The notes: generated by a model from the letters alone, not told the origin. A DNA stretch of 64,000 bases from Octopus sinensis (GCF_006345805.1 NC_042999.1:41664001-41728000), one strand, 5' to 3'. Positions 1 through 64,000 are shown, numbered from the stretch's first letter. Translations and numbers: made by a program.

Positions 1-251
1 AGACGGGACCGAAACCAGCCGCTCTCAGGACTGCCTCCAAGTATCGATGGTCTACCCTATCAAAGGCTTTTGATTGATCCAAGTTGATCAGGGCCCCACC
101 CTGCCAGGTTCGTTAACTACCCTGTCTATGATGTAGCGCATCAGATGGAGGTTGTCATGGATGGTCCGGCCTGGCACGGCGCATGTTTGCGCCTTGTCGA
201 CCAGTTTCTCGATGACAAGCGCCAACCTCTTGGCTAGCACCTTGGCCAAAA
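1..251 (-). mobile_element. Tx1/L1-clade LINE RT fragment, 5'-truncated at about 251 and running off the left edge; same family as 613-3532
   Basis: Near-identical to 2603-2852 apart from single-base indels; encodes VLAKRLALVIEKLVDKAQTCAVPGRTIHDNLHLMRYIIDR (early RT region). Ends abruptly at a SINE-a head. Confidence 0.9.
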
Positions 252-461
252 CTGGAAGAAACGTTAGCACGCCGGCTGAAATGCTTATCGGTGTTTCGTC
301 TGCCGTTACGTCTGTGTTCAAATTCTGCCGAGATCGACTTTGCCTTCATCCTTTCGGGGTCGATAAATTTAGTTACGCACTGGAGTCGATGTAATCGACT
401 TAATACATTTGTTATCCTGTTGTCCCTTCTATGCCTAGCCCCGTGTGGCAATAAAGAAATA
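252..461 (+). mobile_element. SINE-a copy (tRNA-derived head GGCGGCGAGCTGGCAGAA, Tx1-like tail) missing its first ~11 nt
   Basis: Aligns by eye along its length with the complete copy at 19820-20050; ends GCCCCGTGTGGCAATAAAGAAATA. Confidence 0.85.
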
Positions 462-530
462 AGATATATAATATAATAGTATATATATTATATTATATTA
501 AATTAGAGACAAAACCACTATATGAAAATA

Positions 531-532
<2 letters not shown>

Positions 533-611
<79 letters not shown>
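533..611. repeat. (TA)n then (GATA)n microsatellite, 3' flank of the Tx1 at 613-3532
   Basis: Directly visible simple repeat. Confidence 0.95.
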
Positions 612-612
612 T

Positions 613-681
613 GTTTCTTTATTAGCCACACAGGGCTGCACACAGATAGAACAAATTACAAGGTAGAGCTTTTTTTGTAGG

Positions 682-714
<33 letters not shown>

Positions 715-3532
715 AAGGAAGGGGGAGGTTCGATCAAAAGGGATCGTAAAAGGAGAGAAAGAGGACAAAAATAAGGGGGGTTAAAAAAAAAAAAAAGGGG
801 GGGGGGGGAGAGGAAAAAAAATGATCAATAGGGATCGTTATCACAGAAATGTCAATATGAAGTGTAAAGGGGAGGACAGGTGAGGTTTATCCGTGGAAAG
901 AAAAGCCTGCGGAAAAGACCACGGTAACCTCGGTCAATGAAGTCACATTTTATATTTCTTTTTTTTTTTTTTTTGCAAATAAGCAACTCTCTGTTTTCGA
1001 TTTCTGGGTTCATAGGACTATGCTCAAGGTGGCTTCGTCATTCATACGTGCCATTCTTGCTACCCATCCCATCTTTTTTAAAACATTCGCTAGACAAAAC
1101 TTGCCTCTCTACTCTCACTTTCCTTTTCAAGTGGTACTTGAAGAAGTTGATGAGAGATTGACCAGAGAGGAAAGTGTTTGTCTCCAATCCTTTCAGACGC
1201 GTCCACCAGATACATTCTTCGCCATAGCCACAAGGATGATGAAAATAGCTCTTCCTTCCCGTTTGAAGGAAGGAGGCGTGACAATATTGACGATAGACTC
1301 AGCTGATAAACCGACTCGTCCCACACGTGACAGCAGTTGTTCGACATAAGCCCACAGGTCGGAATTGTTGGACACTGAACGAGTGCGTGCAGAACGGTTT
1401 CGTCGCTCTGACCGCATCTCGGGCAGGTCGGCCCCGTGTTTCTCGAGCCGTGTCTGTAGAGCTTATCCCGAACGGGTAGCGCTTCTCGGTAGCACTGCCA
1501 GGCCAGGGATCTCTGGAAGTTGTCCATGGGCCCTGGCCCGAAAGTCGTCCCGAACAGGCGGGTCAGGTACTCCTCGTCGACGTCAGGTTCGCCCCGAGCT
1601 CGTCGTCGTACCTCCCCTCCACTAAACCCCTATAGAATGCTTTGGTTGTGTTGAAGTCACTCAAGGTCGACCCAGGACGGCAGAGTTGCTTGAGAGCAAC
1701 GCGACACTCGCGGTGCCATTCGCCCTTCCTCGGCCTCTTTTTGATCCACGACTGCAGTTCGGTCATGGAGACGAGCTGCGGGAAAGCGTGCCTCACAAAC
1801 GGCGACCACACCTGTTCACCGTCGTCTACATAGAGCCAGAGATGTCGCAGTCTCAGCGCGTGTCTGCGCATCATCAACCACGGCATGCCCAGCCCTCCTT
1901 TTAACGGGTGTTGACAGCAAATGGATCGCCTGACCATCGGGACGCATCCTTTCCACAAGAAGCGAAAGAGGATGCGTTGTAGTTTGGTGATGGTAGGGTC
2001 GGGACAAGGTACGACGGTCAGGCGGTAGTAGATGACGGACGCGATGTACGTGTTCGCCACCTCCGCTCGACCTTTTAGGGACAGTTTCCTCTCGGCCCAT
2101 TGCCGGGCGAGAGTGACCACCCTACTCGTTATCTCGTTCCAGTTCTTCTCCACTTGGAGGTCCGGACCAAACCAGACCCCGAGCAACTCAACCGGGCCGT
2201 CGGTCCAGCGTCCCACGACGGAGGCGCTGGTGGACGGCATGGGCTTGCTTCTCCAGGTGCTAGTCGCAAGCCCACTGACTTTTCCGGTTGATTTTCGCTC
2301 CTGTCACCGCTTCGTAGTTTTTCAGTGTCTCGCCGACCAGCTCGATGTGCTCGTGGCTAGACACTATGACGGTGACGTCGTCCGCGTATGCAGACACGCT
2401 CGTCCGCATCCCAATTCTCGCGGGATGCCCCTTAGAGTCGCCAGCTTCCGCAGTAGTGGCTCAAGAGTCAATACGTATAGAAGCGCCGAGAGGGGGCATC
2501 CCTGACGGACCGAACGTGCAATGTCGAAAGGTCTCGATAGATGTCCATTTACGCGAATTACCGAACGGATGCCTCTGTACAAGGCAGCTATCCAGCCGCG
2601 GAAGACGGGACCGAAACCAGCCGCTCTCAGGACTGCCTCCAAGTATCGATGGTCTACCCTATCAAAGGCTTTTGATTGATCCAAGTTGATCAGGGCCCCA
2701 CCCATGCCAGGTTCGTTAACTACCCTGTCTATGATGTAGCGCATCAGATGGAGGTTGTCATGGATGGTCCGGCCTGGCACGGCGCATGTTTGCGCTTGTC
2801 GACCAGTTTCTCGATGACAAGCGCCAACCTCTTGCTAGCACCTTGGCCAATTTTCAAGTCTGCATTAAGCAGAGTGATGGGCCTAAAGTTATCTATTACA
2901 TTTCCCTTGTTTAGATCTTTCTTCAGCAGTGTTACGGCTCCTCGGCTCACAAAACCAGGAATGCTCCCGTTTGCTGCCAGTTCAGTACACCGCCGCCAAG
3001 AGATCTCCAAACAAGTCTGGCATACAATTGTAAAGCTCGTAGGGTAGACCATCCAAACCCGGTGATTGTTCCTCGAGCATTCTGCCATCGCTTCCCGCAC
3101 TTCCGCCGCCGTGATGGCACCTTCGCAGCACCCTGCCTTTCTTGTCGAGAGTCGTGGTAGGCTATGTAGGTAGGCACTGAAGTCCACCCTACGTTCTTGC
3201 CCTCCACTCGTTCCGAACAGTCGGGCAAAATGCTGCTGAAAGGCCTCACACATTTTACTTGGCTCGAGCAATTCGCGCCCCTGTTCATCTCAGTGACCGA
3301 ATGGTGGCTTTGTTGCCCTGTTGCGCCTCTGCCACCGGGCCTCTCTCGGCTCCAACACCTTCGTTCCTTAGAGCACGCATCCTAGCTCTGACAGCACATC
3401 CTTCGTGTTTGGCGTTGAAGTGTTGGTCGAGGGCCAACCTCGCCGCCAAAACGTCGGATGCGATGCCGCTTCTAATTGCCTCTTCTAGCTTCTTAACTAG
3501 CTCACCCTCTACTCTATTTCTATCTATGGCTA
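613..3532 (-). mobile_element. 5'-truncated Tx1-clade non-LTR retrotransposon (element E1) inserted in a (GATA)n tract
   Basis: Frameshifted ORF2 pieces carry FRPITLLNADLK, LDQSKAFDRVDH, RQGCPLS, YADD and the C-terminal CPRCGQSDETVLHALVQC. The 5' end lies just after the APE domain (LAIDRNRVEGELVKK). The 3' end is AGCCCTGTGTGGCTAATAAAGAAACA. (GATA)n lies on both sides. Confidence 0.92.
1010..3532 (-). pseudogene. E1 ORF2 (RT plus C-terminal Cys/His domain), several single-base frameshifts
   Basis: ORF-track pieces 3285-3593, 2744-3271, 2364-2780, 1563-2240, 1090-1527 and 1193-1417 are colinear with element A ORF2; natural stop after ATLSIVL at 1010-1012. Confidence 0.85.

Positions 3533-3578
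<46 letters not shown>
3533..3578. repeat. (GATA)n microsatellite, 5' flank of E1
   Basis: Directly visible. Confidence 0.95.
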
Positions 3579-4316
3579 GAGAAACCTCCTCACGGTTTGT
3601 ATTTACCAGATTTACTCTCAAGATGTAGGTCAGCTTGGTGCTACAGTAGAATAAATTTGCCTAAGTTGTGGGAATTTCAGTCAGATGCTTGCAAACCAGA
3701 AAGAACAGAAAGTCATATGTAATAAATGAAGGAATTGAAATGTGAATAGGCAAATATTGACATAGAATGACATTCACACCTGTACTTACACCACAATTTT
3801 CTGACCATAAGTCCAGGCATTCGAACCACTACGTCACAAAACACGCACGTTACCCTTAACATCGCATAACATAACAACACAAACAACAAACAGAACGCCA
3901 CAAACACGTGAGAGTTGAATTAAGAATGGCTCGCACGTATATTTGGCACTGATTAATATAAAGTCGGTACAATAATAAGAAGACATATCTGAGATGTTAT
4001 TAACATCTTTGAAAAATCTTTATCGATAAGAGACAGAAATCAACAACAGGTTTAAAAATAGCACGTAATCGACAGACAATTCCGGTCGCGCTAAGACTGG
4101 CAGACGCAAAACTTAATTTACAATGATCTAACATAAGGACGTGAAAACTATTTAAGACAGAAAAAGCAAAGTAAAATATTATAGGAAGCAAACATGAATT
4201 CATAAATATCAAAACACTTCATTATCTGAAGATCAAAGTTGGATCATTAGAGATTGTTAGAAATAAATGAGACCTTTGTGGAAATAACAGAATTACTAAA
4301 TATAGTATTATGTTTA

Positions 4317-4347
<31 letters not shown>

Positions 4348-4455
4348 GTGGTGTGTGTGGTGTGTTGTGTGTGGTGTGTGTGTGGTGTGTGTGTGTGTGT
4401 GGTGTGAGAGTGTGTGTGTGTGTGTGTGTATGTATATATGTATATATATATATAT

Positions 4456-4787
4456 TATATTTGTGTATATGTTTTTCTATGTATGTATACATTATATACA
4501 TTTATATGACTATGGATTCATAATTGTGCGGTTGTGTGTGTTTTGTGTGTATGTATGACTGTGTGCATTTGTGTATGTGTGTATGTGTGTGTGTGTGTGT
4601 GTGTGTGTATGTATATATGTATATATATATATATATTTGTGTATATGTTTTTCTATGTATGTATACATTATATACATTTATGAGTATGGATTTATAATTG
4701 TGCGGTTGTGTTGTGTTGTGTGTGTATGTAGACTGTGTGCATTTGTGTGTGTGTGTATGTGTGTTGTGTGTATGTTGTGTATGTGTG

Positions 4788-4832
<45 letters not shown>

Positions 4833-5199
4833 ATGTGTGTGTGTTGGGTGTATGTATATATGTATATATTATCTATATTATATTGTGTATATGTTTTTCT
4901 ATGTATGTATACATTATATACATTTATATGACTATGGATTCATAATTGTGCGGTTGTGTGTGTTTTGTGTGTATGTATGACTGTGTGCATTTGTGTATGT
5001 GTGTATGTGTGTGTGTGTGTGTGTGTGTGTATGTATATATGTATATATATATATTATATTTGTGTATATGTTTTTCTATGTATGTATACATTATATACAT
5101 TTATGAGTATGGATTTATAATTGTGCGGTTGTGTGTGTTTTGTGTGTATGTATGACTGTGTGCATTTGTGTGTGTGTGTATGTGTGTGTGTGTATGTGT

Positions 5200-5240
<41 letters not shown>

Positions 5241-5280
5241 TGTGTGAGTGTGTGTGTTTGTGCTTGTTTGTGTATGTCTC
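4456..5280. repeat. Compound TG/TA-rich minisatellite, 4 units in ABAB order (dimer about 420 bp)
   Basis: Anchor TTTTTCTATGTATGTATACATTATATACATTT at about 4472, 4648, 4894 and 5071, followed alternately by ATATGACTATGGATTC and ATGAGTATGGATTT. Confidence 0.85.
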
Positions 5281-5631
5281 TGTGTGTCTTAAAATTACAT
5301 TATTATTATAATCCAAGTTTGAAAATAACACGGCAATCTTTGCTGATTGGGAACTTGATATTGATAAAAGAGAAATTAATAATAAATTTCTTTTGACAGT
5401 CGTATAAGTTATGCCTGATGGTCTCTGTAAACAGAACCCAGTGCAAAAGTCGTCGCGAGAAGCAGAAGGCCCCACTCAACATTCATTTCAAAACGTATCT
5501 CTGTGGTGAGAAGTCTGCTTTCTGATCAAATAGTTCCAAATTCAATCCCATTGAGTGTTGCCTTGGGGAAGCGTCTATAGACCGAAGACTTGTAATTAGA
5601 TTTGGTAGAAGGAAACTACCAAATTTACAGA

Positions 5632-5748
5632 AAACAAAAGACGAATACTGGTCAAGGAACGACAAGCGACTATATTAGTTTGACGCTCAGAAACAATAGA
5701 AAAATATTTGACGTTTCGAGCCTACGCCCTTCGACAGAAAGGGATGAG
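5632..5748 (-). mobile_element. Probable Penelope-like terminal (pLTR) fragment, same family as 11890-12200
   Basis: Reverse strand reads TTTCTGTCGAAGGGCGTAGGCTCGAAACGT...GAGCGTCAAACTAATA...TTCGTCTTTTGTTTT, matching 11921-12030. Confidence 0.5.
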
Positions 5749-6838
5749 AGTGAAAAAATGGAGAGAACGAAAAAGGGGAAGAAAGAAAAATATGTGTGCG
5801 TGTATGTGTGTTTATGCTTACATATGTATATGTGTGCGTGTGTTTGTGTGTTTGTATGTATGTGTGTGTATGAGTGTGCGTGTATGTGTGTGTGTATCTT
5901 TCGGCCCGTCCTAGTCTGTCCTTCACTGCTTTACCACTGTTGTTGGCTCTTTACGCCCCCGTTATCTAACGACTGAAACAACTAAAGGTTGAAATAAAGT
6001 TATATATATATATATATATGGAGGTGAGCAAATGTAGGTATAGACTTGCTTAATATGAGTGGAATGTTCTTTTCATTTCTCTATTTGCTTTTTCGGGTAA
6101 GAATTCTTTGATTCAGTTCTTTTTCTTTTTAACAAGCAGCTGTGAGGCATTTGTAAGTTTGGTTTGCACACGAAACGATTTGGAATTCCTGCTAAATTCC
6201 TTTCAAACCATACCCAACTCGCAATGTGGATATTAGTCCAGATACCTTGTCTGAAAATAGCTCAAATATCCTTGGTTTTATCACATCAGGATTCTTCTGA
6301 GCAACAACAACAGGTGCGATATCAGGAGCAGCAATTACGGCTATCTTATGCCGTGGATAGGCCGCAACAGCTGTTCCCATTGTTGCCATTTCAAAGAAAT
6401 ATTCACCAAGCACCGGAAAATTCGACACCCTTTGCTTTTGTCGCAGAAGTCGATAAGTAAATCGTAGCCTTTAAAATGTTGCTGTCTGAAAAACTGTCGA
6501 TAGGTTTTCTTTGGCGTACTGAAAAAAATGTCATCTTTTCCGGCGTAAGTAAACGTCGCGTAGAATGCTGTAAAGGCAACGGATCCCGCTTGATACCAAT
6601 CTGGAAAAATAAGGAATCATTTGATAAAGAGAAGCGCTCATTAGTTTACGAGCAACCGCTCTTTGTTGACTTTCTATCGTCTGCCAGCAAACACTCCAGA
6701 TATCTTTAAACAGTTGGCTCATCTTGTTTGCACTGTTCGTCTGTCAAAAGTTGTGTAATTGATCAAAACACATGCACCCTCTCCTCCACACTCTCTCACA
6801 CACAAATATATTTTGACACACAGAATTACAGCTCTCCA

Positions 6839-6872
<34 letters not shown>

Positions 6873-7386
6873 TCCAACGAATTTTTCCACCCTCTAGGCT
6901 TTAAAAAAACCCTTATTGTTGGTTTCCTTGTCCTGGTTTTATTCTTTATTTGTACTGTTTTTTTTTCTTCATTCGTATTGCTTTTACGTCCTGTTCTTGT
7001 CACTTTTTTTACCCCTCTGCAAAAGAATTTTATTTAATTCATTTTGCAGGAAGGACTGCTTCGGCCGGATCGTGTTCTGCCCTTAGCTTCGAAACACGCA
7101 TTGTTTCGAAACAGGGGCAGCTGATGAAGGGGAATATTCCTTGCATTGTTTGTCTTGTACTCTGTTTTTTCGTTGTTAAAAAAAGACCGTTTCCTTGTTT
7201 GATTTTATGTTTTCGTTTCTCGTTGTGTTCTACGTTTATTTGTGGTGTCCCGTACTCATATATGCATGTATATATACATATAGATGTAGGTATGTACATA
7301 TATATATGTATGTATGTATGCATATGTTTTATTTATTAAATTGTTATTATATGATTGAACGCCACGCGCCGTTTCTTTTCCAAGTA

Positions 7387-7424
<38 letters not shown>

Positions 7425-7449
7425 ATAACAGTATGTTTCAGTTCCACAT

Positions 7450-7715
7450 TACTTTAAGTTTCATGGCCGCAAAATTTATCTGCACCATCAGACGTCCGGA
7501 GATAAACAGCTCTTGCTTTCTACCTGATATATAATCCATGAAATACCAAACACTTCCAGCAGATCAGAGCAGACTTTCTCGCCTTCATTTCTGGTGTCAA
7601 CTTTCGAGGTACCACTTTACACACAATTTCAATTAACTTTAGTTTTTACAATCTTCTGTAATGCATCAAGATCGCAGTCAAGCTTACCAGTAAGCTCGTG
7701 AATTGTAATTAGCCT
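7450..7715 (-). pseudogene. Decayed mariner-type transposase fragment
   Basis: Piecing frames together gives RLITIHEL...KLCVKWVPRKLTPEMKAR..CSDLL, resembling the mariner WVP(R/H)xL motif; heavily frameshifted. Confidence 0.5.
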
Positions 7716-7734
7716 GTAAAAAGTTTAAAGACCT

Positions 7735-7967
7735 CCTTCAGTCATAAATGACCATGGGATTGCACCTAGAAAGCTCTCCTCCGAGACACAAGTCCGGGCA
7801 AAGTTGTTTATGGAAGAACAGCAGTCTCCCATGAATACCTTCCTCCACTCTCAATGCCACCGATGTTATCCAAGAGAAAGGCAAAGACCGATATAGCTTG
7901 GCACTAGTGATGTTGTAACTCACGTTCGTGAGCCGGATGCTCTAACCACTGAGCCATGCGCCTTCAC
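7735..7967 (-). mobile_element. tRNA-derived SINE (SINE-d), internally deleted
   Basis: Head GTGAAGGCGCATGGCTCAGTGGTTAGAGCATCCGGCTCACG with A-box; the body is also seen decayed at about 15865-15990. Confidence 0.6.
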
Positions 7968-8682
7968 GTACGCATGAATTATTTTGTCCATGGGTTGGTG
8001 AACCTGCCAGCAATTGCAGTTGACGGTCCCCCACTACTTGGTTAGTCGTCAAAGCTAGTTCCCCTTTCTTTAAACTTGTCTACCTATTTTTGCACAGCAC
8101 TGGTCTCATCTCCGTAAATAACCTGTAGCCTCCTGTGTATGTCAGATATCCTGCATCAAACTTTCACCTAAAAATTCAATCCCGCTACACTTGCTTGGGA
8201 CCCAATATGTGCCTGCAATGCAGTGGGAAAAAGTGTGTTAATATAGAGGATGCGCTACACTACCGATATGTATGTCAGCCAATACAACATTCTGGGGCCA
8301 CTTTAGCATTACTTCGCTACAGTTCTCGTGTGTGCTTGTTTGTGGGTGCATAAATTCTTTTGGATGTAGAAACGAGAAAGATTAACAATGGATGCATGTA
8401 GTAGTGTTAATTCATTTCAAAACGAAAGTGATACTCTTCTGCATGACATTGTCACAGTTCCAAATTTTTGGTTTCTTTCTATGGAATTTTCAATATATAT
8501 ATTAGTATATATATATATTATATATAGAGAGAGCGAGGAGAGAGAGAGAAAGATAGATAGATAGAAGATAGATAGATGATAGAAGGCAGAAAGACAAATA
8601 GATAGAGTAGATAGAAATACAGACAGACAGATAGATATACATACACACACATATATATATACATAGTATATACATATATTTA

Positions 8683-8720
<38 letters not shown>

Positions 8721-9554
8721 TATACATACTATATATACACACCACACACACACACACACACACCATATATATATAGATATATATATATATTATATATATA
8801 TATATAATATATATATACAGTATAATTAAAGCAACTGTGAGTAAAGAAATTAGCTAAGAAATGCGAGACAGCAAACTAAACAACGGAAAAATCATTTCAA
8901 AATCTATAAAGAACAGAGGTATATGTGCAAAATATAAATATGAACACGAAACAAAAATTGTACAAAATTTCCTAAAACAAGAGTGAAATTAGTTTAAAAT
9001 ATGACAAATTTCTACGCCGTATTTGTTACCTGAAATTTAAGTAAACGACTTCAAAGTCACCGAGAATTGAGGGGAAAGAAAATACTTTGATATGTGGTTG
9101 AAATGTCTAGATTCGGCACGATCAAAGAGACAGATGCGACTAATTTTATCATACTTTCTTGAAGGCGTTAGGAAACTGGTAAGAATAAAAGAATAAAAAA
9201 CTCATATTTATCAAGCGAAGTTGTGCCGACGGAAAATGATAATGATTCTCATTCACATACATATCCACATAAAGTCATCCGTGCACGTGGTATGTGTAAG
9301 AAACTGAACGAATAAGAAAAGCGACTGAATTTTACTGAAGTTTGGCAAGATTAAATTTTGATTGTAACTCATGTAGAATCAGCTCGGAATAATTTTATTT
9401 CCCTCTACCAAATAGTGTTTTGTTCTTTGCTTTGCTAAATTGCATTTTGCACTAGTGTGTTAACACCATCAACATGTACATACATACATATATATATATA
9501 TATATAGTATATATAATATATGTATGTAGCATGTATGCATATATGTATGATATA

Positions 9555-9605
<51 letters not shown>

Positions 9606-10082
9606 TAGATATATATATATATATATATATATGTGTGGGTGTGGGGTGTCTGAGAGAGTAAAGGAGAGAGAGAGAGAGTTAATGTGACTGTGTACACACA
9701 TATAATATATATGTCTTCCATTTATGTCGTTCCAAATATGAATACTAAACACAATATTACCCATATTCGTATTGCTACATAGACAGTCCATTTTTTTCAG
9801 GTGATATATATATGTATGTATGTATATTGTTTTGTATGTTGTATGAATTTATACCAGAGAATATTAATGGCTGGAATTAAAGCGGAGATTAAAGACGACT
9901 TAAGATTCACTATTATCCAACATTTTATATTTACAAATCATTCGTTATATTCAATATTTTAACGGTAACAACATTATTTAAATATTTAATGATCATTGAG
10001 TTTGAGATTAGTACGGGTGTAAAATGAAGCTCAAGGAAGTTTCATTCAGTTTCTATTAATTTTTCTTTTAAAGTATACGTTT

Positions 10083-10610
10083 GGCATTTGCCATATTCTG
10101 AACGCCACAAAGGGAATACCCTCCATCAGGCATTTGCCATATTCTGAACGCCTTACTTCCCTGAGCATACATACATTGAAACTCCTATGTCTGGCAACTG
10201 ACTTGGCAGACACCTATAAAATTATTAACAATAACTCTGAGCACCTTTTCAAACTCCACCTGTCTAACACCTGTGAACATATTTACAAAGTCAGTAAACA
10301 GTACAGCTCCCATGACTTTCGGAAACATTTTTTCACGCTAAGAGTTGCTGAAGTATGGAAGAAACTGCCGGCATCAATTGTTAGTTGTCGGAGCACTGCA
10401 TCCTTCAAAACTTCCATGCTTCCTGAGATTCGCTAACACTACACCTCATTTTCTCCCCTCCATACACACACAAGCATGTATCTAACTCATACACTGTTCA
10501 CTTTCTAGACATTTATACATTACTGCATATGCTTTATACGCACTTTTGAAAAGTTGTGGTACACCTAAGCACTGTATACAATAATTTCATTATTATTTTT
10601 ATTATTATAT
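10083..10610 (+). mobile_element. 3' end of a CR1-clade LINE with ATT-rich tail
   Basis: ORF 10134-10436 (LPYSERL...DLADTYKII...RKHFFTLRVAEVWKKLPASIVSCRSTASFKTSM) matches the CR1 ORF2 C-terminus; tail TTATTATTTTTATTATTAT; 24-bp internal duplication at 10083/10129. Confidence 0.8.
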
Positions 10611-11074
10611 TTAACAAATTTCTAATTGCAAAATTACAAATATATTTAGATAAATAACAAATGTAACCCCAGGAAAATAGTAAATCCTTAGACTTAACTA
10701 AATTCAGTATGGCATCTAACTTTTAGCATTTTTCACTTTACAACAAGCGATACTTTAAACAATGAGTTGTCAATCTTTTGAACGTCGTGGCTCAGTGGAA
10801 ATGAAATTAAATATTATTGATTTCATATGGAAAACTTTAAAATATATTCTGTTTTAACATTAAGCATGTAGAAAAGAGCACTGAAAACCATTGCTAACCT
10901 AACTTTATTAATCATATTTATGAATGATGATAGCATAACATGCTGCTCATAACGTTGAAGCATTAATATGAATTCTCTGAAGCATGTTATTTAGAAAGCC
11001 ACAGAACAATTAAATTCCTCCCGCTACCAGAAACTACGAAGGTTTATATATAAGTGTGTGTGTGTGTGTCGTGG

Positions 11075-11425
11075 CACTCCGTCGGTTACAACGACGAGGC
11101 AGATCCGATCAAAAAGAACAGCCTACTCATGGAATTGACATACAAGTGGCTGAGCACTCCACAGACACATGTACCCTTAACGTAGTTCTCGGGGAGATTC
11201 AGCGTGACACAGAGTGTGACAAGACTGGCTGTTTGAAATACAGGCACTGCAGAAAGAGTGAGAGAAAGTTGTGGTAAAAGAATACAGCAGGGTTTGCCAC
11301 CATCTCCTGCCGAAACTTTAGGTGTTTTTGCTCAATTAACACTCAAGCCGCCCTTTATGGGGATTGAAACCGCGATCCTACGACCCTATGTCCGCTTCCT
11401 TAACCACTGGTTCATTGCGCCTCCA

Positions 11426-11426
<1 letters not shown>
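11075..11426 (-). mobile_element. tRNA-derived SINE-c (head GTGGAGGCGCAATGGCCCAGTGG), older copy
   Basis: Colinear with 25113-25495 and 35386-35667; A- and B-box-like motifs at the high-coordinate end. Confidence 0.75.
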
Positions 11427-11496
<70 letters not shown>

Positions 11497-11889
11497 TGTA
11501 TGTATGTATATATGTATGTATATAACCCTACCCCAACCCAACCCAACACCTACACATTTCAACCCTACCTTCCCAATCCTTCGCAACCCACCCCTCCTCT
11601 AACCCCACCCTCTGCCTACCCACATACACCACCCTCAGCCTAATCCACGCACACACTAGCACTGACCACTTACCAGCCCCACATTTTCACACCTACACAT
11701 ACACCCACGTACACGTCAAGGTCACCATTCCTCTTCCACACGCACATACACATACTCTCTTATGCATACGTATGCACACCTTCGTTTTGGGATCACCACA
11801 ACTTTATTAACTCCCCTTCTCCCTAGCTCTCCTGTGTGACCTTTCTATCCGGCATTCGCCGTGATAGATCGCTAGCCACTACACATTTT

Positions 11890-12200
11890 TCCTCTTCTCT
11901 CCTTGTTTCTTCTCTGTTCCTTTCGGTGGGAGAGCGTAGGCTCGAAACGTTAAAGACTTTGTCACTTCCCGAGCGTTAGACTAATACATCTGTTTATTGT
12001 CTACACCACCTGTCTTCGTCTTTTGTTTTTTGTGAATTCTCCCTATATATATAAATGCTCTCACAAACGCACACACACAAACATATACACAAAATTCCCA
12101 AAAAACAAAAGACGAAGACAGGCGGTGTAGACAACAAACAGATGTATTAGTTTAACGCTCGGGAAGTGACAAAGTCTTTAACGTTCTCCCACAGAAATCC
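11890..12200. mobile_element. Probable Penelope-like pLTR with an inverted, truncated second copy
   Basis: 11946-12038 and 12093-12185 form a ~92-bp inverted repeat with 4 mismatches seen; contains GAGCGTAGGCTCGAAACGT, a hammerhead-like stem II plus GAAAC. Confidence 0.6.
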
Positions 12201-12639
12201 ACCACATATACATATGTTGTGTGTGTGTGTGTGGTGTGTGTGTGTGTGTGCATGTGTATGTATGAGCGGAAGACAAAAGGTAATTAGCATTGTTATGCAG
12301 TGAAGCACTAAAAATAAACAAAATAGACTATTCTACAATCACGACTAGTAATATTTTGTGACGGGCCTCTATCAAAATTTGTAACAAAACACTGTAAAAT
12401 ATTAGTTATGTGATATCGTTCCAACAGAGAGAAAAGTAAAAGAAAAAAGCGTTGTAGTAATGCTAATTCGGCATCAACTGCAATAAGATTAATTGTGTAC
12501 GCTTCTTATGAAAAGAAAGAAGCGAAAAGAGAGTACAAAATTAAGCGTATTTTGATACGAAATATCACAAAGAAAAAAAAAATTTAATCAGAGCCATAGA
12601 ATTTAATCTCTTTTGTACAATTTTTAAGCAAGGCTTTGT

Positions 12640-12900
12640 CTTTAATCATTGTGCTAGGATAAATTTTCGTTCAGCGGGATCAGGTATAAGACTTAGCAAT
12701 AAAATTAGATCAGCTTAACAATTTTTTTACAAATTTCTGATATTAGGTGTTGGCTGTCGAATATTATTTCATTCACACGGTCTGCAATGTTAGCAACAGA
12801 AGAAACAGGTTTTTCTTATAGAAAATTCAAATGCTGTAAGTTAAGCTTTCCATCATTTAACATTAGTGTTATCAGCGTATCTTTCCTTAAAATTGATATC
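12640..12900 (-). pseudogene. Possible decayed Helitron PIF1-like helicase fragment
   Basis: Weak frameshifted similarity (LMLNDGKL; ADRVNEIIF; LIPLNENLS*HN versus ILAPxNxxVxxIN). Very degraded. Confidence 0.25.
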
Positions 12901-13170
12901 TGGTGATCAAGTTTGGTATCAACTGTAGAAATTAATAAAAATACATGTGTCTCAAATGACCTGGATGTATCTCCAGAAATGTGCTTTCTCCAATTATCAT
13001 GTAAAACGTTTCTAAATGCCTTTCTTCCTATATTTCGCACACCATCATCATAAGTATCAAAAGAATTCTCATTCTTCATCTGTTTAGTATTTTGATATCT
13101 TAATATGGTATATTAGCTACTTGTAATTAATCTGATAAATTTTCTCTCTCTCTCTCTCTCATATATATAA

Positions 13171-13240
<70 letters not shown>

Positions 13241-15100
13241 TGTATAATAAAAGGCAAAGCCTCTATTTGCGGCTTGCATCCAAATTATAACGTTAACTTT
13301 TGACAGTACATTTTCTTACCAACTTCCAGATAGAGCTGGATAATCATGAAAAGTTTGTCGGATTGAAAGCAACGCGTCCTTCAGTTTGGTTGCACCAGAT
13401 CTCAATTTGCTTTCAGCCTCTTCCATACTTTTGTTTCAAATTACCAAGTACATTCTTCCATTTTGGTGAATACTTGATAAGATTAACGCCTGCTTTTCTC
13501 CTTCTTAACATATCAGATATCTTAAACTGAATTGTAGCTTCTTTCAGTCTCAAAGAATATGCTCAAGAATTTGTTGACGTACTGATATTCTATGAGTAGA
13601 CATTATAAAAATTACAGACGAGTTTTAATTTTCACCCTCGAAATCTTGTGTATAAAACATAATTCTTTACCTATTACATACTCAATTTTCATTTAACTTT
13701 TCACGGAAATAAACAATATGAGAGATGGTAGGTTAGGTGAAAATGAATGAATCCCATTGTGATTATAATTCATTACTTGCTTGCTTGAGTAATAGAAGAA
13801 AAAACGGGGTCCGTTTCGTTGGTTGTTTTAGATAATGAACACACAAATTCTGAAACGGAAATGACTTTACTAGAAATCTTTGGATGCATTTGCGTTTGTA
13901 TCGCTCAGATTCTTTCAGCAGCCAATAGAAAGGAGTTATTATAATTTATTGATTTTTGTTGAAACAAATAGCATCATTTGATACTTGCTCTTGCTGGGTA
14001 CATATAAACGTATTTAATAATTTTATTAGATGCAGTTTTTCAAATAAAACAAGATATTTTCTCAGCTAGACATTCGACATTTTACCTACTTATATTAACC
14101 TGACGAACTAGAATGTTTAACCTTTCAGGCCTATCTCATATACAAACATTTAAGTGTCTGACTTTGGAGTAAGTTCAGACCGATGTTCTTACACGTATGG
14201 AATACAGAGACAATTGTAATCTCTCTTCATTTGATTGGTGATTTAAACTATACATTGACTGAATGAGGTTGACATAACAGAGCTATTTTATAATTAAAAT
14301 CTGTGAGAAGTCATATTTTAGCTCACTTACAATATGATAGTCACATGAAAAGTTGTGCAGGCTAATCACGAATTGGTAATTTTCTGAACATAGCCTGCGT
14401 ATATATATTTGATTGTGATTATATCATGTTTTTATTAACAATTCATTATTCCAGCTACTGTGCAACAAGAAAAACATATTTTCAGTATAAATAAATAATT
14501 CAAATCTGAAAAGGTTAACTGATAACTAATAAACATAGTAATTCCCATTAGAAATAATTAAAAGAAAATAACAATTTACAAAACAACTAATTAGAAGTAC
14601 AATTTGTAAAAAAAACTAGCGATACTCTGTATTGGCAAAATTTAATGTCTGCATAAATTTGTGAAAAGTCCGTATTTTGATTGTGGGTGTAATATTTTCT
14701 TTCAAGGCGACGCAGAGGCAGATTTTTGTGCACGCGTTTTCTTTTTCCTTTATATGCACTTTGACAAAATCATTCACGTTCGTCTAATGTAGTAAGATGT
14801 CTTGACAGGCAATTCAAAGTGAAAGTTTCAGAGCGGCTGATTTTCATATATCCTCTACGAACATAAAAATAATTTGATGTCTGTGACTTCGCAGAGATTC
14901 TACTAAACAATTTCAGATGTTCAGAAAGCTTCATGTCGAATGGTTTTATTTGTATGGCAAATCAGAGACTCGTCCTGCCAGAAAACGATTTTGGCTTCTC
15001 TTGGTGTGTTGAAAGGAGCTAAAAATATTATTTTATGCCTGTTTTTTTAATGAATTTTTCTTTGATTTTCCTTTCAACTATAGACTCTTTAATATTCGTG

Positions 15101-15142
15101 TATAGCTGCTGTTTCGATCCCGTTGGATCTCCTCAGTGCGGA
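15101..15142 (-). ncRNA. Minimal type-I hammerhead ribozyme core (decayed stems I and III), Penelope-like
   Basis: CTGAGGA-GATCC-AACG-GGATC-GAAAC-AGCAGCT-ATA: canonical CUGANGA, perfect 5-bp stem II and GAAAC. The cleavage triplet and stem I appear mutated. Confidence 0.6.
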
Positions 15143-16911
15143 GTAACCAAACGTTTCCGAGTGTATTAATGACATGGCTTTATATTAAATTATTTTCATT
15201 GCAGAACGAGAGAGAGGGAGGAGAGACAGAGAGGGGGAGAGAGAGGAGGGGGGAAAGAAAAGGGGAGAATCAGCGAGAAAGAAAGAAGGAAGGAGAAGAG
15301 AAGGGGTGAAAGGTGAAGAGAGACAGAAAAGATTTTTTTTTTCAATTTTATGTCCACTCTAAAATCCTATTCGGAACAATCACAAAATATTTCCAGCTGC
15401 GAATGTTAATCCAGGTATTTAGTGTAATTATAATTGCCATTATATAAGTGGTAATACTTTTGCTGTTCTGTTGTTTTAAAAACCTAACCAATTGCAGTCA
15501 TTTCGAGTGGTACAATTGTGCAGGTCCTTCAATGAACCAGCTTAGGCAGAGATTTACTCCTTTCAGGTACGTCGACGACCACAGTCGTGCATTTCAGAGA
15601 TCCAGAGCTGTTCGGTTAGAACAATTTCTAACAATGAAACTCCACGCTGATATATTTATCTACATATGCACAAATATTCACTAATACACTTCTACAACGA
15701 TTTAACATTTAAAATTGCTCACTCAGTGGAACGTAGTGCAAAGTGAACGTAATGCATGATGTAACGTTTTTCTTCATTAATAAAGAACATGTCGAAACAG
15801 GTGTAGTGAACCTCAAACAATCTGTGTTACTGTGTGTATGTACGTACGAATGCATAGTGTCAAGTAGTATTGGTCTCTGTCCTTCCCTTGACTAACACTG
15901 ATGGCGGAGGAGAGGGGAGATGTGTCACATGGGCAACTGGCGATCTCCGATGAAAAACTACCCAGACTTCCACCCTGGAGAGAACACTCCAGCGCCATCT
16001 AACCGCGGTGGTAAAACATAGAAAGGACGAGTCTACCCGTTTTAAAGCTGCACGTAATTGGCACAAGAGCAAGGCGCCACGGGCTGCTTTTGATAGAGGG
16101 AGAGGCCATTGTGTCTCACTAAACAGCTACCGCCCACCTCAAGCTGGGCATTCCCCAACCAGTTAGGTGCTTAATCCATGGCCCCTCGAGAACGATAGAT
16201 GCTTCCCATATATATATATATACATTAATTGAAGTGTACACTATAATATATCCGTTACAGCTGATCTTACCAATTGGTTTCACACTAGGAGTTCAATGGA
16301 GTGTTAGGTAACAGTCCGATTACGTGACCCTGCGCTCATTAGAGGTAGCAGTTACGGAATGAAATATGGTGACATACACACACACAACACACAGAGACAA
16401 ACACTCTCACACACAAACACACACACGCACACATACATGTATGTCAGTTATTTTACATTTTAAATTCCCCTTTCGTAACTGCTAGGAACTTTGTTACACT
16501 TTCACTCATATAGCTATCTTCCTAATCCATTACATTATCCTCACTTTCGTCCTTATATTCAACCACTCGCTGCTACCTTCACCATCATCATTATCGTCAG
16601 CAACGACGCTCGCTCTTCTGCATTTTCTTCCTCCTCCTCCTATCGTCATTTTCACTCTACTTTTTATTATGCACACTCCAACCTCACTTCCTCCTTCCCT
16701 ACTCCACCTCTTCTTCTTCTTCTTCTTCTTCTTCTTCGTCTTCTTTTCCTTCTCTTCGTCGTTGTTCTCGCCCTTGTGCTTCAACGTTCTCCTACTTTTT
16801 ATCATGGTAATTTTGTTTAATCGCCATTGTTCCTTCCATATTTACGTTCTCCGTCACTCCCACTTTCTCTCTCTCTCACTCTCATTCTCTCTCTCTCACC
16901 ACACACACACA

Positions 16912-16976
<65 letters not shown>

Positions 16977-17417
16977 GTTTCTCTCCATTTCAGATTTTCT
17001 TTTGTATGAACTAACTAGTCCTGCAGCTACAATCTCTTACGATACTTATTTCATCAATTAAAAGTTGCCTTCAGTTTTCTTCAAAGATATATCCATTGAT
17101 TTGTGGTACAATTATGCAATTTTGAATAATGAATTAGAAATTTAAGAAATTTAACAACAAATTTATAGAAGAAAAAGGAGTTAGTGAAGCAAAACAAAAG
17201 AAAAAAGATGTCAGATAAAGAAACGATATCAAACTTTAATAACGACATGAAAGAGAACAACTGGCATCTAGAAATGTGAAGTCAATTTGTAAATCGATAT
17301 GCATACATACATTTAATGTGTGTGTGTGTAACCATAGATTAGTGCGACTTATAAATCTTTATAGAGAGATGTGTATACATATATAATATATATACATAAA
17401 TACATAGATACATATAT

Positions 17418-17448
<31 letters not shown>

Positions 17449-17600
17449 TTATATATATATATATATACATATATACAAATATCGACTTACACATTGCACT
17501 ACGTTATGACTGTACCCAAACACTCACACACGCGCACACAAACACACACAAACACATACATATATATATATATATATGTATATATAATGTGTGTGTGTGA

Positions 17601-17645
<45 letters not shown>

Positions 17646-17794
17646 TTGTATGTATGTATACATTTATTTATATTACATTTATATCGTTAAATAAATATAT
17701 ATATATATATTACATATATACTTATACAAACATTATACATATGATATATATATATATATATATTACATACACGAATGCATACATAACTATGTAT

Positions 17795-17842
<48 letters not shown>

Positions 17843-17870
17843 CATACACACACACAGATATACATATATA

Positions 17871-19148
17871 CGAGGGGCGTTCAATAAGTAATGCCCCTGA
17901 TCCACTTGATCTAGCTGAAATTTTGCATGTGCAATTACGTATATCTCTATAGATGAAGTGGCAAATTACAGCTCTAAACTAATTGTGGTTTCTGATTTAC
18001 AGGTGTTTGAACTGAGTCAAGTGTGAAATGGAGTCTGTTGCATGTCGAGCAGTGATCCGGTTTTTGTATTTGAAAGGACGCACACCACGGGAGACTTTTG
18101 ATGAAATGAAAGTAACTTATTGTGATAATGTCTCATCATATGACCTTGTAAAACGCTGGCATCGTGAATTCAAACATGGTTGGAACTCTGTGGAAACAGC
18201 TCCCAGATCTGGTCGCCCCCTTCTGCCATTGATGAGGCATCTGTCTGTCAAGTTGAGGCTGCCATTTTGGAAGATCGACGCATAACTATTCGCGAAATAG
18301 CCCATGAGGTCAAGATTAGTACCGGGTCTCTGGAAACTATCATTCATGACCATTTGCATATGCAAAAGGTGTCTGCCAGATGGATTCCCAGGCTGCTCAC
18401 ATCTTTCCAGAAGCAAGAACGCGTCGATTGCTCGAGGATGAATTTGGAGATATGCCAAGAAGATGAGTCAAAATTTTTCAAAAGACTGATTACACAGGAT
18501 GAAACCTGGGTCCATCACTATGATCCAGAGACCAAAGCCCAGTCAATGCAGTGAAAGCACCGTGACTCCCCTCCTCCAAAGAAGGCAAGGGTGCAGCCCT
18601 CCGCTGCAAGGTCATGCTTCACAGTCTTCTGGGACCAGGACGGAGTAGTGATGACAGATTCCTGGCAAATGGTGCCACAATTACAGGAGCCTATTATGCT
18701 TCACTTTGAGGAAATTAAGAGAAGCTATCAAAATCAAGAGGCGGGGCAAGATCAGCAAGGCATCCTCCTCCTGCAGAACAACGCTCTGGTCCACAACTCG
18801 CGTGTCGCCAGATCAGAAGCACAAGCGTGCGGCTATGAACTCCTCCCCCATCCCCCTACTCTTCTGACCTTGCACCTTCTGATTTTCACCTCTTCCCAGC
18901 CATGAAGTTGTTTTTGAAAGGAAAGCGTTTCCCAGATGATGCAGCCTTGATTTCTGAAGTCACGTCGTGGCTGGAGGACCAAGCTGGTGTCTTCTACAGA
19001 AACGGTCTTCAGAGCTGCATCAAAGGATGGGAGAAATGCGTAACTCTGGGTGGTTCCTATGTAGAAAAAGACTAATAATTGTGCCAAGTTTCGTTGCTCT
19101 ACTGCTATGGGAAGTGGGTCAGGGGCATTACTTATTGAACGCCCCTCG
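17871..19148 (+). mobile_element. Full-length mariner (DD34D-type) DNA transposon, 1278 bp, TA target duplication
   Basis: TIR CGAGGGGCGTTCAATAAGTAATGCCCCTGA is perfect over 30 bp at both ends (about 37 bp with 1 mismatch); TA on both flanks. Confidence 0.95.
18028..19075 (+). pseudogene. Mariner transposase, disrupted (frameshifts, internal TGA, second catalytic D appears as N)
   Basis: RSGRP, WIPRLL, ITQDETWVHHYDPETK, LLLQNNA (expected HDNA), HPP..SDLAPSDFHLF, ending GGSYVEKD*. Confidence 0.9.
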
Positions 19149-19629
19149 TATATACATAGATTTCTTGCTTACAAGCAAATACGCATGCTCTCATATAAGT
19201 GTCTGCATGTACATGCGTATATGCGTGTGTGTTCGTGTGTCGGTGGTATGGATGAAATACTAGTTAAGGCGGTGTAATATTTTCCAAAGCTTCCGCACGA
19301 GGAGCGAGCGCAAGATTAACTACGCTACTATTTCCACTTTTAACAATTATACCACTACATAATATATAAAATATATTGCATACATATTTTTACGTTTGAG
19401 TGTGAATCCATACATACATCGCTAGATATATGCAAGCACAAAATTCTCTAGCAATATGCAAGTATTATGAAGATAATATGAATGCGCAAACACATAATTT
19501 AAAACGAATTGCATTAGGTCCTTGATGTACGCATTACTCGGTTTTCACATCTTCAAGGGTCTCTGGAGTAGCCTTATACATCAAGTGCGTAGCTCAGTGA
19601 TTAGAGAGACTCTCGAGGTAGCGCTGCAT

Positions 19630-20440
19630 TTAGGGGTCACACTCTCGGTTGTATGGACATGTGTTTAGAATGTCGCAGGAAGGAATAAAAACAAGATAGT
19701 TTCTTCAGGCGGAGCAAACATGTAGGACACCTAGTGTTAGTTTAGAACAAGAATGTTTAGATATATTTATAGCCTCAGTTGATTATGCATAAGAATCCAA
19801 CCAGATATTCTAGCAACTAAGGCGGCGAGCTGGCAGAAACATTAGCACGCCGGATGAAATGCTTAGCGGTATGTCGTCTGCCGTTACGTTGTGAGTTCAA
19901 ATTCCGCCGAGGTCGACTTTGCCTTTCATCTTTTTGGGGTCGATAAATTAAGTACCAGTTACGCACTGGGGTCGATATAATCGACTTAATACCTATGTCT
20001 GTCCTTGTTTGTCCCCTCTGTGTTTAGCCCCTTGTGGGTAATAAAGAAATAGATATTCTAGCAACTAGCAACACTTGCTTCTGATAGGACCCTATGAAAG
20101 AACCACATGAACGCTCCACTCCAAAGACTGTCCAGGATTAGTGGACGGGGAATATGGATAAAATACAGGAACAACGCAGCAGTTTGTCATATCAGATTTC
20201 ATAAATTCTAACGACACTTGCATCTAATCGACCCCTATGGAAGAGACACGTCAGCACTCTGCTCCTACGACCCGCTATGATTAGTGGACAGTGAAGCTGG
20301 ATAGAATACAGGAACAGCAAAAAGGTCCATTTCAGTTTCCGGAAATCCTAACGACACTTGCTTCCGATAGAACCCTTTGGAGGAGACACGTGAGAGCTCT
20401 ATTCCTGCGGACTTCCAGGAATAGGGAAGTTGAATGGATG
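19630..20440 (+). mobile_element. Decayed RTE-like LINE 3' end with its last ~140 bp triplicated, interrupted by a SINE-a
   Basis: RLYGHVFRMSQE at about 19645, and three P(D/E)IL(A/T)TLASDR.LW(R/K)RHV units (ACACTTGC anchors at 20071, 20214, 20354) resembling the RTE C-terminal A.DR..WR motif. Confidence 0.5.
19820..20050 (+). mobile_element. Complete SINE-a with a 17-bp target-site duplication
   Basis: AGATATTCTAGCAACTA at 19803-19819 and 20051-20067; B-box GAGTTCAAATTCC; tail TGTCTGTCCTTGTTTGTCCCCTCTGTGTTTAGCCCCTTGTGGGTAATAAAGAAAT. Confidence 0.92.
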
Positions 20441-22349
20441 GAATAAAGGTATAGAGAAAATGGTTCGCTATTTCTGTTTCTGTGATCAATTTTCCTTTCA
20501 GTTTATGATCACTTCTTCGAGCGGAAGATAGTCACATTTTAAATCTTCACTTCGAATTAGTCTCGTATATTTTTGTTTTTATATATTATTGTCTTTCATA
20601 ATTTGGGGTATATTTCCAAAATTGCATATTTTCGAATGAGAAGAGACTCGATTTCAATCTCAAAGTGAAATATTTGAATATTAAATAAAATTCAAAGTGG
20701 GAAACGTTCGACAGATATTGTAAACAATTATAAAATATACGATGCCCCCGTTAGAATAGCTAAAAGAAAATCTGAAACAATTAATTATTGAATTTTCATT
20801 AAGTTCATAACACGTTATACATATGTTGTAACATTATAGAAACAATAGGAAACTGTCAATATTTTGAGAAGTTAAAGCAAAAGATTTGAACATTATGTTT
20901 ACACACACACACACACACACACACCACACACACACACACGCACGCAATACTCACATGCAAACGTATATACACACACGCATATATAATTTAGATGTATATT
21001 TGTGTGTATGCATATATGTATAACTCTTTCTCTCTCTCTCTCTTTATATATATGTGTGTGATGTGTGTGTGTGTGTTTATACATACACATATACACACAT
21101 CCATACACATATATACATACGCGCACACACATAATCCAGGTAAGATAAAGATTTTAGCGCATCTTTAATGTTACAATTGTTTCGTACCCCTCTGTTTTTA
21201 GCACTATTGTACACAAAAAGTCCATGTAAATTTACATAATATTTGCGGTTTTATACAATACAGTGGCTCTTGGTCACACTAGCATCAAAAGGTCACCTCT
21301 TACACTGTACATTTGTATTTGTTTCGCAATATTCTTGATGTAAACTTGTTTGTTGAAACAAATTTCTAGGTATCCTAGTAGATAATAAAAATGTAGTACA
21401 GTGACGGAAGTGGGTGACAAAGGGACATACGGGGACAAACAGGAAAAAGGACACAAAGAGACATACAATGTATACAGACATGCTCAAACCCTCATCAATT
21501 GTCGACCAAATATCATCAAGTTTTCGATACCTTCCGACAATATTGCTCAATTCAGCAGTGACGGCAATATCTGTTGCTATATTGTAAATGAGCAAATGGA
21601 TATGATAGATGAACACGAACAGAAAAAAATAAGGTAAGTACGAGAATTACAACAGATATGGTTTCTAGACGGAATGATAAAAAGAACGAGTTATGTTTAA
21701 GGAGAGTAACAGAAAAATGTTATGTTTAAGGAGAGTAACAGAAAAATGACCAACAAGGGGAGTCATGCATATATTTAGAATATCTTTTGACAATGTGACA
21801 AAAACAAGACTCACATGCATGTCTGTGTACGCGTTTGTAAATGTGTTTGTAAGCGTATTTGAATTTATACATACTCACAAGCAATTGTTTAATTTGTCTG
21901 TCAACCTTTGCCTGACATCCTTTCCATGTCGATAAAATAAATACCAGTTGAACTTTGAGGTCGATTTAATCGATTTAAGCACCGCCTCGAAATTACTGGC
22001 CTTGTGCCAAATTTTAAAATCAATAACAGCACACTACGTAAAGCGGCGAAATGACAGAATCGTTAGCATGTCGGGGAAAAAAAAGGCTTAGCGATATCGA
22101 CTTCGCCTTCCATCCATTCGTGGTTGATAAATTAAGTACCAGTTGAGTCCTAGGATCGATATAATCAACTTAATTCCCCTCGCAAAATTGTTGGCCGTCT
22201 GCCAAAATTTCAAACCAGTATTAGTATAAGAATGTGTCTGTAAATATGATTTTTTTCTTTTCAAGTAGACACGCCTGTATATTTAGTATTGTACGAAAAT
22301 ACTATATCCTGATAGCGTACTGACTCCCCTAATTAATTTTTATAGACTA

Positions 22350-22845
22350 CTAGCAGTATCGCCCGGCGTTGCTCGGGTTTCTAAGGGAAATAACTATATA
22401 AGCATTTTTAGAGAGTTACTTCCCTTATAGATGCCAATTCGGGCTTTCTTAGCCATTTCTGTTTTGGTGTCTTCAAGCCATGAAGTCGTTGTCTCCTTGA
22501 CAACGCTTTACGACGTTGATTTCCTTACACTCCCTTCCCCACAGCTTCACGAGGGAGGGAAGAAGGGGGAGAAGCAAACAGGTGCAGGTGTGACCATGGA
22601 CGCCAACTCTGCCGCCATCGACACACGAAAAATTATGCATTAAAATGGAATAAAAAATGATGTTAAATTATTTTTTAAATCGTAGACTCATCGTAGACGC
22701 GCGCTAATACTCAGACGGGCTCGATATGAATCACGACTGTAAGATACCCGAATTTGGTTAAACTGCACCGCAAAATGTGGGAATAGTTAGAAATCTAAAT
22801 CGAAGGGGACAGACACTCACACAACTACAGTTTTATATATATAGA
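22350..22845 (-). mobile_element. Non-autonomous Helitron, 496 bp
   Basis: Minus strand starts TCTATATATATAAAA and ends in the hairpin CCCGAGCAACGCCGGG followed by CTAG; inserted between A and T with no TSD. Confidence 0.85.
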
Positions 22846-23038
22846 TACCCAGGTGATTCCGTTTCTGCTATTTGCCTTGTTTGTCTATAATATGAACATC
22901 TTATTTCATAATTCTTATTCTATATACATTACCCTGTTTCTTTCTTGTTTTCTTTTTATTTTCATTTTTCCTTGTTTTCTGTTTCTCTTTACGGTTTTGC
23001 TTTATACTCTCATTTTATTTTTTTTATTTTCTGTACAT

Positions 23039-23240
23039 AGGCGCAGGAGTGGCTGTGTGGTAAGTAGCTTGCTAGCCAACCACATAGTTCCGGGTTCAGT
23101 CCCACTGCGTGGCACCTTGGGCAAGTGTCTTCTGCTATAGCCCCGGGCCGACCAATGCCTTGTGAGTGGATTTGGTAGACGGAAACTGAAAGAAGCCTGT
23201 CGTATATATGTATATATATATATTATATATATATATATAT

Positions 23241-23271
<31 letters not shown>

Positions 23272-23474
23272 CTGTGTTTGTCCCCCTAGCATGCTTGACA
23301 ACCGATGCTTGTGTGTTTACGTCCCCGTCACTTAGCGGTTCGGCAAAAGAGACCGATAGAATAAGTACTGGGCTTACAAAGAATAAGTCCCGGGGTCGAT
23401 TTGCTCGACTAAAGGCGGTGCTCCAGCATGGCCGCAGTCAAATGACTGAAACAAGTTAAAGAGTAAAAGAGTAA
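23039..23474 (+). mobile_element. Complete tRNA-derived SINE-b (head AGGCGCAGGAGTGGCTGTGTGG) with an empty Tx1 target site
   Basis: A-box TGGCTGTGTGG, B-box GGTTCAGTCCC, central TA/TG microsatellite and AAAGAGT-repeat tail. Site 23062-23076 reads AAGTAGCTTGCTAGC. Confidence 0.9.
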
Positions 23475-23564
23475 TTCCTATTTTTATTTATATAAACGTT
23501 CGTAACCCTTAAATTTTAATATTCTAATCATTATTGTCTATCACTTGTTGTTTATACGCTCTAG

Positions 23565-23765
23565 GACGGCACGCTGGTAGAATCGTTAGCACGCTGGACG
23601 AAATGCTTACCGTTTTTTCGCCCGTCGCTACGTTCTGAGTTCAAATTCCGCCGAGGTTGATATTGTCTTTCGGGGCCGGTAAAATAAGTACCAGTAAACA
23701 CCGGGGTCGATGTAATTGACTAGACCCCTCCACCAACAATTTCAGGTCTTGTGCCTATGGTAGAA
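23565..23765 (+). mobile_element. Older SINE-a-related copy with a different tail
   Basis: GGCACGCTGGTAGAATCGTTAGCACG...GAGTTCAAATTCCGCCGAGG...GGGGTCGATGTAAT. Confidence 0.7.
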
Positions 23766-23986
23766 AAGATTATTTATACGCTATTATATAGGTTTTTATA
23801 TTTCACTGTCTCCACCTGCTGAAATGGTTTTGTAAAAGCCATTGAAACAATAGGAGTAGATGACTTGGAGTATCAACAACATTTTGCTGTAATTTATTCA
23901 ACGATATAAGGCTCTGTGTGCTACGTTGCAGCCTGAATATAAATGTATTCCTATTCATGCTGTGAATCAAGAAAGGTTCATTGCAA

Positions 23987-24086
23987 NNNNNNNNNNNNNN
24001 NNNNNNNNNNNNNNNNNNNNNNNNNNNNNNNNNNNNNNNNNNNNNNNNNNNNNNNNNNNNNNNNNNNNNNNNNNNNNNNNNNNNNN
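23987..24086. other. Assembly gap (100 N)
   Basis: Directly visible. True size unknown; linkage across it is not guaranteed. Confidence 1.
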
Positions 24087-24877
24087 TTATGAGACTCGTG
24101 GGTTTCGTGGCCTTCCGCGGTGTTTCTTGTGAATATTCTGAACAGTTCCATTTGCTTGTAACTTTGGACTAATTCGAGTGGTAGTTAAGTCACGTGGATG
24201 ACATTAGAACTATCTCTTTTGTTAAAAAACTTAGTATGGCTCTCTTTTTTATTTCTAACCTTGTTAAATGTTAAAACAAATGGAAATTAAGTGAGCTATT
24301 CGACACCTTGTATATTAATATTTATGTCTGTTGACAGATAGTTATTCATGTTGATAGAGATACACCAATGACGACTACTGTTTGGTTGCTTGAATCAACG
24401 CAAACTAGCCTTGTAAATGAAATCAGGATCAGAGACATCACAAAAACCCTTCCGAGGGTTTGTATCTGTAATTGTAAAAGTAGGCTTTTTTACACGCCGT
24501 CACGCTAACTCTGCTCGAGAAATATAAGAGATATACGTGTCTGTAGCATGCTCAGTTACATACATGTTAATTCAGGGGCTAATCAAATTCAGTTAATCAA
24601 ATAGCAGGATCATCCACCATCACCACCAAAACTAGCACAACCACACCCTTCACCAACAATAACAACAACACTTGTGTATGTATATGAGTATATATATATT
24701 TATATACATATAGTTATATACATATTTATGAATGCATGCAGTATACATATACATATACCTACACACTGTAAGCATTTATCTTTCAAGTACCTCATGAAAA
24801 AGTGCAGTGACGTCTGGTGAAGGCAGAAGGTATTCTTTTGAATCTCTTTATACAAGCTAGTGGTTTTGCAGAATCTC

Positions 24878-24920
<43 letters not shown>

Positions 24921-25042
24921 CATATATATATATATATATGCGTGTCTATAATATATATACATATATATATAGACACACACATATATATATGTATGCATAT
25001 ATATATATATACACATTTATATATGTATATATATATATATGC

Positions 25043-25075
<33 letters not shown>

Positions 25076-25112
25076 ATATATATATATTCATACACACATA
25101 TATGAATCTATG

Positions 25113-25495
25113 GAAGCACTCCGTCGGTTACGACGACGAGGGTTCCGGTTGATCCGAATCAACGGAACACCCTGCTCGTGAAATTAACGTGTAAGTGGCT
25201 GAGCACTCCACAGACACGTGTACCCTTAACCTAGTTCTCAGGGTTATTCAGCCTGACACAGAGAGTGACAAGGCCGGCCCTTTGAAATACAGGTACAACA
25301 GAAACAGGAAGTAAGAGTGAGAGAAAGTTGTGGTGAAAGAGTACAGCAGGGATCACCACCATCCCCTGCCGGAGGCTCGTGGGGCTTTAGGTGTTTTCGC
25401 TCAATAAACACTCACAACGCCCTGTCTGGGAATCGAAACCGCGATCCTATGACCGCGAGTCCGCTGCCCTAACCACTGGGCCATTGCGCCTCCAC
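25113..25495 (-). mobile_element. Near-complete SINE-c
   Basis: Head GTGGAGGCGCAATGGCCCAGTGGTTAGGGCAGCGGACTCGCGGTC...GGTTTCGATTCCC. Confidence 0.85.
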
Positions 25496-26129
25496 TATAT
25501 GAATTTAAATATATACATACATATACATATGTGTGTGTTGGTTTGTAAGTACAAAATAAATGTGTGCACAAGACGCCCTCACAGACGTTCCTTTAAATCA
25601 GTGGTTCTCAACCAGGACGCACATAAGATATTTGGGGTCCATTCCATGCTACAAAATAGTAAACTGGGGATCCACAATAGTACTTTAAGGTCCCCTGAAA
25701 ATATTTTAGTTCAGATATAGGCATTGCTATGTATTGCAATAAATAGGTTTCATTCTGTAACATTTTACGTAATATTTTAACGTCTGAAAAGCAAAATATG
25801 AATTTTGAAAGAAGCTTCAAGAAAACTCGTCTCTAAACATCGATGGCTATGGACTGGGTTTTCTACAACGAACAAAATAATAATCAAACCGGTTCATAGA
25901 TAAAATATAGTTGTGAACTCCTGCTTTAAATGATACCTCAGTTCCGTTTAGAGGAATGTCTCGGGATCAATCTGCAGCCACCGCTAGTACTCAGTTTTGG
26001 CAAACTAGGTTGGAATAATGCAAACTTAAGGGCACTACTCCCAACCCAGAAATCGAACCTATCATCTAACGACCGTGAGCTCGACACTCTTACCGCAATA
26101 TATAAAGATGGAGAGATATATAAAGACAG

Positions 26130-26610
26130 ATAGAGACGTTTGTGTGTCTGTGTTTGTTTCCCCTCCACCCAACATCGCTTGACAACCGATGCTGGTGTGT
26201 TTACGTTCCCGTAATTTAGCGGTCCGGCAAAAGAGACCGATAGAATAAGTTCTTGGCGTACAAAGAATAAGTCCTGGGGTCGATTTGCTCCACTAAAGGC
26301 GTTGCTCCAGCGTGGCCACAGTCAAATGACTGAAACAAGTAAAAGAGTGCAAGTGATTATCTTTTTTTGCTTCTAACGTTTCCTTGTTTCAGTCATCAGA
26401 TTGCGGCTAATCTGGGGCACTCTCTTGAAGAATTTTGAGCGAATGAACCGACCCCAGTACTTTCTTCAAGTTCGTACCTATTCCATCAGTCACCCTTGCC
26501 GAATAGGAAACACACCAACAACCGTTGTCAAGGTGTGATAGGAGGCGCGCACACACACCACACACACACTTATTATATATATATATACAGACATGGCAGC
26601 CGTAAAATAG
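26130..26610. repeat. SINE-b 3' half plus an opposite-strand SINE-like segment; old local duplicate of about 28680-29420
   Basis: Both blocks share private variants (CTCCACTAAAGGCGTTGCTCCAGCGTGGCC; GTG(C/T)AAGTGATTATCTT flank) and end ACAGACATGGCAGCCGTAAA. Confidence 0.65.
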
Positions 26611-27202
26611 CGAACTGTAACAGAATAACTCACACAACATTCATGTGACAATATTTTGTTCGAATATCTTAGCTTCAATATATATGATTTTTTTTTTAAA
26701 CTTACACTTTTACGCTGATTTCAGCTGGGAATTAATTAGCAAACAGTATACTTACGTAACACAGTAAATCATTATAATATTGGTTATATGATCAATAACT
26801 GAGATTCTCTGTTAAGTCAAATAATGGATCAATATGTATAATTTGATACGCTTGTATTGCTACAGTATTTTGCCGATCGTGTGTAATATCCCCGGTATCA
26901 GATTCACCTATGTGAAATGAAGCGCAACAGCTTACTTAGCGAATAAATGGAGAATATTCTTTCATATTTTGTAACAAGCAAGGGTTTTTTTTTCCTTCTA
27001 AAGAACGCAAACAGAATAAAGCATTATTATATTTATATTAAAAATGAAAAGAAAATGTTCAAATTAATGCATTAAACCTCTTCACAATTATTCAGTTTTT
27101 TTTCTCTCTCCCCATTTTGATGGTGAAAGACAAGTATTTAAATTTTACAATAGGATTCAGGAAATAGGTTGTTGTTACTGCTGCTTTTGCCGCTGCTAGT
27201 CA

Positions 27203-27261
27203 TTGTGGTGGTGGTGGTGTTGAGACGTTGATGATGGTGATGATGATGGTGATGATGATGG

Positions 27262-27292
<31 letters not shown>

Positions 27293-27409
27293 GATGATGG
27301 TGATGGTGATGATGATGATGGTGGTGGTGATGGTGGTGGTGGTGGTGGTGGTGGTGATGATGGTGATGGTGATGATGATGATGACGATGATGATGACGAT
27401 GATGATGAC

Positions 27410-27446
<37 letters not shown>

Positions 27447-27455
27447 TTGGTGGTG
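27203..27455. repeat. Long compound (GAT/GGT)n trinucleotide tract
   Basis: Directly visible; generates spurious poly-His, poly-Ser/Pro and poly-Met ORFs. Confidence 0.95.
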
Positions 27456-28472
27456 ATGTTTTTGTTTGTTTACTCTCTGAACTGGGTTCCGATTGATCAG
27501 ACCAATGATCAGAACCATTCCAGAGGTGGTCGTCCAGATATTTTTCAATAAATTTTTTCTCCCGGACTACATTATCCAATACTTTTTTTTTCCCCGAATT
27601 TTTTTTTAAACTGGAAGTGTATGATTTCAAAGATATTCTGTTTCCATCTCCAGCCAGCCCAACGACCACGCAGAGAATATCAATGTTCGTTTATCAAAAT
27701 GTTCGAAAGAATTCTGCATACTGAGTTATATGTATATTATGGTTTAAGTATTTATATGTTTAAAATAATCTTAATAATTGATGGTTTACTGCAGTGTTTC
27801 TGTCTCGTTGTGCCACTCTTCAGTCGGAGCTATCTTAGCGATCAGATGTTCACGTTTGAATTGGTCAGAACGTATTATTAATCAAGACATATGTTATTGT
27901 ATGAGTTCTTGCATTTTTGTCTGCGTCTCTTTAATTATATTATCTCTTTGATAGACATTTATACGCACCAAGAAAGTGTTTTTTGCCGATTGCTATAAAC
28001 AAGGGCTCGTGTTCTTGTGAGATTCCACGGTGCAGTGTGATACCTTTGACTGAAGAGAAAGCCCACGAATTCAAAACACTGTAGGGTTTCAAAGATTCTC
28101 TTACATCGGTAAATAGCGTGTCCGAGCGTATTGAGAATGAACAGATACGTTATCTTCACACAATCTTATTACGGAGAAAGTTGGAGAGACATTACCTTAG
28201 TTATCGTTAATATAACACAGTTTCTAATTATTTAAGTGTGATAACGCAGTGGGGTGTGATATTAAGGATATATAGCTACTATTTCTGAGAGCAACTAGGC
28301 AGAGGTTTCTTAGCTGTTTTGGTATAAAGGTAAATATATAAAATATTTAAAACATTTTGAATTCTGCGTTTATATGATTCAAACAATCTTGTTGTGGAAG
28401 AAATTTTGAGGGCTATAACATAAATTTTTACTAACCTGATGTTAGCAATATTATTTGTTATTTGTATAACAT

Positions 28473-28617
28473 AGGCGTAGGAGTGGCTATGTGGTAAATA
28501 GCTTGCCAACGAACCACATGGGTCTGGGCCCAGCCCCACTGCGTGGCACCTTGGGCCGAGCAAAGCCTTGTGAGTGGATTTGGTAGATGGCAACTGAATG
28601 AAACCCGTCGTATATAC

Positions 28618-28648
<31 letters not shown>

Positions 28649-28883
28649 TGTATGTATGTATATGCGTGTATACGTTTGTGTGTGTGTTTGTCCCACCCAA
28701 CATCGCTTGACAACCGATGCTGGTGTGTTTAAGTCCCCGAAATTTAGCGGTTCGGCAAAAGAGACCGATAGAATAAGTTCTATGCTGACAAAGAATAAGT
28801 CCTGGGGTCGATTTGCTCCACTAAAGGCGTTGCTCCAGCGTGGCCTGTGTCAAATGACTGAAACAAGTAAAAGAGTAAAAGAG
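28473..28883 (+). mobile_element. SINE-b copy with a small internal deletion and an empty, diverged target site
   Basis: Site 28496-28510 reads AAATAGCTTGCCAAC (2 mismatches to the occupied target). Confidence 0.85.
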
Positions 28884-29351
28884 TGTAAGTGATTATCTTC
28901 TGATGCGAAACTGACCCTCATTCATAACATAATAATTTTCGCCGTGAACCATATAGCCACGAAGTAGTCTTCATAAACTTTTTAGTGGCTCACAGCGACA
29001 TTAGTATATTAAAAAAAAAGAAAGATCGCACGTATATTGATCTCAAGTTTTTCACGGTCGTCCTAAGGAATTTATTATATATGGGCTATTTGGACATGCG
29101 TCGGATGGTGGTGTGCCCATTTTCTAACTTATGGATAGTTATCGGGAGTTTTTAGCTTCTAGCTTTTACTTGTTTCAGTCATCAGATTGCGACTATTCTG
29201 AGGCACTGTCTTGAAGAATTTTGGGCGACTGAACCGATCCCGGTACTTTCTTCAAGTTCGTTCCTATTCCATCAGTCACACTTGCCGAATAGCTAAGTAA
29301 CAGGAATGGAAATACACCAACAACCGTTGTCAAGGTGCGGTAGGAGGCGCG

Positions 29352-29383
<32 letters not shown>

Positions 29384-30616
29384 GACTCTTATTATATATA
29401 CACAGACATGGCAGCCGTAAATAGGCACCCTTATAACCATTAAAATTTATTTAAATCTGAAATCATACATCCAAATTATTTATTAATTGTTATAATGTGA
29501 ATATTTAATGTTTTTTAGACATGCTCTTTGCATTTTTCAGTGTAAAGTCTCTATTAGGCATATTACTGATGACGAATATTCTCTTGCGGAATTTTTTTGC
29601 CAATTTCATGCAGTAATCTCAAAAGATCTGGCTTTGAAGATGTTTTCTTGTTTTTTCTTTTTATGAAGTGTCTTGTCCATTATGTCCGAGAGGTGTTCAA
29701 TAGGGTGACTAGATTGGCCACGGAAGATTTTTAATGTCATTCTCATCCAACAAATCTTGGGTACCATATTCCATACATAAAGAGCTTTCTTTAATCATTT
29801 CACCACTGGAGACCGATATAATATGTATTAGGCTTACAAAGCATAAGTCCTGGTGTCAATTTGCTCGGCTAAAGGCGGTGCTACAGCTTGGTCGCAGTCA
29901 AACGACTGAAACAAATAAAAAAATAAAAGAAAAACATCCATATAATATATATATATATCTTAACGGCGGCTTCTTCCAATTTCTATCTACCAGATCCACT
30001 CACAAGACTTTAGTTGGTAGTTGGTCCTAGGCTATAGTAGAAAATACTTGCCCAAGGTAAAGGTACCATGCAACTGGACTGAACCCAGAACCATAAAGTA
30101 TGCCTGCTGATTGGCCTCGGATTTACAGTATTATTTCTGACTTCATTTTGTAAACATCCCACAACGAAGCAATTTTTCTAGTTTTTATGCTGATTTTTTC
30201 CCTTTTTTCCCTGCAGAAATAAGAACCAGCCAATGGGTCAACTTGAAATACTTAACGCAAGTATGGTACACTTAACCAAGCCATACTCGCTCAATATTGG
30301 CGACTATCAGTACTTTGTTGTAGAGGAACATCTTGTTTGCAAGAGGCATTTCATACAACAGTTGATTTTGTTCGATATAATTCTTCAGCGATCGGTATTT
30401 GAGCGAGTGGTATTTAAGAAGATTATTTATAATCACCTGTTAATCTGCATGCAGCATTCTTCGTTATTTTATCCGCTTCAACCGTGAGGGTGCGATTATT
30501 CTGGAGCATCATAATGAAAAAACGAAAGGTGTGATTTGACAGAAATTATGTGAAGTAAAATCTGAACGCGTAAAAATCTCTTTATGAGCAAAATCGTCAT
30601 ACACACCGCCATTTCT

Positions 30617-30757
30617 ATCATCATCATAATCAGCAGCAGCAGCAGCAGCATCACCACCACCACCACCACCACCACCACCACCACCATCACCACCACCACC
30701 ATCATCATCATCATTATTATTATTATTATTATTATTATCATCATCACTATTATTATT
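30617..30757. repeat. Compound (CAT)(CAG)(CAC)(TAT) trinucleotide tract
   Basis: Directly visible. Confidence 0.95.
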
Positions 30758-31542
30758 CAGTAGCCTTATTTTTATCTTGGATCCCACTTTCCATTTCACA
30801 ACTGGAGAAGATTGGAAGGACTATTTTCTACAATATGGATACATATTTATCTGTGTTTATGTTTCCTTCACACTTCACCACATCTGATAAGCCATTTTTT
30901 TCAAATTGCTCCCCAGGCCATTACAGAATAGCTGCCGTATTTCATTGTTGGCTGAAATCTTTTCACATCAAATTCTTGGTCATAGTCTCCAGACATTCAC
31001 TCGACCACTGTCAGGAAATAGAGCAAATCTGGGTGCTTATGACAATATGACGTGTCCAAAAATGCTAGTATTCTCTCTACCATCTCACTAGTCCAAATTG
31101 TTTCCTCTTGAGGTTGGCTGGGCGAAGAAATGGGTACATCCTGTGGTTTGTTATGGTGCTCTTATTTTCACTGTATTCTAAGTGTTTTACGTAGGATGTG
31201 TACGGTGCCTAGTAGCGCTATTTTCTGTATTTTAAATATACTTGTATCTCCTAGTGCGTTTTCATATATTTGTCTGAAATAATATATCGTAAAAGTCATG
31301 AGGAATTGTTGTCGTCCTTTTTGCACGTACAACAAGTATAAATTTACAAATTTATTTTGATAGAACGAGAATTTCTCAGCGCATTCAGAGTGAAATGTTC
31401 ACTGTCATTACAAAATTAAGACTAGCGACTGATATGGTAGTGTGAAGTTTATTGTTGATGTGCTCGGAAATGATTATCATTTCAAATGACCTTGAGTAAT
31501 TAAAAGCATATTTCTGTAGTTATAAAGAGATACCTCCAGAAA

Positions 31543-31580
<38 letters not shown>

Positions 31581-31766
31581 AAACAATACATTCAAAAGAG
31601 ATACTTCAAGAATTCAATCGCTACTACCATCCACAACCAATCACTTTCAGGGCACCTGACCATTTAACATCCTACTACTATCATACCACTCCCGCATTCT
31701 TTCATTATTCTTTCTTTTCTGCTTCCTCTTTTTCTTTTCCTTTTCTTTCTTTTTCTTTTTCTTCTT

Positions 31767-31799
<33 letters not shown>

Positions 31800-32078
31800 T
31801 TCTACCCCTCCTCCACCTCTTTCTTCTCTGCCAAGAATTCACAACGACATCGAACCCACAAGAGTAAAAAGGAGAGACAGAGACAGATACAAACAAGGAA
31901 AATGCCCCCTGTATTTGAATACTATTCAAATATTCTTTTTAAATACTTTTCATTTAATTTTTCCAAAATTTGATTGTTTTCTTTACTTATAGTTGATAAA
32001 GTCTCAATGACTGAAACCGGTACTAAAATGTTTCTAATGATAAAATCATGTTAGCATTATCTCCCTTGACTTATTTTC

Positions 32079-32146
<68 letters not shown>

Positions 32147-32231
32147 ATATATATATATATATATGTGTCTGTGTGATATATATATATATATATATATCTG
32201 TGTGATATATATATATATATATATATTATAT

Positions 32232-32273
<42 letters not shown>

Positions 32274-32333
32274 ATATATATATATATATATATGTGTCTG
32301 TGTGATATATATATATATATATATATCTGTGTG

Positions 32334-32370
<37 letters not shown>

Positions 32371-33163
32371 ATATGTGTGTGTGTGCGTGTGCGTATGCGT
32401 GTGCGTGTGCGCGTGCGTGTGTGTGGGTATAATTTGGGGATAGTTAACCTTACACCTAAATGTGGTCTACTGAAGTGATGCCTAAAAGTCACTAGCAGAA
32501 GGTATAAAAGAAGTTAGAATTGCTTGGCTTTACTGAAATTTTCAACATTTGAACACTAATGCAGAGAAAGCCGTCGTGGCCTTAAATTTGAATTAACGTC
32601 ATATAAAACTCGTTACATTGAAGTAACATTTCAAACCGAGTAAAAGCGATCAATAACTAGCTCACTAAAGTTTACGGTCTCGAAAATGAAACTATCATTA
32701 GGGTAGCTAATGAACTTGAAGAGAGACATGGCATAAAAAGCTGACATTGATCTCCTATTCTTTCTCTCTCTTTGCCTCTTACTTTGTTTCTCTCTCCCTC
32801 TCTCTTTCTCTCCTTCGTTCTCTACATAAATCATATAAAAAAGCAGATTTCATTGAGAAGGGTTTATGTAGGCCCTTCAAGCAGAGAACAGAGATCAAAG
32901 AAGACATAAACGCTCCCCTTGTATGCTCTATTTCTTCGTGAAATAAAAGCATAATATAATATAAAATAAATGCTGCCAAATTATCATGAAGTACCGCTAA
33001 ATTTATAGCATCTAACTCTAGGTTCAGGCGTAGCTGTGTGGTAAGAAGATTGCTTCCCAACCACATGGTTCCGTGTTCAATTCCATTGCGTGTACGTGTA
33101 TGCATGTGTGTGTGCGTGCAGTCTTTCTGTCTTTGTTTGAACCCTCACTTCTACTTGACAACC

Positions 33164-33393
33164 TATTTCTTTATTACCCACAAGGGGCTGAACATAGAGG
33201 GGGCAAACATGGACAGACATAGGTATTAAGTCGATTATATCGACCCCAGTGCTTAACTGGTACTTAATTTATCGACCCCGAAAGGATGAAAGGCAAAGTC
33301 GACCTCGGCGGAATTTGAACTCACAACGTAACGGCAGACGAAGTACCGCTAAGCATTTCGCCCGACTTGCTAACGATTCTGCTAGCTCGCCGC
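33164..33393 (-). mobile_element. Complete SINE-a with a 16-bp TSD, nested in SINE-b
   Basis: CTTCTACTTGACAACC at 33148-33163 and 33394-33409. Confidence 0.9.
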
Positions 33394-33477
33394 CTTCTAC
33401 TTGACAACCGGTGCTGATGTGTTTACGTCCCCGTAATTAAGAAAAGAGGCCGATAGAATAACTACAAGGCTTTAAAA

Positions 33478-33815
33478 CAGGCCTGGCCAACTCGAATTAT
33501 ATTGCGGGCCACTTTAATCACAGAAAGTTTTTTCAGGGCCGCTTGGGCACTGACTGAATTGAAAGCATTTTGCTTTCTCATGATATTATTACAATAATGA
33601 ATGAATGATCTTTGATTCAGCATGAAATATTATCATTGCAAAAATAGTAATATCTTTCTTTTTTAATGTTCATTACAATCTTTAATTTTTGATTAGATTT
33701 TTAAAATGTTAATTTAAATAAGCCCATTTGAAGAAAGTATAAAGTATCGAGCGGGTCAACAGGTAAAAGTCTGCAGCCCTCATGCGGCCCGTGGACCACA
33801 GGTTCGCCAGCCCTG
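33478..33815. mobile_element. hAT-type MITE, 338 bp, 8-bp TSD
   Basis: Ends CAGGCCTGGCCAAC / GTTCGCCAGCCCTG; flanks CTTTAAAA (33470-33477) and CTTTAAGA (33816-33823). Confidence 0.75.
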
Positions 33816-34159
33816 CTTTAAGAAATATGTACTATGATCGATGCATTCGACTCAAAAATTTGTCCAGGCAGGGCACCAGCATGGCCGCAGTCTAATGACT
33901 GAAACAAGTAGAAGATAAAAGTTTAAAGGGAAATCCGCAATAGTAAGTAACAGTGTATTTCTCAACCGAGTCTACTTCTCTCAAGTTAATTTCTATGCAA
34001 ACGTACACACCCGTATATATATTTATTTGCTTGTAGTAACGTAGCACGTAGGTGTAATTGTATTATTATGCACTAAAGCAGTGCGTTGAGATAGTGAGTC
34101 TTGAGATTCTGTTTTATTAACTATCCTCAGAGATAGTGCCCATCATTGATTACATATGT

Positions 34160-34185
34160 GTGTGTGTGCCTATGTATACGTGAAA

Positions 34186-34224
<39 letters not shown>

Positions 34225-34330
34225 TATGTATATATGTATGTGTGTATGTATGTATTATGCATGCATTTATGTATGTACACACACCTATATATATATGTGA
34301 GTTTGTGTGTGTGCCTATGTATACGTGAAA

Positions 34331-34377
<47 letters not shown>

Positions 34378-34540
34378 TGTATGTATGTATTATGCATGCA
34401 TTTATGTATGTACACACACACCTATATATATATGTGAGTTTGTGTGTGTATGTGTGCCTATGTATACGTGAAATGATATATATATATATGTATGAATGTA
34501 TGTATGTATTATGCATGCATTTATGTATGTATGTACACAC
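34160..34540. repeat. About 144-bp TA-rich minisatellite, ~3 units
   Basis: GTGCCTATGTATACGTGAAATGATATA at about 34166, 34311 and 34454. Confidence 0.85.
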
Positions 34541-35385
34541 ACACACACACACACACACACATATTCATATGGTGGTTAAAAATTAAACCGTTCCTTTCGC
34601 ATTAGCAACATCTCATTCAGGAGATAAAATTTAATTTTCTTCAATCCCACTTTAACTGAATTTTACTCGCTGCGGTTTCTCTTTATCGAAGGAGACGTAA
34701 TGAAAATTGAGGTTCTTCACGATTCAATCATTATTGGAATACCGAACGTATTGGTTATACTTAACTGCGGAAATCACCCCGAAGGTATTTATTCTCCATT
34801 CCTTATAACATTTGTAAGAATATTTTATCATTTTCCTCATGTTAAATGTGGTCTCTGTATAATAATCCCCACGAATTACATCATAAATACATTCAGTGCT
34901 GGTTATAATGTCTTCTGGCGAAATTCTTATAAGACTGGACATCATAAAATCTTAATTACTTCAAGTTGTATTATCATTAATTCTGCATAGTTCTCAAATG
35001 TTTCAAACTCGTTGTATTCTGCTAATCATTCAAACTCAAACAGAAAGAGTTCAAACATTTCTTAACAAAATACCTTTCTCCTTATGTTAACACACAAGTA
35101 TTTCATAAATATTCACTCGACATAATATTAGTAATTTCTTACTAAATTTCCCCAAAACATTTCAATGAATATTCGGTAAAACACTGAATGAGACGTACAT
35201 TTGCCATTTAAATATGGCTAACCCTTAAGGGCGGATGCTACTGTAGTTTGTAGCCTCAGGACGACACTTCCTCCAGCTGGCTATAGACACACTTTCTGTG
35301 CCCTATCAGTAAATAACAATTCCAAGCCAATAGGAAAAAAGTTCAATTTAGCACACTAAATAAAGAAAATCACAATATATTATGG

Positions 35386-35667
35386 ATGGAAGCACTCCGT
35401 CGGTTGCGACGATGAGGGTTCCGGTTGATCCGATCAACGGAACAGCCTGCTCGTGAAATTAACGTGTAAGTGGCTGAGCACTCCACAGACACGTGTACCC
35501 TTAACGTAGTTCTCGGGGATATTCAGCGTGACACAGAGAGTGACAAGGCCGCCCCTTTGAAATACAGGTACAACTGAAACAGGAAGTAAGAGTGAGAGAA
35601 AGTTGTGGTGAAAGAGTACAGCAGGGACCACCACCATCCCTGCCGGAGACTCGTGGAGCTTTAGGTG
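35386..35667 (-). mobile_element. Headless SINE-c
   Basis: Nearly identical to 25113-25395. Confidence 0.8.
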
Positions 35668-35799
35668 ACTGTCCTTTCACTCGTATCGTTTTATATGTTC
35701 ACAAAACTGCATTAAGAGTTACGTGTTCGTTGTGTGGCCGGGGATGTTTTCGGCTTGGCTGAAATAACATTTACTGAACAACAGTAGAGTATTTAAAGG

Positions 35800-36056
35800 T
35801 AAAAGATAAAGTTACTTTCTCGAGTTATGCCGATTTATAAGGACCAGTTTCCCTGCTTCTATGGCGTATAAATTCCCCACCTGGACGGGATGCCAGTCTG
35901 TCGCAGAGTTACTCATTTTTGCCAGCTAAGTGGACTGGAGAAACGTGAAATGAAATGTTGTGGTCAAGAACATAACGTGCTACGCAGTCCAGGAATCGAA
36001 ATAACAAACTTACGATCATGAGTCAGCACCTTAACCACTAAGCCACGCGCCTCCAC
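35800..36056 (-). mobile_element. tRNA-derived SINE with a conserved-core-like body (superfamily unassigned)
   Basis: Head GTGGAGGCGCGTGGCTTAGTGGTTAAGG...TTCGATTCC; core CCAGTCCACTTAGCTGGCAAAAATGAGT...GACTGGCATCCCGTCCAGG. Confidence 0.6.
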
Positions 36057-37072
36057 AATTCAAAATTCTGGCACAAGGCCAGCAATTTAGTGGAAGGAGT
36101 TAAATTGATTACGACTCCAGTGCTCGACTGGTACTTATTTTATGGCTATCAAAAGGATGAAAGACAAAGTCAACATGCGTGGAATTTGAACTCAGAACAT
36201 AAAGACGCTCGAAATGCCGCTAAGCATTTTGCCCCAAGTGCTAACGATTTTTCCAGCTCCCTGCCTTACAGGGCATTTACTATTACTATGTTAAACATCA
36301 ACGAGCTCTGGGGACTCTTCAATGTGAGATGAAACTAAATTGTTAGAATTTACTGCAAGCTGCTGACGCCTTAGTGATAATATTCCAGGGCGTTATTTTC
36401 AACCTATTAGAAAGAACATCATGTCTCCATCAAGCGAAATTTCACCGTTAACAAAATTCTGAAAATAAACAGACATAGAGGGGAATATACTCTTGAAAAA
36501 TCTTTGACCATATCGTCTGCTCAGCAGCAACAATAAAAACAACATGCAATAGCATTTCCGGCATTTAGTAAGCTTACAAATTTCTACATTTCGTATCTAA
36601 CGGATCCATTAACTCGCTAAAAGTTTAAAAGTTTATTGTATGAAACGCAAAAACGAAATAAAGCATCGAAACGATATATGTCAACACAATGTCTCTAAAT
36701 ATCGATTACCATAACGAGATACAATGTGGCAATAAACCTTTTATTCTATTTTATCGCACACAAAAACAAAAATAATAAAATAATAAATGTCACCATAACC
36801 TCGAAACACAGTTCACACGTACTTTTATTTTGATAACCATCGAAAGTAAAGCCGACAAAACGAATTCGTTCAATGAATGTAAAATCATAAAAGTAATTAA
36901 GTGTAAATTACACGTTGCGCTGTTAAGCACTAGAAAATGATAAGTTTCAGAGGAAGTGCTGATATATAATTATTTACATATACAGACATATGTACCGAGT
37001 ATACATACACACGGATACGTATACAAGTATACACACACGGGCGAGTGCGGAGGCGAAAGCACTTATATAAGT

Positions 37073-37461
37073 ATTTTTCACTCTATTACATGTTTCAGTA
37101 ATTTGACTTCGGCCATGCTGGAGCACCGCCTTTAGTCGAGAAAATCGACCCCGGGACTTATTCTTTGTAAGCCCAGTACTTATTCTATCGGTCTCTTTTG
37201 CCGAACCGCTAAGTGACGGGGACGTAAACACACCAGCATCGGTTGTCAAGCAATGCTAGGGGTACAAACACAGACACACAAACACATACACATACATACA
37301 CATATATATACATATGTATACGACAAGCTTCTTTCAGTTTCCGTCTACCAAATCCACTCACAAGGCATTGGTCGGCCCGGGGCTATAGCAGAAGACACTT
37401 GCCGAAGGTGCCACGCAGTGGGACTGAACCCCGAACCATATGGTTGGTTAGCAAGCTACTT
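37073..37461 (-). mobile_element. Body and tail of the host SINE-b split by the triple Tx1 insertion
   Basis: Matches 23062-23470 (6 differences in about 138 bp checked). B-box at 37420-37430; truncated at the target GTTAGCAAGCTACTT (37447-37461). Confidence 0.93.
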
Positions 37462-37650
37462 TATTTCATAAAATTTGCCATTTAGGCATTTACAAAGAGG
37501 GGACAAACAAGGACAGACAAATATAAAGGCTGAAGTAGCTTAACACAGTTACAATTTTCGAATGAAATTACGGATAAGATTATAAACAATGAATTTTACG
37601 AAGGCAATGTTTAAAAATATTAATGATCATGTCGAAGGACGGACACCCAG

Positions 37651-40600
37651 TCATCCGGGTAGAACCTTTACTTTCTGATCCGATAACTCCGGACACTCCA
37701 CGAATGCGTGCAAGACGGTCTCCCTATCCTGCTCACATCGCGGGCATGTCGGCGAGACGGCACTACCGTGCCTTGACAGCTTGTCGCGAACAGGTAAAGC
37801 CGCACGGAAACACTGCCAGGCCAGGGATTTCTGGTAATTATCCAGATACCCCGGCCCGAACGTCCTCCGGAACAGGTTGACCAACTGATTTTCATCGTAG
37901 CCCAGGGTCTCCCCCAAGGCGTCTTCGGACTTAATCTCCACTAACCCGCTATAGAAATCCGTGGTGGAACTCCTGTTGCCGGCGTTGCCCACCCGAGATA
38001 GTAGCTGGAGCGCCTGACGGCACTCCAAATTCCATGCACCGATGTCCGTTAGGGATGTTAACTGGGGAAGGTAGAACCGGACGTGCGGTGACCACACCTG
38101 CTCTCCATCCAGGTAAAGCCAGAGGTGCCTCAACCTTAACGCGAGTTTTCGCATCCTCAGCCAAGGTATCCCTAGCCCACCCTTTAGCGGTTTCTGGCAG
38201 CAGACAGAGCGCTTTACAAGTGGCTTTCCTCCTTTCCACAAAAATCGGAAAAGGATTCTCTCCAACTTGTTCAGCCACAAATCGGGGCAAGGCACCACGG
38301 TCAGACGGTAGGTGATTACTGATGCTATAAACATCTGCACCACCTCTGCCTTCCCTAGCAGGGATAACGCCCGCCCAGACCAGGTCTGGGTTAGAGCGGT
38401 CACCTTGTTGGCCACCTCACTCCAATTTTTCTCAATCTGGAGGTCTGGCCCGAACCAGACTCCGAGCAGCTTAACAGGACCTTCCGTCCAACGCCCTACG
38501 ACGTTATTGGACGGCATCGGCTTGCCCCTCCAGGTGCCGAGTTACAAACCGACCGACTTGTCCTTGTTAACCTTTGCTCCTGCCACCGCCTCGTAGCTTT
38601 TGATGGCCTCTTCCACCACTGGAAGCTGGCCTTCGTCTGCCACGATGATGGAGGTGTCATCCGCATACGCCGTAGCTCCTCTTCCACACCATAGATCATG
38701 CGGCGCGCCCCCTAGTGCCTCCAACTTCCGCAGCAAAGGCTCAAGAGCCAATACGTATAGGAGCGAGGACAGGGGACACCCTTGACGAACTGAACGCTCG
38801 ATCCTGAACGGCTTCGAAAAGGAACCGTTCACCTTGACTACAGACTCGATGTCGCTATACAAAGCAGCGATCCAGCCTCGAAAGGTCGGGCCTAGGCCAG
38901 CCTCTCCGAGGACCGCCGCCAGGTACCGATGGTCGACCCTATCAAATGCTTTGGACTGGTCTAAATGTACCAGTGCTCCCCCTGCGCCAGAAAGCTTCCC
39001 TACCCTCTCTAAGGAGTAGCGTATAAGGTGGAGATTGTCGTGGATCGTTCTGCCGGGGATAGCGCACGTTTGCGCATCCCCGACAAGTTTGTCCACGACC
39101 TGCGCCAACCTTTTTGCTAGCACCTTGGCCAGAATCTTTAACTCTGTGTTTAACAGAGTTATGGGCCTGAAGTTCCCTATCTCGTCCCCCTTGTTCGGGT
39201 CCTCCCTGATCAACGTCACCGCCCCCCGGCTCGCAGACTTGGGAATTCTCCCATTCTGCTGCCAGTTGGCGTAGACGCTAGCCAGCAGGTGCCCGAACAA
39301 GTCTGGCATACTTCTATAAAATTCATAGGGCAGACCATCGAGACCCGGCGACTTCTCCCTGGGGCACTTGCCCAACACCTCGATTACTTTCTCGGCTGTT
39401 ATTGGCCCTTCACAGCACTCAGCCTCTCGTGTCGAGAGGCGCGGGCCACCAGACAGGAAGTCTCTAAGGGCCTCACCATGATCCAGCGTCCCGCACCTCC
39501 CGAACAACTCGGCGAAGTGCTTGTGAAGTGCCTCACACATCTCGTCCCGCTTCTTGATCGTGCATCCGTTTTCATCAACAAGAGACCCAATTGTGGCATC
39601 GTTTCCACGCTGTGTTTCTATCGTACGGGCCCATCCGGCAACATTAATTCCCTCACGGCCCAATGCTCGTACTTTAGCCCGGACTCAACATCCCTCATGT
39701 TTGGTTTTGAGGTGACGGTCTAATGCCGTTCTCGCCGCTAAAATGTGAGATGCAGAGCCCAACCTCAACGCCTCCTCTAAGTTCTTAACTAGTTGCCCTT
39801 CTATTCTAGCCCAATCTAGTCTTAGTTGTTTACTAAATCTAATGGACTCGAATCGAATGGCTCTTTTGAGGGTGAACCACCACCGGTTATTAACCACGGC
39901 TCCGGTTAACGCCCTCTGCACTAACACCTTAATCCGGCTACGGTATGCCTCGCGTGTCAAAATAGACTTGTTCAGCTTCCAGTAGCCGGTTCCTATCTTA
40001 AGTGTGCTATCTATGTCCAGTCTACACGTGACCATTCTATGGTCAGTATAGGGCACCTGGACGAGCTGTGGACAACTAAAACTAGACTTATCTCTAGTTC
40101 TTATCACTATCCTGTCTAGGTAAGACTTGAACCTTCCGTCGCCACTCATCCAGGTCCACTCTGGGACGTTCGGATGGTCAAGTCTGTAACGATCTGCCAG
40201 CTGAAACCGCTTAAGCAGATCCACGAGACGTGAGTTCACTTTCCTATAGATCGAGCCAACGCTATCGATGTGTACGTCAACGATAGCATTAAAGTCCCCT
40301 AATATCACTAAAGTCTTCGACGTCACGAGAAAGCCCTCTAGGCGCCGATAAAAATCAGTTTGGAAGCCTCTAGCACAAGGTGCATAGAGTCCGATCAACC
40401 TGAAGGCCTTACTGCTGTATGTCACATCAAGGACGACCAGCCCACCTTCTGGGTCTACATAGCCTGTACTTGTCTGTAGAGCCAAGTCTTTACGGATCAG
40501 TACCACTTCGCCCCCTCGCCCTCCGGTCTGGCCAGGAGACATGATTTTCTCGTAGCCATTTAGGAGAGGCGAGAAGGTTTGTAGGCTGTCCAGCTTGGTC

Positions 40601-40716
40601 TCTGTAGCAACCATCACATGTATATTATGTGATCTGAGGTCGTCGAGGAAACAAGCCTGCTTCCACTTCGAACTCAGACCACGCACATTTAAACAACCAA
40701 GGTTAAGCGAAGCCAT
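37651..40716 (-). pseudogene. Element A ORF2 (APE endonuclease, RT, C-terminal Cys/His): one frame, two in-frame stops and a C-terminal deletion
   Basis: LNVRGL, VATETKL, GDFN, LDRI, TDH (APE); PGLDG, FRPITLLN, QGCPLS, YADD (RT); CPRC..ETVLHAFVEC. Stops are TGA 39685-39687 and TAA 38542-38544. About 100 aa present in E1 after the Cys/His motif are missing. Confidence 0.92.
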
Positions 40717-40733
40717 TACAAAAAGTAAAAGTT

Positions 40734-42137
40734 CTACTTACGTTTCGTTGGAGAGGTGGGGGCCGACCTCGCCACACGTTTGTTGGCCCCTTCTTTCTCC
40801 TCTTTCTTCAGATAGTCCGGCAAGTTCGCGATATGCCGGATGGCGTTTGGGTGTCTGTCTTTTAATTGTTTGAACGTTGTTTCCGCAATCCACGCGTGTC
40901 TATTTCGATCTTTGTATTTGTTGTACAGTCTTGCTGACTGATGCTGAACCACAATATCGTTTATGTATTTGTCTTGTGTGTCGAATTCAATTAATATGAG
41001 TTCATTTTCTTTTTTGTCTTCTTTTTCTGGGCCAGTTGAGCGGGATTTTTTTTTCCGTGTCTGTGGTGTGTCTTTGTTTTTATTATTTTTTGTAGGGGAT
41101 GTGGACGGGGATGCTGCACGAATTCTTTTACGAACTGGTGTAAATCCCCCCTCTGATACCTCCATGGTATCGTCTGGGGTGGCAATGGTTTGTTCGGTAG
41201 GCGCCGCAGTTTTTAGGTGGGTGGGAGGTTTTAATAGTGTAGGGGTTTGTGAGTGCGAGGGCTGGGTTTTTTCTTCAGTCTGTTTTGGGGTTGGCACCGT
41301 AACAGCGGGAGTGGGATTTTTTGTTTTTGTAGGGGTAGGTGTGTTTGCCAGGGTAGGAACTTTTTTATTATCTGAGGGGCCTGGTGTCTGCGGTTTCTTT
41401 TGCTTGTCGGGACAGTCTACACGAATGTGGCCCTTTTTGCCGCAGGCGTAACAGGTGGGTTTTCGGCCTTCGACCTGTACCCTGAGGGCTACGTTCTCGC
41501 CCACGAGCACCCTCTCAGGAAGGAGCTGCAGGTCCTCCGCTGTTCCTTGAATTAATATATTAATGTTACGCCCAAGCCAAAATCGAGGGGTAGAGCATAT
41601 TACTTCTAGTATTTTTATTTTGTCCGCCCTTTTATATAATAGGGCGGCCACTACCTCTACCGGATCGACTTCCGGCGGGGCTTCTACAATCCTGACCCGG
41701 GACGTCCTGCGTCCCCTATAGCTTGGAAAAAGTACCACCTCCTTGGTTTTTAGGGGGTTTACAGAATGCCCGCGGGCCATTTCTTCCCCCGAGAAGCGGA
41801 CATCCACTGTGCCATATGCCCGTCCCCTGGCGACGTACACGATGTCCTTCCAAATCGGGGACAGGCATTTCTCGATGGTACTTTTTTCAAAGTGTTTGAA
41901 CCTTCTGCTTTGTGGACAGAAAGTTTTAAACACTACGGTCCGCTTCTCGGTCTCCACGATACTGGCGGAGGGTGATATTTTAACATCACTACCCTCCTCT
42001 TGCATTTTTTTAAATAGCTCGACGAGCTGGTTGACATCGATGTCAATTTTCTCGGTAGCCACTGCGGCTACCTCAGAAAATTTTTTAACATTGCTCTCCT
42101 CAAGAGCACTACTTTCGTGAATAATTTCAACAGACAT
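40734..42137 (-). CDS. Element A ORF1, intact 467 aa, RRM-like region plus CX2CX4HX4C zinc knuckle
   Basis: Open frame from ATG 42137; VEGRKPTCYACGKKGHIRVDC knuckle followed by a Pro/Thr/Lys-rich linker. Confidence 0.9.
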   Translation of the reverse strand: MSVEIIHESSALEESNVKKFSEVAAVATEKIDIDVNQLVELFKKMQEEGSDVKISPSASIVETEKRTVVFKTFCPQSRRFKHFEKSTIEKCLSPIWKDIVYVARGRAYGTVDVRFSGEEMARGHSVNPLKTKEVVLFPSYRGRRTSRVRIVEAPPEVDPVEVVAALLYKRADKIKILEVICSTPRFWLGRNINILIQGTAEDLQLLPERVLVGENVALRVQVEGRKPTCYACGKKGHIRVDCPDKQKKPQTPGPSDNKKVPTLANTPTPTKTKNPTPAVTVPTPKQTEEKTQPSHSQTPTLLKPPTHLKTAAPTEQTIATPDDTMEVSEGGFTPVRKRIRAASPSTSPTKNNKNKDTPQTRKKKSRSTGPEKEDKKENELILIEFDTQDKYINDIVVQHQSARLYNKYKDRNRHAWIAETTFKQLKDRHPNAIRHIANLPDYLKKEEKEGANKRVARSAPTSPTKRK

Positions 42138-42543
42138 TATTCTGTTGAAATTAGACAACACAAAAATTACGAGTATTGGTTTCTCACAAAACTGGGAAAC
42201 CTATAGAAAGTTTTTCTTCCAAAGTAGTTCAAAAAAGCAGTTCAAAAATTCCAATTCCCACCCCCATTCGGGGGAGGGGCACGAAAATAGTTTGGCAGGA
42301 CTATGTATAGTCACGTAAATAAAAAGCCACAGTGGCTAACAGTTCAACGGTAAGAAATTATTCAATTATTTCCCGGTAAAACCGGAGAACAAGACAGTTC
42401 AGCAACGTTTAAAGGCAAATTTTCAGTAGTAGGAATTCAACGATTAACAACACAGCAAAACTCTTACCGGGAAGAAAACGCGTCCACACCGTAGTACGGT
42501 AAGCAAAGTCACTCTTCTGTCAGTGAGGTTAGCAAAGCTACTT

Positions 42544-44509
42544 TATTTTATATAATTTGCCACTAGGGCAGCACACAGAGTAGTAGCTACGGGCTGGACA
42601 AGGACATTAATGGATGATGGTGGTGGTGGATGAAGATGGTGATGGGAGAAGTCGAAAGCGCCCGCCGACTTTCGCTTCTCTAAAACAATGTTTCAATAAA
42701 TACATTTAATAAAATGTTCAAAAAATGTTCAACAATTCTTCTCGTCAGGTCCCCGAAGCAAATTGTCTTGCCGCCTGCAGACAACTCTGCGACGACAAGT
42801 CGGGGCCTGCAAAGAGAAAGGTAAAGTCTTTCTTTTCAAAGGTCTCTGCGACCCTTGACAAAGTATCTTCTGTTACTTTTTCCGCAGCTACCTGCGGAGG
42901 CCATAACGGACTCCTTGTGCCGACCGTGTCCTTACGCTCTCGGTCACCCAAGCCATTCAAGAATCTTTCAACCTCCTCTCCCTTGTGGTAAAGGAGGAGA
43001 AGCATCTCCTCTTCACAGGGAGGGACCTCACACTGCTCCGTCAGTGGCACACTTCCTACTGGCGGAGCCTTGTCCGCGGGTGGCACACATCCCACCCGCG
43101 GCTCCGTCGGCGACACAGAAACGTCAGTCGTCCGACCTCTCCTTTTTCTCCTCCTTCTTTTGGGGGAGACTGCTGACCCAGGGGACTCCGTCACCAGACA
43201 CGGGGGATTGCTATCCCCCTTCGCCCCTGAGCGTTCTTGGCGGGCAACCATTGTTGCTCGCCTTTCTCTTTCTTTTCGTGGAGGCAACCTCCTCCACGAC
43301 TTCCATCGTCTCCCCCTCCAATGAGGGGGCGGCGGGCGCCTTTTCCCCTCTCTGCTCCGGGGCACCACCACGGCCCCTGGGACAATTCCTCCTGATATGT
43401 CCGGGCTTCAGGCACAGGTGACACTTGGGGGGGCGACCCTCGAGTATCACCGGGTACCTGTGCCCAGCCATTCTCAGGAAGTCCGGGAATTTCATTTCCC
43501 CCACGGCTACCGGTGTCCACAGGCTCAAAGTTGCCCTCGACCCCTGCCAGGCGACCGCGGGAGCCACCTTCACACTCAGCAGTCTGGGTCCGCTATCCCC
43601 CAGGCCTCGCCGGATGGTCTTCTCGATCCATTCCGCCTCCGTGCCCGGGGGCAGCTCACACACCCAGGCTCTTTTCACTTTTCTGCCACAATACGAGGGG
43701 AGGAACAAAATTTCCTCTCCCTCCAGTGGCTCGCTAGCAAATCTGCTAGCTTCCTCGGGGGTACCAACAGCAACCAGACCGTTGCAAATTTAGTCCCCGA
43801 GAAATAATTTTATAGTTGGCAGGTATTCCCCCAACTCTTTCTCTATAGTATTCCTGTCGAAGAGGGCAATGGCTCCACGCGACCTAGAATAGGTTCGTAG
43901 GACCACCGTCCTCTTCTCAAGACTTTCAATCCACTGCTTGGGTGGGACGACCTCCCATTCCAAAGCGGTGGTTTCTTTTGTTGCCAGGTTTTTTTTTTTT
44001 TTTTTTAAATAAATGTATTTAGAATAAAACTAAAAAACGAGAAGAAAAGGAAATCCGAAGAAAGTCACAATGAAAAACGGAGAGAGTCAAATAAAGTTGA
44101 AAAGAAAGTCAAATAAAGTTAAAAAGAAAGTCAAAAACACAGCAAAATCCTTTTGGCCATTTGGTACTCCCGGCCTAAATCGAACCAGGATCGCACAACT
44201 TCCACATAAATTGGTGTAAAATTGGTAGTTCTTCACAGCACCATACAATTTTCACAATTCGAAGACGGATACGCCCCCAAAAATTTTCTCAGCGAGAAAA
44301 ATATATCTGCCACATGTCGGCAGAATCAGAATTCTGAATCCAGTAGGACTTCCTGCATGTAAAAAATAATTCTCAACAAAAACTCCCACTGGACCCAGAA
44401 AACAGAATCTTACCTTACATGGGGCTTCCAAAGTTTCAATTCAAGACGGCTTCAAAAGCACATCTTCACTGCTTCAGCAGCAAACACAACACTGACTCGC
44501 ACATGCGCA
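42544..44509 (-). mobile_element. Element B: ORF1-only non-autonomous Tx1 relative, 1.97 kb
   Basis: Bounded by target duplications 42528-42543 and 44510-44524. About 520-nt 5'UTR, an ORF1 homolog, a ~200-nt 3'UTR ending TGCCCTAGTGGCAAATTATATAAAATAAA, and no APE or RT. Confidence 0.87.
42745..43987 (-). pseudogene. Element B ORF1 with a few frameshifts, some in homopolymer runs
   Basis: EKRTVVLRTY, LFLPSYCGRK and LEGRPPKCHLCLKPGHIRRNC align with ORF1 of A and C; start ambiguous after a poly-A run. Confidence 0.8.
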
Positions 44510-44524
44510 GTTAGCAAGCTACTT

Positions 44525-46030
44525 TATTTCAACTATTTTGCCATAAAGGCATTACATAGAGGGGACACTACAAAAACATGTGGGGACATATAACAATTAA
44601 AAATAAAATGGTACTGTGAGTGACATGAAAATGAACGTGAGAAAATAAATTAAGTTTATGATAACATGCATGATATCTGAAAATGAAGTATGAAATATGA
44701 CGAGTGTGCTACTCACCCCACTTTGAGCAACACCACTCGCTGCCTTTGAGTCTGAATTCTTCTCTAATCTCTGGTCTAGTCCTTCTTTTTCCATTCTCGC
44801 TATCACTTAAAGACAACTTTCTTTCGCAACCTTTTTCACCGGGGGAGGGGTTTTCTGAATTCTGTGGTGTCTGCTCTTTTTTCTTTTTCTTTTTTTCTTG
44901 TGGGGAAAGGGAGTGGGTGGGTCTGGTGTCTGTATGGGGCGGGTGGGTCTGAGTGGTCTTGGGTGGGATGGAGTTGGACTGGGGTACCATTTCACACTCA
45001 GTGTTCTTTCTTTTCTTCCTCTTCTTACTTCTGCTCTCTGCTACTATCCATTCTTCCTCCTTTCGTCCGTCTTTGTCTTCGTCCTCTTTTTTCTTCTTTG
45101 TCTCCGCAACTGGTTCATCTATTTTTTCCTCTTTTTCTTCTGTAGGGGGCAGTGTGCTCTTTTTCTTCTGTAGGGGGCAGTGTGCTCTAATGTGGCCTTT
45201 TTGGCCACATTTAAAGCACCGCGGGGTTCTGCCTTCTACCCATACTCTCAGTACCATTTCTCCCACTGACACCGTTTCCGCCAAATTTTCCAGCTCCTTC
45301 GCCTCCGCTTGTATGGTCATTTCCAGTAGTTTTCCTTTGTAACTTCTTTCCTCTGTCTCTGTGGCTTGGAGGACAGTCACCTCCTCACTTCCAACGAGGA
45401 CGGCTGCCGCAACCCAAGCCACCTTTATGTCAGGTGGAATTCCTTCTACCCTCACCTTAGAATTTTTTCTTCCAAGATAAGAGGGTAGAAGCAGCAGTTC
45501 CTCAGCTTTTACGGTTGCACTTGCCAGCCTTCTCGCCTCCTCCTCTGTTTTAAACTGGACAACCACCGTCCCATATCCGCTTCCGTTTGCTATGTATGTT
45601 ACTTCGTTCGAAAGCCCCTTGAGAGCTTTTTCTATTTTTTCCATATTCATCTGCTCCACTCTCCTACTCTCCACTGAGTGCGCCTTGTAGGTGATGGTTT
45701 TTCTTTCCATATTCATCATGACCGTTTTCGGGGGTAGTAACTTTACGTCACTTCCCACCTTCTGTGTCATCTTATACAGCTCCTTCAGTTCAGTCAGGTC
45801 CACTTCCTTTCTCTTCACTCCCGGCGCGTCAGCAAAACTCTTCATTTTCTCCAAATGTTGGTCCATCCTGTTCACCGCCTTAACGAGCTCCTCCTCAGAT
45901 GTGGACAGCTCGTACTCGCTAAGGTCCGAATACATTATTTTCCACTCGCCAACAAACCGCTGGCGAGCAGCTCAAAGGATTCTGTCCGCCTAGTCAAAAC
46001 TTGACACAGTAAACAACTCGACGCATGCGC
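44525..46030 (-). mobile_element. Element C: ORF1-only non-autonomous Tx1 relative, 1.51 kb
   Basis: Bounded by target duplications 44510-44524 and 46031-46045; 95-nt 5'UTR, intact ORF1, and 184-nt 3'UTR ending TGCCTTTATGGCAAAATAGTTGAAATAAA. Confidence 0.9.
44709..45935 (-). CDS. Element C ORF1, intact 408 aa, RRM-like region plus CCHC knuckle
   Basis: ERKTITY, GYGTV, LLPSYLGRK and VEGRTPRCFKCGQKGHIRAHC; homologous to but clearly divergent from ORF1 of A and B. Confidence 0.88.
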   Translation of the reverse strand: MYSDLSEYELSTSEEELVKAVNRMDQHLEKMKSFADAPGVKRKEVDLTELKELYKMTQKVGSDVKLLPPKTVMMNMERKTITYKAHSVESRRVEQMNMEKIEKALKGLSNEVTYIANGSGYGTVVVQFKTEEEARRLASATVKAEELLLLPSYLGRKNSKVRVEGIPPDIKVAWVAAAVLVGSEEVTVLQATETEERSYKGKLLEMTIQAEAKELENLAETVSVGEMVLRVWVEGRTPRCFKCGQKGHIRAHCPLQKKKSTLPPTEEKEEKIDEPVAETKKKKEDEDKDGRKEEEWIVAESRSKKRKKRKNTECEMVPQSNSIPPKTTQTHPPHTDTRPTHSLSPQEKKKKKKEQTPQNSENPSPGEKGCERKLSLSDSENGKRRTRPEIREEFRLKGSEWCCSKWGE

Positions 46031-46068
46031 GTTAGCAAGCTACTTACCACACAGCCACTCCTGCGCCT
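46031..46068 (-). mobile_element. Head (A-box) of the host SINE-b
   Basis: Minus strand AGGCGCAGGAGTGGCTGTGTGGTAAGTAGCTTGCTAAC joins seamlessly to 37446 when A, B, C and the extra TSDs are removed. Confidence 0.93.
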
Positions 46069-47229
46069 ATGTTTATTAATTTTTAATGCTTACTGACAAA
46101 CCTACGTATTGCGGAAGAGAATTGATATAATAATAGCAGGTACTGAATTATATGAAATAGTATTAAGTGATGAGAGTTTATACCATTAATAGGGTTAGCT
46201 TCATTTCATAAACATGGTTTCTTGTCCCAGCAGTATTTACATTTATAATGGTATATTCAAGCTTCGAATTATTCTTTTTTCTTTGTTTCTTTCTTGCTTT
46301 TTTTTGAGGGGGCGGAGAATGAAGTTAGACTACCCAGTCATACACAAACAGACACATGTTAACAGACATAGATGCTAAAACTCAAACACACACACACACG
46401 CAAAACTAACTCTAAAATATCTATTTTATTGTACACTGTCACAGCTATCTATTTAAGATTTCATCTTCTTGATGTATTCTAACGAAAAGCAATATTTTTT
46501 TTCTGTGTATGTACGTGTATGCGTGTATGTGTATTCGTGTTGAACACTAACTGGAGCAAATTGTTTGTTTAAGTACCTACTAAATTGTCAGTCATCCTCT
46601 TCGGACGCATGAAGAGACCAGATCTTTACCTTGTCCAATTAAAAGACGTGTATATGTTTCCTCGTGATAGTAAAATACATTCCACTTGCTGCAATGAAGT
46701 GCACAATCTCTCAGCCAGCAATATACGCGTCGGTCGACTCATGAAGTGTAATTAGATTTTCGGGCTCAAGTTGGACCTGTAAAACGCTTTATGCACATAT
46801 AACCAGAACAAAATTGAACGACCAGCATCGTATTGCAGAAGTTAGGAGGAGCGAAACGAAAGTTTGCATCGATAGCCAGGCAGTAAAATCTGCAATATTT
46901 CGATTATGTTATTAGGGTCCAGTTCACGTGAGCCCACGGGTGAATGCAGAAAAGAAAAATAGGCTTCCAAGCGAAAAGTATGAAGATAGAGCAATGGCTT
47001 CGAAAAGTAGTCGAAGAGGATCCTCGCAGAGTCTATGGCTGAAGCAAGTGACTGATATGTGTGAGTGTGGCGACAATGGGTTGTTGTATCTGAGGTTGTT
47101 GACTTTCAGCCATGAGGATGGACAACATCCAGCTCCTCTTTATCACTGTAAATATATATCATGCAAACAGGTTTCAAAGAAAAAAGACTACACGTGGCAT
47201 ATAGTAATAGGGGAAAAGTAAAAAGTTAT

Positions 47230-48840
47230 GACTTTTTATTAAACCCAAAGATATATGCATGCAAATAAAAGATTTGAGGTGGAATTAACAAGTAGAAAAA
47301 TCATTATCATGAGCCAATATAAAAAGTCATACCTGTTTCGCCATCACTGTTCACTAACTTTAATTCAGCACCGATTTCCAAACGGTGTTGGGTCTAATAG
47401 CACTTGAGTAAAAAGACTGCATTGCAAAGCAGGTAAGCGGCTCTGAAAGTGATGATTAATAGAGTATAAATGGTATATGGGATGTATGAGGATTAGTGGG
47501 AGTATTGGTATTAATAAGGTTAGTAGTGTCCTGTATTGAGTTCTTTGTTCATGATAAGTTGTGGTTGATATTTGTTACTGAAAGTTGCCTCCTTCTTTAG
47601 CTTTTGCTGCACTGAGGTGTTCCGGAAACATTGATGAAAAGGGGAGATTAGGAAGTTTGGTTTAAGGTTCCTAGCACGTCTATCTATGTGCTCTCTGATC
47701 TGTATGTGTCTATATTGTCGGAAGCAGATTTGGTGTTTGTGAAGCGTTGTTCTTCGTTTGAGGGACATTCGTTTTTAACCTATATAGTGGTTTCCGCAAC
47801 CTAAGCCGGCATTAACATAGATTAGGTTTTCAGAGGCGCAAATGTAATTTCAATTTATCTTAAACATTTCATCTTGTTTGAAGTGAAATTCTGTACTCTC
47901 CAAAAAGTGGCGGCTTGTTTCACACTTAGGTTGCCCACATTTTTTATAATAATTTCGCTTGCAGTTTGCTCTTGATAAGTTTCTGCAAGTCAAAAATTTC
48001 ATTCATTGTGTTATTCCCAGTGAGAATGGGTAGATTTTGTATGATGATGTTGAACGTCTTATTGATTCTTGGGTTATGTGTGGAAATGTATAGGAGTACA
48101 TTTAAATTTGGGGTAGCATTTCATCTAATTTCCCTTAATGTTTGTATGTCTCATTCCTTTTTTCGTTTAATCTAATAATCTATTAATGCTGTTGGGTAAT
48201 GTTTCCTGATTGGTGTTGATTTAAGTTCACGGAGAATTAGCTCACGGGTATTGGTATCCGTCTGTGGTGCAAATTCTTTTCGCTAGATTATAAGGTACAT
48301 TAATTTTTATATGTTTGGGGTTACATGAGTTGAATAATAGGTATTGATTTGAATCTGTGGGCTTATACAAGATGTCCGTTTCGATGTGGTTATTAACTAT
48401 TTTATTTAGGATGTCAAGAAAACGAAGTTGTTTATTGCTGCGTTCCATGGTGAATTGTATGTTGCTATTGATATTGTTGAGCATAATTTTGAAATCAAGG
48501 AATATGTCCAAGCTAACGTTCCAAAGCATAAAGCAATCTTCTAAGTACCTTTTCCAGCTCTCCATTAAATAGCAATGGAATGAGGTACCATATTTTTGTT
48601 GTGATAATTGCTATATTTTAAGTTATAGATAACGCATAACAAGGTTCACAATCACTGGTGCAGCTCGAGTTCCCATTGCAATTTCACATTTTTGTCGATA
48701 ATAAACTATATCGAACATGAAGCAGTTGTGCTGGAGGATAAATTTCATTCTTGTGATTATGAAGTTGTGTGTGATGCGACCTAGGATCTCTTCTGGGTAT
48801 TTTGCTAGCCAGAAACATGATTGTGTTATACCATAATCAT
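47230..48840 (-). mobile_element. Decayed 5'-truncated Penelope-like element (RT C-terminus, Cys linker, GIY-YIG; Neptune-like)
   Basis: IAMGTRAAP, WKRYLEDCF, FTMERS..LRFLDI, TDILYKPTDSNQYL, CGQPKC, and SENLIYVNA..GCGNHYIG..RRTTLHKHQI. Confidence 0.85.
47323..47361 (-). ncRNA. Minimal hammerhead-like motif with a G3:C8 core
   Basis: AAAGTTA-GTGAACA-GTGATGGC-GAAAC-AG-GTA-TGACTTT; stem I pairs 7/7 with one G-U. Confidence 0.55.
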
Positions 48841-48879
48841 GAGGGAAATTGGTTATTTATCCATATTAGTGCAAGTTGT

Positions 48880-49930
48880 ACTAATATGTGGATACCGACA
48901 TTCGTGAGCTTAAATCAACACTAATCAAGAAACATTACCCAACAGCATTAATAGAAGATGGGATTAAACGAAAAAAGGTATGAGACATACAAACATTAAG
49001 GGAAATTAACCGAAATACTACCCCAAATTTAAAAGCACTCCCATACATTTCCACACATAACACAAGAAACAATGAGATATTCAACATCATCAAATCTACC
49101 CATTCTCACTGGAGATATGAACAATGAATGAAATTTTCGGCGCACACTCAATTATCAAAAGCAAAATGCAACCGAAATGATTGAAAAAAATATTAAGCGT
49201 CGCAAGACTATATCCCTTAACAACGGAACCAAAAGGGGAAAAATGCAGTCGGTCTGTGTCACAGGGTTAAATATTTAACAGGCAAGGTGAAATATTTAAG
49301 ATAAATTCAAATTTCACTTGCGTCTCTGAAAACCTAATCTATGTTAAAACCTGCTTAGGTTGCGGAAACCACTATACAGGTCAAATGCGAATGTTTCTCA
49401 CACGAAGAACAACGCTTCACCAAAAAAAAAACAAATGTGCTTCCTATATAGATAGATACAGGTCAGTGAGCACATAGATAGATGTGTTAGGAACCTTAAA
49501 CCAAACTTCGTTATTTCCCCTTTTTATCAATGTTCCCAGAACATCTCAGTGCAGCAAAGTCTAAATAAAAAGGCAACTTTCATTAATGAATATCAACCAA
49601 ATTTAACATGAACACAGAACTCAATACAAGACACTACTAACCGTATTAATATCAATACTCCCACTAACTCTCATACATCCCATATACCATTCATACTCGA
49701 TGAATCATGTTAACCTAATTGCATCACTTTCTGAACTGCTTACCACCTTTGCATGCATTCTTTTAACTCAGGTACCGTTACACCTAACACCGCTTGGAAA
49801 TCGGTCTTGATTCAAAGTCAGTGAACAGCGATAAGGAAACCGGTATGACTTTTTATACTAACTCATAATAATGATTTTATACTTCTTAATTCCACCTCAA
49901 ATCATTTATTTGTATGTATGAGTTTATAAA
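48880..49930 (+). mobile_element. Second, inverted partial copy of the same Penelope-like element (GIY-YIG plus tail)
   Basis: Reverse-complement similar to 47230-48260 throughout (roughly 80-85% by eye). Confidence 0.85.
49814..49852 (+). ncRNA. Minimal hammerhead-like motif with a G3:C8 core
   Basis: AAAGTCA-GTGAACA-GCGATAAG-GAAAC-CG-GTA-TGACTTT; perfect 7-bp stem I, palindromic ACCGGT stem III and GUA triplet. Confidence 0.55.
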
Positions 49931-51069
49931 AACAAGCCATTACTTCTATGCCGAGAGTTCATTTACTTTGTTTCTTTTTACTGTCTCCCCTCCCATATAA
50001 ATGTATATATATATATCCGTGCATGTGTGTGTGTGTGTCTATGTGACTATGTGTTTGTGTTAGTGCGCGCACGCGTGTCTATGAAGGGTTGCTAAAAAGA
50101 ACCTTGCTTTAAGGGTGTCGTGAAAGGCCTCCCTGGTGGCCCTACCTTCTTATAGGGCTAAGAAAAACTGAAAAACTGAAGGAATTCTGCAATAATTGTA
50201 TGAATCTGAGAGGAGAATATGTTGCATAAAATCATAATTAATTGATAAACATTATCAGTTTCTCTGTTTCAATATATGTGTGCTATTAAATCTCTAAAGT
50301 TGCAGTATTTTGTCTAAGCATGTATACTTCTAAAGAAGCAGAGTATACCTCAGTTGGAAGGGGTCACAAAAACATTGACTGGTCACATATTTTGAATGCA
50401 TCTTTTTAAATATGTATATGTAGATGCATACATAAAATTTTATTTCCAAGATTATAACAAAGAATTATTTTATATGCGACTTCGCTAATAAATAGAAAAA
50501 TGTTGAAAAGAAACAGTGCTTTTAATTAACAGAATTCAATCATTAAGCATTCATAATTGGATTGAATATTAATAAATAATATTAATAAATATTAATAAAT
50601 AATATTAATATTAATATTAATATTAATAAATATTAATAAATAATATCAATGAATAAATATTAAGTATTTATGGAATTCTGATTTACTGTCGGGTGACTTT
50701 TGGCCAACCCTGTATATTCGTGATATCCCTTTTGTCGGTAACATAGACAGTGCATATCACATGTGATGGTGAGGCATCTGTAAAATAATTCTAAAATATT
50801 TGTACAGTAGTTTCACCTTGTATATTAGTGATAAACAAAATGAAAGTACACATGGATTTTGTTTCCAATATATAAATTAAATTCAAACGGAATCATATTC
50901 GTAAGTTTTGGTAACCTGATGTTTTAGTAGGTATCTTCCTTGTTTGCTGCTTTGAATGTTGAACACTCCAAAAGGAAGTTCCTTTCTCTTAATTGCAATA
51001 ATGGACGCAGTTCATTCAACTATCATCCCCATTCTCAATATTAAACATGGAAAACTCAAGTACACATAT

Positions 51070-51288
51070 ATTTCTTTACTACCCACAAGGGGCTAAACAC
51101 AGAGGGGACAAACAAGGACAGACAAACGGATTAAGTCGATTATATCTACCCTAGTGCGTAACTGGTACTTAATTTATCGACCCCGAAAGGATGACAGACA
51201 AAGTCGACCTCGGCGTAATTTGAACTCAGAACGTAACGGCAGACGAAATACGGCTACGCATTTCGCTAACGTTTCTGCCAGCTCGTAC
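51070..51288 (-). mobile_element. SINE-a copy
   Basis: Tail AGAGGGGACAAACAAGGACAGACAAA is identical to the element A 3'UTR (26 nt). Confidence 0.88.
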
Positions 51289-51749
51289 ACACAAATAAAT
51301 AAAAACTTGCACGTGTGTGTGTGTGTGTGTGTTTGTGTGTGTCTGTGTGTGTATTTGCGAGTGAAGGCTTCGTGGTCGAGGTATTCAATTCGCGATCGAA
51401 AGATCGTAAGATCGATTCTCGGGTAGCGCGTTGTATCCTTAAGCAAAACGCTATATTTCACGTTGCTCCACTTCACTCGCTCAAGTAATTTTCTACTATC
51501 AACACTGTGACGTCATCAAAATTCTTGTTGGATTCACTTATTCTAAATACCATCTCACGCTATTAACTTATTTGATGTCCCTGATCCTGTAAAGAACAGT
51601 TTTTTGCAGATTGGAAATCCATTGTGTCAACAACCAGCTAACATAATTCTAAATTGATCAACAAACTAGCTAACATAATTCTAAATTGTTGTCGTTGACG
51701 ATTTATGGTATGCCAACACTTGCTGAAGATGAATGTGCTCAAAGACATC

Positions 51750-52065
51750 CGCAACTGGTACTTAATTTATCGAACCCGAAAGGATGAAATGCAAAGTGCA
51801 CCTCGGCGGAATTTGAACTCAAAACCTAAAGACAGATGAAATACCTATTTCTTTATTACCCACAAGGGGCTAAACATAGAGGGGACAAACATGGACAGAC
51901 AGATTATATCGACCCCAGTGCTTAACTGGTACTTAATTTATCGACCCCGAAAGGATGAAAGGCAAAGTCGACCTCGGCGGAATTTGAACTCACAACGTAA
52001 CGGCAGCCGAAATACCGCTAAGCATTTCGCCCGACGTGCTAACGATGCTGCCAGGTCGCCGCCTT
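51750..52065 (-). mobile_element. SINE-a inserted into another SINE-a
   Basis: GAAATACC at 51838-51845 and 52009-52016 flanks an inner copy 51846-52008. Confidence 0.75.
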
Positions 52066-52084
52066 TGCTCAATAATATATTATA

Positions 52085-52335
52085 TATTCAAAAATGCCCT
52101 TCGTTTTGTAACTTTTGAGTGAACTTTGAGATGAATTTTGTTGCTATCTCTAGCAAATTTTGCGGACTCGTAGCGAATACCTCGTATTGAATCATATTCG
52201 TCAATAAACTGGCGATATGTTTATATATTTCGTACTGTCTTACAAGCATTGTTATAAAAGAATTCTTTTATAACATACCAGAACCAGAATTTCCGTGCAT
52301 GTATGCAAATATGTATGTACATATATGAATATATA
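52085..52335 (+). repeat. About 250-bp direct repeat, copy 1 (copy 2 at about 55262-55515), containing a perfect palindrome
   Basis: Colinear by eye; palindrome 52250-52275. Confidence 0.8.
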
Positions 52336-52388
52336 AACTGTTATATACATATGATATTTTATATATATATATATGCCTATATAAAACC

Positions 52389-52468
<80 letters not shown>

Positions 52469-53228
52469 TAATATACACCTAAGAAAATGTACGTGTGTTG
52501 TTGTAGAGTGAGTATGCATATTTTTATTGTTAGATCTGTATATAATCTGAACCCTGAGAAATGTAATATATTTACCTGAACCATCACAGATTTTCCATGA
52601 GTGGAAACATCCCATGCTTTTACCGTTTTCGTGTTTCACACCATTAATTGTTTTTCATCTTGTCAGCCATAAAGCCACATGGAATTTAGCTTTCTGCAGG
52701 AATGTAATAGTAACAAGTAGTTGCACAGGAAGGCGAACTGTCGAAAGAGAGAACAAAAGAATAAAACGGTAAGAAAAATTGCTATCCATATTGTTATGTT
52801 TATGATATAAGACCATCAGCTTATATCAATATTATGCTTTCTGTTCACATGTAAGTAGATGTTTTAATGGATTTGCATTTTTCAGCATCATGTCTTTTAG
52901 CCATTTTGGTACGAAGTGATTTTAATACACACCCACTGCAGAAAAGATATTACTTCAGACCAATGAAATCTGCTGCTATAAAACTGAACTTTATAATTTA
53001 TTGTTTATCTGTTTGTAGTTTTCTAAATTTGTGCTGTGTCCAAATAATATTTGCGAACCAGTTGCACAGTGCTGAATGTTATGAATTATAGCAAATAGCA
53101 CAAACGATATTTTACTAGCTGTTATACTCGTTGAGGACGAGTAATAATCGGAGTATTTTTTGATCCGAATTTTTCAATCGCCTGGCATAGAAGTGAGGTC
53201 AACACTCATTTTGAATAAATTTTACACA

Positions 53229-53259
53229 AAGTTGGTTTAATGAAAAGACATTACATGAC

Positions 53260-53310
<51 letters not shown>

Positions 53311-53539
53311 TGTTGTTGTTATTGTTGTTGCTAAGCAACAAGACGGGTAAGAGTGATTAGGTGATGCGCTAGGGCTTAGGGGCAGGAGACCCCAGACCCT
53401 GGGGAAAAAAGCAACTTTGGTCGTCTTGTTGTAGTCGAGGGCTCTTCGTTGACGCCCGACACCACTGGGAGGTGGCCCTCGAAGTTGGTTTAATGAAAAG
53501 ACATTACATGGCGGTAATAGTAGTAGTAGTAGCAGTAGC

Positions 53540-53578
<39 letters not shown>

Positions 53579-53808
53579 TGTTGTTGTTATAGTTGTTGCT
53601 AAGCAACAAGACGGGTAAGGGTGATTAGGTGATGGTCTAGGGCTTAGGGGCAGGAGACCCCAGACCTTGGGAAAAAAAGCAACTTTGGTCGTCTTGTTGT
53701 AGTCGAGGGCTCTTCGTTGACGCCCGACACCACTGAGAGGTCAACACTCATTTTGAATAAATTTTACACAAAGTTGGTTTAATGAAAAGACATTACATGA
53801 CAGTAATA

Positions 53809-53847
<39 letters not shown>

Positions 53848-54038
53848 TAGTAGTAGTTGTTGTTGTTGTTTTTATTGTTGTTGCTAAGAAACAAGACGGG
53901 TAAGGGTGATTAGGTGATGGTCCAGGGCTTAGGGGCAGGAGACCCCAGACCTTGGGAGAAAAAGCAACTTTGGTCGTCTTGTTGTAGTCGAGGGCTCTTC
54001 GTTGACACCCGACACCACTGAGAGGTGGCCCTCGAAGT
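53229..54038. repeat. Triplicated ~250-290 bp unit containing (TAG)n(TTG)n and a GC-richer segment
   Basis: AAGTTGGTTTAATGAAAAGAC at 53229, 53482 and 53771. Confidence 0.9.
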
Positions 54039-55172
54039 CGCTGGAAATGGAGATCTCCAGGTTTAAATTCTTGAACAGCTGCTGTTGCTTCTGGAGATTA
54101 GCCCCCAAATGACCTGTGATAAAATTCAATCCAGCCATGATTATTTGCTGTAAGTGCCAGACCTTGTGTTCAGTGGACTATATTATGTCCACATTTTTTT
54201 ATTACGATTGGACGTGAGTTGGAGTGGTTATTTCCTGCGCGTACAACGAAATAGAAGTTTCCTCGATTGTTCTTAGAAGCGAAAGTTTTCTAAAATGCAG
54301 AAGGCCATTATATACCATAATCGCATAAAATTCCTCTATATGCAGAACAGAAATTGAAGAACATGAACCTTTGACGTCTGCAATAGACATGTAAGGACAA
54401 TGTGGTGGAAATTTGAAGATGTTTAGTAAAATATGAATTATAATTGCTATAAAATCGAGACATAGCCATATGCCAAACATGGTAATAAGCCAGAGATTAA
54501 AAATATTAAAACTTGTTATATTTATCCTTATTATTGTCTTACTACGAGAGTATAACCCGCCATATAACGGGTGATGATGGCTTTTACAGAAATAAATGCA
54601 TATTTGCAACAGTCGTTATCTTGCGTATATTAAAATTCTACGTTGCTGGCGTTTATACAAAATAGCGGGATGAAGACTAATTTTTAAAGTATAAATTATT
54701 TATTAGATTAAAATGAGGTGAAACGAATTCCTCATTTGTAAATTTGCAATAAATATGCGTAATGAATAATAATTATATTGCTTGACTATCATGTAAATAG
54801 TGAACCATACAGACTAATTCCATATAAGGTAGCATAACATTTTTAGAGTGACAACGCACCCAACAATTGAATATCATTTCCAGTAATAACGGATATTTAA
54901 TACATTCTCATTCTCTATCTTACTCCCTCTTTTACACTCTCTGTCCTTCTTCTTCTCTCTCTCTCTATCTCTCTGATAATGACATAACAAATAGAATTAC
55001 GCGCATGATCTACTACTTTGAACTGTGAACACACACATACATACCGCATTAAACTCCTCATTCATACTGTATGTATGTATACATATATATGTATATATAT
55101 GTGTGTGTGTGTGTGTGTGTGAGTGTATATATATATATGTATACATATATACATATATATGTGTGTTTATAT

Positions 55173-55226
<54 letters not shown>

Positions 55227-55261
55227 GTATGTATGTACGTACGTATATGTGTATATATGTA

Positions 55262-55515
55262 TTCAAACATGCCCTTCGTCTTTTTAACTTTTGGGTGGAC
55301 TTTGAGATGAATATTTTTGCTATCTATAGCGAATTGTATAGACACGTAGCGAATACCTCGTATTGGATCATATTCTTCAATAAACTGGAGATATATTTAA
55401 ATATTTCGTACTGTCTTACATGCATTTGTTATAAAAGAATTCTTTTATAACAAACCAGAACCAGAATTTCCGTGCATGTATGCAAATATATATGTACATA
55501 TATGAATATATAAAC
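55262..55515 (+). repeat. About 250-bp direct repeat, copy 2
   Basis: 30-bp perfect palindrome at 55425-55454. Confidence 0.8.
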
Positions 55516-55549
55516 TTTTATATTTAAATATATATATAACTTTTATATT

Positions 55550-55601
<52 letters not shown>

Positions 55602-55822
55602 TTTATATTAAATATATATGTACATATATGAATATATAAACTTTTATATTTAAAAATATATATATGACCATGGGAGACTTTTGCCATGATGTAACCTAAG
55701 ACAGCATCAATAAAGTGCTGCCTAAAACAGCGGTCGTCAATTTTGAACCCCACTTGTGTTCCTCTTTTACATGCACACACACATACGTACAACTCATACA
55801 CGCACACACACGTACAACTCAT

Positions 55823-55885
<63 letters not shown>

Positions 55886-56484
55886 ACACAAACACAGATA
55901 TATTTATATGGACTTAAAGATGGATTGCAATTTAGCACGTAATTTAGTTATTACAGTTTACTATTAATACTGATACAATGTATATTGATTTAAATGTCTC
56001 TGGTTGTTTTTTTTAGTAAGGTTAGGGTTTAATCTTACCTATATATTGATTGATTGAAACAACGTGGTTATTAAGCTTTACTACTATATCACACTGCAGA
56101 AGAAGGTAGGGATTATAATTTTTTATGACTTAATAGAGTTGTCACTGTTTAGTTACGTATTTAGGAGGGGTTGTAATTTACTTATGGGAATTTATTTATC
56201 GATACGGTTGAACATTGGGTAAACGTGTTTGAAAGTTGTGGTTTCTCTGCTTTGTTCCCAAACAACACTTATTTTAGTGCTGTCAACAACGCTAGATTGA
56301 ATGGTACTGCTCAGGTGTCAAAACCATAATGATATCCATGGGGCGGCTGATGATGGACGTATGTTGGATTGTTGGTATGGCTGTGGAAAAGTATTATAAC
56401 ACATCTTTTGATATATATATATATATATATATAGGCGAAACTTTTGATTAATCTACTACAAGATTATTCATCTTTCTATTTCAC

Positions 56485-56519
<35 letters not shown>

Positions 56520-56523
<4 letters not shown>

Positions 56524-56690
56524 GAGGTACTTCTTTCAGTTTCCATCTACTACATCCACTCACGGGGGTTTGGTCAGCTCGAACGTATAGTAGACGACAC
56601 TTGCACAAGGAGCCACGCAATGGGACTGAACATAGAACCATGTAGATAGGAAGCAAGCGTCTTACCTCAGAGCGACGCCTGCGTCTATAG
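56520..56690 (-). mobile_element. Old SINE-b 5' half
   Basis: Head GCAGGCGTCGCTCTGAGGTAAGACGCTTGCTTCC...GTTCAGTCCC; target site diverged (4 mismatches). Confidence 0.7.
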
Positions 56691-57003
56691 CTCCTTACTA
56701 CACAACCACGATATATATATATTTATTTATTTATTGTCTTCGTCTATCGTTTCAAATTACTGTTGTTTCCTTTCGCACGTACTCCCTGAATTATTATCTT
56801 TCCCGAGCCCTAATGCTACGCAAAACTTGCGGGTACCGCCGATATACGAAGTTCTTAGTCTTATGATTAAGGGCATGAAACTAGGTATTAGCATTTTCGG
56901 TCGATAACTGATGAAAAATTAGGGTCCTGACGTCTGTCCTACGTAAACGTTTAGTAATATTTAATGCATTATTCATTTATATATATATATTTGTGTATGT
57001 ATG

Positions 57004-57075
<72 letters not shown>

Positions 57076-57603
57076 GTACGTGTGTATGTATGTATGTATG
57101 ATGTGTATGTATGTATTTATGTCTGTATATACGTATGTATGTATCTATGTATGTATATGTTTGTGTATGTTTCTTGTGTTTGTTCATCACCACCAATTGA
57201 CAATTGGTCTTGGTATGTTTATGTCCCCGTAACTTAGCTGTTCGGCAAAGAGACCGATAGAATAAGTACTATGCTTAAAATAATAAGTCGTGGGTTCGAT
57301 TTACTCGACTAAATCTTTTTAGGGCAGTGCTCCAACATGGATGCGGTCAAATAACTGAAACAAATAATGTGTATAGATATGGATGTATATGTGTGTGAGA
57401 CCGAGTGCGTGTGTGTTTAAAAAGGGAGTAAGAGAGAGAGAGAGAGAGAGAGAGAAGATGCATACCAACATATGTATGCTTATATACATGCATACATGCA
57501 TACAATATGTCTGTACATGTAACCTTACCTGTATACACACACATATATATATAGATATACATATATATATATAATATATATATATATATATTATATATAT
57601 ATA

Positions 57604-57644
<41 letters not shown>

Positions 57645-57699
57645 TTATTGGTGAATTGAAGAAATGTAGCTGAACGAAGATTGCACAGAAATCGTTTTA

Positions 57700-57788
57700 T
57701 TTCATTCTACACGTGTTTCGAAAGGCACAATTTACCAAAATCCGATTGAATAATGAGACTATATTGTGTCTTTCTCTTCAGGAAGAAA
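57700..57788 (-). ncRNA. Type-I hammerhead ribozyme, left pLTR
   Basis: Reverse-complement copy of 58894-58982 with the core intact. Confidence 0.75.
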
Positions 57789-58893
57789 TAGGAAATCCGT
57801 TGGAAAAAACAAAAACAGAACAGAGGCGGAGCAAAACAAATCGAACTAGGCTCCTAAGAGCCCATGGCAAAACTGTTTATCAGTGTATGTCGAGAACCGG
57901 TGGTTGAAGATTTTAACGGGTCAGGCAGCGGTCATTCCTGTGGGTAATTATCTTAAAGGCTATTTCAGAATTTGTTACCAAGGGCTATGGGTGCAGGTAT
58001 TATTTATAAACGCTATTTAAAAGCCAGATAAGTGTAACGCCGCCAATGGGGGCATCGAAAAGCCGACTGTAAAAGTCCGTTTACCATCCGGCCTCTAGCG
58101 AACAAAATATGGAAGAGTTCGGAGACACAAAGGTTGCACTTCCTTCTGCCCCTATCAATGGGAGGGCCACCGACAAAATTGACCATTCCAGCCTGTAGCT
58201 TGAGTTCGTATCCTTCAATCGCCGATTGGCGGCGTTACACTTATCTGGCTTTTAAATAGCGTTTATAAATAATACCTGCACCCATAGCCCTTGGTAACAA
58301 ATTCTGAAATAGCCTTTAAGATAATTACGATTAACCACTGCAAGGGGAATTACTCCTGTAAGATAAACGGGGCTTTGTCTTTTGTTTTTTGTTTTTTGAC
58401 GACGGGGGGTTTCCTTGACAAGGCAGGTTCAGACGAACACACGCACACATAAAACATAATATATTTTTTTCTGCCACCCAACGGTTCTTACTGCAGTAGT
58501 CATTGTGTAGAGCGGCTTAACCACTGACAGCCGAGCGATCAAACGCACACACGTACACAAAAAATGTTTTCTACCCCTTGACGGAGGTTTTGCCATCCTG
58601 CGCCAGCACACATATATAGAACAGTAAACACACACATGTCTCTAAGTAGATTTTTTCTCGCCCCTTATAAAACATCCAATATTCCTTAAATAGTCAGAAC
58701 TTTATTCTCGGTCACAAAGAACATCTACACACCCTCACCCACAGGAATGACCGCTGCCTGACCCGTTAAAATCTTCAACCACCGGTTCTCGACATACACT
58801 GATAAACAGTTTTGTCATGGGCTCTTAGGAGCCTAGTTCGATTTGTTTTGCTCCGCCTCTGTTCTGTTTTTGTTTTTTCCAACGGATTTCCTA

Positions 58894-58982
58894 TTTCTTC
58901 CTGAAGAGAAAGACACAATATGGTCTCATTATTCAATCGGATTTTGGTAAATTGTGCCTTTCGAAACACGTGTAGAATGAAA
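58894..58982 (+). ncRNA. Type-I hammerhead ribozyme, right pLTR
   Basis: TTTCTTC-CTGAAGA(58901)-GAAAGACACAAT...ATTGTGCCTTTC-GAAAC(58963)-ACGT-GTA(58972)-GAATGAAA: 12-bp stem II, palindromic stem III, GUA site. Confidence 0.78.
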
Positions 58983-59188
58983 CAAAACGATTTCTGTGCA
59001 ATCTTCGTTCAGCTCCATTTCTTCAATTCACCAATAATATTTTAAATTCAATTATCCGCACCAACGCACGGTTGCAACACCATATGGTTGTACCTCCAAC
59101 CGTGCTGTCTTCTGCTGTGATTTTTGCTACCAAGGTATCGGTTAAACTTTTGATTAATCTGCTACAAGATTATTCATCTTTCTATTTC

Positions 59189-59224
<36 letters not shown>

Positions 59225-59518
59225 GGTCCCGGGTTGAGTCGGGCTTCCTGATGATTTCTTTTGAATGAAACAGTTCTAGTCCTGTAGAAGCTCCTTCTAT
59301 AAAATAAATATATATATATATATATACGTACGCATATGTACGTTTTCGTTCATATCATGAAATCATATACAAACCATAATTCTCTACTACAACCATAAAA
59401 TACACAACAACAGACCATAATAGTAAATGATCTCAATATTGTCATCTATCATCACTTCTTTTCATTTTTTGCCACTATATAATTATGTGTATATATGTTT
59501 GTATATATGTATGTGTAT

Positions 59519-59568
<50 letters not shown>

Positions 59569-60350
59569 TATTCACACACACACAAACATATATATATAAT
59601 ATATGTACGTATATATATATATGCATCCATGTATGCATATACATGTATGTGTGTCTGTGTGGTGTCTGTGTCTTTGTAGATAGACATCAACGGCTAAAAC
59701 AAAATTTACAAAACACAAATTTTCTTCATTAATTTTCAATGTCTTCGAGATGGTGTTTGTAATTAATTTCTATCCTTACATGAATTAAGATTGTCTAATT
59801 TTGTAGATTATATAATGCAATGTTCGATTTACCTATTCATTATAGCTAGAAATTCCAATATCTCTTGCAAGATGGCGTCTTAATTCTTACTGTTTTTCTC
59901 ATCTATCGCTATCACAGTTGTTGAAGCCGTTCTCCTAGACGTCGTCTTTCTCACTGTTTTTGTTTCTTTATTTATATGCTCATTTATTTTTTTTTATATT
60001 GAGTATTTGTAATTCTTCCTATGTGATACTATAATGATGTGTAGGGCTGCGAGCTGGCAGAATCGCTAGCTTGCTGGGTATAATGCTTGGTGATATCTCG
60101 CCCTTCTATATTCTGAATTCAAATTCCGCCGAGGGGTTGATGAAATAAGTACTGGGGTCGATTTAATCGTCTTATCTGCTCCCCAAAATTTCCAAAATTT
60201 GAAGCCGATATTAAAGACGTATATAAGTCAGCAGAATCGTAAGCATGCGAGACAATGCTTAGGGGCAATTCATCCGTTTTTACGCTACGAGTTCAAACTA
60301 CACTGGTGTCAACTTTGCCTCTCATCCTTTCGGGGTCATGAAATACATAC

Positions 60351-60955
60351 CAGTTGATTACTAGGGATGATGTAACCGACATACCCACTTCCTCAAAATT
60401 GCTTCATACTCTACAACGACCCGGTCTTCTGATGTTTTCTCTCGTTTGTATCTATTAATGCATTTCTATCCATTAAACTCTTTCTGTGTCATTGCTGGCA
60501 ACAGTGAAAAGAAACAAAATCTTCCTTTTTCCCCTCTGTATTTCTTCCCTCAGTTGATTACTAGGGATGATGTAACCGACATACCCACTTCCTCAAAATT
60601 GCTTCATTCTCTACAACGACCCGGTCTTCTGATGTTTTCTCTCGTTTGTATCTATTAATGCATTTCTATCCATTAAACTCTTTCTGTGTCATTGCTGGCA
60701 ACAGTGAAAATAAACAAGATCTTCCTTTTCCCCCTCTGTATTTCTTCCTTCAGTTGATTACTAGGGATGATGTAACCGACATACCCACTTCCTCAAAATT
60801 GCTTCATACTCTACAACGGCCCGGTCTTCTGATGTTTTCTCTCGTTTGTATCTATTAATGCATTTCTATCCATTAAACTCGTTCTGTGTCATTGCTGGCA
60901 ACAGTGAAAATAAACAAGATCTTCCTTTTCCCCCTCTGTATTTCTTCCTTCAGTT
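60351..60955. repeat. Exact 200-bp tandem repeat, 3 units, starting in a SINE-a fragment
   Basis: CAGTT at 60351, 60551, 60751 and 60951; few substitutions between units. Confidence 0.95.
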
Positions 60956-61469
60956 CCTGTTTTCATTTGGGGGAGTGGGCATCTTTGGAATATTTTTTCC
61001 TGGCGTTTTATCGCCATTTGTTTGTTATTGGTCAACTATTGTCAGATTCTTTACTTGTCACTTTATATTTGTGCGTTATGAGTTCCGATAGTTTCATCTA
61101 TGCGAGTGTGTTGAGTTGTTAGTGAACACAATTAGATGATTATTACAGCTGACATCTCTGACACCATCAATCAGCATCTTCGATATTTTCACTATTTTCA
61201 GTCTTCAGCTTTCATATTTAAATTATGAGGACGAAAATATATAAATGGAAGGAGAAAGGGGGCTCAGATAGAATATTGATAGTGTATTGAGTTGCGAGCC
61301 GAAGCAAATTATGGAAACTGAAAAATATAATTCGGTATGATGAGGCGACCATAGTAGCTGCGTAGAATAAACAAGTAGCAAGGTTTATAGATTAACCTGT
61401 TATTATAGCCTGATCTACAAGCAACAGACGATAAGCAGGTTCATCAATTAGAGAACCATGAGAAATAAA

Positions 61470-62242
61470 AGACAAAGAAGAAGCAAAAGAAAATCACTAC
61501 ATCAGATCTTAAACAAAGGCTCTTAAACAAACGGAAAACTCGAGCAGAAGAAGATTTAATTTGGTTTTATCTCAAAGGAGAAAAACTTCGACCAAGATCA
61601 AGAAGTTAACCAAAGAAATGACACATGGTTGTGTGCAGACGCTTCTGAAGTTCCAAGTGTTATGCATGCAAAATTTCCTGCAACTGTCATGGTTTTAGGG
61701 TTTTTCAGCAACGAAGGACATGTGATGCCTCCTTACTTCTTCTCACAAGTTAACTCTTCCCCTTACAGTGAAGTACTGGAAAGACAATGAAAGACAGTGT
61801 ATGCAATGGAAGGTCATATGTGCTTCAGTAAGACGCTGCACTATCACACATGACTCTAGTAACGCAGGAATGGATGGTTGAAAATTTTCATGATCACATA
61901 AGCACTAACATTTGGCCTCCTAATTCCCCAGATCTCAATTCATTGGATTATTACATGAGGAGCGTTGTTGAGAGAGAGGTCAATGAACATACCCATAACA
62001 CCAAAGATTCTTTGAAAGCTGCCATAGTCAGAGTAATGTCCAAAATCAAGCAGGATCTCTTGATTCAAGCATGCAGATGATTTAGATTTCATATAGAAGC
62101 AGAAGATGGCTTTATAGAACAACATTATAGAAATTTCTTTTTATCCTCATAGCATTTTTTATGAATAAATTTATTATCTGTCATTATATAGCTGCTTTTT
62201 TGTATAAACATAAACCTGTCGTCAAATATCTTACGCACCCTG
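61470..62242 (+). mobile_element. Decayed Tc1/mariner element of DD37D (maT)-type with its right TIR
   Basis: EKNFDQDQEVNQRNDTWLC...KFPATVMVLG..SNEGHVMPP, WPPNSPDLNSLDY; ends CTTACGCACCCTG followed by TA. Confidence 0.75.
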
Positions 62243-62296
62243 TATATATATATAATGATAAAACTCAGAGCGAGTTATAAACAGTAGCGGCAACAC

Positions 62297-62411
62297 ATCG
62301 TGACATATATTTGCCATTTGAATATGGCAACCCCTAAGGGTGGATGCTACAAACTACAGTAGCATCCACCCTTAGGGGTTAGCCATATTCAATGGCAAAT
62401 GTACGTCACGA

Positions 62412-62412
<1 letters not shown>
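62297..62412. repeat. About 115-bp fold-back hairpin
   Basis: Arms 62297-62350 and 62359-62412, 8-nt loop; the right arm matches the repeat at about 35192-35255. Confidence 0.85.
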
Positions 62413-62484
<72 letters not shown>

Positions 62485-62491
62485 TATATAG

Positions 62492-62555
<64 letters not shown>

Positions 62556-62605
62556 TTATATATATAATGTATATATATATTATATATATATATATATATA
62601 TTATA

Positions 62606-62644
<39 letters not shown>

Positions 62645-62675
62645 ATATATATATATATATATATAATATATAGTG

Positions 62676-62724
<49 letters not shown>

Positions 62725-62865
62725 GTATATATATAGATATATATATGTATATATATATATATATATAATATATGTATATATATATATGTATGTAGTGTAT
62801 ATATATAGTATGTATGTGTATATATGTATGTAGTATGTATGTATGTATGTATGTATGTATATATA
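62413..62865. repeat. Long interrupted (TA)n tract; many similar TA/TG/GA tracts occur across the window and are not listed individually
   Basis: Directly visible. Confidence 0.95.
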
Positions 62866-63097
62866 CTTTTTATTGAAGGTACACAATTATCACAGAACTG
62901 TTACTCGGAGTTTTACATCTCCGCTCCTCGGACAGTTGTATTTTCGTGACAACTGTCCGAGGAGAGAAGAAACTCTGAGTAACACATCTATGATAATTGT
63001 TTTTGCAGCTATAAATAAAAACATTACTCTACCTTTGATTTCAAGTACTTTTTTCCACAGTGTTTCGCACTTATAGGCTCACTTGTGCGTGTACATA

Positions 63098-63143
<46 letters not shown>

Positions 63144-64000
63144 GTTGCTTTTTCAGAAAACGAAAATATAATTTCAACATTTCATAGCAAAACTGTTGTA
63201 CAACATTTTGATAATTTTTGAAATCTTGGCCTCTGAAACAGCTGGAGATACGATAGTTTGACCAAAAGAATGGCTACTGCAAGCAAAAATATATATTGAA
63301 AAACATGCATTTGGCAAAATTTGGACATACAACAGTGTAACGTATGTGAGTGTGCGCATGTGCGTATGTGTGTGCGTGTATAAGTACTAGGGGTTTCTTC
63401 TACTAAACTCTTCAGCATCGCCGCAGTTTTATGCCTGAAACAAGAAAACGTTTAAAATTAAAGGTAAAAACCCTTGCCAGTCATCTTTTGCATATTTTGG
63501 TGCGGAGAACAGAAAAGAAATATAAATATAATCAACAGGTAACTTTGGTTAGAAGCTTTAATAATATAACATCCAAAATATAACAAGATATATATTTCAA
63601 ATTCAGTAAAGTAGGAAAACTATATTATAGAAAAAAACAAGAACTTATATTCACAATTGGTTATAGCAATATTATACAATATGGTAAACACTAATATTAT
63701 AGCAATATTGTATAATATAGCAAACGTTCCAGGCTTCATGGTTAAGTATGTAACCATTATAATTCAATCGGCGTTTATTAGAGAATAACGCTAACAACAA
63801 ATACGTCCACTGAATAGTTGAAGTCTGGTTTGTAGTTTGCCGGACAGAAATATCATCCAATTAAGTAACCACATATTTCATCGTTGAGATTTCCCAGACT
63901 TACATATGTAATATTACTGGACACTAGTTATTTATCATCAATAACAGCCTCCTAGCAATAGCCAAACATTTCCAGCGAAGCATACATAACCTTGTCGTTA

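What the first reader, a model, noticed from the sequence alone, without database searches (positions are those of the whole stretch)
37073..46068. Three different Tx1-type elements stacked at one site inside a tRNA-derived SINE: a SINE-targeting, sequence-specific retrotransposon system
Seen: removing 37462-46045 restores an intact SINE-b. The same 15-bp target duplication GTTAGCAAGCTACTT bounds all three same-strand inserts (37447, 42528 with +1 A, 44510, 46031), separating the pol III A-box (46047-46057) from the B-box (37420-37430) by about 8.6 kb. The host SINE is young (6 differences in ~138 bp from 23039-23474), so all three lineages were recently active. Known: Tx1-clade families are often target-specific (Keno-U2 snRNA, Mutsu-5S rRNA, Dewa-tRNA arrays, Kibi/Koshi-microsatellites, Xenopus Tx1L into Tx1D). 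Inference: these elements use an abundant SINE head as a renewable safe landing site, and each TSD regenerates the target. I know of no description of this in cephalopods but could not search.
Basis: partly seen in the sequence, partly recalled or inferred. Interest (0 to 1): 0.93.

Follow-up and report, generated by a model that had tools for sequence, protein, structure and literature searches.

The report
Retrotransposons stacked inside one SINE site
Three unrelated-looking copies of an L1/Tx1-type jumping gene (one full-length, two that carry only the first gene) sit head-to-tail at exactly the same 15-base site inside an octopus SINE, which shows site-specific insertion of a kind already known from Tx1 elements of frogs, fish and crocodiles, here with a SINE as the landing pad.

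Summary
On the minus strand, a SINE-b head is followed by the 15-mer AAGTAGCTTGCTAAC, element C, the 15-mer, element B, the 15-mer with one extra base, element A, the 15-mer, and the rest of SINE-b. Joining the flanks restores an intact SINE.

- Only A (5,066 bp) is autonomous-type. It has an RRM/CCHC ORF1 and an APE-RT-zinc-finger ORF2 with two in-frame stops.
- B (degraded) and C (intact 408-aa ORF1) are ORF1-only elements with no ORF2.

The three share only a ~45-nt 3' tail ending AAATA.

Best reading: sequence-specific target-primed insertion that duplicates, and so regenerates, the 15-bp target. B and C were probably mobilised in trans by an A-type ORF2 protein.

Independent support:
- An Octopus sinensis locus holds a related ORF1-only element in the head of a different SINE (SINE-a), with a 17-21 bp duplication.
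- Another relative in this window sits inside a (CTAT)n microsatellite.

Not tested: a genome-wide tally of flanks (no octopus genome was reachable) and Tx1-clade phylogeny.

Tx1 families that target transposons, with tandem copies sandwiching a ~16-bp duplication, are already described in crocodilians. This is therefore a new member of a known kind, with a new target class.

The parts
46046..46068 (-). 5' part of the host SINE-b head, including the A-box-like TGGCTGTGTGG (46047-46057)
   Evidence: 100% match to positions 1-36 of the SINE-b copy at 23039; sequence read
46031..46045 (-). Target-site copy 1 (AAGTAGCTTGCTAAC on the minus strand)
   Evidence: exact match
44525..46030 (-). Element C, 1,506 bp, ORF1-only non-autonomous LINE: 95-nt 5' UTR starting GCGCATGCG, intact ORF1 (45935..44709, 408 aa, tandem RRM-like domains plus a CCHC knuckle), 184-nt 3' UTR ending ...GGCAAAATAGTTGAAATA; no ORF2
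   Evidence: no ORF2 homology; structure model and Foldseek matches to tandem-RRM proteins
44510..44524 (-). Target-site copy 2
   Evidence: exact match
42544..44509 (-). Element B, 1,966 bp, degraded ORF1-only LINE: 5' end TGCGCATGTGCG, ORF1 remnant 43951..43142 with frameshifts and stops (24-30% aa identity to the A and C ORF1s), 3' tail ...TGCCCTAGTGGCAAATTATATAAAATA; no ORF2
42528..42543 (-). Target-site copy 3, 16 nt with one extra base (AAGTAGCTTTGCTAAC on the minus strand)
37462..42527 (-). Element A, 5,066 bp, full-length autonomous-type L1/Tx1-group LINE: 390-nt 5' UTR; ORF1 42137..40734 (467 aa, CCHC); ORF2 40716..37651 (APE endonuclease, RT with YADD, zf-RVT), interrupted by two in-frame stops at 39687..39685 and 38544..38542; 3' tail with a TGCC-N5-GGCA hairpin ending ...TTTTATGAAATA
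   Evidence: best solved-structure matches are human LINE-1 ORF2p for both EN and RT
37447..37461 (-). Target-site copy 4
   Evidence: exact match
37073..37446 (-). Remainder of the host SINE-b (B-box-like GGTTCAGTCCC at 37420-37430, body, internal microsatellite, tail)
   Evidence: 88.5% over 408 nt to the copy at 23039-23474; alignment
23039..23474 (+). Uninterrupted SINE-b copy that shows the empty site (target 23062-23076, one mismatch)

Best explanation
This is a nested tandem array made by repeated, sequence-specific, target-primed reverse transcription into one 15-bp site in the promoter head of an octopus SINE (SINE-b).

Inferred mechanism:
- An A-type ORF2 protein (L1-like APE endonuclease plus RT) nicks the bottom strand opposite GGT^AAG.
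- It primes cDNA synthesis on the conserved 3' tail (small hairpin, A/T-rich stretch, terminal AAATA).
- The top strand is cut 15 nt downstream (CTAAC^CAACC).
- Every insertion is therefore flanked by AAGTAGCTTGCTAAC and offers two fresh targets to the next element.

A is the autonomous type. This copy was inactivated by two nonsense codons. B and C encode only an RRM/CCHC ORF1 protein, so they must have been mobilised in trans by an ORF2 protein with this same specificity, with which they share the 3' tail.

Shown: the anatomy, the domain content, the identical junctions and a second SINE-head insertion in another species. Inferred: which protein supplies the specificity, the nick order, trans-mobilisation, and that most genomic copies sit in this site.
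For: - Four copies of the 15-mer bound three co-oriented inserts, and removing the inserts restores the SINE.
- The inserts are unrelated at the DNA level except for a ~45-nt tail, and their ORF1s are 24-38% identical. They are therefore independent insertions, not a duplication.
- A has Exo_endo_phos, RVT_1 and zf-RVT domains. It matches human L1 ORF2p best (EN 7.6e-12, RT 2.9e-36). The EN motifs (N10, E39, GDFN, TDH) and YADD can be read.
- B and C have ORF1 only. C ORF1 models as tandem RRMs plus CCHC.
- In O. sinensis CM016880.1, element D is a 1.6-kb ORF1-only relative (44% aa identity to C). It sits in the head of SINE-a in the same orientation, with TSD (CA)GAAAYGTTAGCACGCCG. The joined flanks align full-length to neighbouring SINE-a copies.
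- A 58%-identical relative in the window (E2, 612-3532) is flanked on both sides by (CTAT)n. The group as a whole therefore behaves in a target-specific way.
- Published Tx1 precedent: a 16-bp TSD, tandem copies sandwiching a TSD, and shared targets for LINE and non-autonomous partners (PMC4494074).
Against: - There is only one locus per family. No other genomic copies of A, B or C could be retrieved.
- SINE-a carries a 3' tail clearly homologous to A's (22 identical nt). Yet it inserts at unrelated sites with 14-16 bp TSDs. A closely tailed ORF2 protein in this genome is therefore not site-specific, and tail-sharing alone does not prove a shared endonuclease.
- Other SINE-b heads in the window and in L003 (about 8) are unoccupied.
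- The 3' hairpin is thermodynamically weak (z = -3.0 for A and not significant for B, C and D).
- This A copy is itself dead.
Confidence: 0.75

Rival explanations
1. Targeting is real but is not set by endonuclease sequence recognition. In one version, the elements are guided to SINE heads by RNA polymerase III factors bound to the A and B boxes, as in Dictyostelium TRE elements or yeast Ty3. In another, read-through transcripts carrying downstream SINE sequence anneal to other SINE-b copies.
For: Two different SINE families are hit within their pol III promoter heads, in the same orientation as the SINE. SINE-a shares the LINE tail but inserts anywhere, which would fit an endonuclease without strong specificity. 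Elements sitting co-oriented in a SINE would produce read-through 3' ends homologous to other copies.
Against: The A box occupies the same coordinates (12-22) in both SINEs, yet the nick positions differ: after nt 23 and 38 in SINE-b, and after nt 14-16 and 33-35 in SINE-a (read). The position is therefore not measured from the promoter boxes. A relative targets a (CTAT)n microsatellite that has no pol III promoter. Known pol III-guided elements insert outside the transcribed region. Three of three junctions are exact to the nucleotide.
Confidence: 0.12
2. Each family inserts site-specifically, but the stack was not built by three insertions at this locus. It arose by unequal or ectopic recombination, or gene conversion, between different SINE-b copies that each carried one insert.
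For: SINE-b is abundant and copies are ~96% identical in the head, which gives recombination substrates. The middle target copy carries a 1-nt insertion.
Against: Only 15 bp separate neighbouring elements, too little homology for efficient recombination. Sequential insertion into a regenerated TSD is the documented route for tandem Tx1-type copies (PMC4494074). This rival also still requires site-specific insertion.
Confidence: 0.06
3. The array is an assembly artefact, or a chance pile-up of non-specific LINE insertions.
For: No read-level data could be examined. Repeat-rich octopus assemblies are error-prone.
Against: A 15-bp overlap is far too short to cause mis-joins. The flanks rejoin into one SINE with consistent divergence. 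Three random insertions at the same bond with the same TSD length in a gigabase genome are effectively impossible. An analogous structure exists in an independent assembly of another species.
Confidence: 0.03

Closest known systems
Tx1-Mar LINEs and SINEU in crocodilians (Kojima 2015, PMC4494074)
   Same: APE-type LINEs insert at a defined site inside another abundant transposon. The TSD is ~16 bp. Tandem copies sandwich a TSD through sequential insertion. Non-autonomous partners share the LINE's target.
   Different: The target there is a Mariner DNA transposon, here the promoter head of a SINE. The partners there are snRNA-headed SINEs, here ORF1-coding internally deleted LINEs. Clade membership of the octopus elements was not tested.
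Xenopus Tx1L in Tx1D; Keno (U2), Mutsu (5S), Dewa (tRNA-Leu spacer) (cited in PMC4494074, PMC3706591)
   Same: Sequence-specific L1-group LINEs that live in multicopy, dispensable targets. Tx1L endonuclease specificity has been shown in vitro (Christensen et al. 2000, as cited).
   Different: None of these listed targets is a SINE. Dewa sits in a spacer between tRNA genes, not inside a pol III-transcribed unit.
Kibi/Koshi and crocodilian (TTCC)n/(TTTC)n Tx1 families
   Same: The window's relative E2 (612-3532) is flanked on both sides by one microsatellite, (CTAT)n.
   Different: The repeat unit is different. This concerns E2, not A, B or C. Only a single copy was seen.
HAL1 ('half-L1', Bao and Jurka 2010, cited in PMC4494074)
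   Same: Non-autonomous LINE derivatives that keep ORF1 and the 3' end but lack ORF2, and depend on a partner's ORF2 protein.
   Different: HAL1 derives from mammalian L1 and inserts without sequence specificity. C and D have RRM+CCHC ORF1s and sit in specific SINE sites. The ORF1-only layout is shared by lineages only 44% identical, which suggests long persistence.
Dada DNA transposons (PMC3706591)
   Same: They exploit multicopy small-RNA-type sequences as safe targets.
   Different: Dada elements are DNA transposons with a different mechanism, and they target genuine tRNA/snRNA genes rather than SINE copies.

Membership tests
L1-group (L1/Tx1) APE-type non-LTR retrotransposon | ORF2 with an N-terminal APE endonuclease, an RT, and a C-terminal Cys-rich zinc-binding motif | tested here: met
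   Pfam Exo_endo_phos 4.8e-10, RVT_1 8.2e-28, zf-RVT 3e-9. The best PDB sequence matches are human LINE-1 ORF2p for both EN and RT, well ahead of R2.
L1-group (L1/Tx1) APE-type non-LTR retrotransposon | ORF1 protein with RRM domain(s) plus a CCHC knuckle (the non-mammalian type) | tested here: met
   zf-CCHC found in the A and C ORF1s. The AlphaFold model of C ORF1 has two beta-alpha-beta-beta-alpha-beta domains (pLDDT 70-86) that match tandem-RRM proteins (E~1e-4, prob 1.0).
Tx1 clade (as opposed to L1 proper) | RT-domain phylogeny or RTclass1 placement among Tx1 reference elements | not testable with these tools
   No Tx1 reference sequences were retrievable. Indirect only: L1-Tx1 is the only L1-like superfamily reported as active in Octopus vulgaris (PMC13282606).
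Sequence-specific (target-specific) LINE | Independent copies share the same insertion point and TSD, and tandem copies sandwich the TSD | tested here: met
   Three dissimilar elements and four copies of the 15-mer at one site.
Sequence-specific (target-specific) LINE | A large share of all genomic copies (more than 20% in Kojima's criterion) is flanked by the same target | not testable with these tools
   No octopus genome could be scanned. Exact-protein look-ups and a junction scan found nothing. The one related locus retrieved (D in O. sinensis) is in a SINE head.
Sequence-specific (target-specific) LINE | The element's endonuclease cleaves the target sequence specifically | not testable with these tools
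   This needs a biochemical assay.
ORF1-only non-autonomous LINE (HAL1-like) | Retains the 5' end, ORF1 and the partner-like 3' tail, and lacks ORF2 | tested here: met
   C, B and D have no tblastn match to ORF2. The tails align with A's. B and C share the 5' terminus (T)GCGCATG.
ORF1-only non-autonomous LINE (HAL1-like) | A multi-copy family amplified in trans | tested here: inconclusive
   Only single copies were seen. Homologous ORF1 proteins exist in O. sinensis and O. bimaculoides and in two unnamed metaclust entries.
tRNA-derived SINE (host element) | Pol III A and B boxes with tRNA-like spacing | tested here: met
   TGGCTGTGTGG at nt 12-22 and GGTTCAGTCCC at nt 55-65 of the rejoined SINE, compared by eye with the consensus TRGCNNAGTGG / GGTTCGANNCC recalled from general knowledge.
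tRNA-derived SINE (host element) | Recognisable tRNA homology or cloverleaf | tested here: not met
   ARAGORN finds no tRNA in the window. The Rfam tRNA model does not hit SINE-b or SINE-a even at E<=10. tRNA origin of octopus SINEs is a published claim (Ohshima and Okada 1994, cited in PMC9223172).
Pol III-factor-guided retrotransposons (Dictyostelium TRE, Ty3 type) | Insertion at a set distance outside the pol III-transcribed unit, independent of local sequence | tested here: not met
   The insertions lie inside the unit between or within the boxes, at different offsets from an identically placed A box in SINE-a and SINE-b.

The most novel reading that the evidence does not exclude
Octopus genomes may carry a radiation of target-specific L1/Tx1-group LINEs that have divided the repeat landscape into niches: the SINE-b head, the SINE-a head and (CTAT)n microsatellites. 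The radiation would include old, protein-coding ORF1-only lineages that borrow the autonomous element's endonuclease. The same LINE group also donated the 3' tail of the very abundant SINE-a. LINEs and SINEs would then parasitise each other reciprocally: the SINE uses the LINE's machinery, and the LINE uses SINE heads as safe, self-renewing landing pads and disables their pol III promoters.
Probability: 0.3. Interest if true: 0.65.

Novelty: new member of a known kind. Interest (0 to 1): 0.45.

Why it matters
If a genome-wide survey confirms it, this adds SINEs to the list of Tx1-type target classes. That list already holds snRNA and rRNA genes, a tRNA-gene spacer, satellites, microsatellites, DNA transposons and LTR elements.

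It would also give a clean natural example of three things:
- a LINE that uses a SINE as habitat, the reverse of the usual dependence;
- ORF1-only 'half' elements that inherit a partner's site specificity;
- insertions that split the SINE's A and B boxes and so silence the copies they occupy.

SINEs make up about 12% of octopus genomes, and L1-Tx1 families are reported as recently active (PMC13282606). This bears on current arguments about transposon ecology in cephalopods. A 15-bp-specific L1-type endonuclease is also a useful comparator for work on how these nucleases read DNA.

Tried and rejected
1. Exact-protein look-ups of C ORF1 and A ORF1, to find other genomic copies: not on record.
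2. Homology searches:
   - A ORF2 gave only 12 hits, the best 63% identical on a 3-kb contig that ends before the 3' tail.
   - C ORF1 and an ORF1 profile gave four proteins, of which only P0014 could be placed on DNA.
3. Junction scan of JGI metagenome contigs with AAATAAAGTAGCTTGCTAAC: no match. I did not use the second scan, because no octopus-like proteins from JGI appeared in any search.
4. Relatives at 40-42% identity in an ENA long-read assembly (L004, L005) and in TARA contigs (L002): their flanks are not homologous to each other or to the octopus SINEs, so they say nothing about SINE targeting.
5. tRNA origin of the SINE heads by ARAGORN and Rfam: negative.
6. A conserved 3' hairpin as a recognition element: plausible for A and C (TGCC-N5-GGCA) but energetically weak, not significant for B and D, and without covariation.
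7. Supplement of the 2026 O. vulgaris repeat paper, checked for consensus sequences: there are none.
8. Literature searches for a SINE-targeting Tx1 or LINE in cephalopods or elsewhere: none found in the held library. This is absence in that library only; Repbase/Dfam could not be consulted.
9. A chance or duplication origin of the array: rejected because A, B and C are dissimilar.


Full report

Yes. The 15-mer GTTAGCAAGCTACTT occurs exactly at 37447, 44510 and 46031 on the + strand. Allowing two mismatches, the only other matches are two uninterrupted SINE-b copies at 23062 and 28496. Shuffled sequence gives 0.14 matches on average, against 5 observed. A fourth copy with one extra base lies at 42528-42543.

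Read on the minus strand, the order is:
- SINE-b head (46068..46046);
- AAGTAGCTTGCTAAC;
- element C (46030..44525);
- the 15-mer;
- element B (44509..42544);
- AAGTAGCTTTGCTAAC;
- element A (42527..37462);
- the 15-mer;
- the rest of SINE-b (37446..37073).

Joining the two flanks in a script gives a complete SINE-b. It aligns from first to last base with the copy at 23039-23474, with 6 mismatches in the first 165 nt and 9 in the last 167.

**2. What are the three inserts?**

*Element A* (5,066 bp) is a full-length LINE.
- ORF1 is 467 aa with a CCHC knuckle.
- After a 17-nt spacer comes a 1,021-codon ORF2 with Exo_endo_phos, RVT_1 and zf-RVT domains.
- The ORF2 frame is continuous but has two in-frame stops, at 39687..39685 and 38544..38542.
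- Its endonuclease and RT match human LINE-1 ORF2p best among all solved structures (7.6e-12 and 2.9e-36, against ~1e-20 for R2 proteins).
- The L1-type catalytic motifs (N10, E39, GDFN, TDH) and YADD can be read in the translation. Assigning those motifs rests on my knowledge of L1 endonuclease.

*Elements B and C* are not full LINEs.
- tblastn with A's ORF2 finds nothing in either.
- C (1,506 bp) consists of a 95-nt leader, an intact 408-aa ORF1 and a 184-nt 3' UTR.
- B (1,966 bp) has a frameshifted, stop-ridden ORF1 remnant (43951..43142) between long untranslated stretches.
- C's ORF1 models as an N-terminal helix followed by two RRM-like domains at pLDDT 70-86, then the CCHC knuckle. Foldseek returns tandem-RRM proteins.

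*How the three compare.*
- The ORF1 proteins are only 24-38% identical.
- At the DNA level, only a 44-nt terminal stretch links A and C, and B matches neither.
- A multiple alignment shows a common 3' tail...GTCCCCTCTnTGT..TGCC-N5-GGCA-A/T-rich-AAATA.
- B and C also begin with the same (T)GCGCATG(C/T)G.

The array is therefore one autonomous-type element plus two ORF1-only, 'half-LINE' elements. All three are complete at both ends.

**3. Is it site-specific insertion?**

Three independent, dissimilar elements share the same orientation, the same junction nucleotide and the same 15-bp duplication. Non-specific integration into a gigabase genome cannot explain that. A 15-bp overlap cannot mislead an assembler either.

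I looked for further copies but no octopus genome could be scanned with the tools available. One related locus could be fetched. P0014 is an annotated Octopus sinensis protein, 42% identical to C ORF1, on chromosome scaffold CM016880.1.
- The element there (D, L003:~9460-11057) is again ORF1-only (~1.6 kb, 384-aa ORF1, 44% identical to C).
- It lies in the head of a different SINE family (SINE-a), in the SINE's orientation.
- It is bounded by (CA)GAAACGTTAGCACGCCG upstream and (CA)GAAATGTTAGCACGCCG downstream.
- Joining its flanks restores a full SINE-a that aligns along its whole length with the neighbouring copy.

A further relative lies in the window itself. E2 (612-3532, minus strand) is 58% identical to A's ORF2 at the protein level, 5'-truncated and degraded. 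It has (ATAG)n at 528-611 and at 3533-3578, so it sits inside a (CTAT)n microsatellite.

This LINE group thus shows three different, precise target types. That is the hallmark reported for the Tx1 clade (PMC4494074).

**4. How it most likely works**

*Shown:* the junctions, the TSD length, the domain content and the shared tail.

*Inferred:*
- The APE domain of an A-type ORF2 protein nicks the bottom strand opposite GGT^AAG.
- The RT primes on the tail that ends AAATA.
- The top strand is cut 15 nt downstream (CTAAC^CAACC).
- Repair duplicates the 15-mer, so each insertion leaves two intact targets and arrays can grow.

B and C have no enzyme of their own yet occupy the identical site. The economical reading is that they were mobilised in trans by an ORF2 protein of A's specificity and recognised through the shared tail. 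This parallels SINEU and Tx1-Mar, which share a target (PMC4494074).

One consequence is visible in the sequence. Any insertion separates the SINE's A and B boxes and should abolish its pol III promoter.

**5. What weakens the case**

- There is one locus per family.
- SINE-a carries a tail clearly homologous to A's, with 22 consecutive identical bases. Yet its copies have 14-16 bp TSDs at unrelated sites, for example GATATTCTAGCAACTA and GGTTGTCAAGTAGA. At least one ORF2 protein that recognises this tail type is therefore not site-specific, and tail similarity alone does not prove that A's enzyme moved B and C.
- About eight other SINE-b heads in the window and in L003 are empty.
- The tail hairpin is energetically marginal and shows no covariation.

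**6. Rivals**

*Guidance by pol III factors, or by read-through homology.* This would explain why two SINE heads are hit. Against it, the A box occupies nt 12-22 in both SINEs while the cuts fall after nt 23 and 38 in SINE-b and after nt 14-16 and 33-35 in SINE-a. A relative also targets a microsatellite that has no pol III promoter. I give this about 0.12.

*Recombination between singly occupied SINE-b copies.* This needs more homology than 15 bp, and it still presupposes site specificity (0.06).

*Artefact or chance* (0.03).

**7. Comparison with what is known**

The closest described system is crocodilian Tx1-Mar with SINEU. Those are Tx1 LINEs and their non-autonomous partners, inserted at a defined position in a Mariner transposon with a 16-bp TSD. 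Tandem copies 'sandwiching a TSD' are attributed there to sequential insertion (PMC4494074).

Published Tx1-type targets include:
- a piggyBac derivative (Tx1D), Mariner, Harbinger and LTR elements;
- U2 and U5 snRNA genes and 5S rRNA genes;
- satellites and microsatellites;
- the spacer of tRNA-Leu genes (PMC4494074, PMC3706591).

I found no report of a SINE as target, nor of ORF1-only Tx1-type elements, in four literature searches. L1-Tx1 families are listed as recently active in O. vulgaris, without mention of targets (PMC13282606). Repbase and Dfam could not be checked.

On membership:
- L1-group features were tested and met.
- Tx1-clade placement by RT phylogeny was not testable.
- The genome-wide criterion for 'target-specific' was not testable.
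- The 'tRNA-derived' label for the host SINE is not supported by ARAGORN or Rfam. It rests on the A and B boxes and on published work (Ohshima and Okada 1994, cited in PMC9223172).

**8. Verdict**

In kind it is a known behaviour of Tx1-type LINEs with a new target class, so I rate it a new member of a known kind and of moderate interest (0.45). The broader picture hinted at here would be more interesting, but it needs the genome-wide survey. That picture is a guild of target-specific lineages partitioning SINE-a heads, SINE-b heads and a microsatellite, together with a SINE that borrowed the same LINE tail.

Noticed in passing
window 612-3532 (minus), flanks 528-611 and 3533-3578: E2 is a degraded, 5'-truncated relative of A (58% aa identity in ORF2). 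Its 3' tail is ...CTGTGTGCAGCCCTGTGTGGCTAATAAAGAAACATAT. It is flanked on both sides by the same (ATAG)n/(CTAT)n microsatellite, which looks like a microsatellite-targeting lineage of the Kibi/Koshi type.
   Followed up: partly
window 5-264 (minus) and 243-461 (plus): An RT fragment (ORF2 aa 524-610) is cut by the window edge. Its 5'-truncated end abuts, head to head, a SINE-a that begins inside its A box (CTGGAAGAAACGTTAGCACGCCGG), close to the site used by element D in O. sinensis. It may be an antisense insertion into a SINE-a head. The 3' end lies outside the window.
   Followed up: partly
window 19819-20037 (+), 33231-33396 (-), 51067-51266 (-), 51902-52065 (-), 395-461 (+): SINE-a copies end in a ~55-nt tail homologous to the 3' tails of A, B, C and D, with 22 nt identical to A. 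They have 14-16 bp TSDs at unrelated sites. SINE-a therefore appears to be a tail partner of this LINE group but is not site-specific.
   Followed up: partly
L003:9441-11074 (Octopus sinensis CM016880.1): The annotated gene LOC118767527 (P0014) is the C-terminal part of the ORF1 of a 1.6-kb ORF1-only LINE inserted in a SINE-a head. The full ORF starts at L003:9575, 142 codons upstream of the annotated start.
   Followed up: yes
window 46021-46030 and 44498-44509 (minus-strand 5' ends of C and B): Both ORF1-only elements start with (T)GCGCATG(C/T)G. From memory, this resembles the palindromic NRF1 site GCGCATGCGC and might be part of an internal promoter. This was not tested.
   Followed up: no
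window 56640-56700 (minus): A SINE-b-like head fragment (GTGGTTGTGTAGTAAGGAGCT) stops 8 nt into the equivalent of the 15-mer. A complete new SINE head (ATAGACGCAGG...) follows it directly: a SINE nested in a SINE head near the same region.
   Followed up: no
window 37651-37760 (minus), 3' end of A ORF2: A's ORF2 ends about 10 residues after the last residue that aligns with E2 (A ORF2 aa 1011). E2's ORF continues on past that point, and the homologue P0002 is 1,148 aa against A's 1,021. This copy or family may therefore have lost a C-terminal segment.
   Followed up: no
L004:5798-9977 and L005:5391-9584 (ENA ERZ21867824): Two 78%-identical copies of a LINE 40-42% identical to A's ORF2 lie in long contigs of a 'metagenome' assembly, presumably host DNA of a marine animal. 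Both end ...GGTATTTTGGTGATTG and have unrelated flanks, so this lineage is apparently not site-specific.
   Followed up: partly
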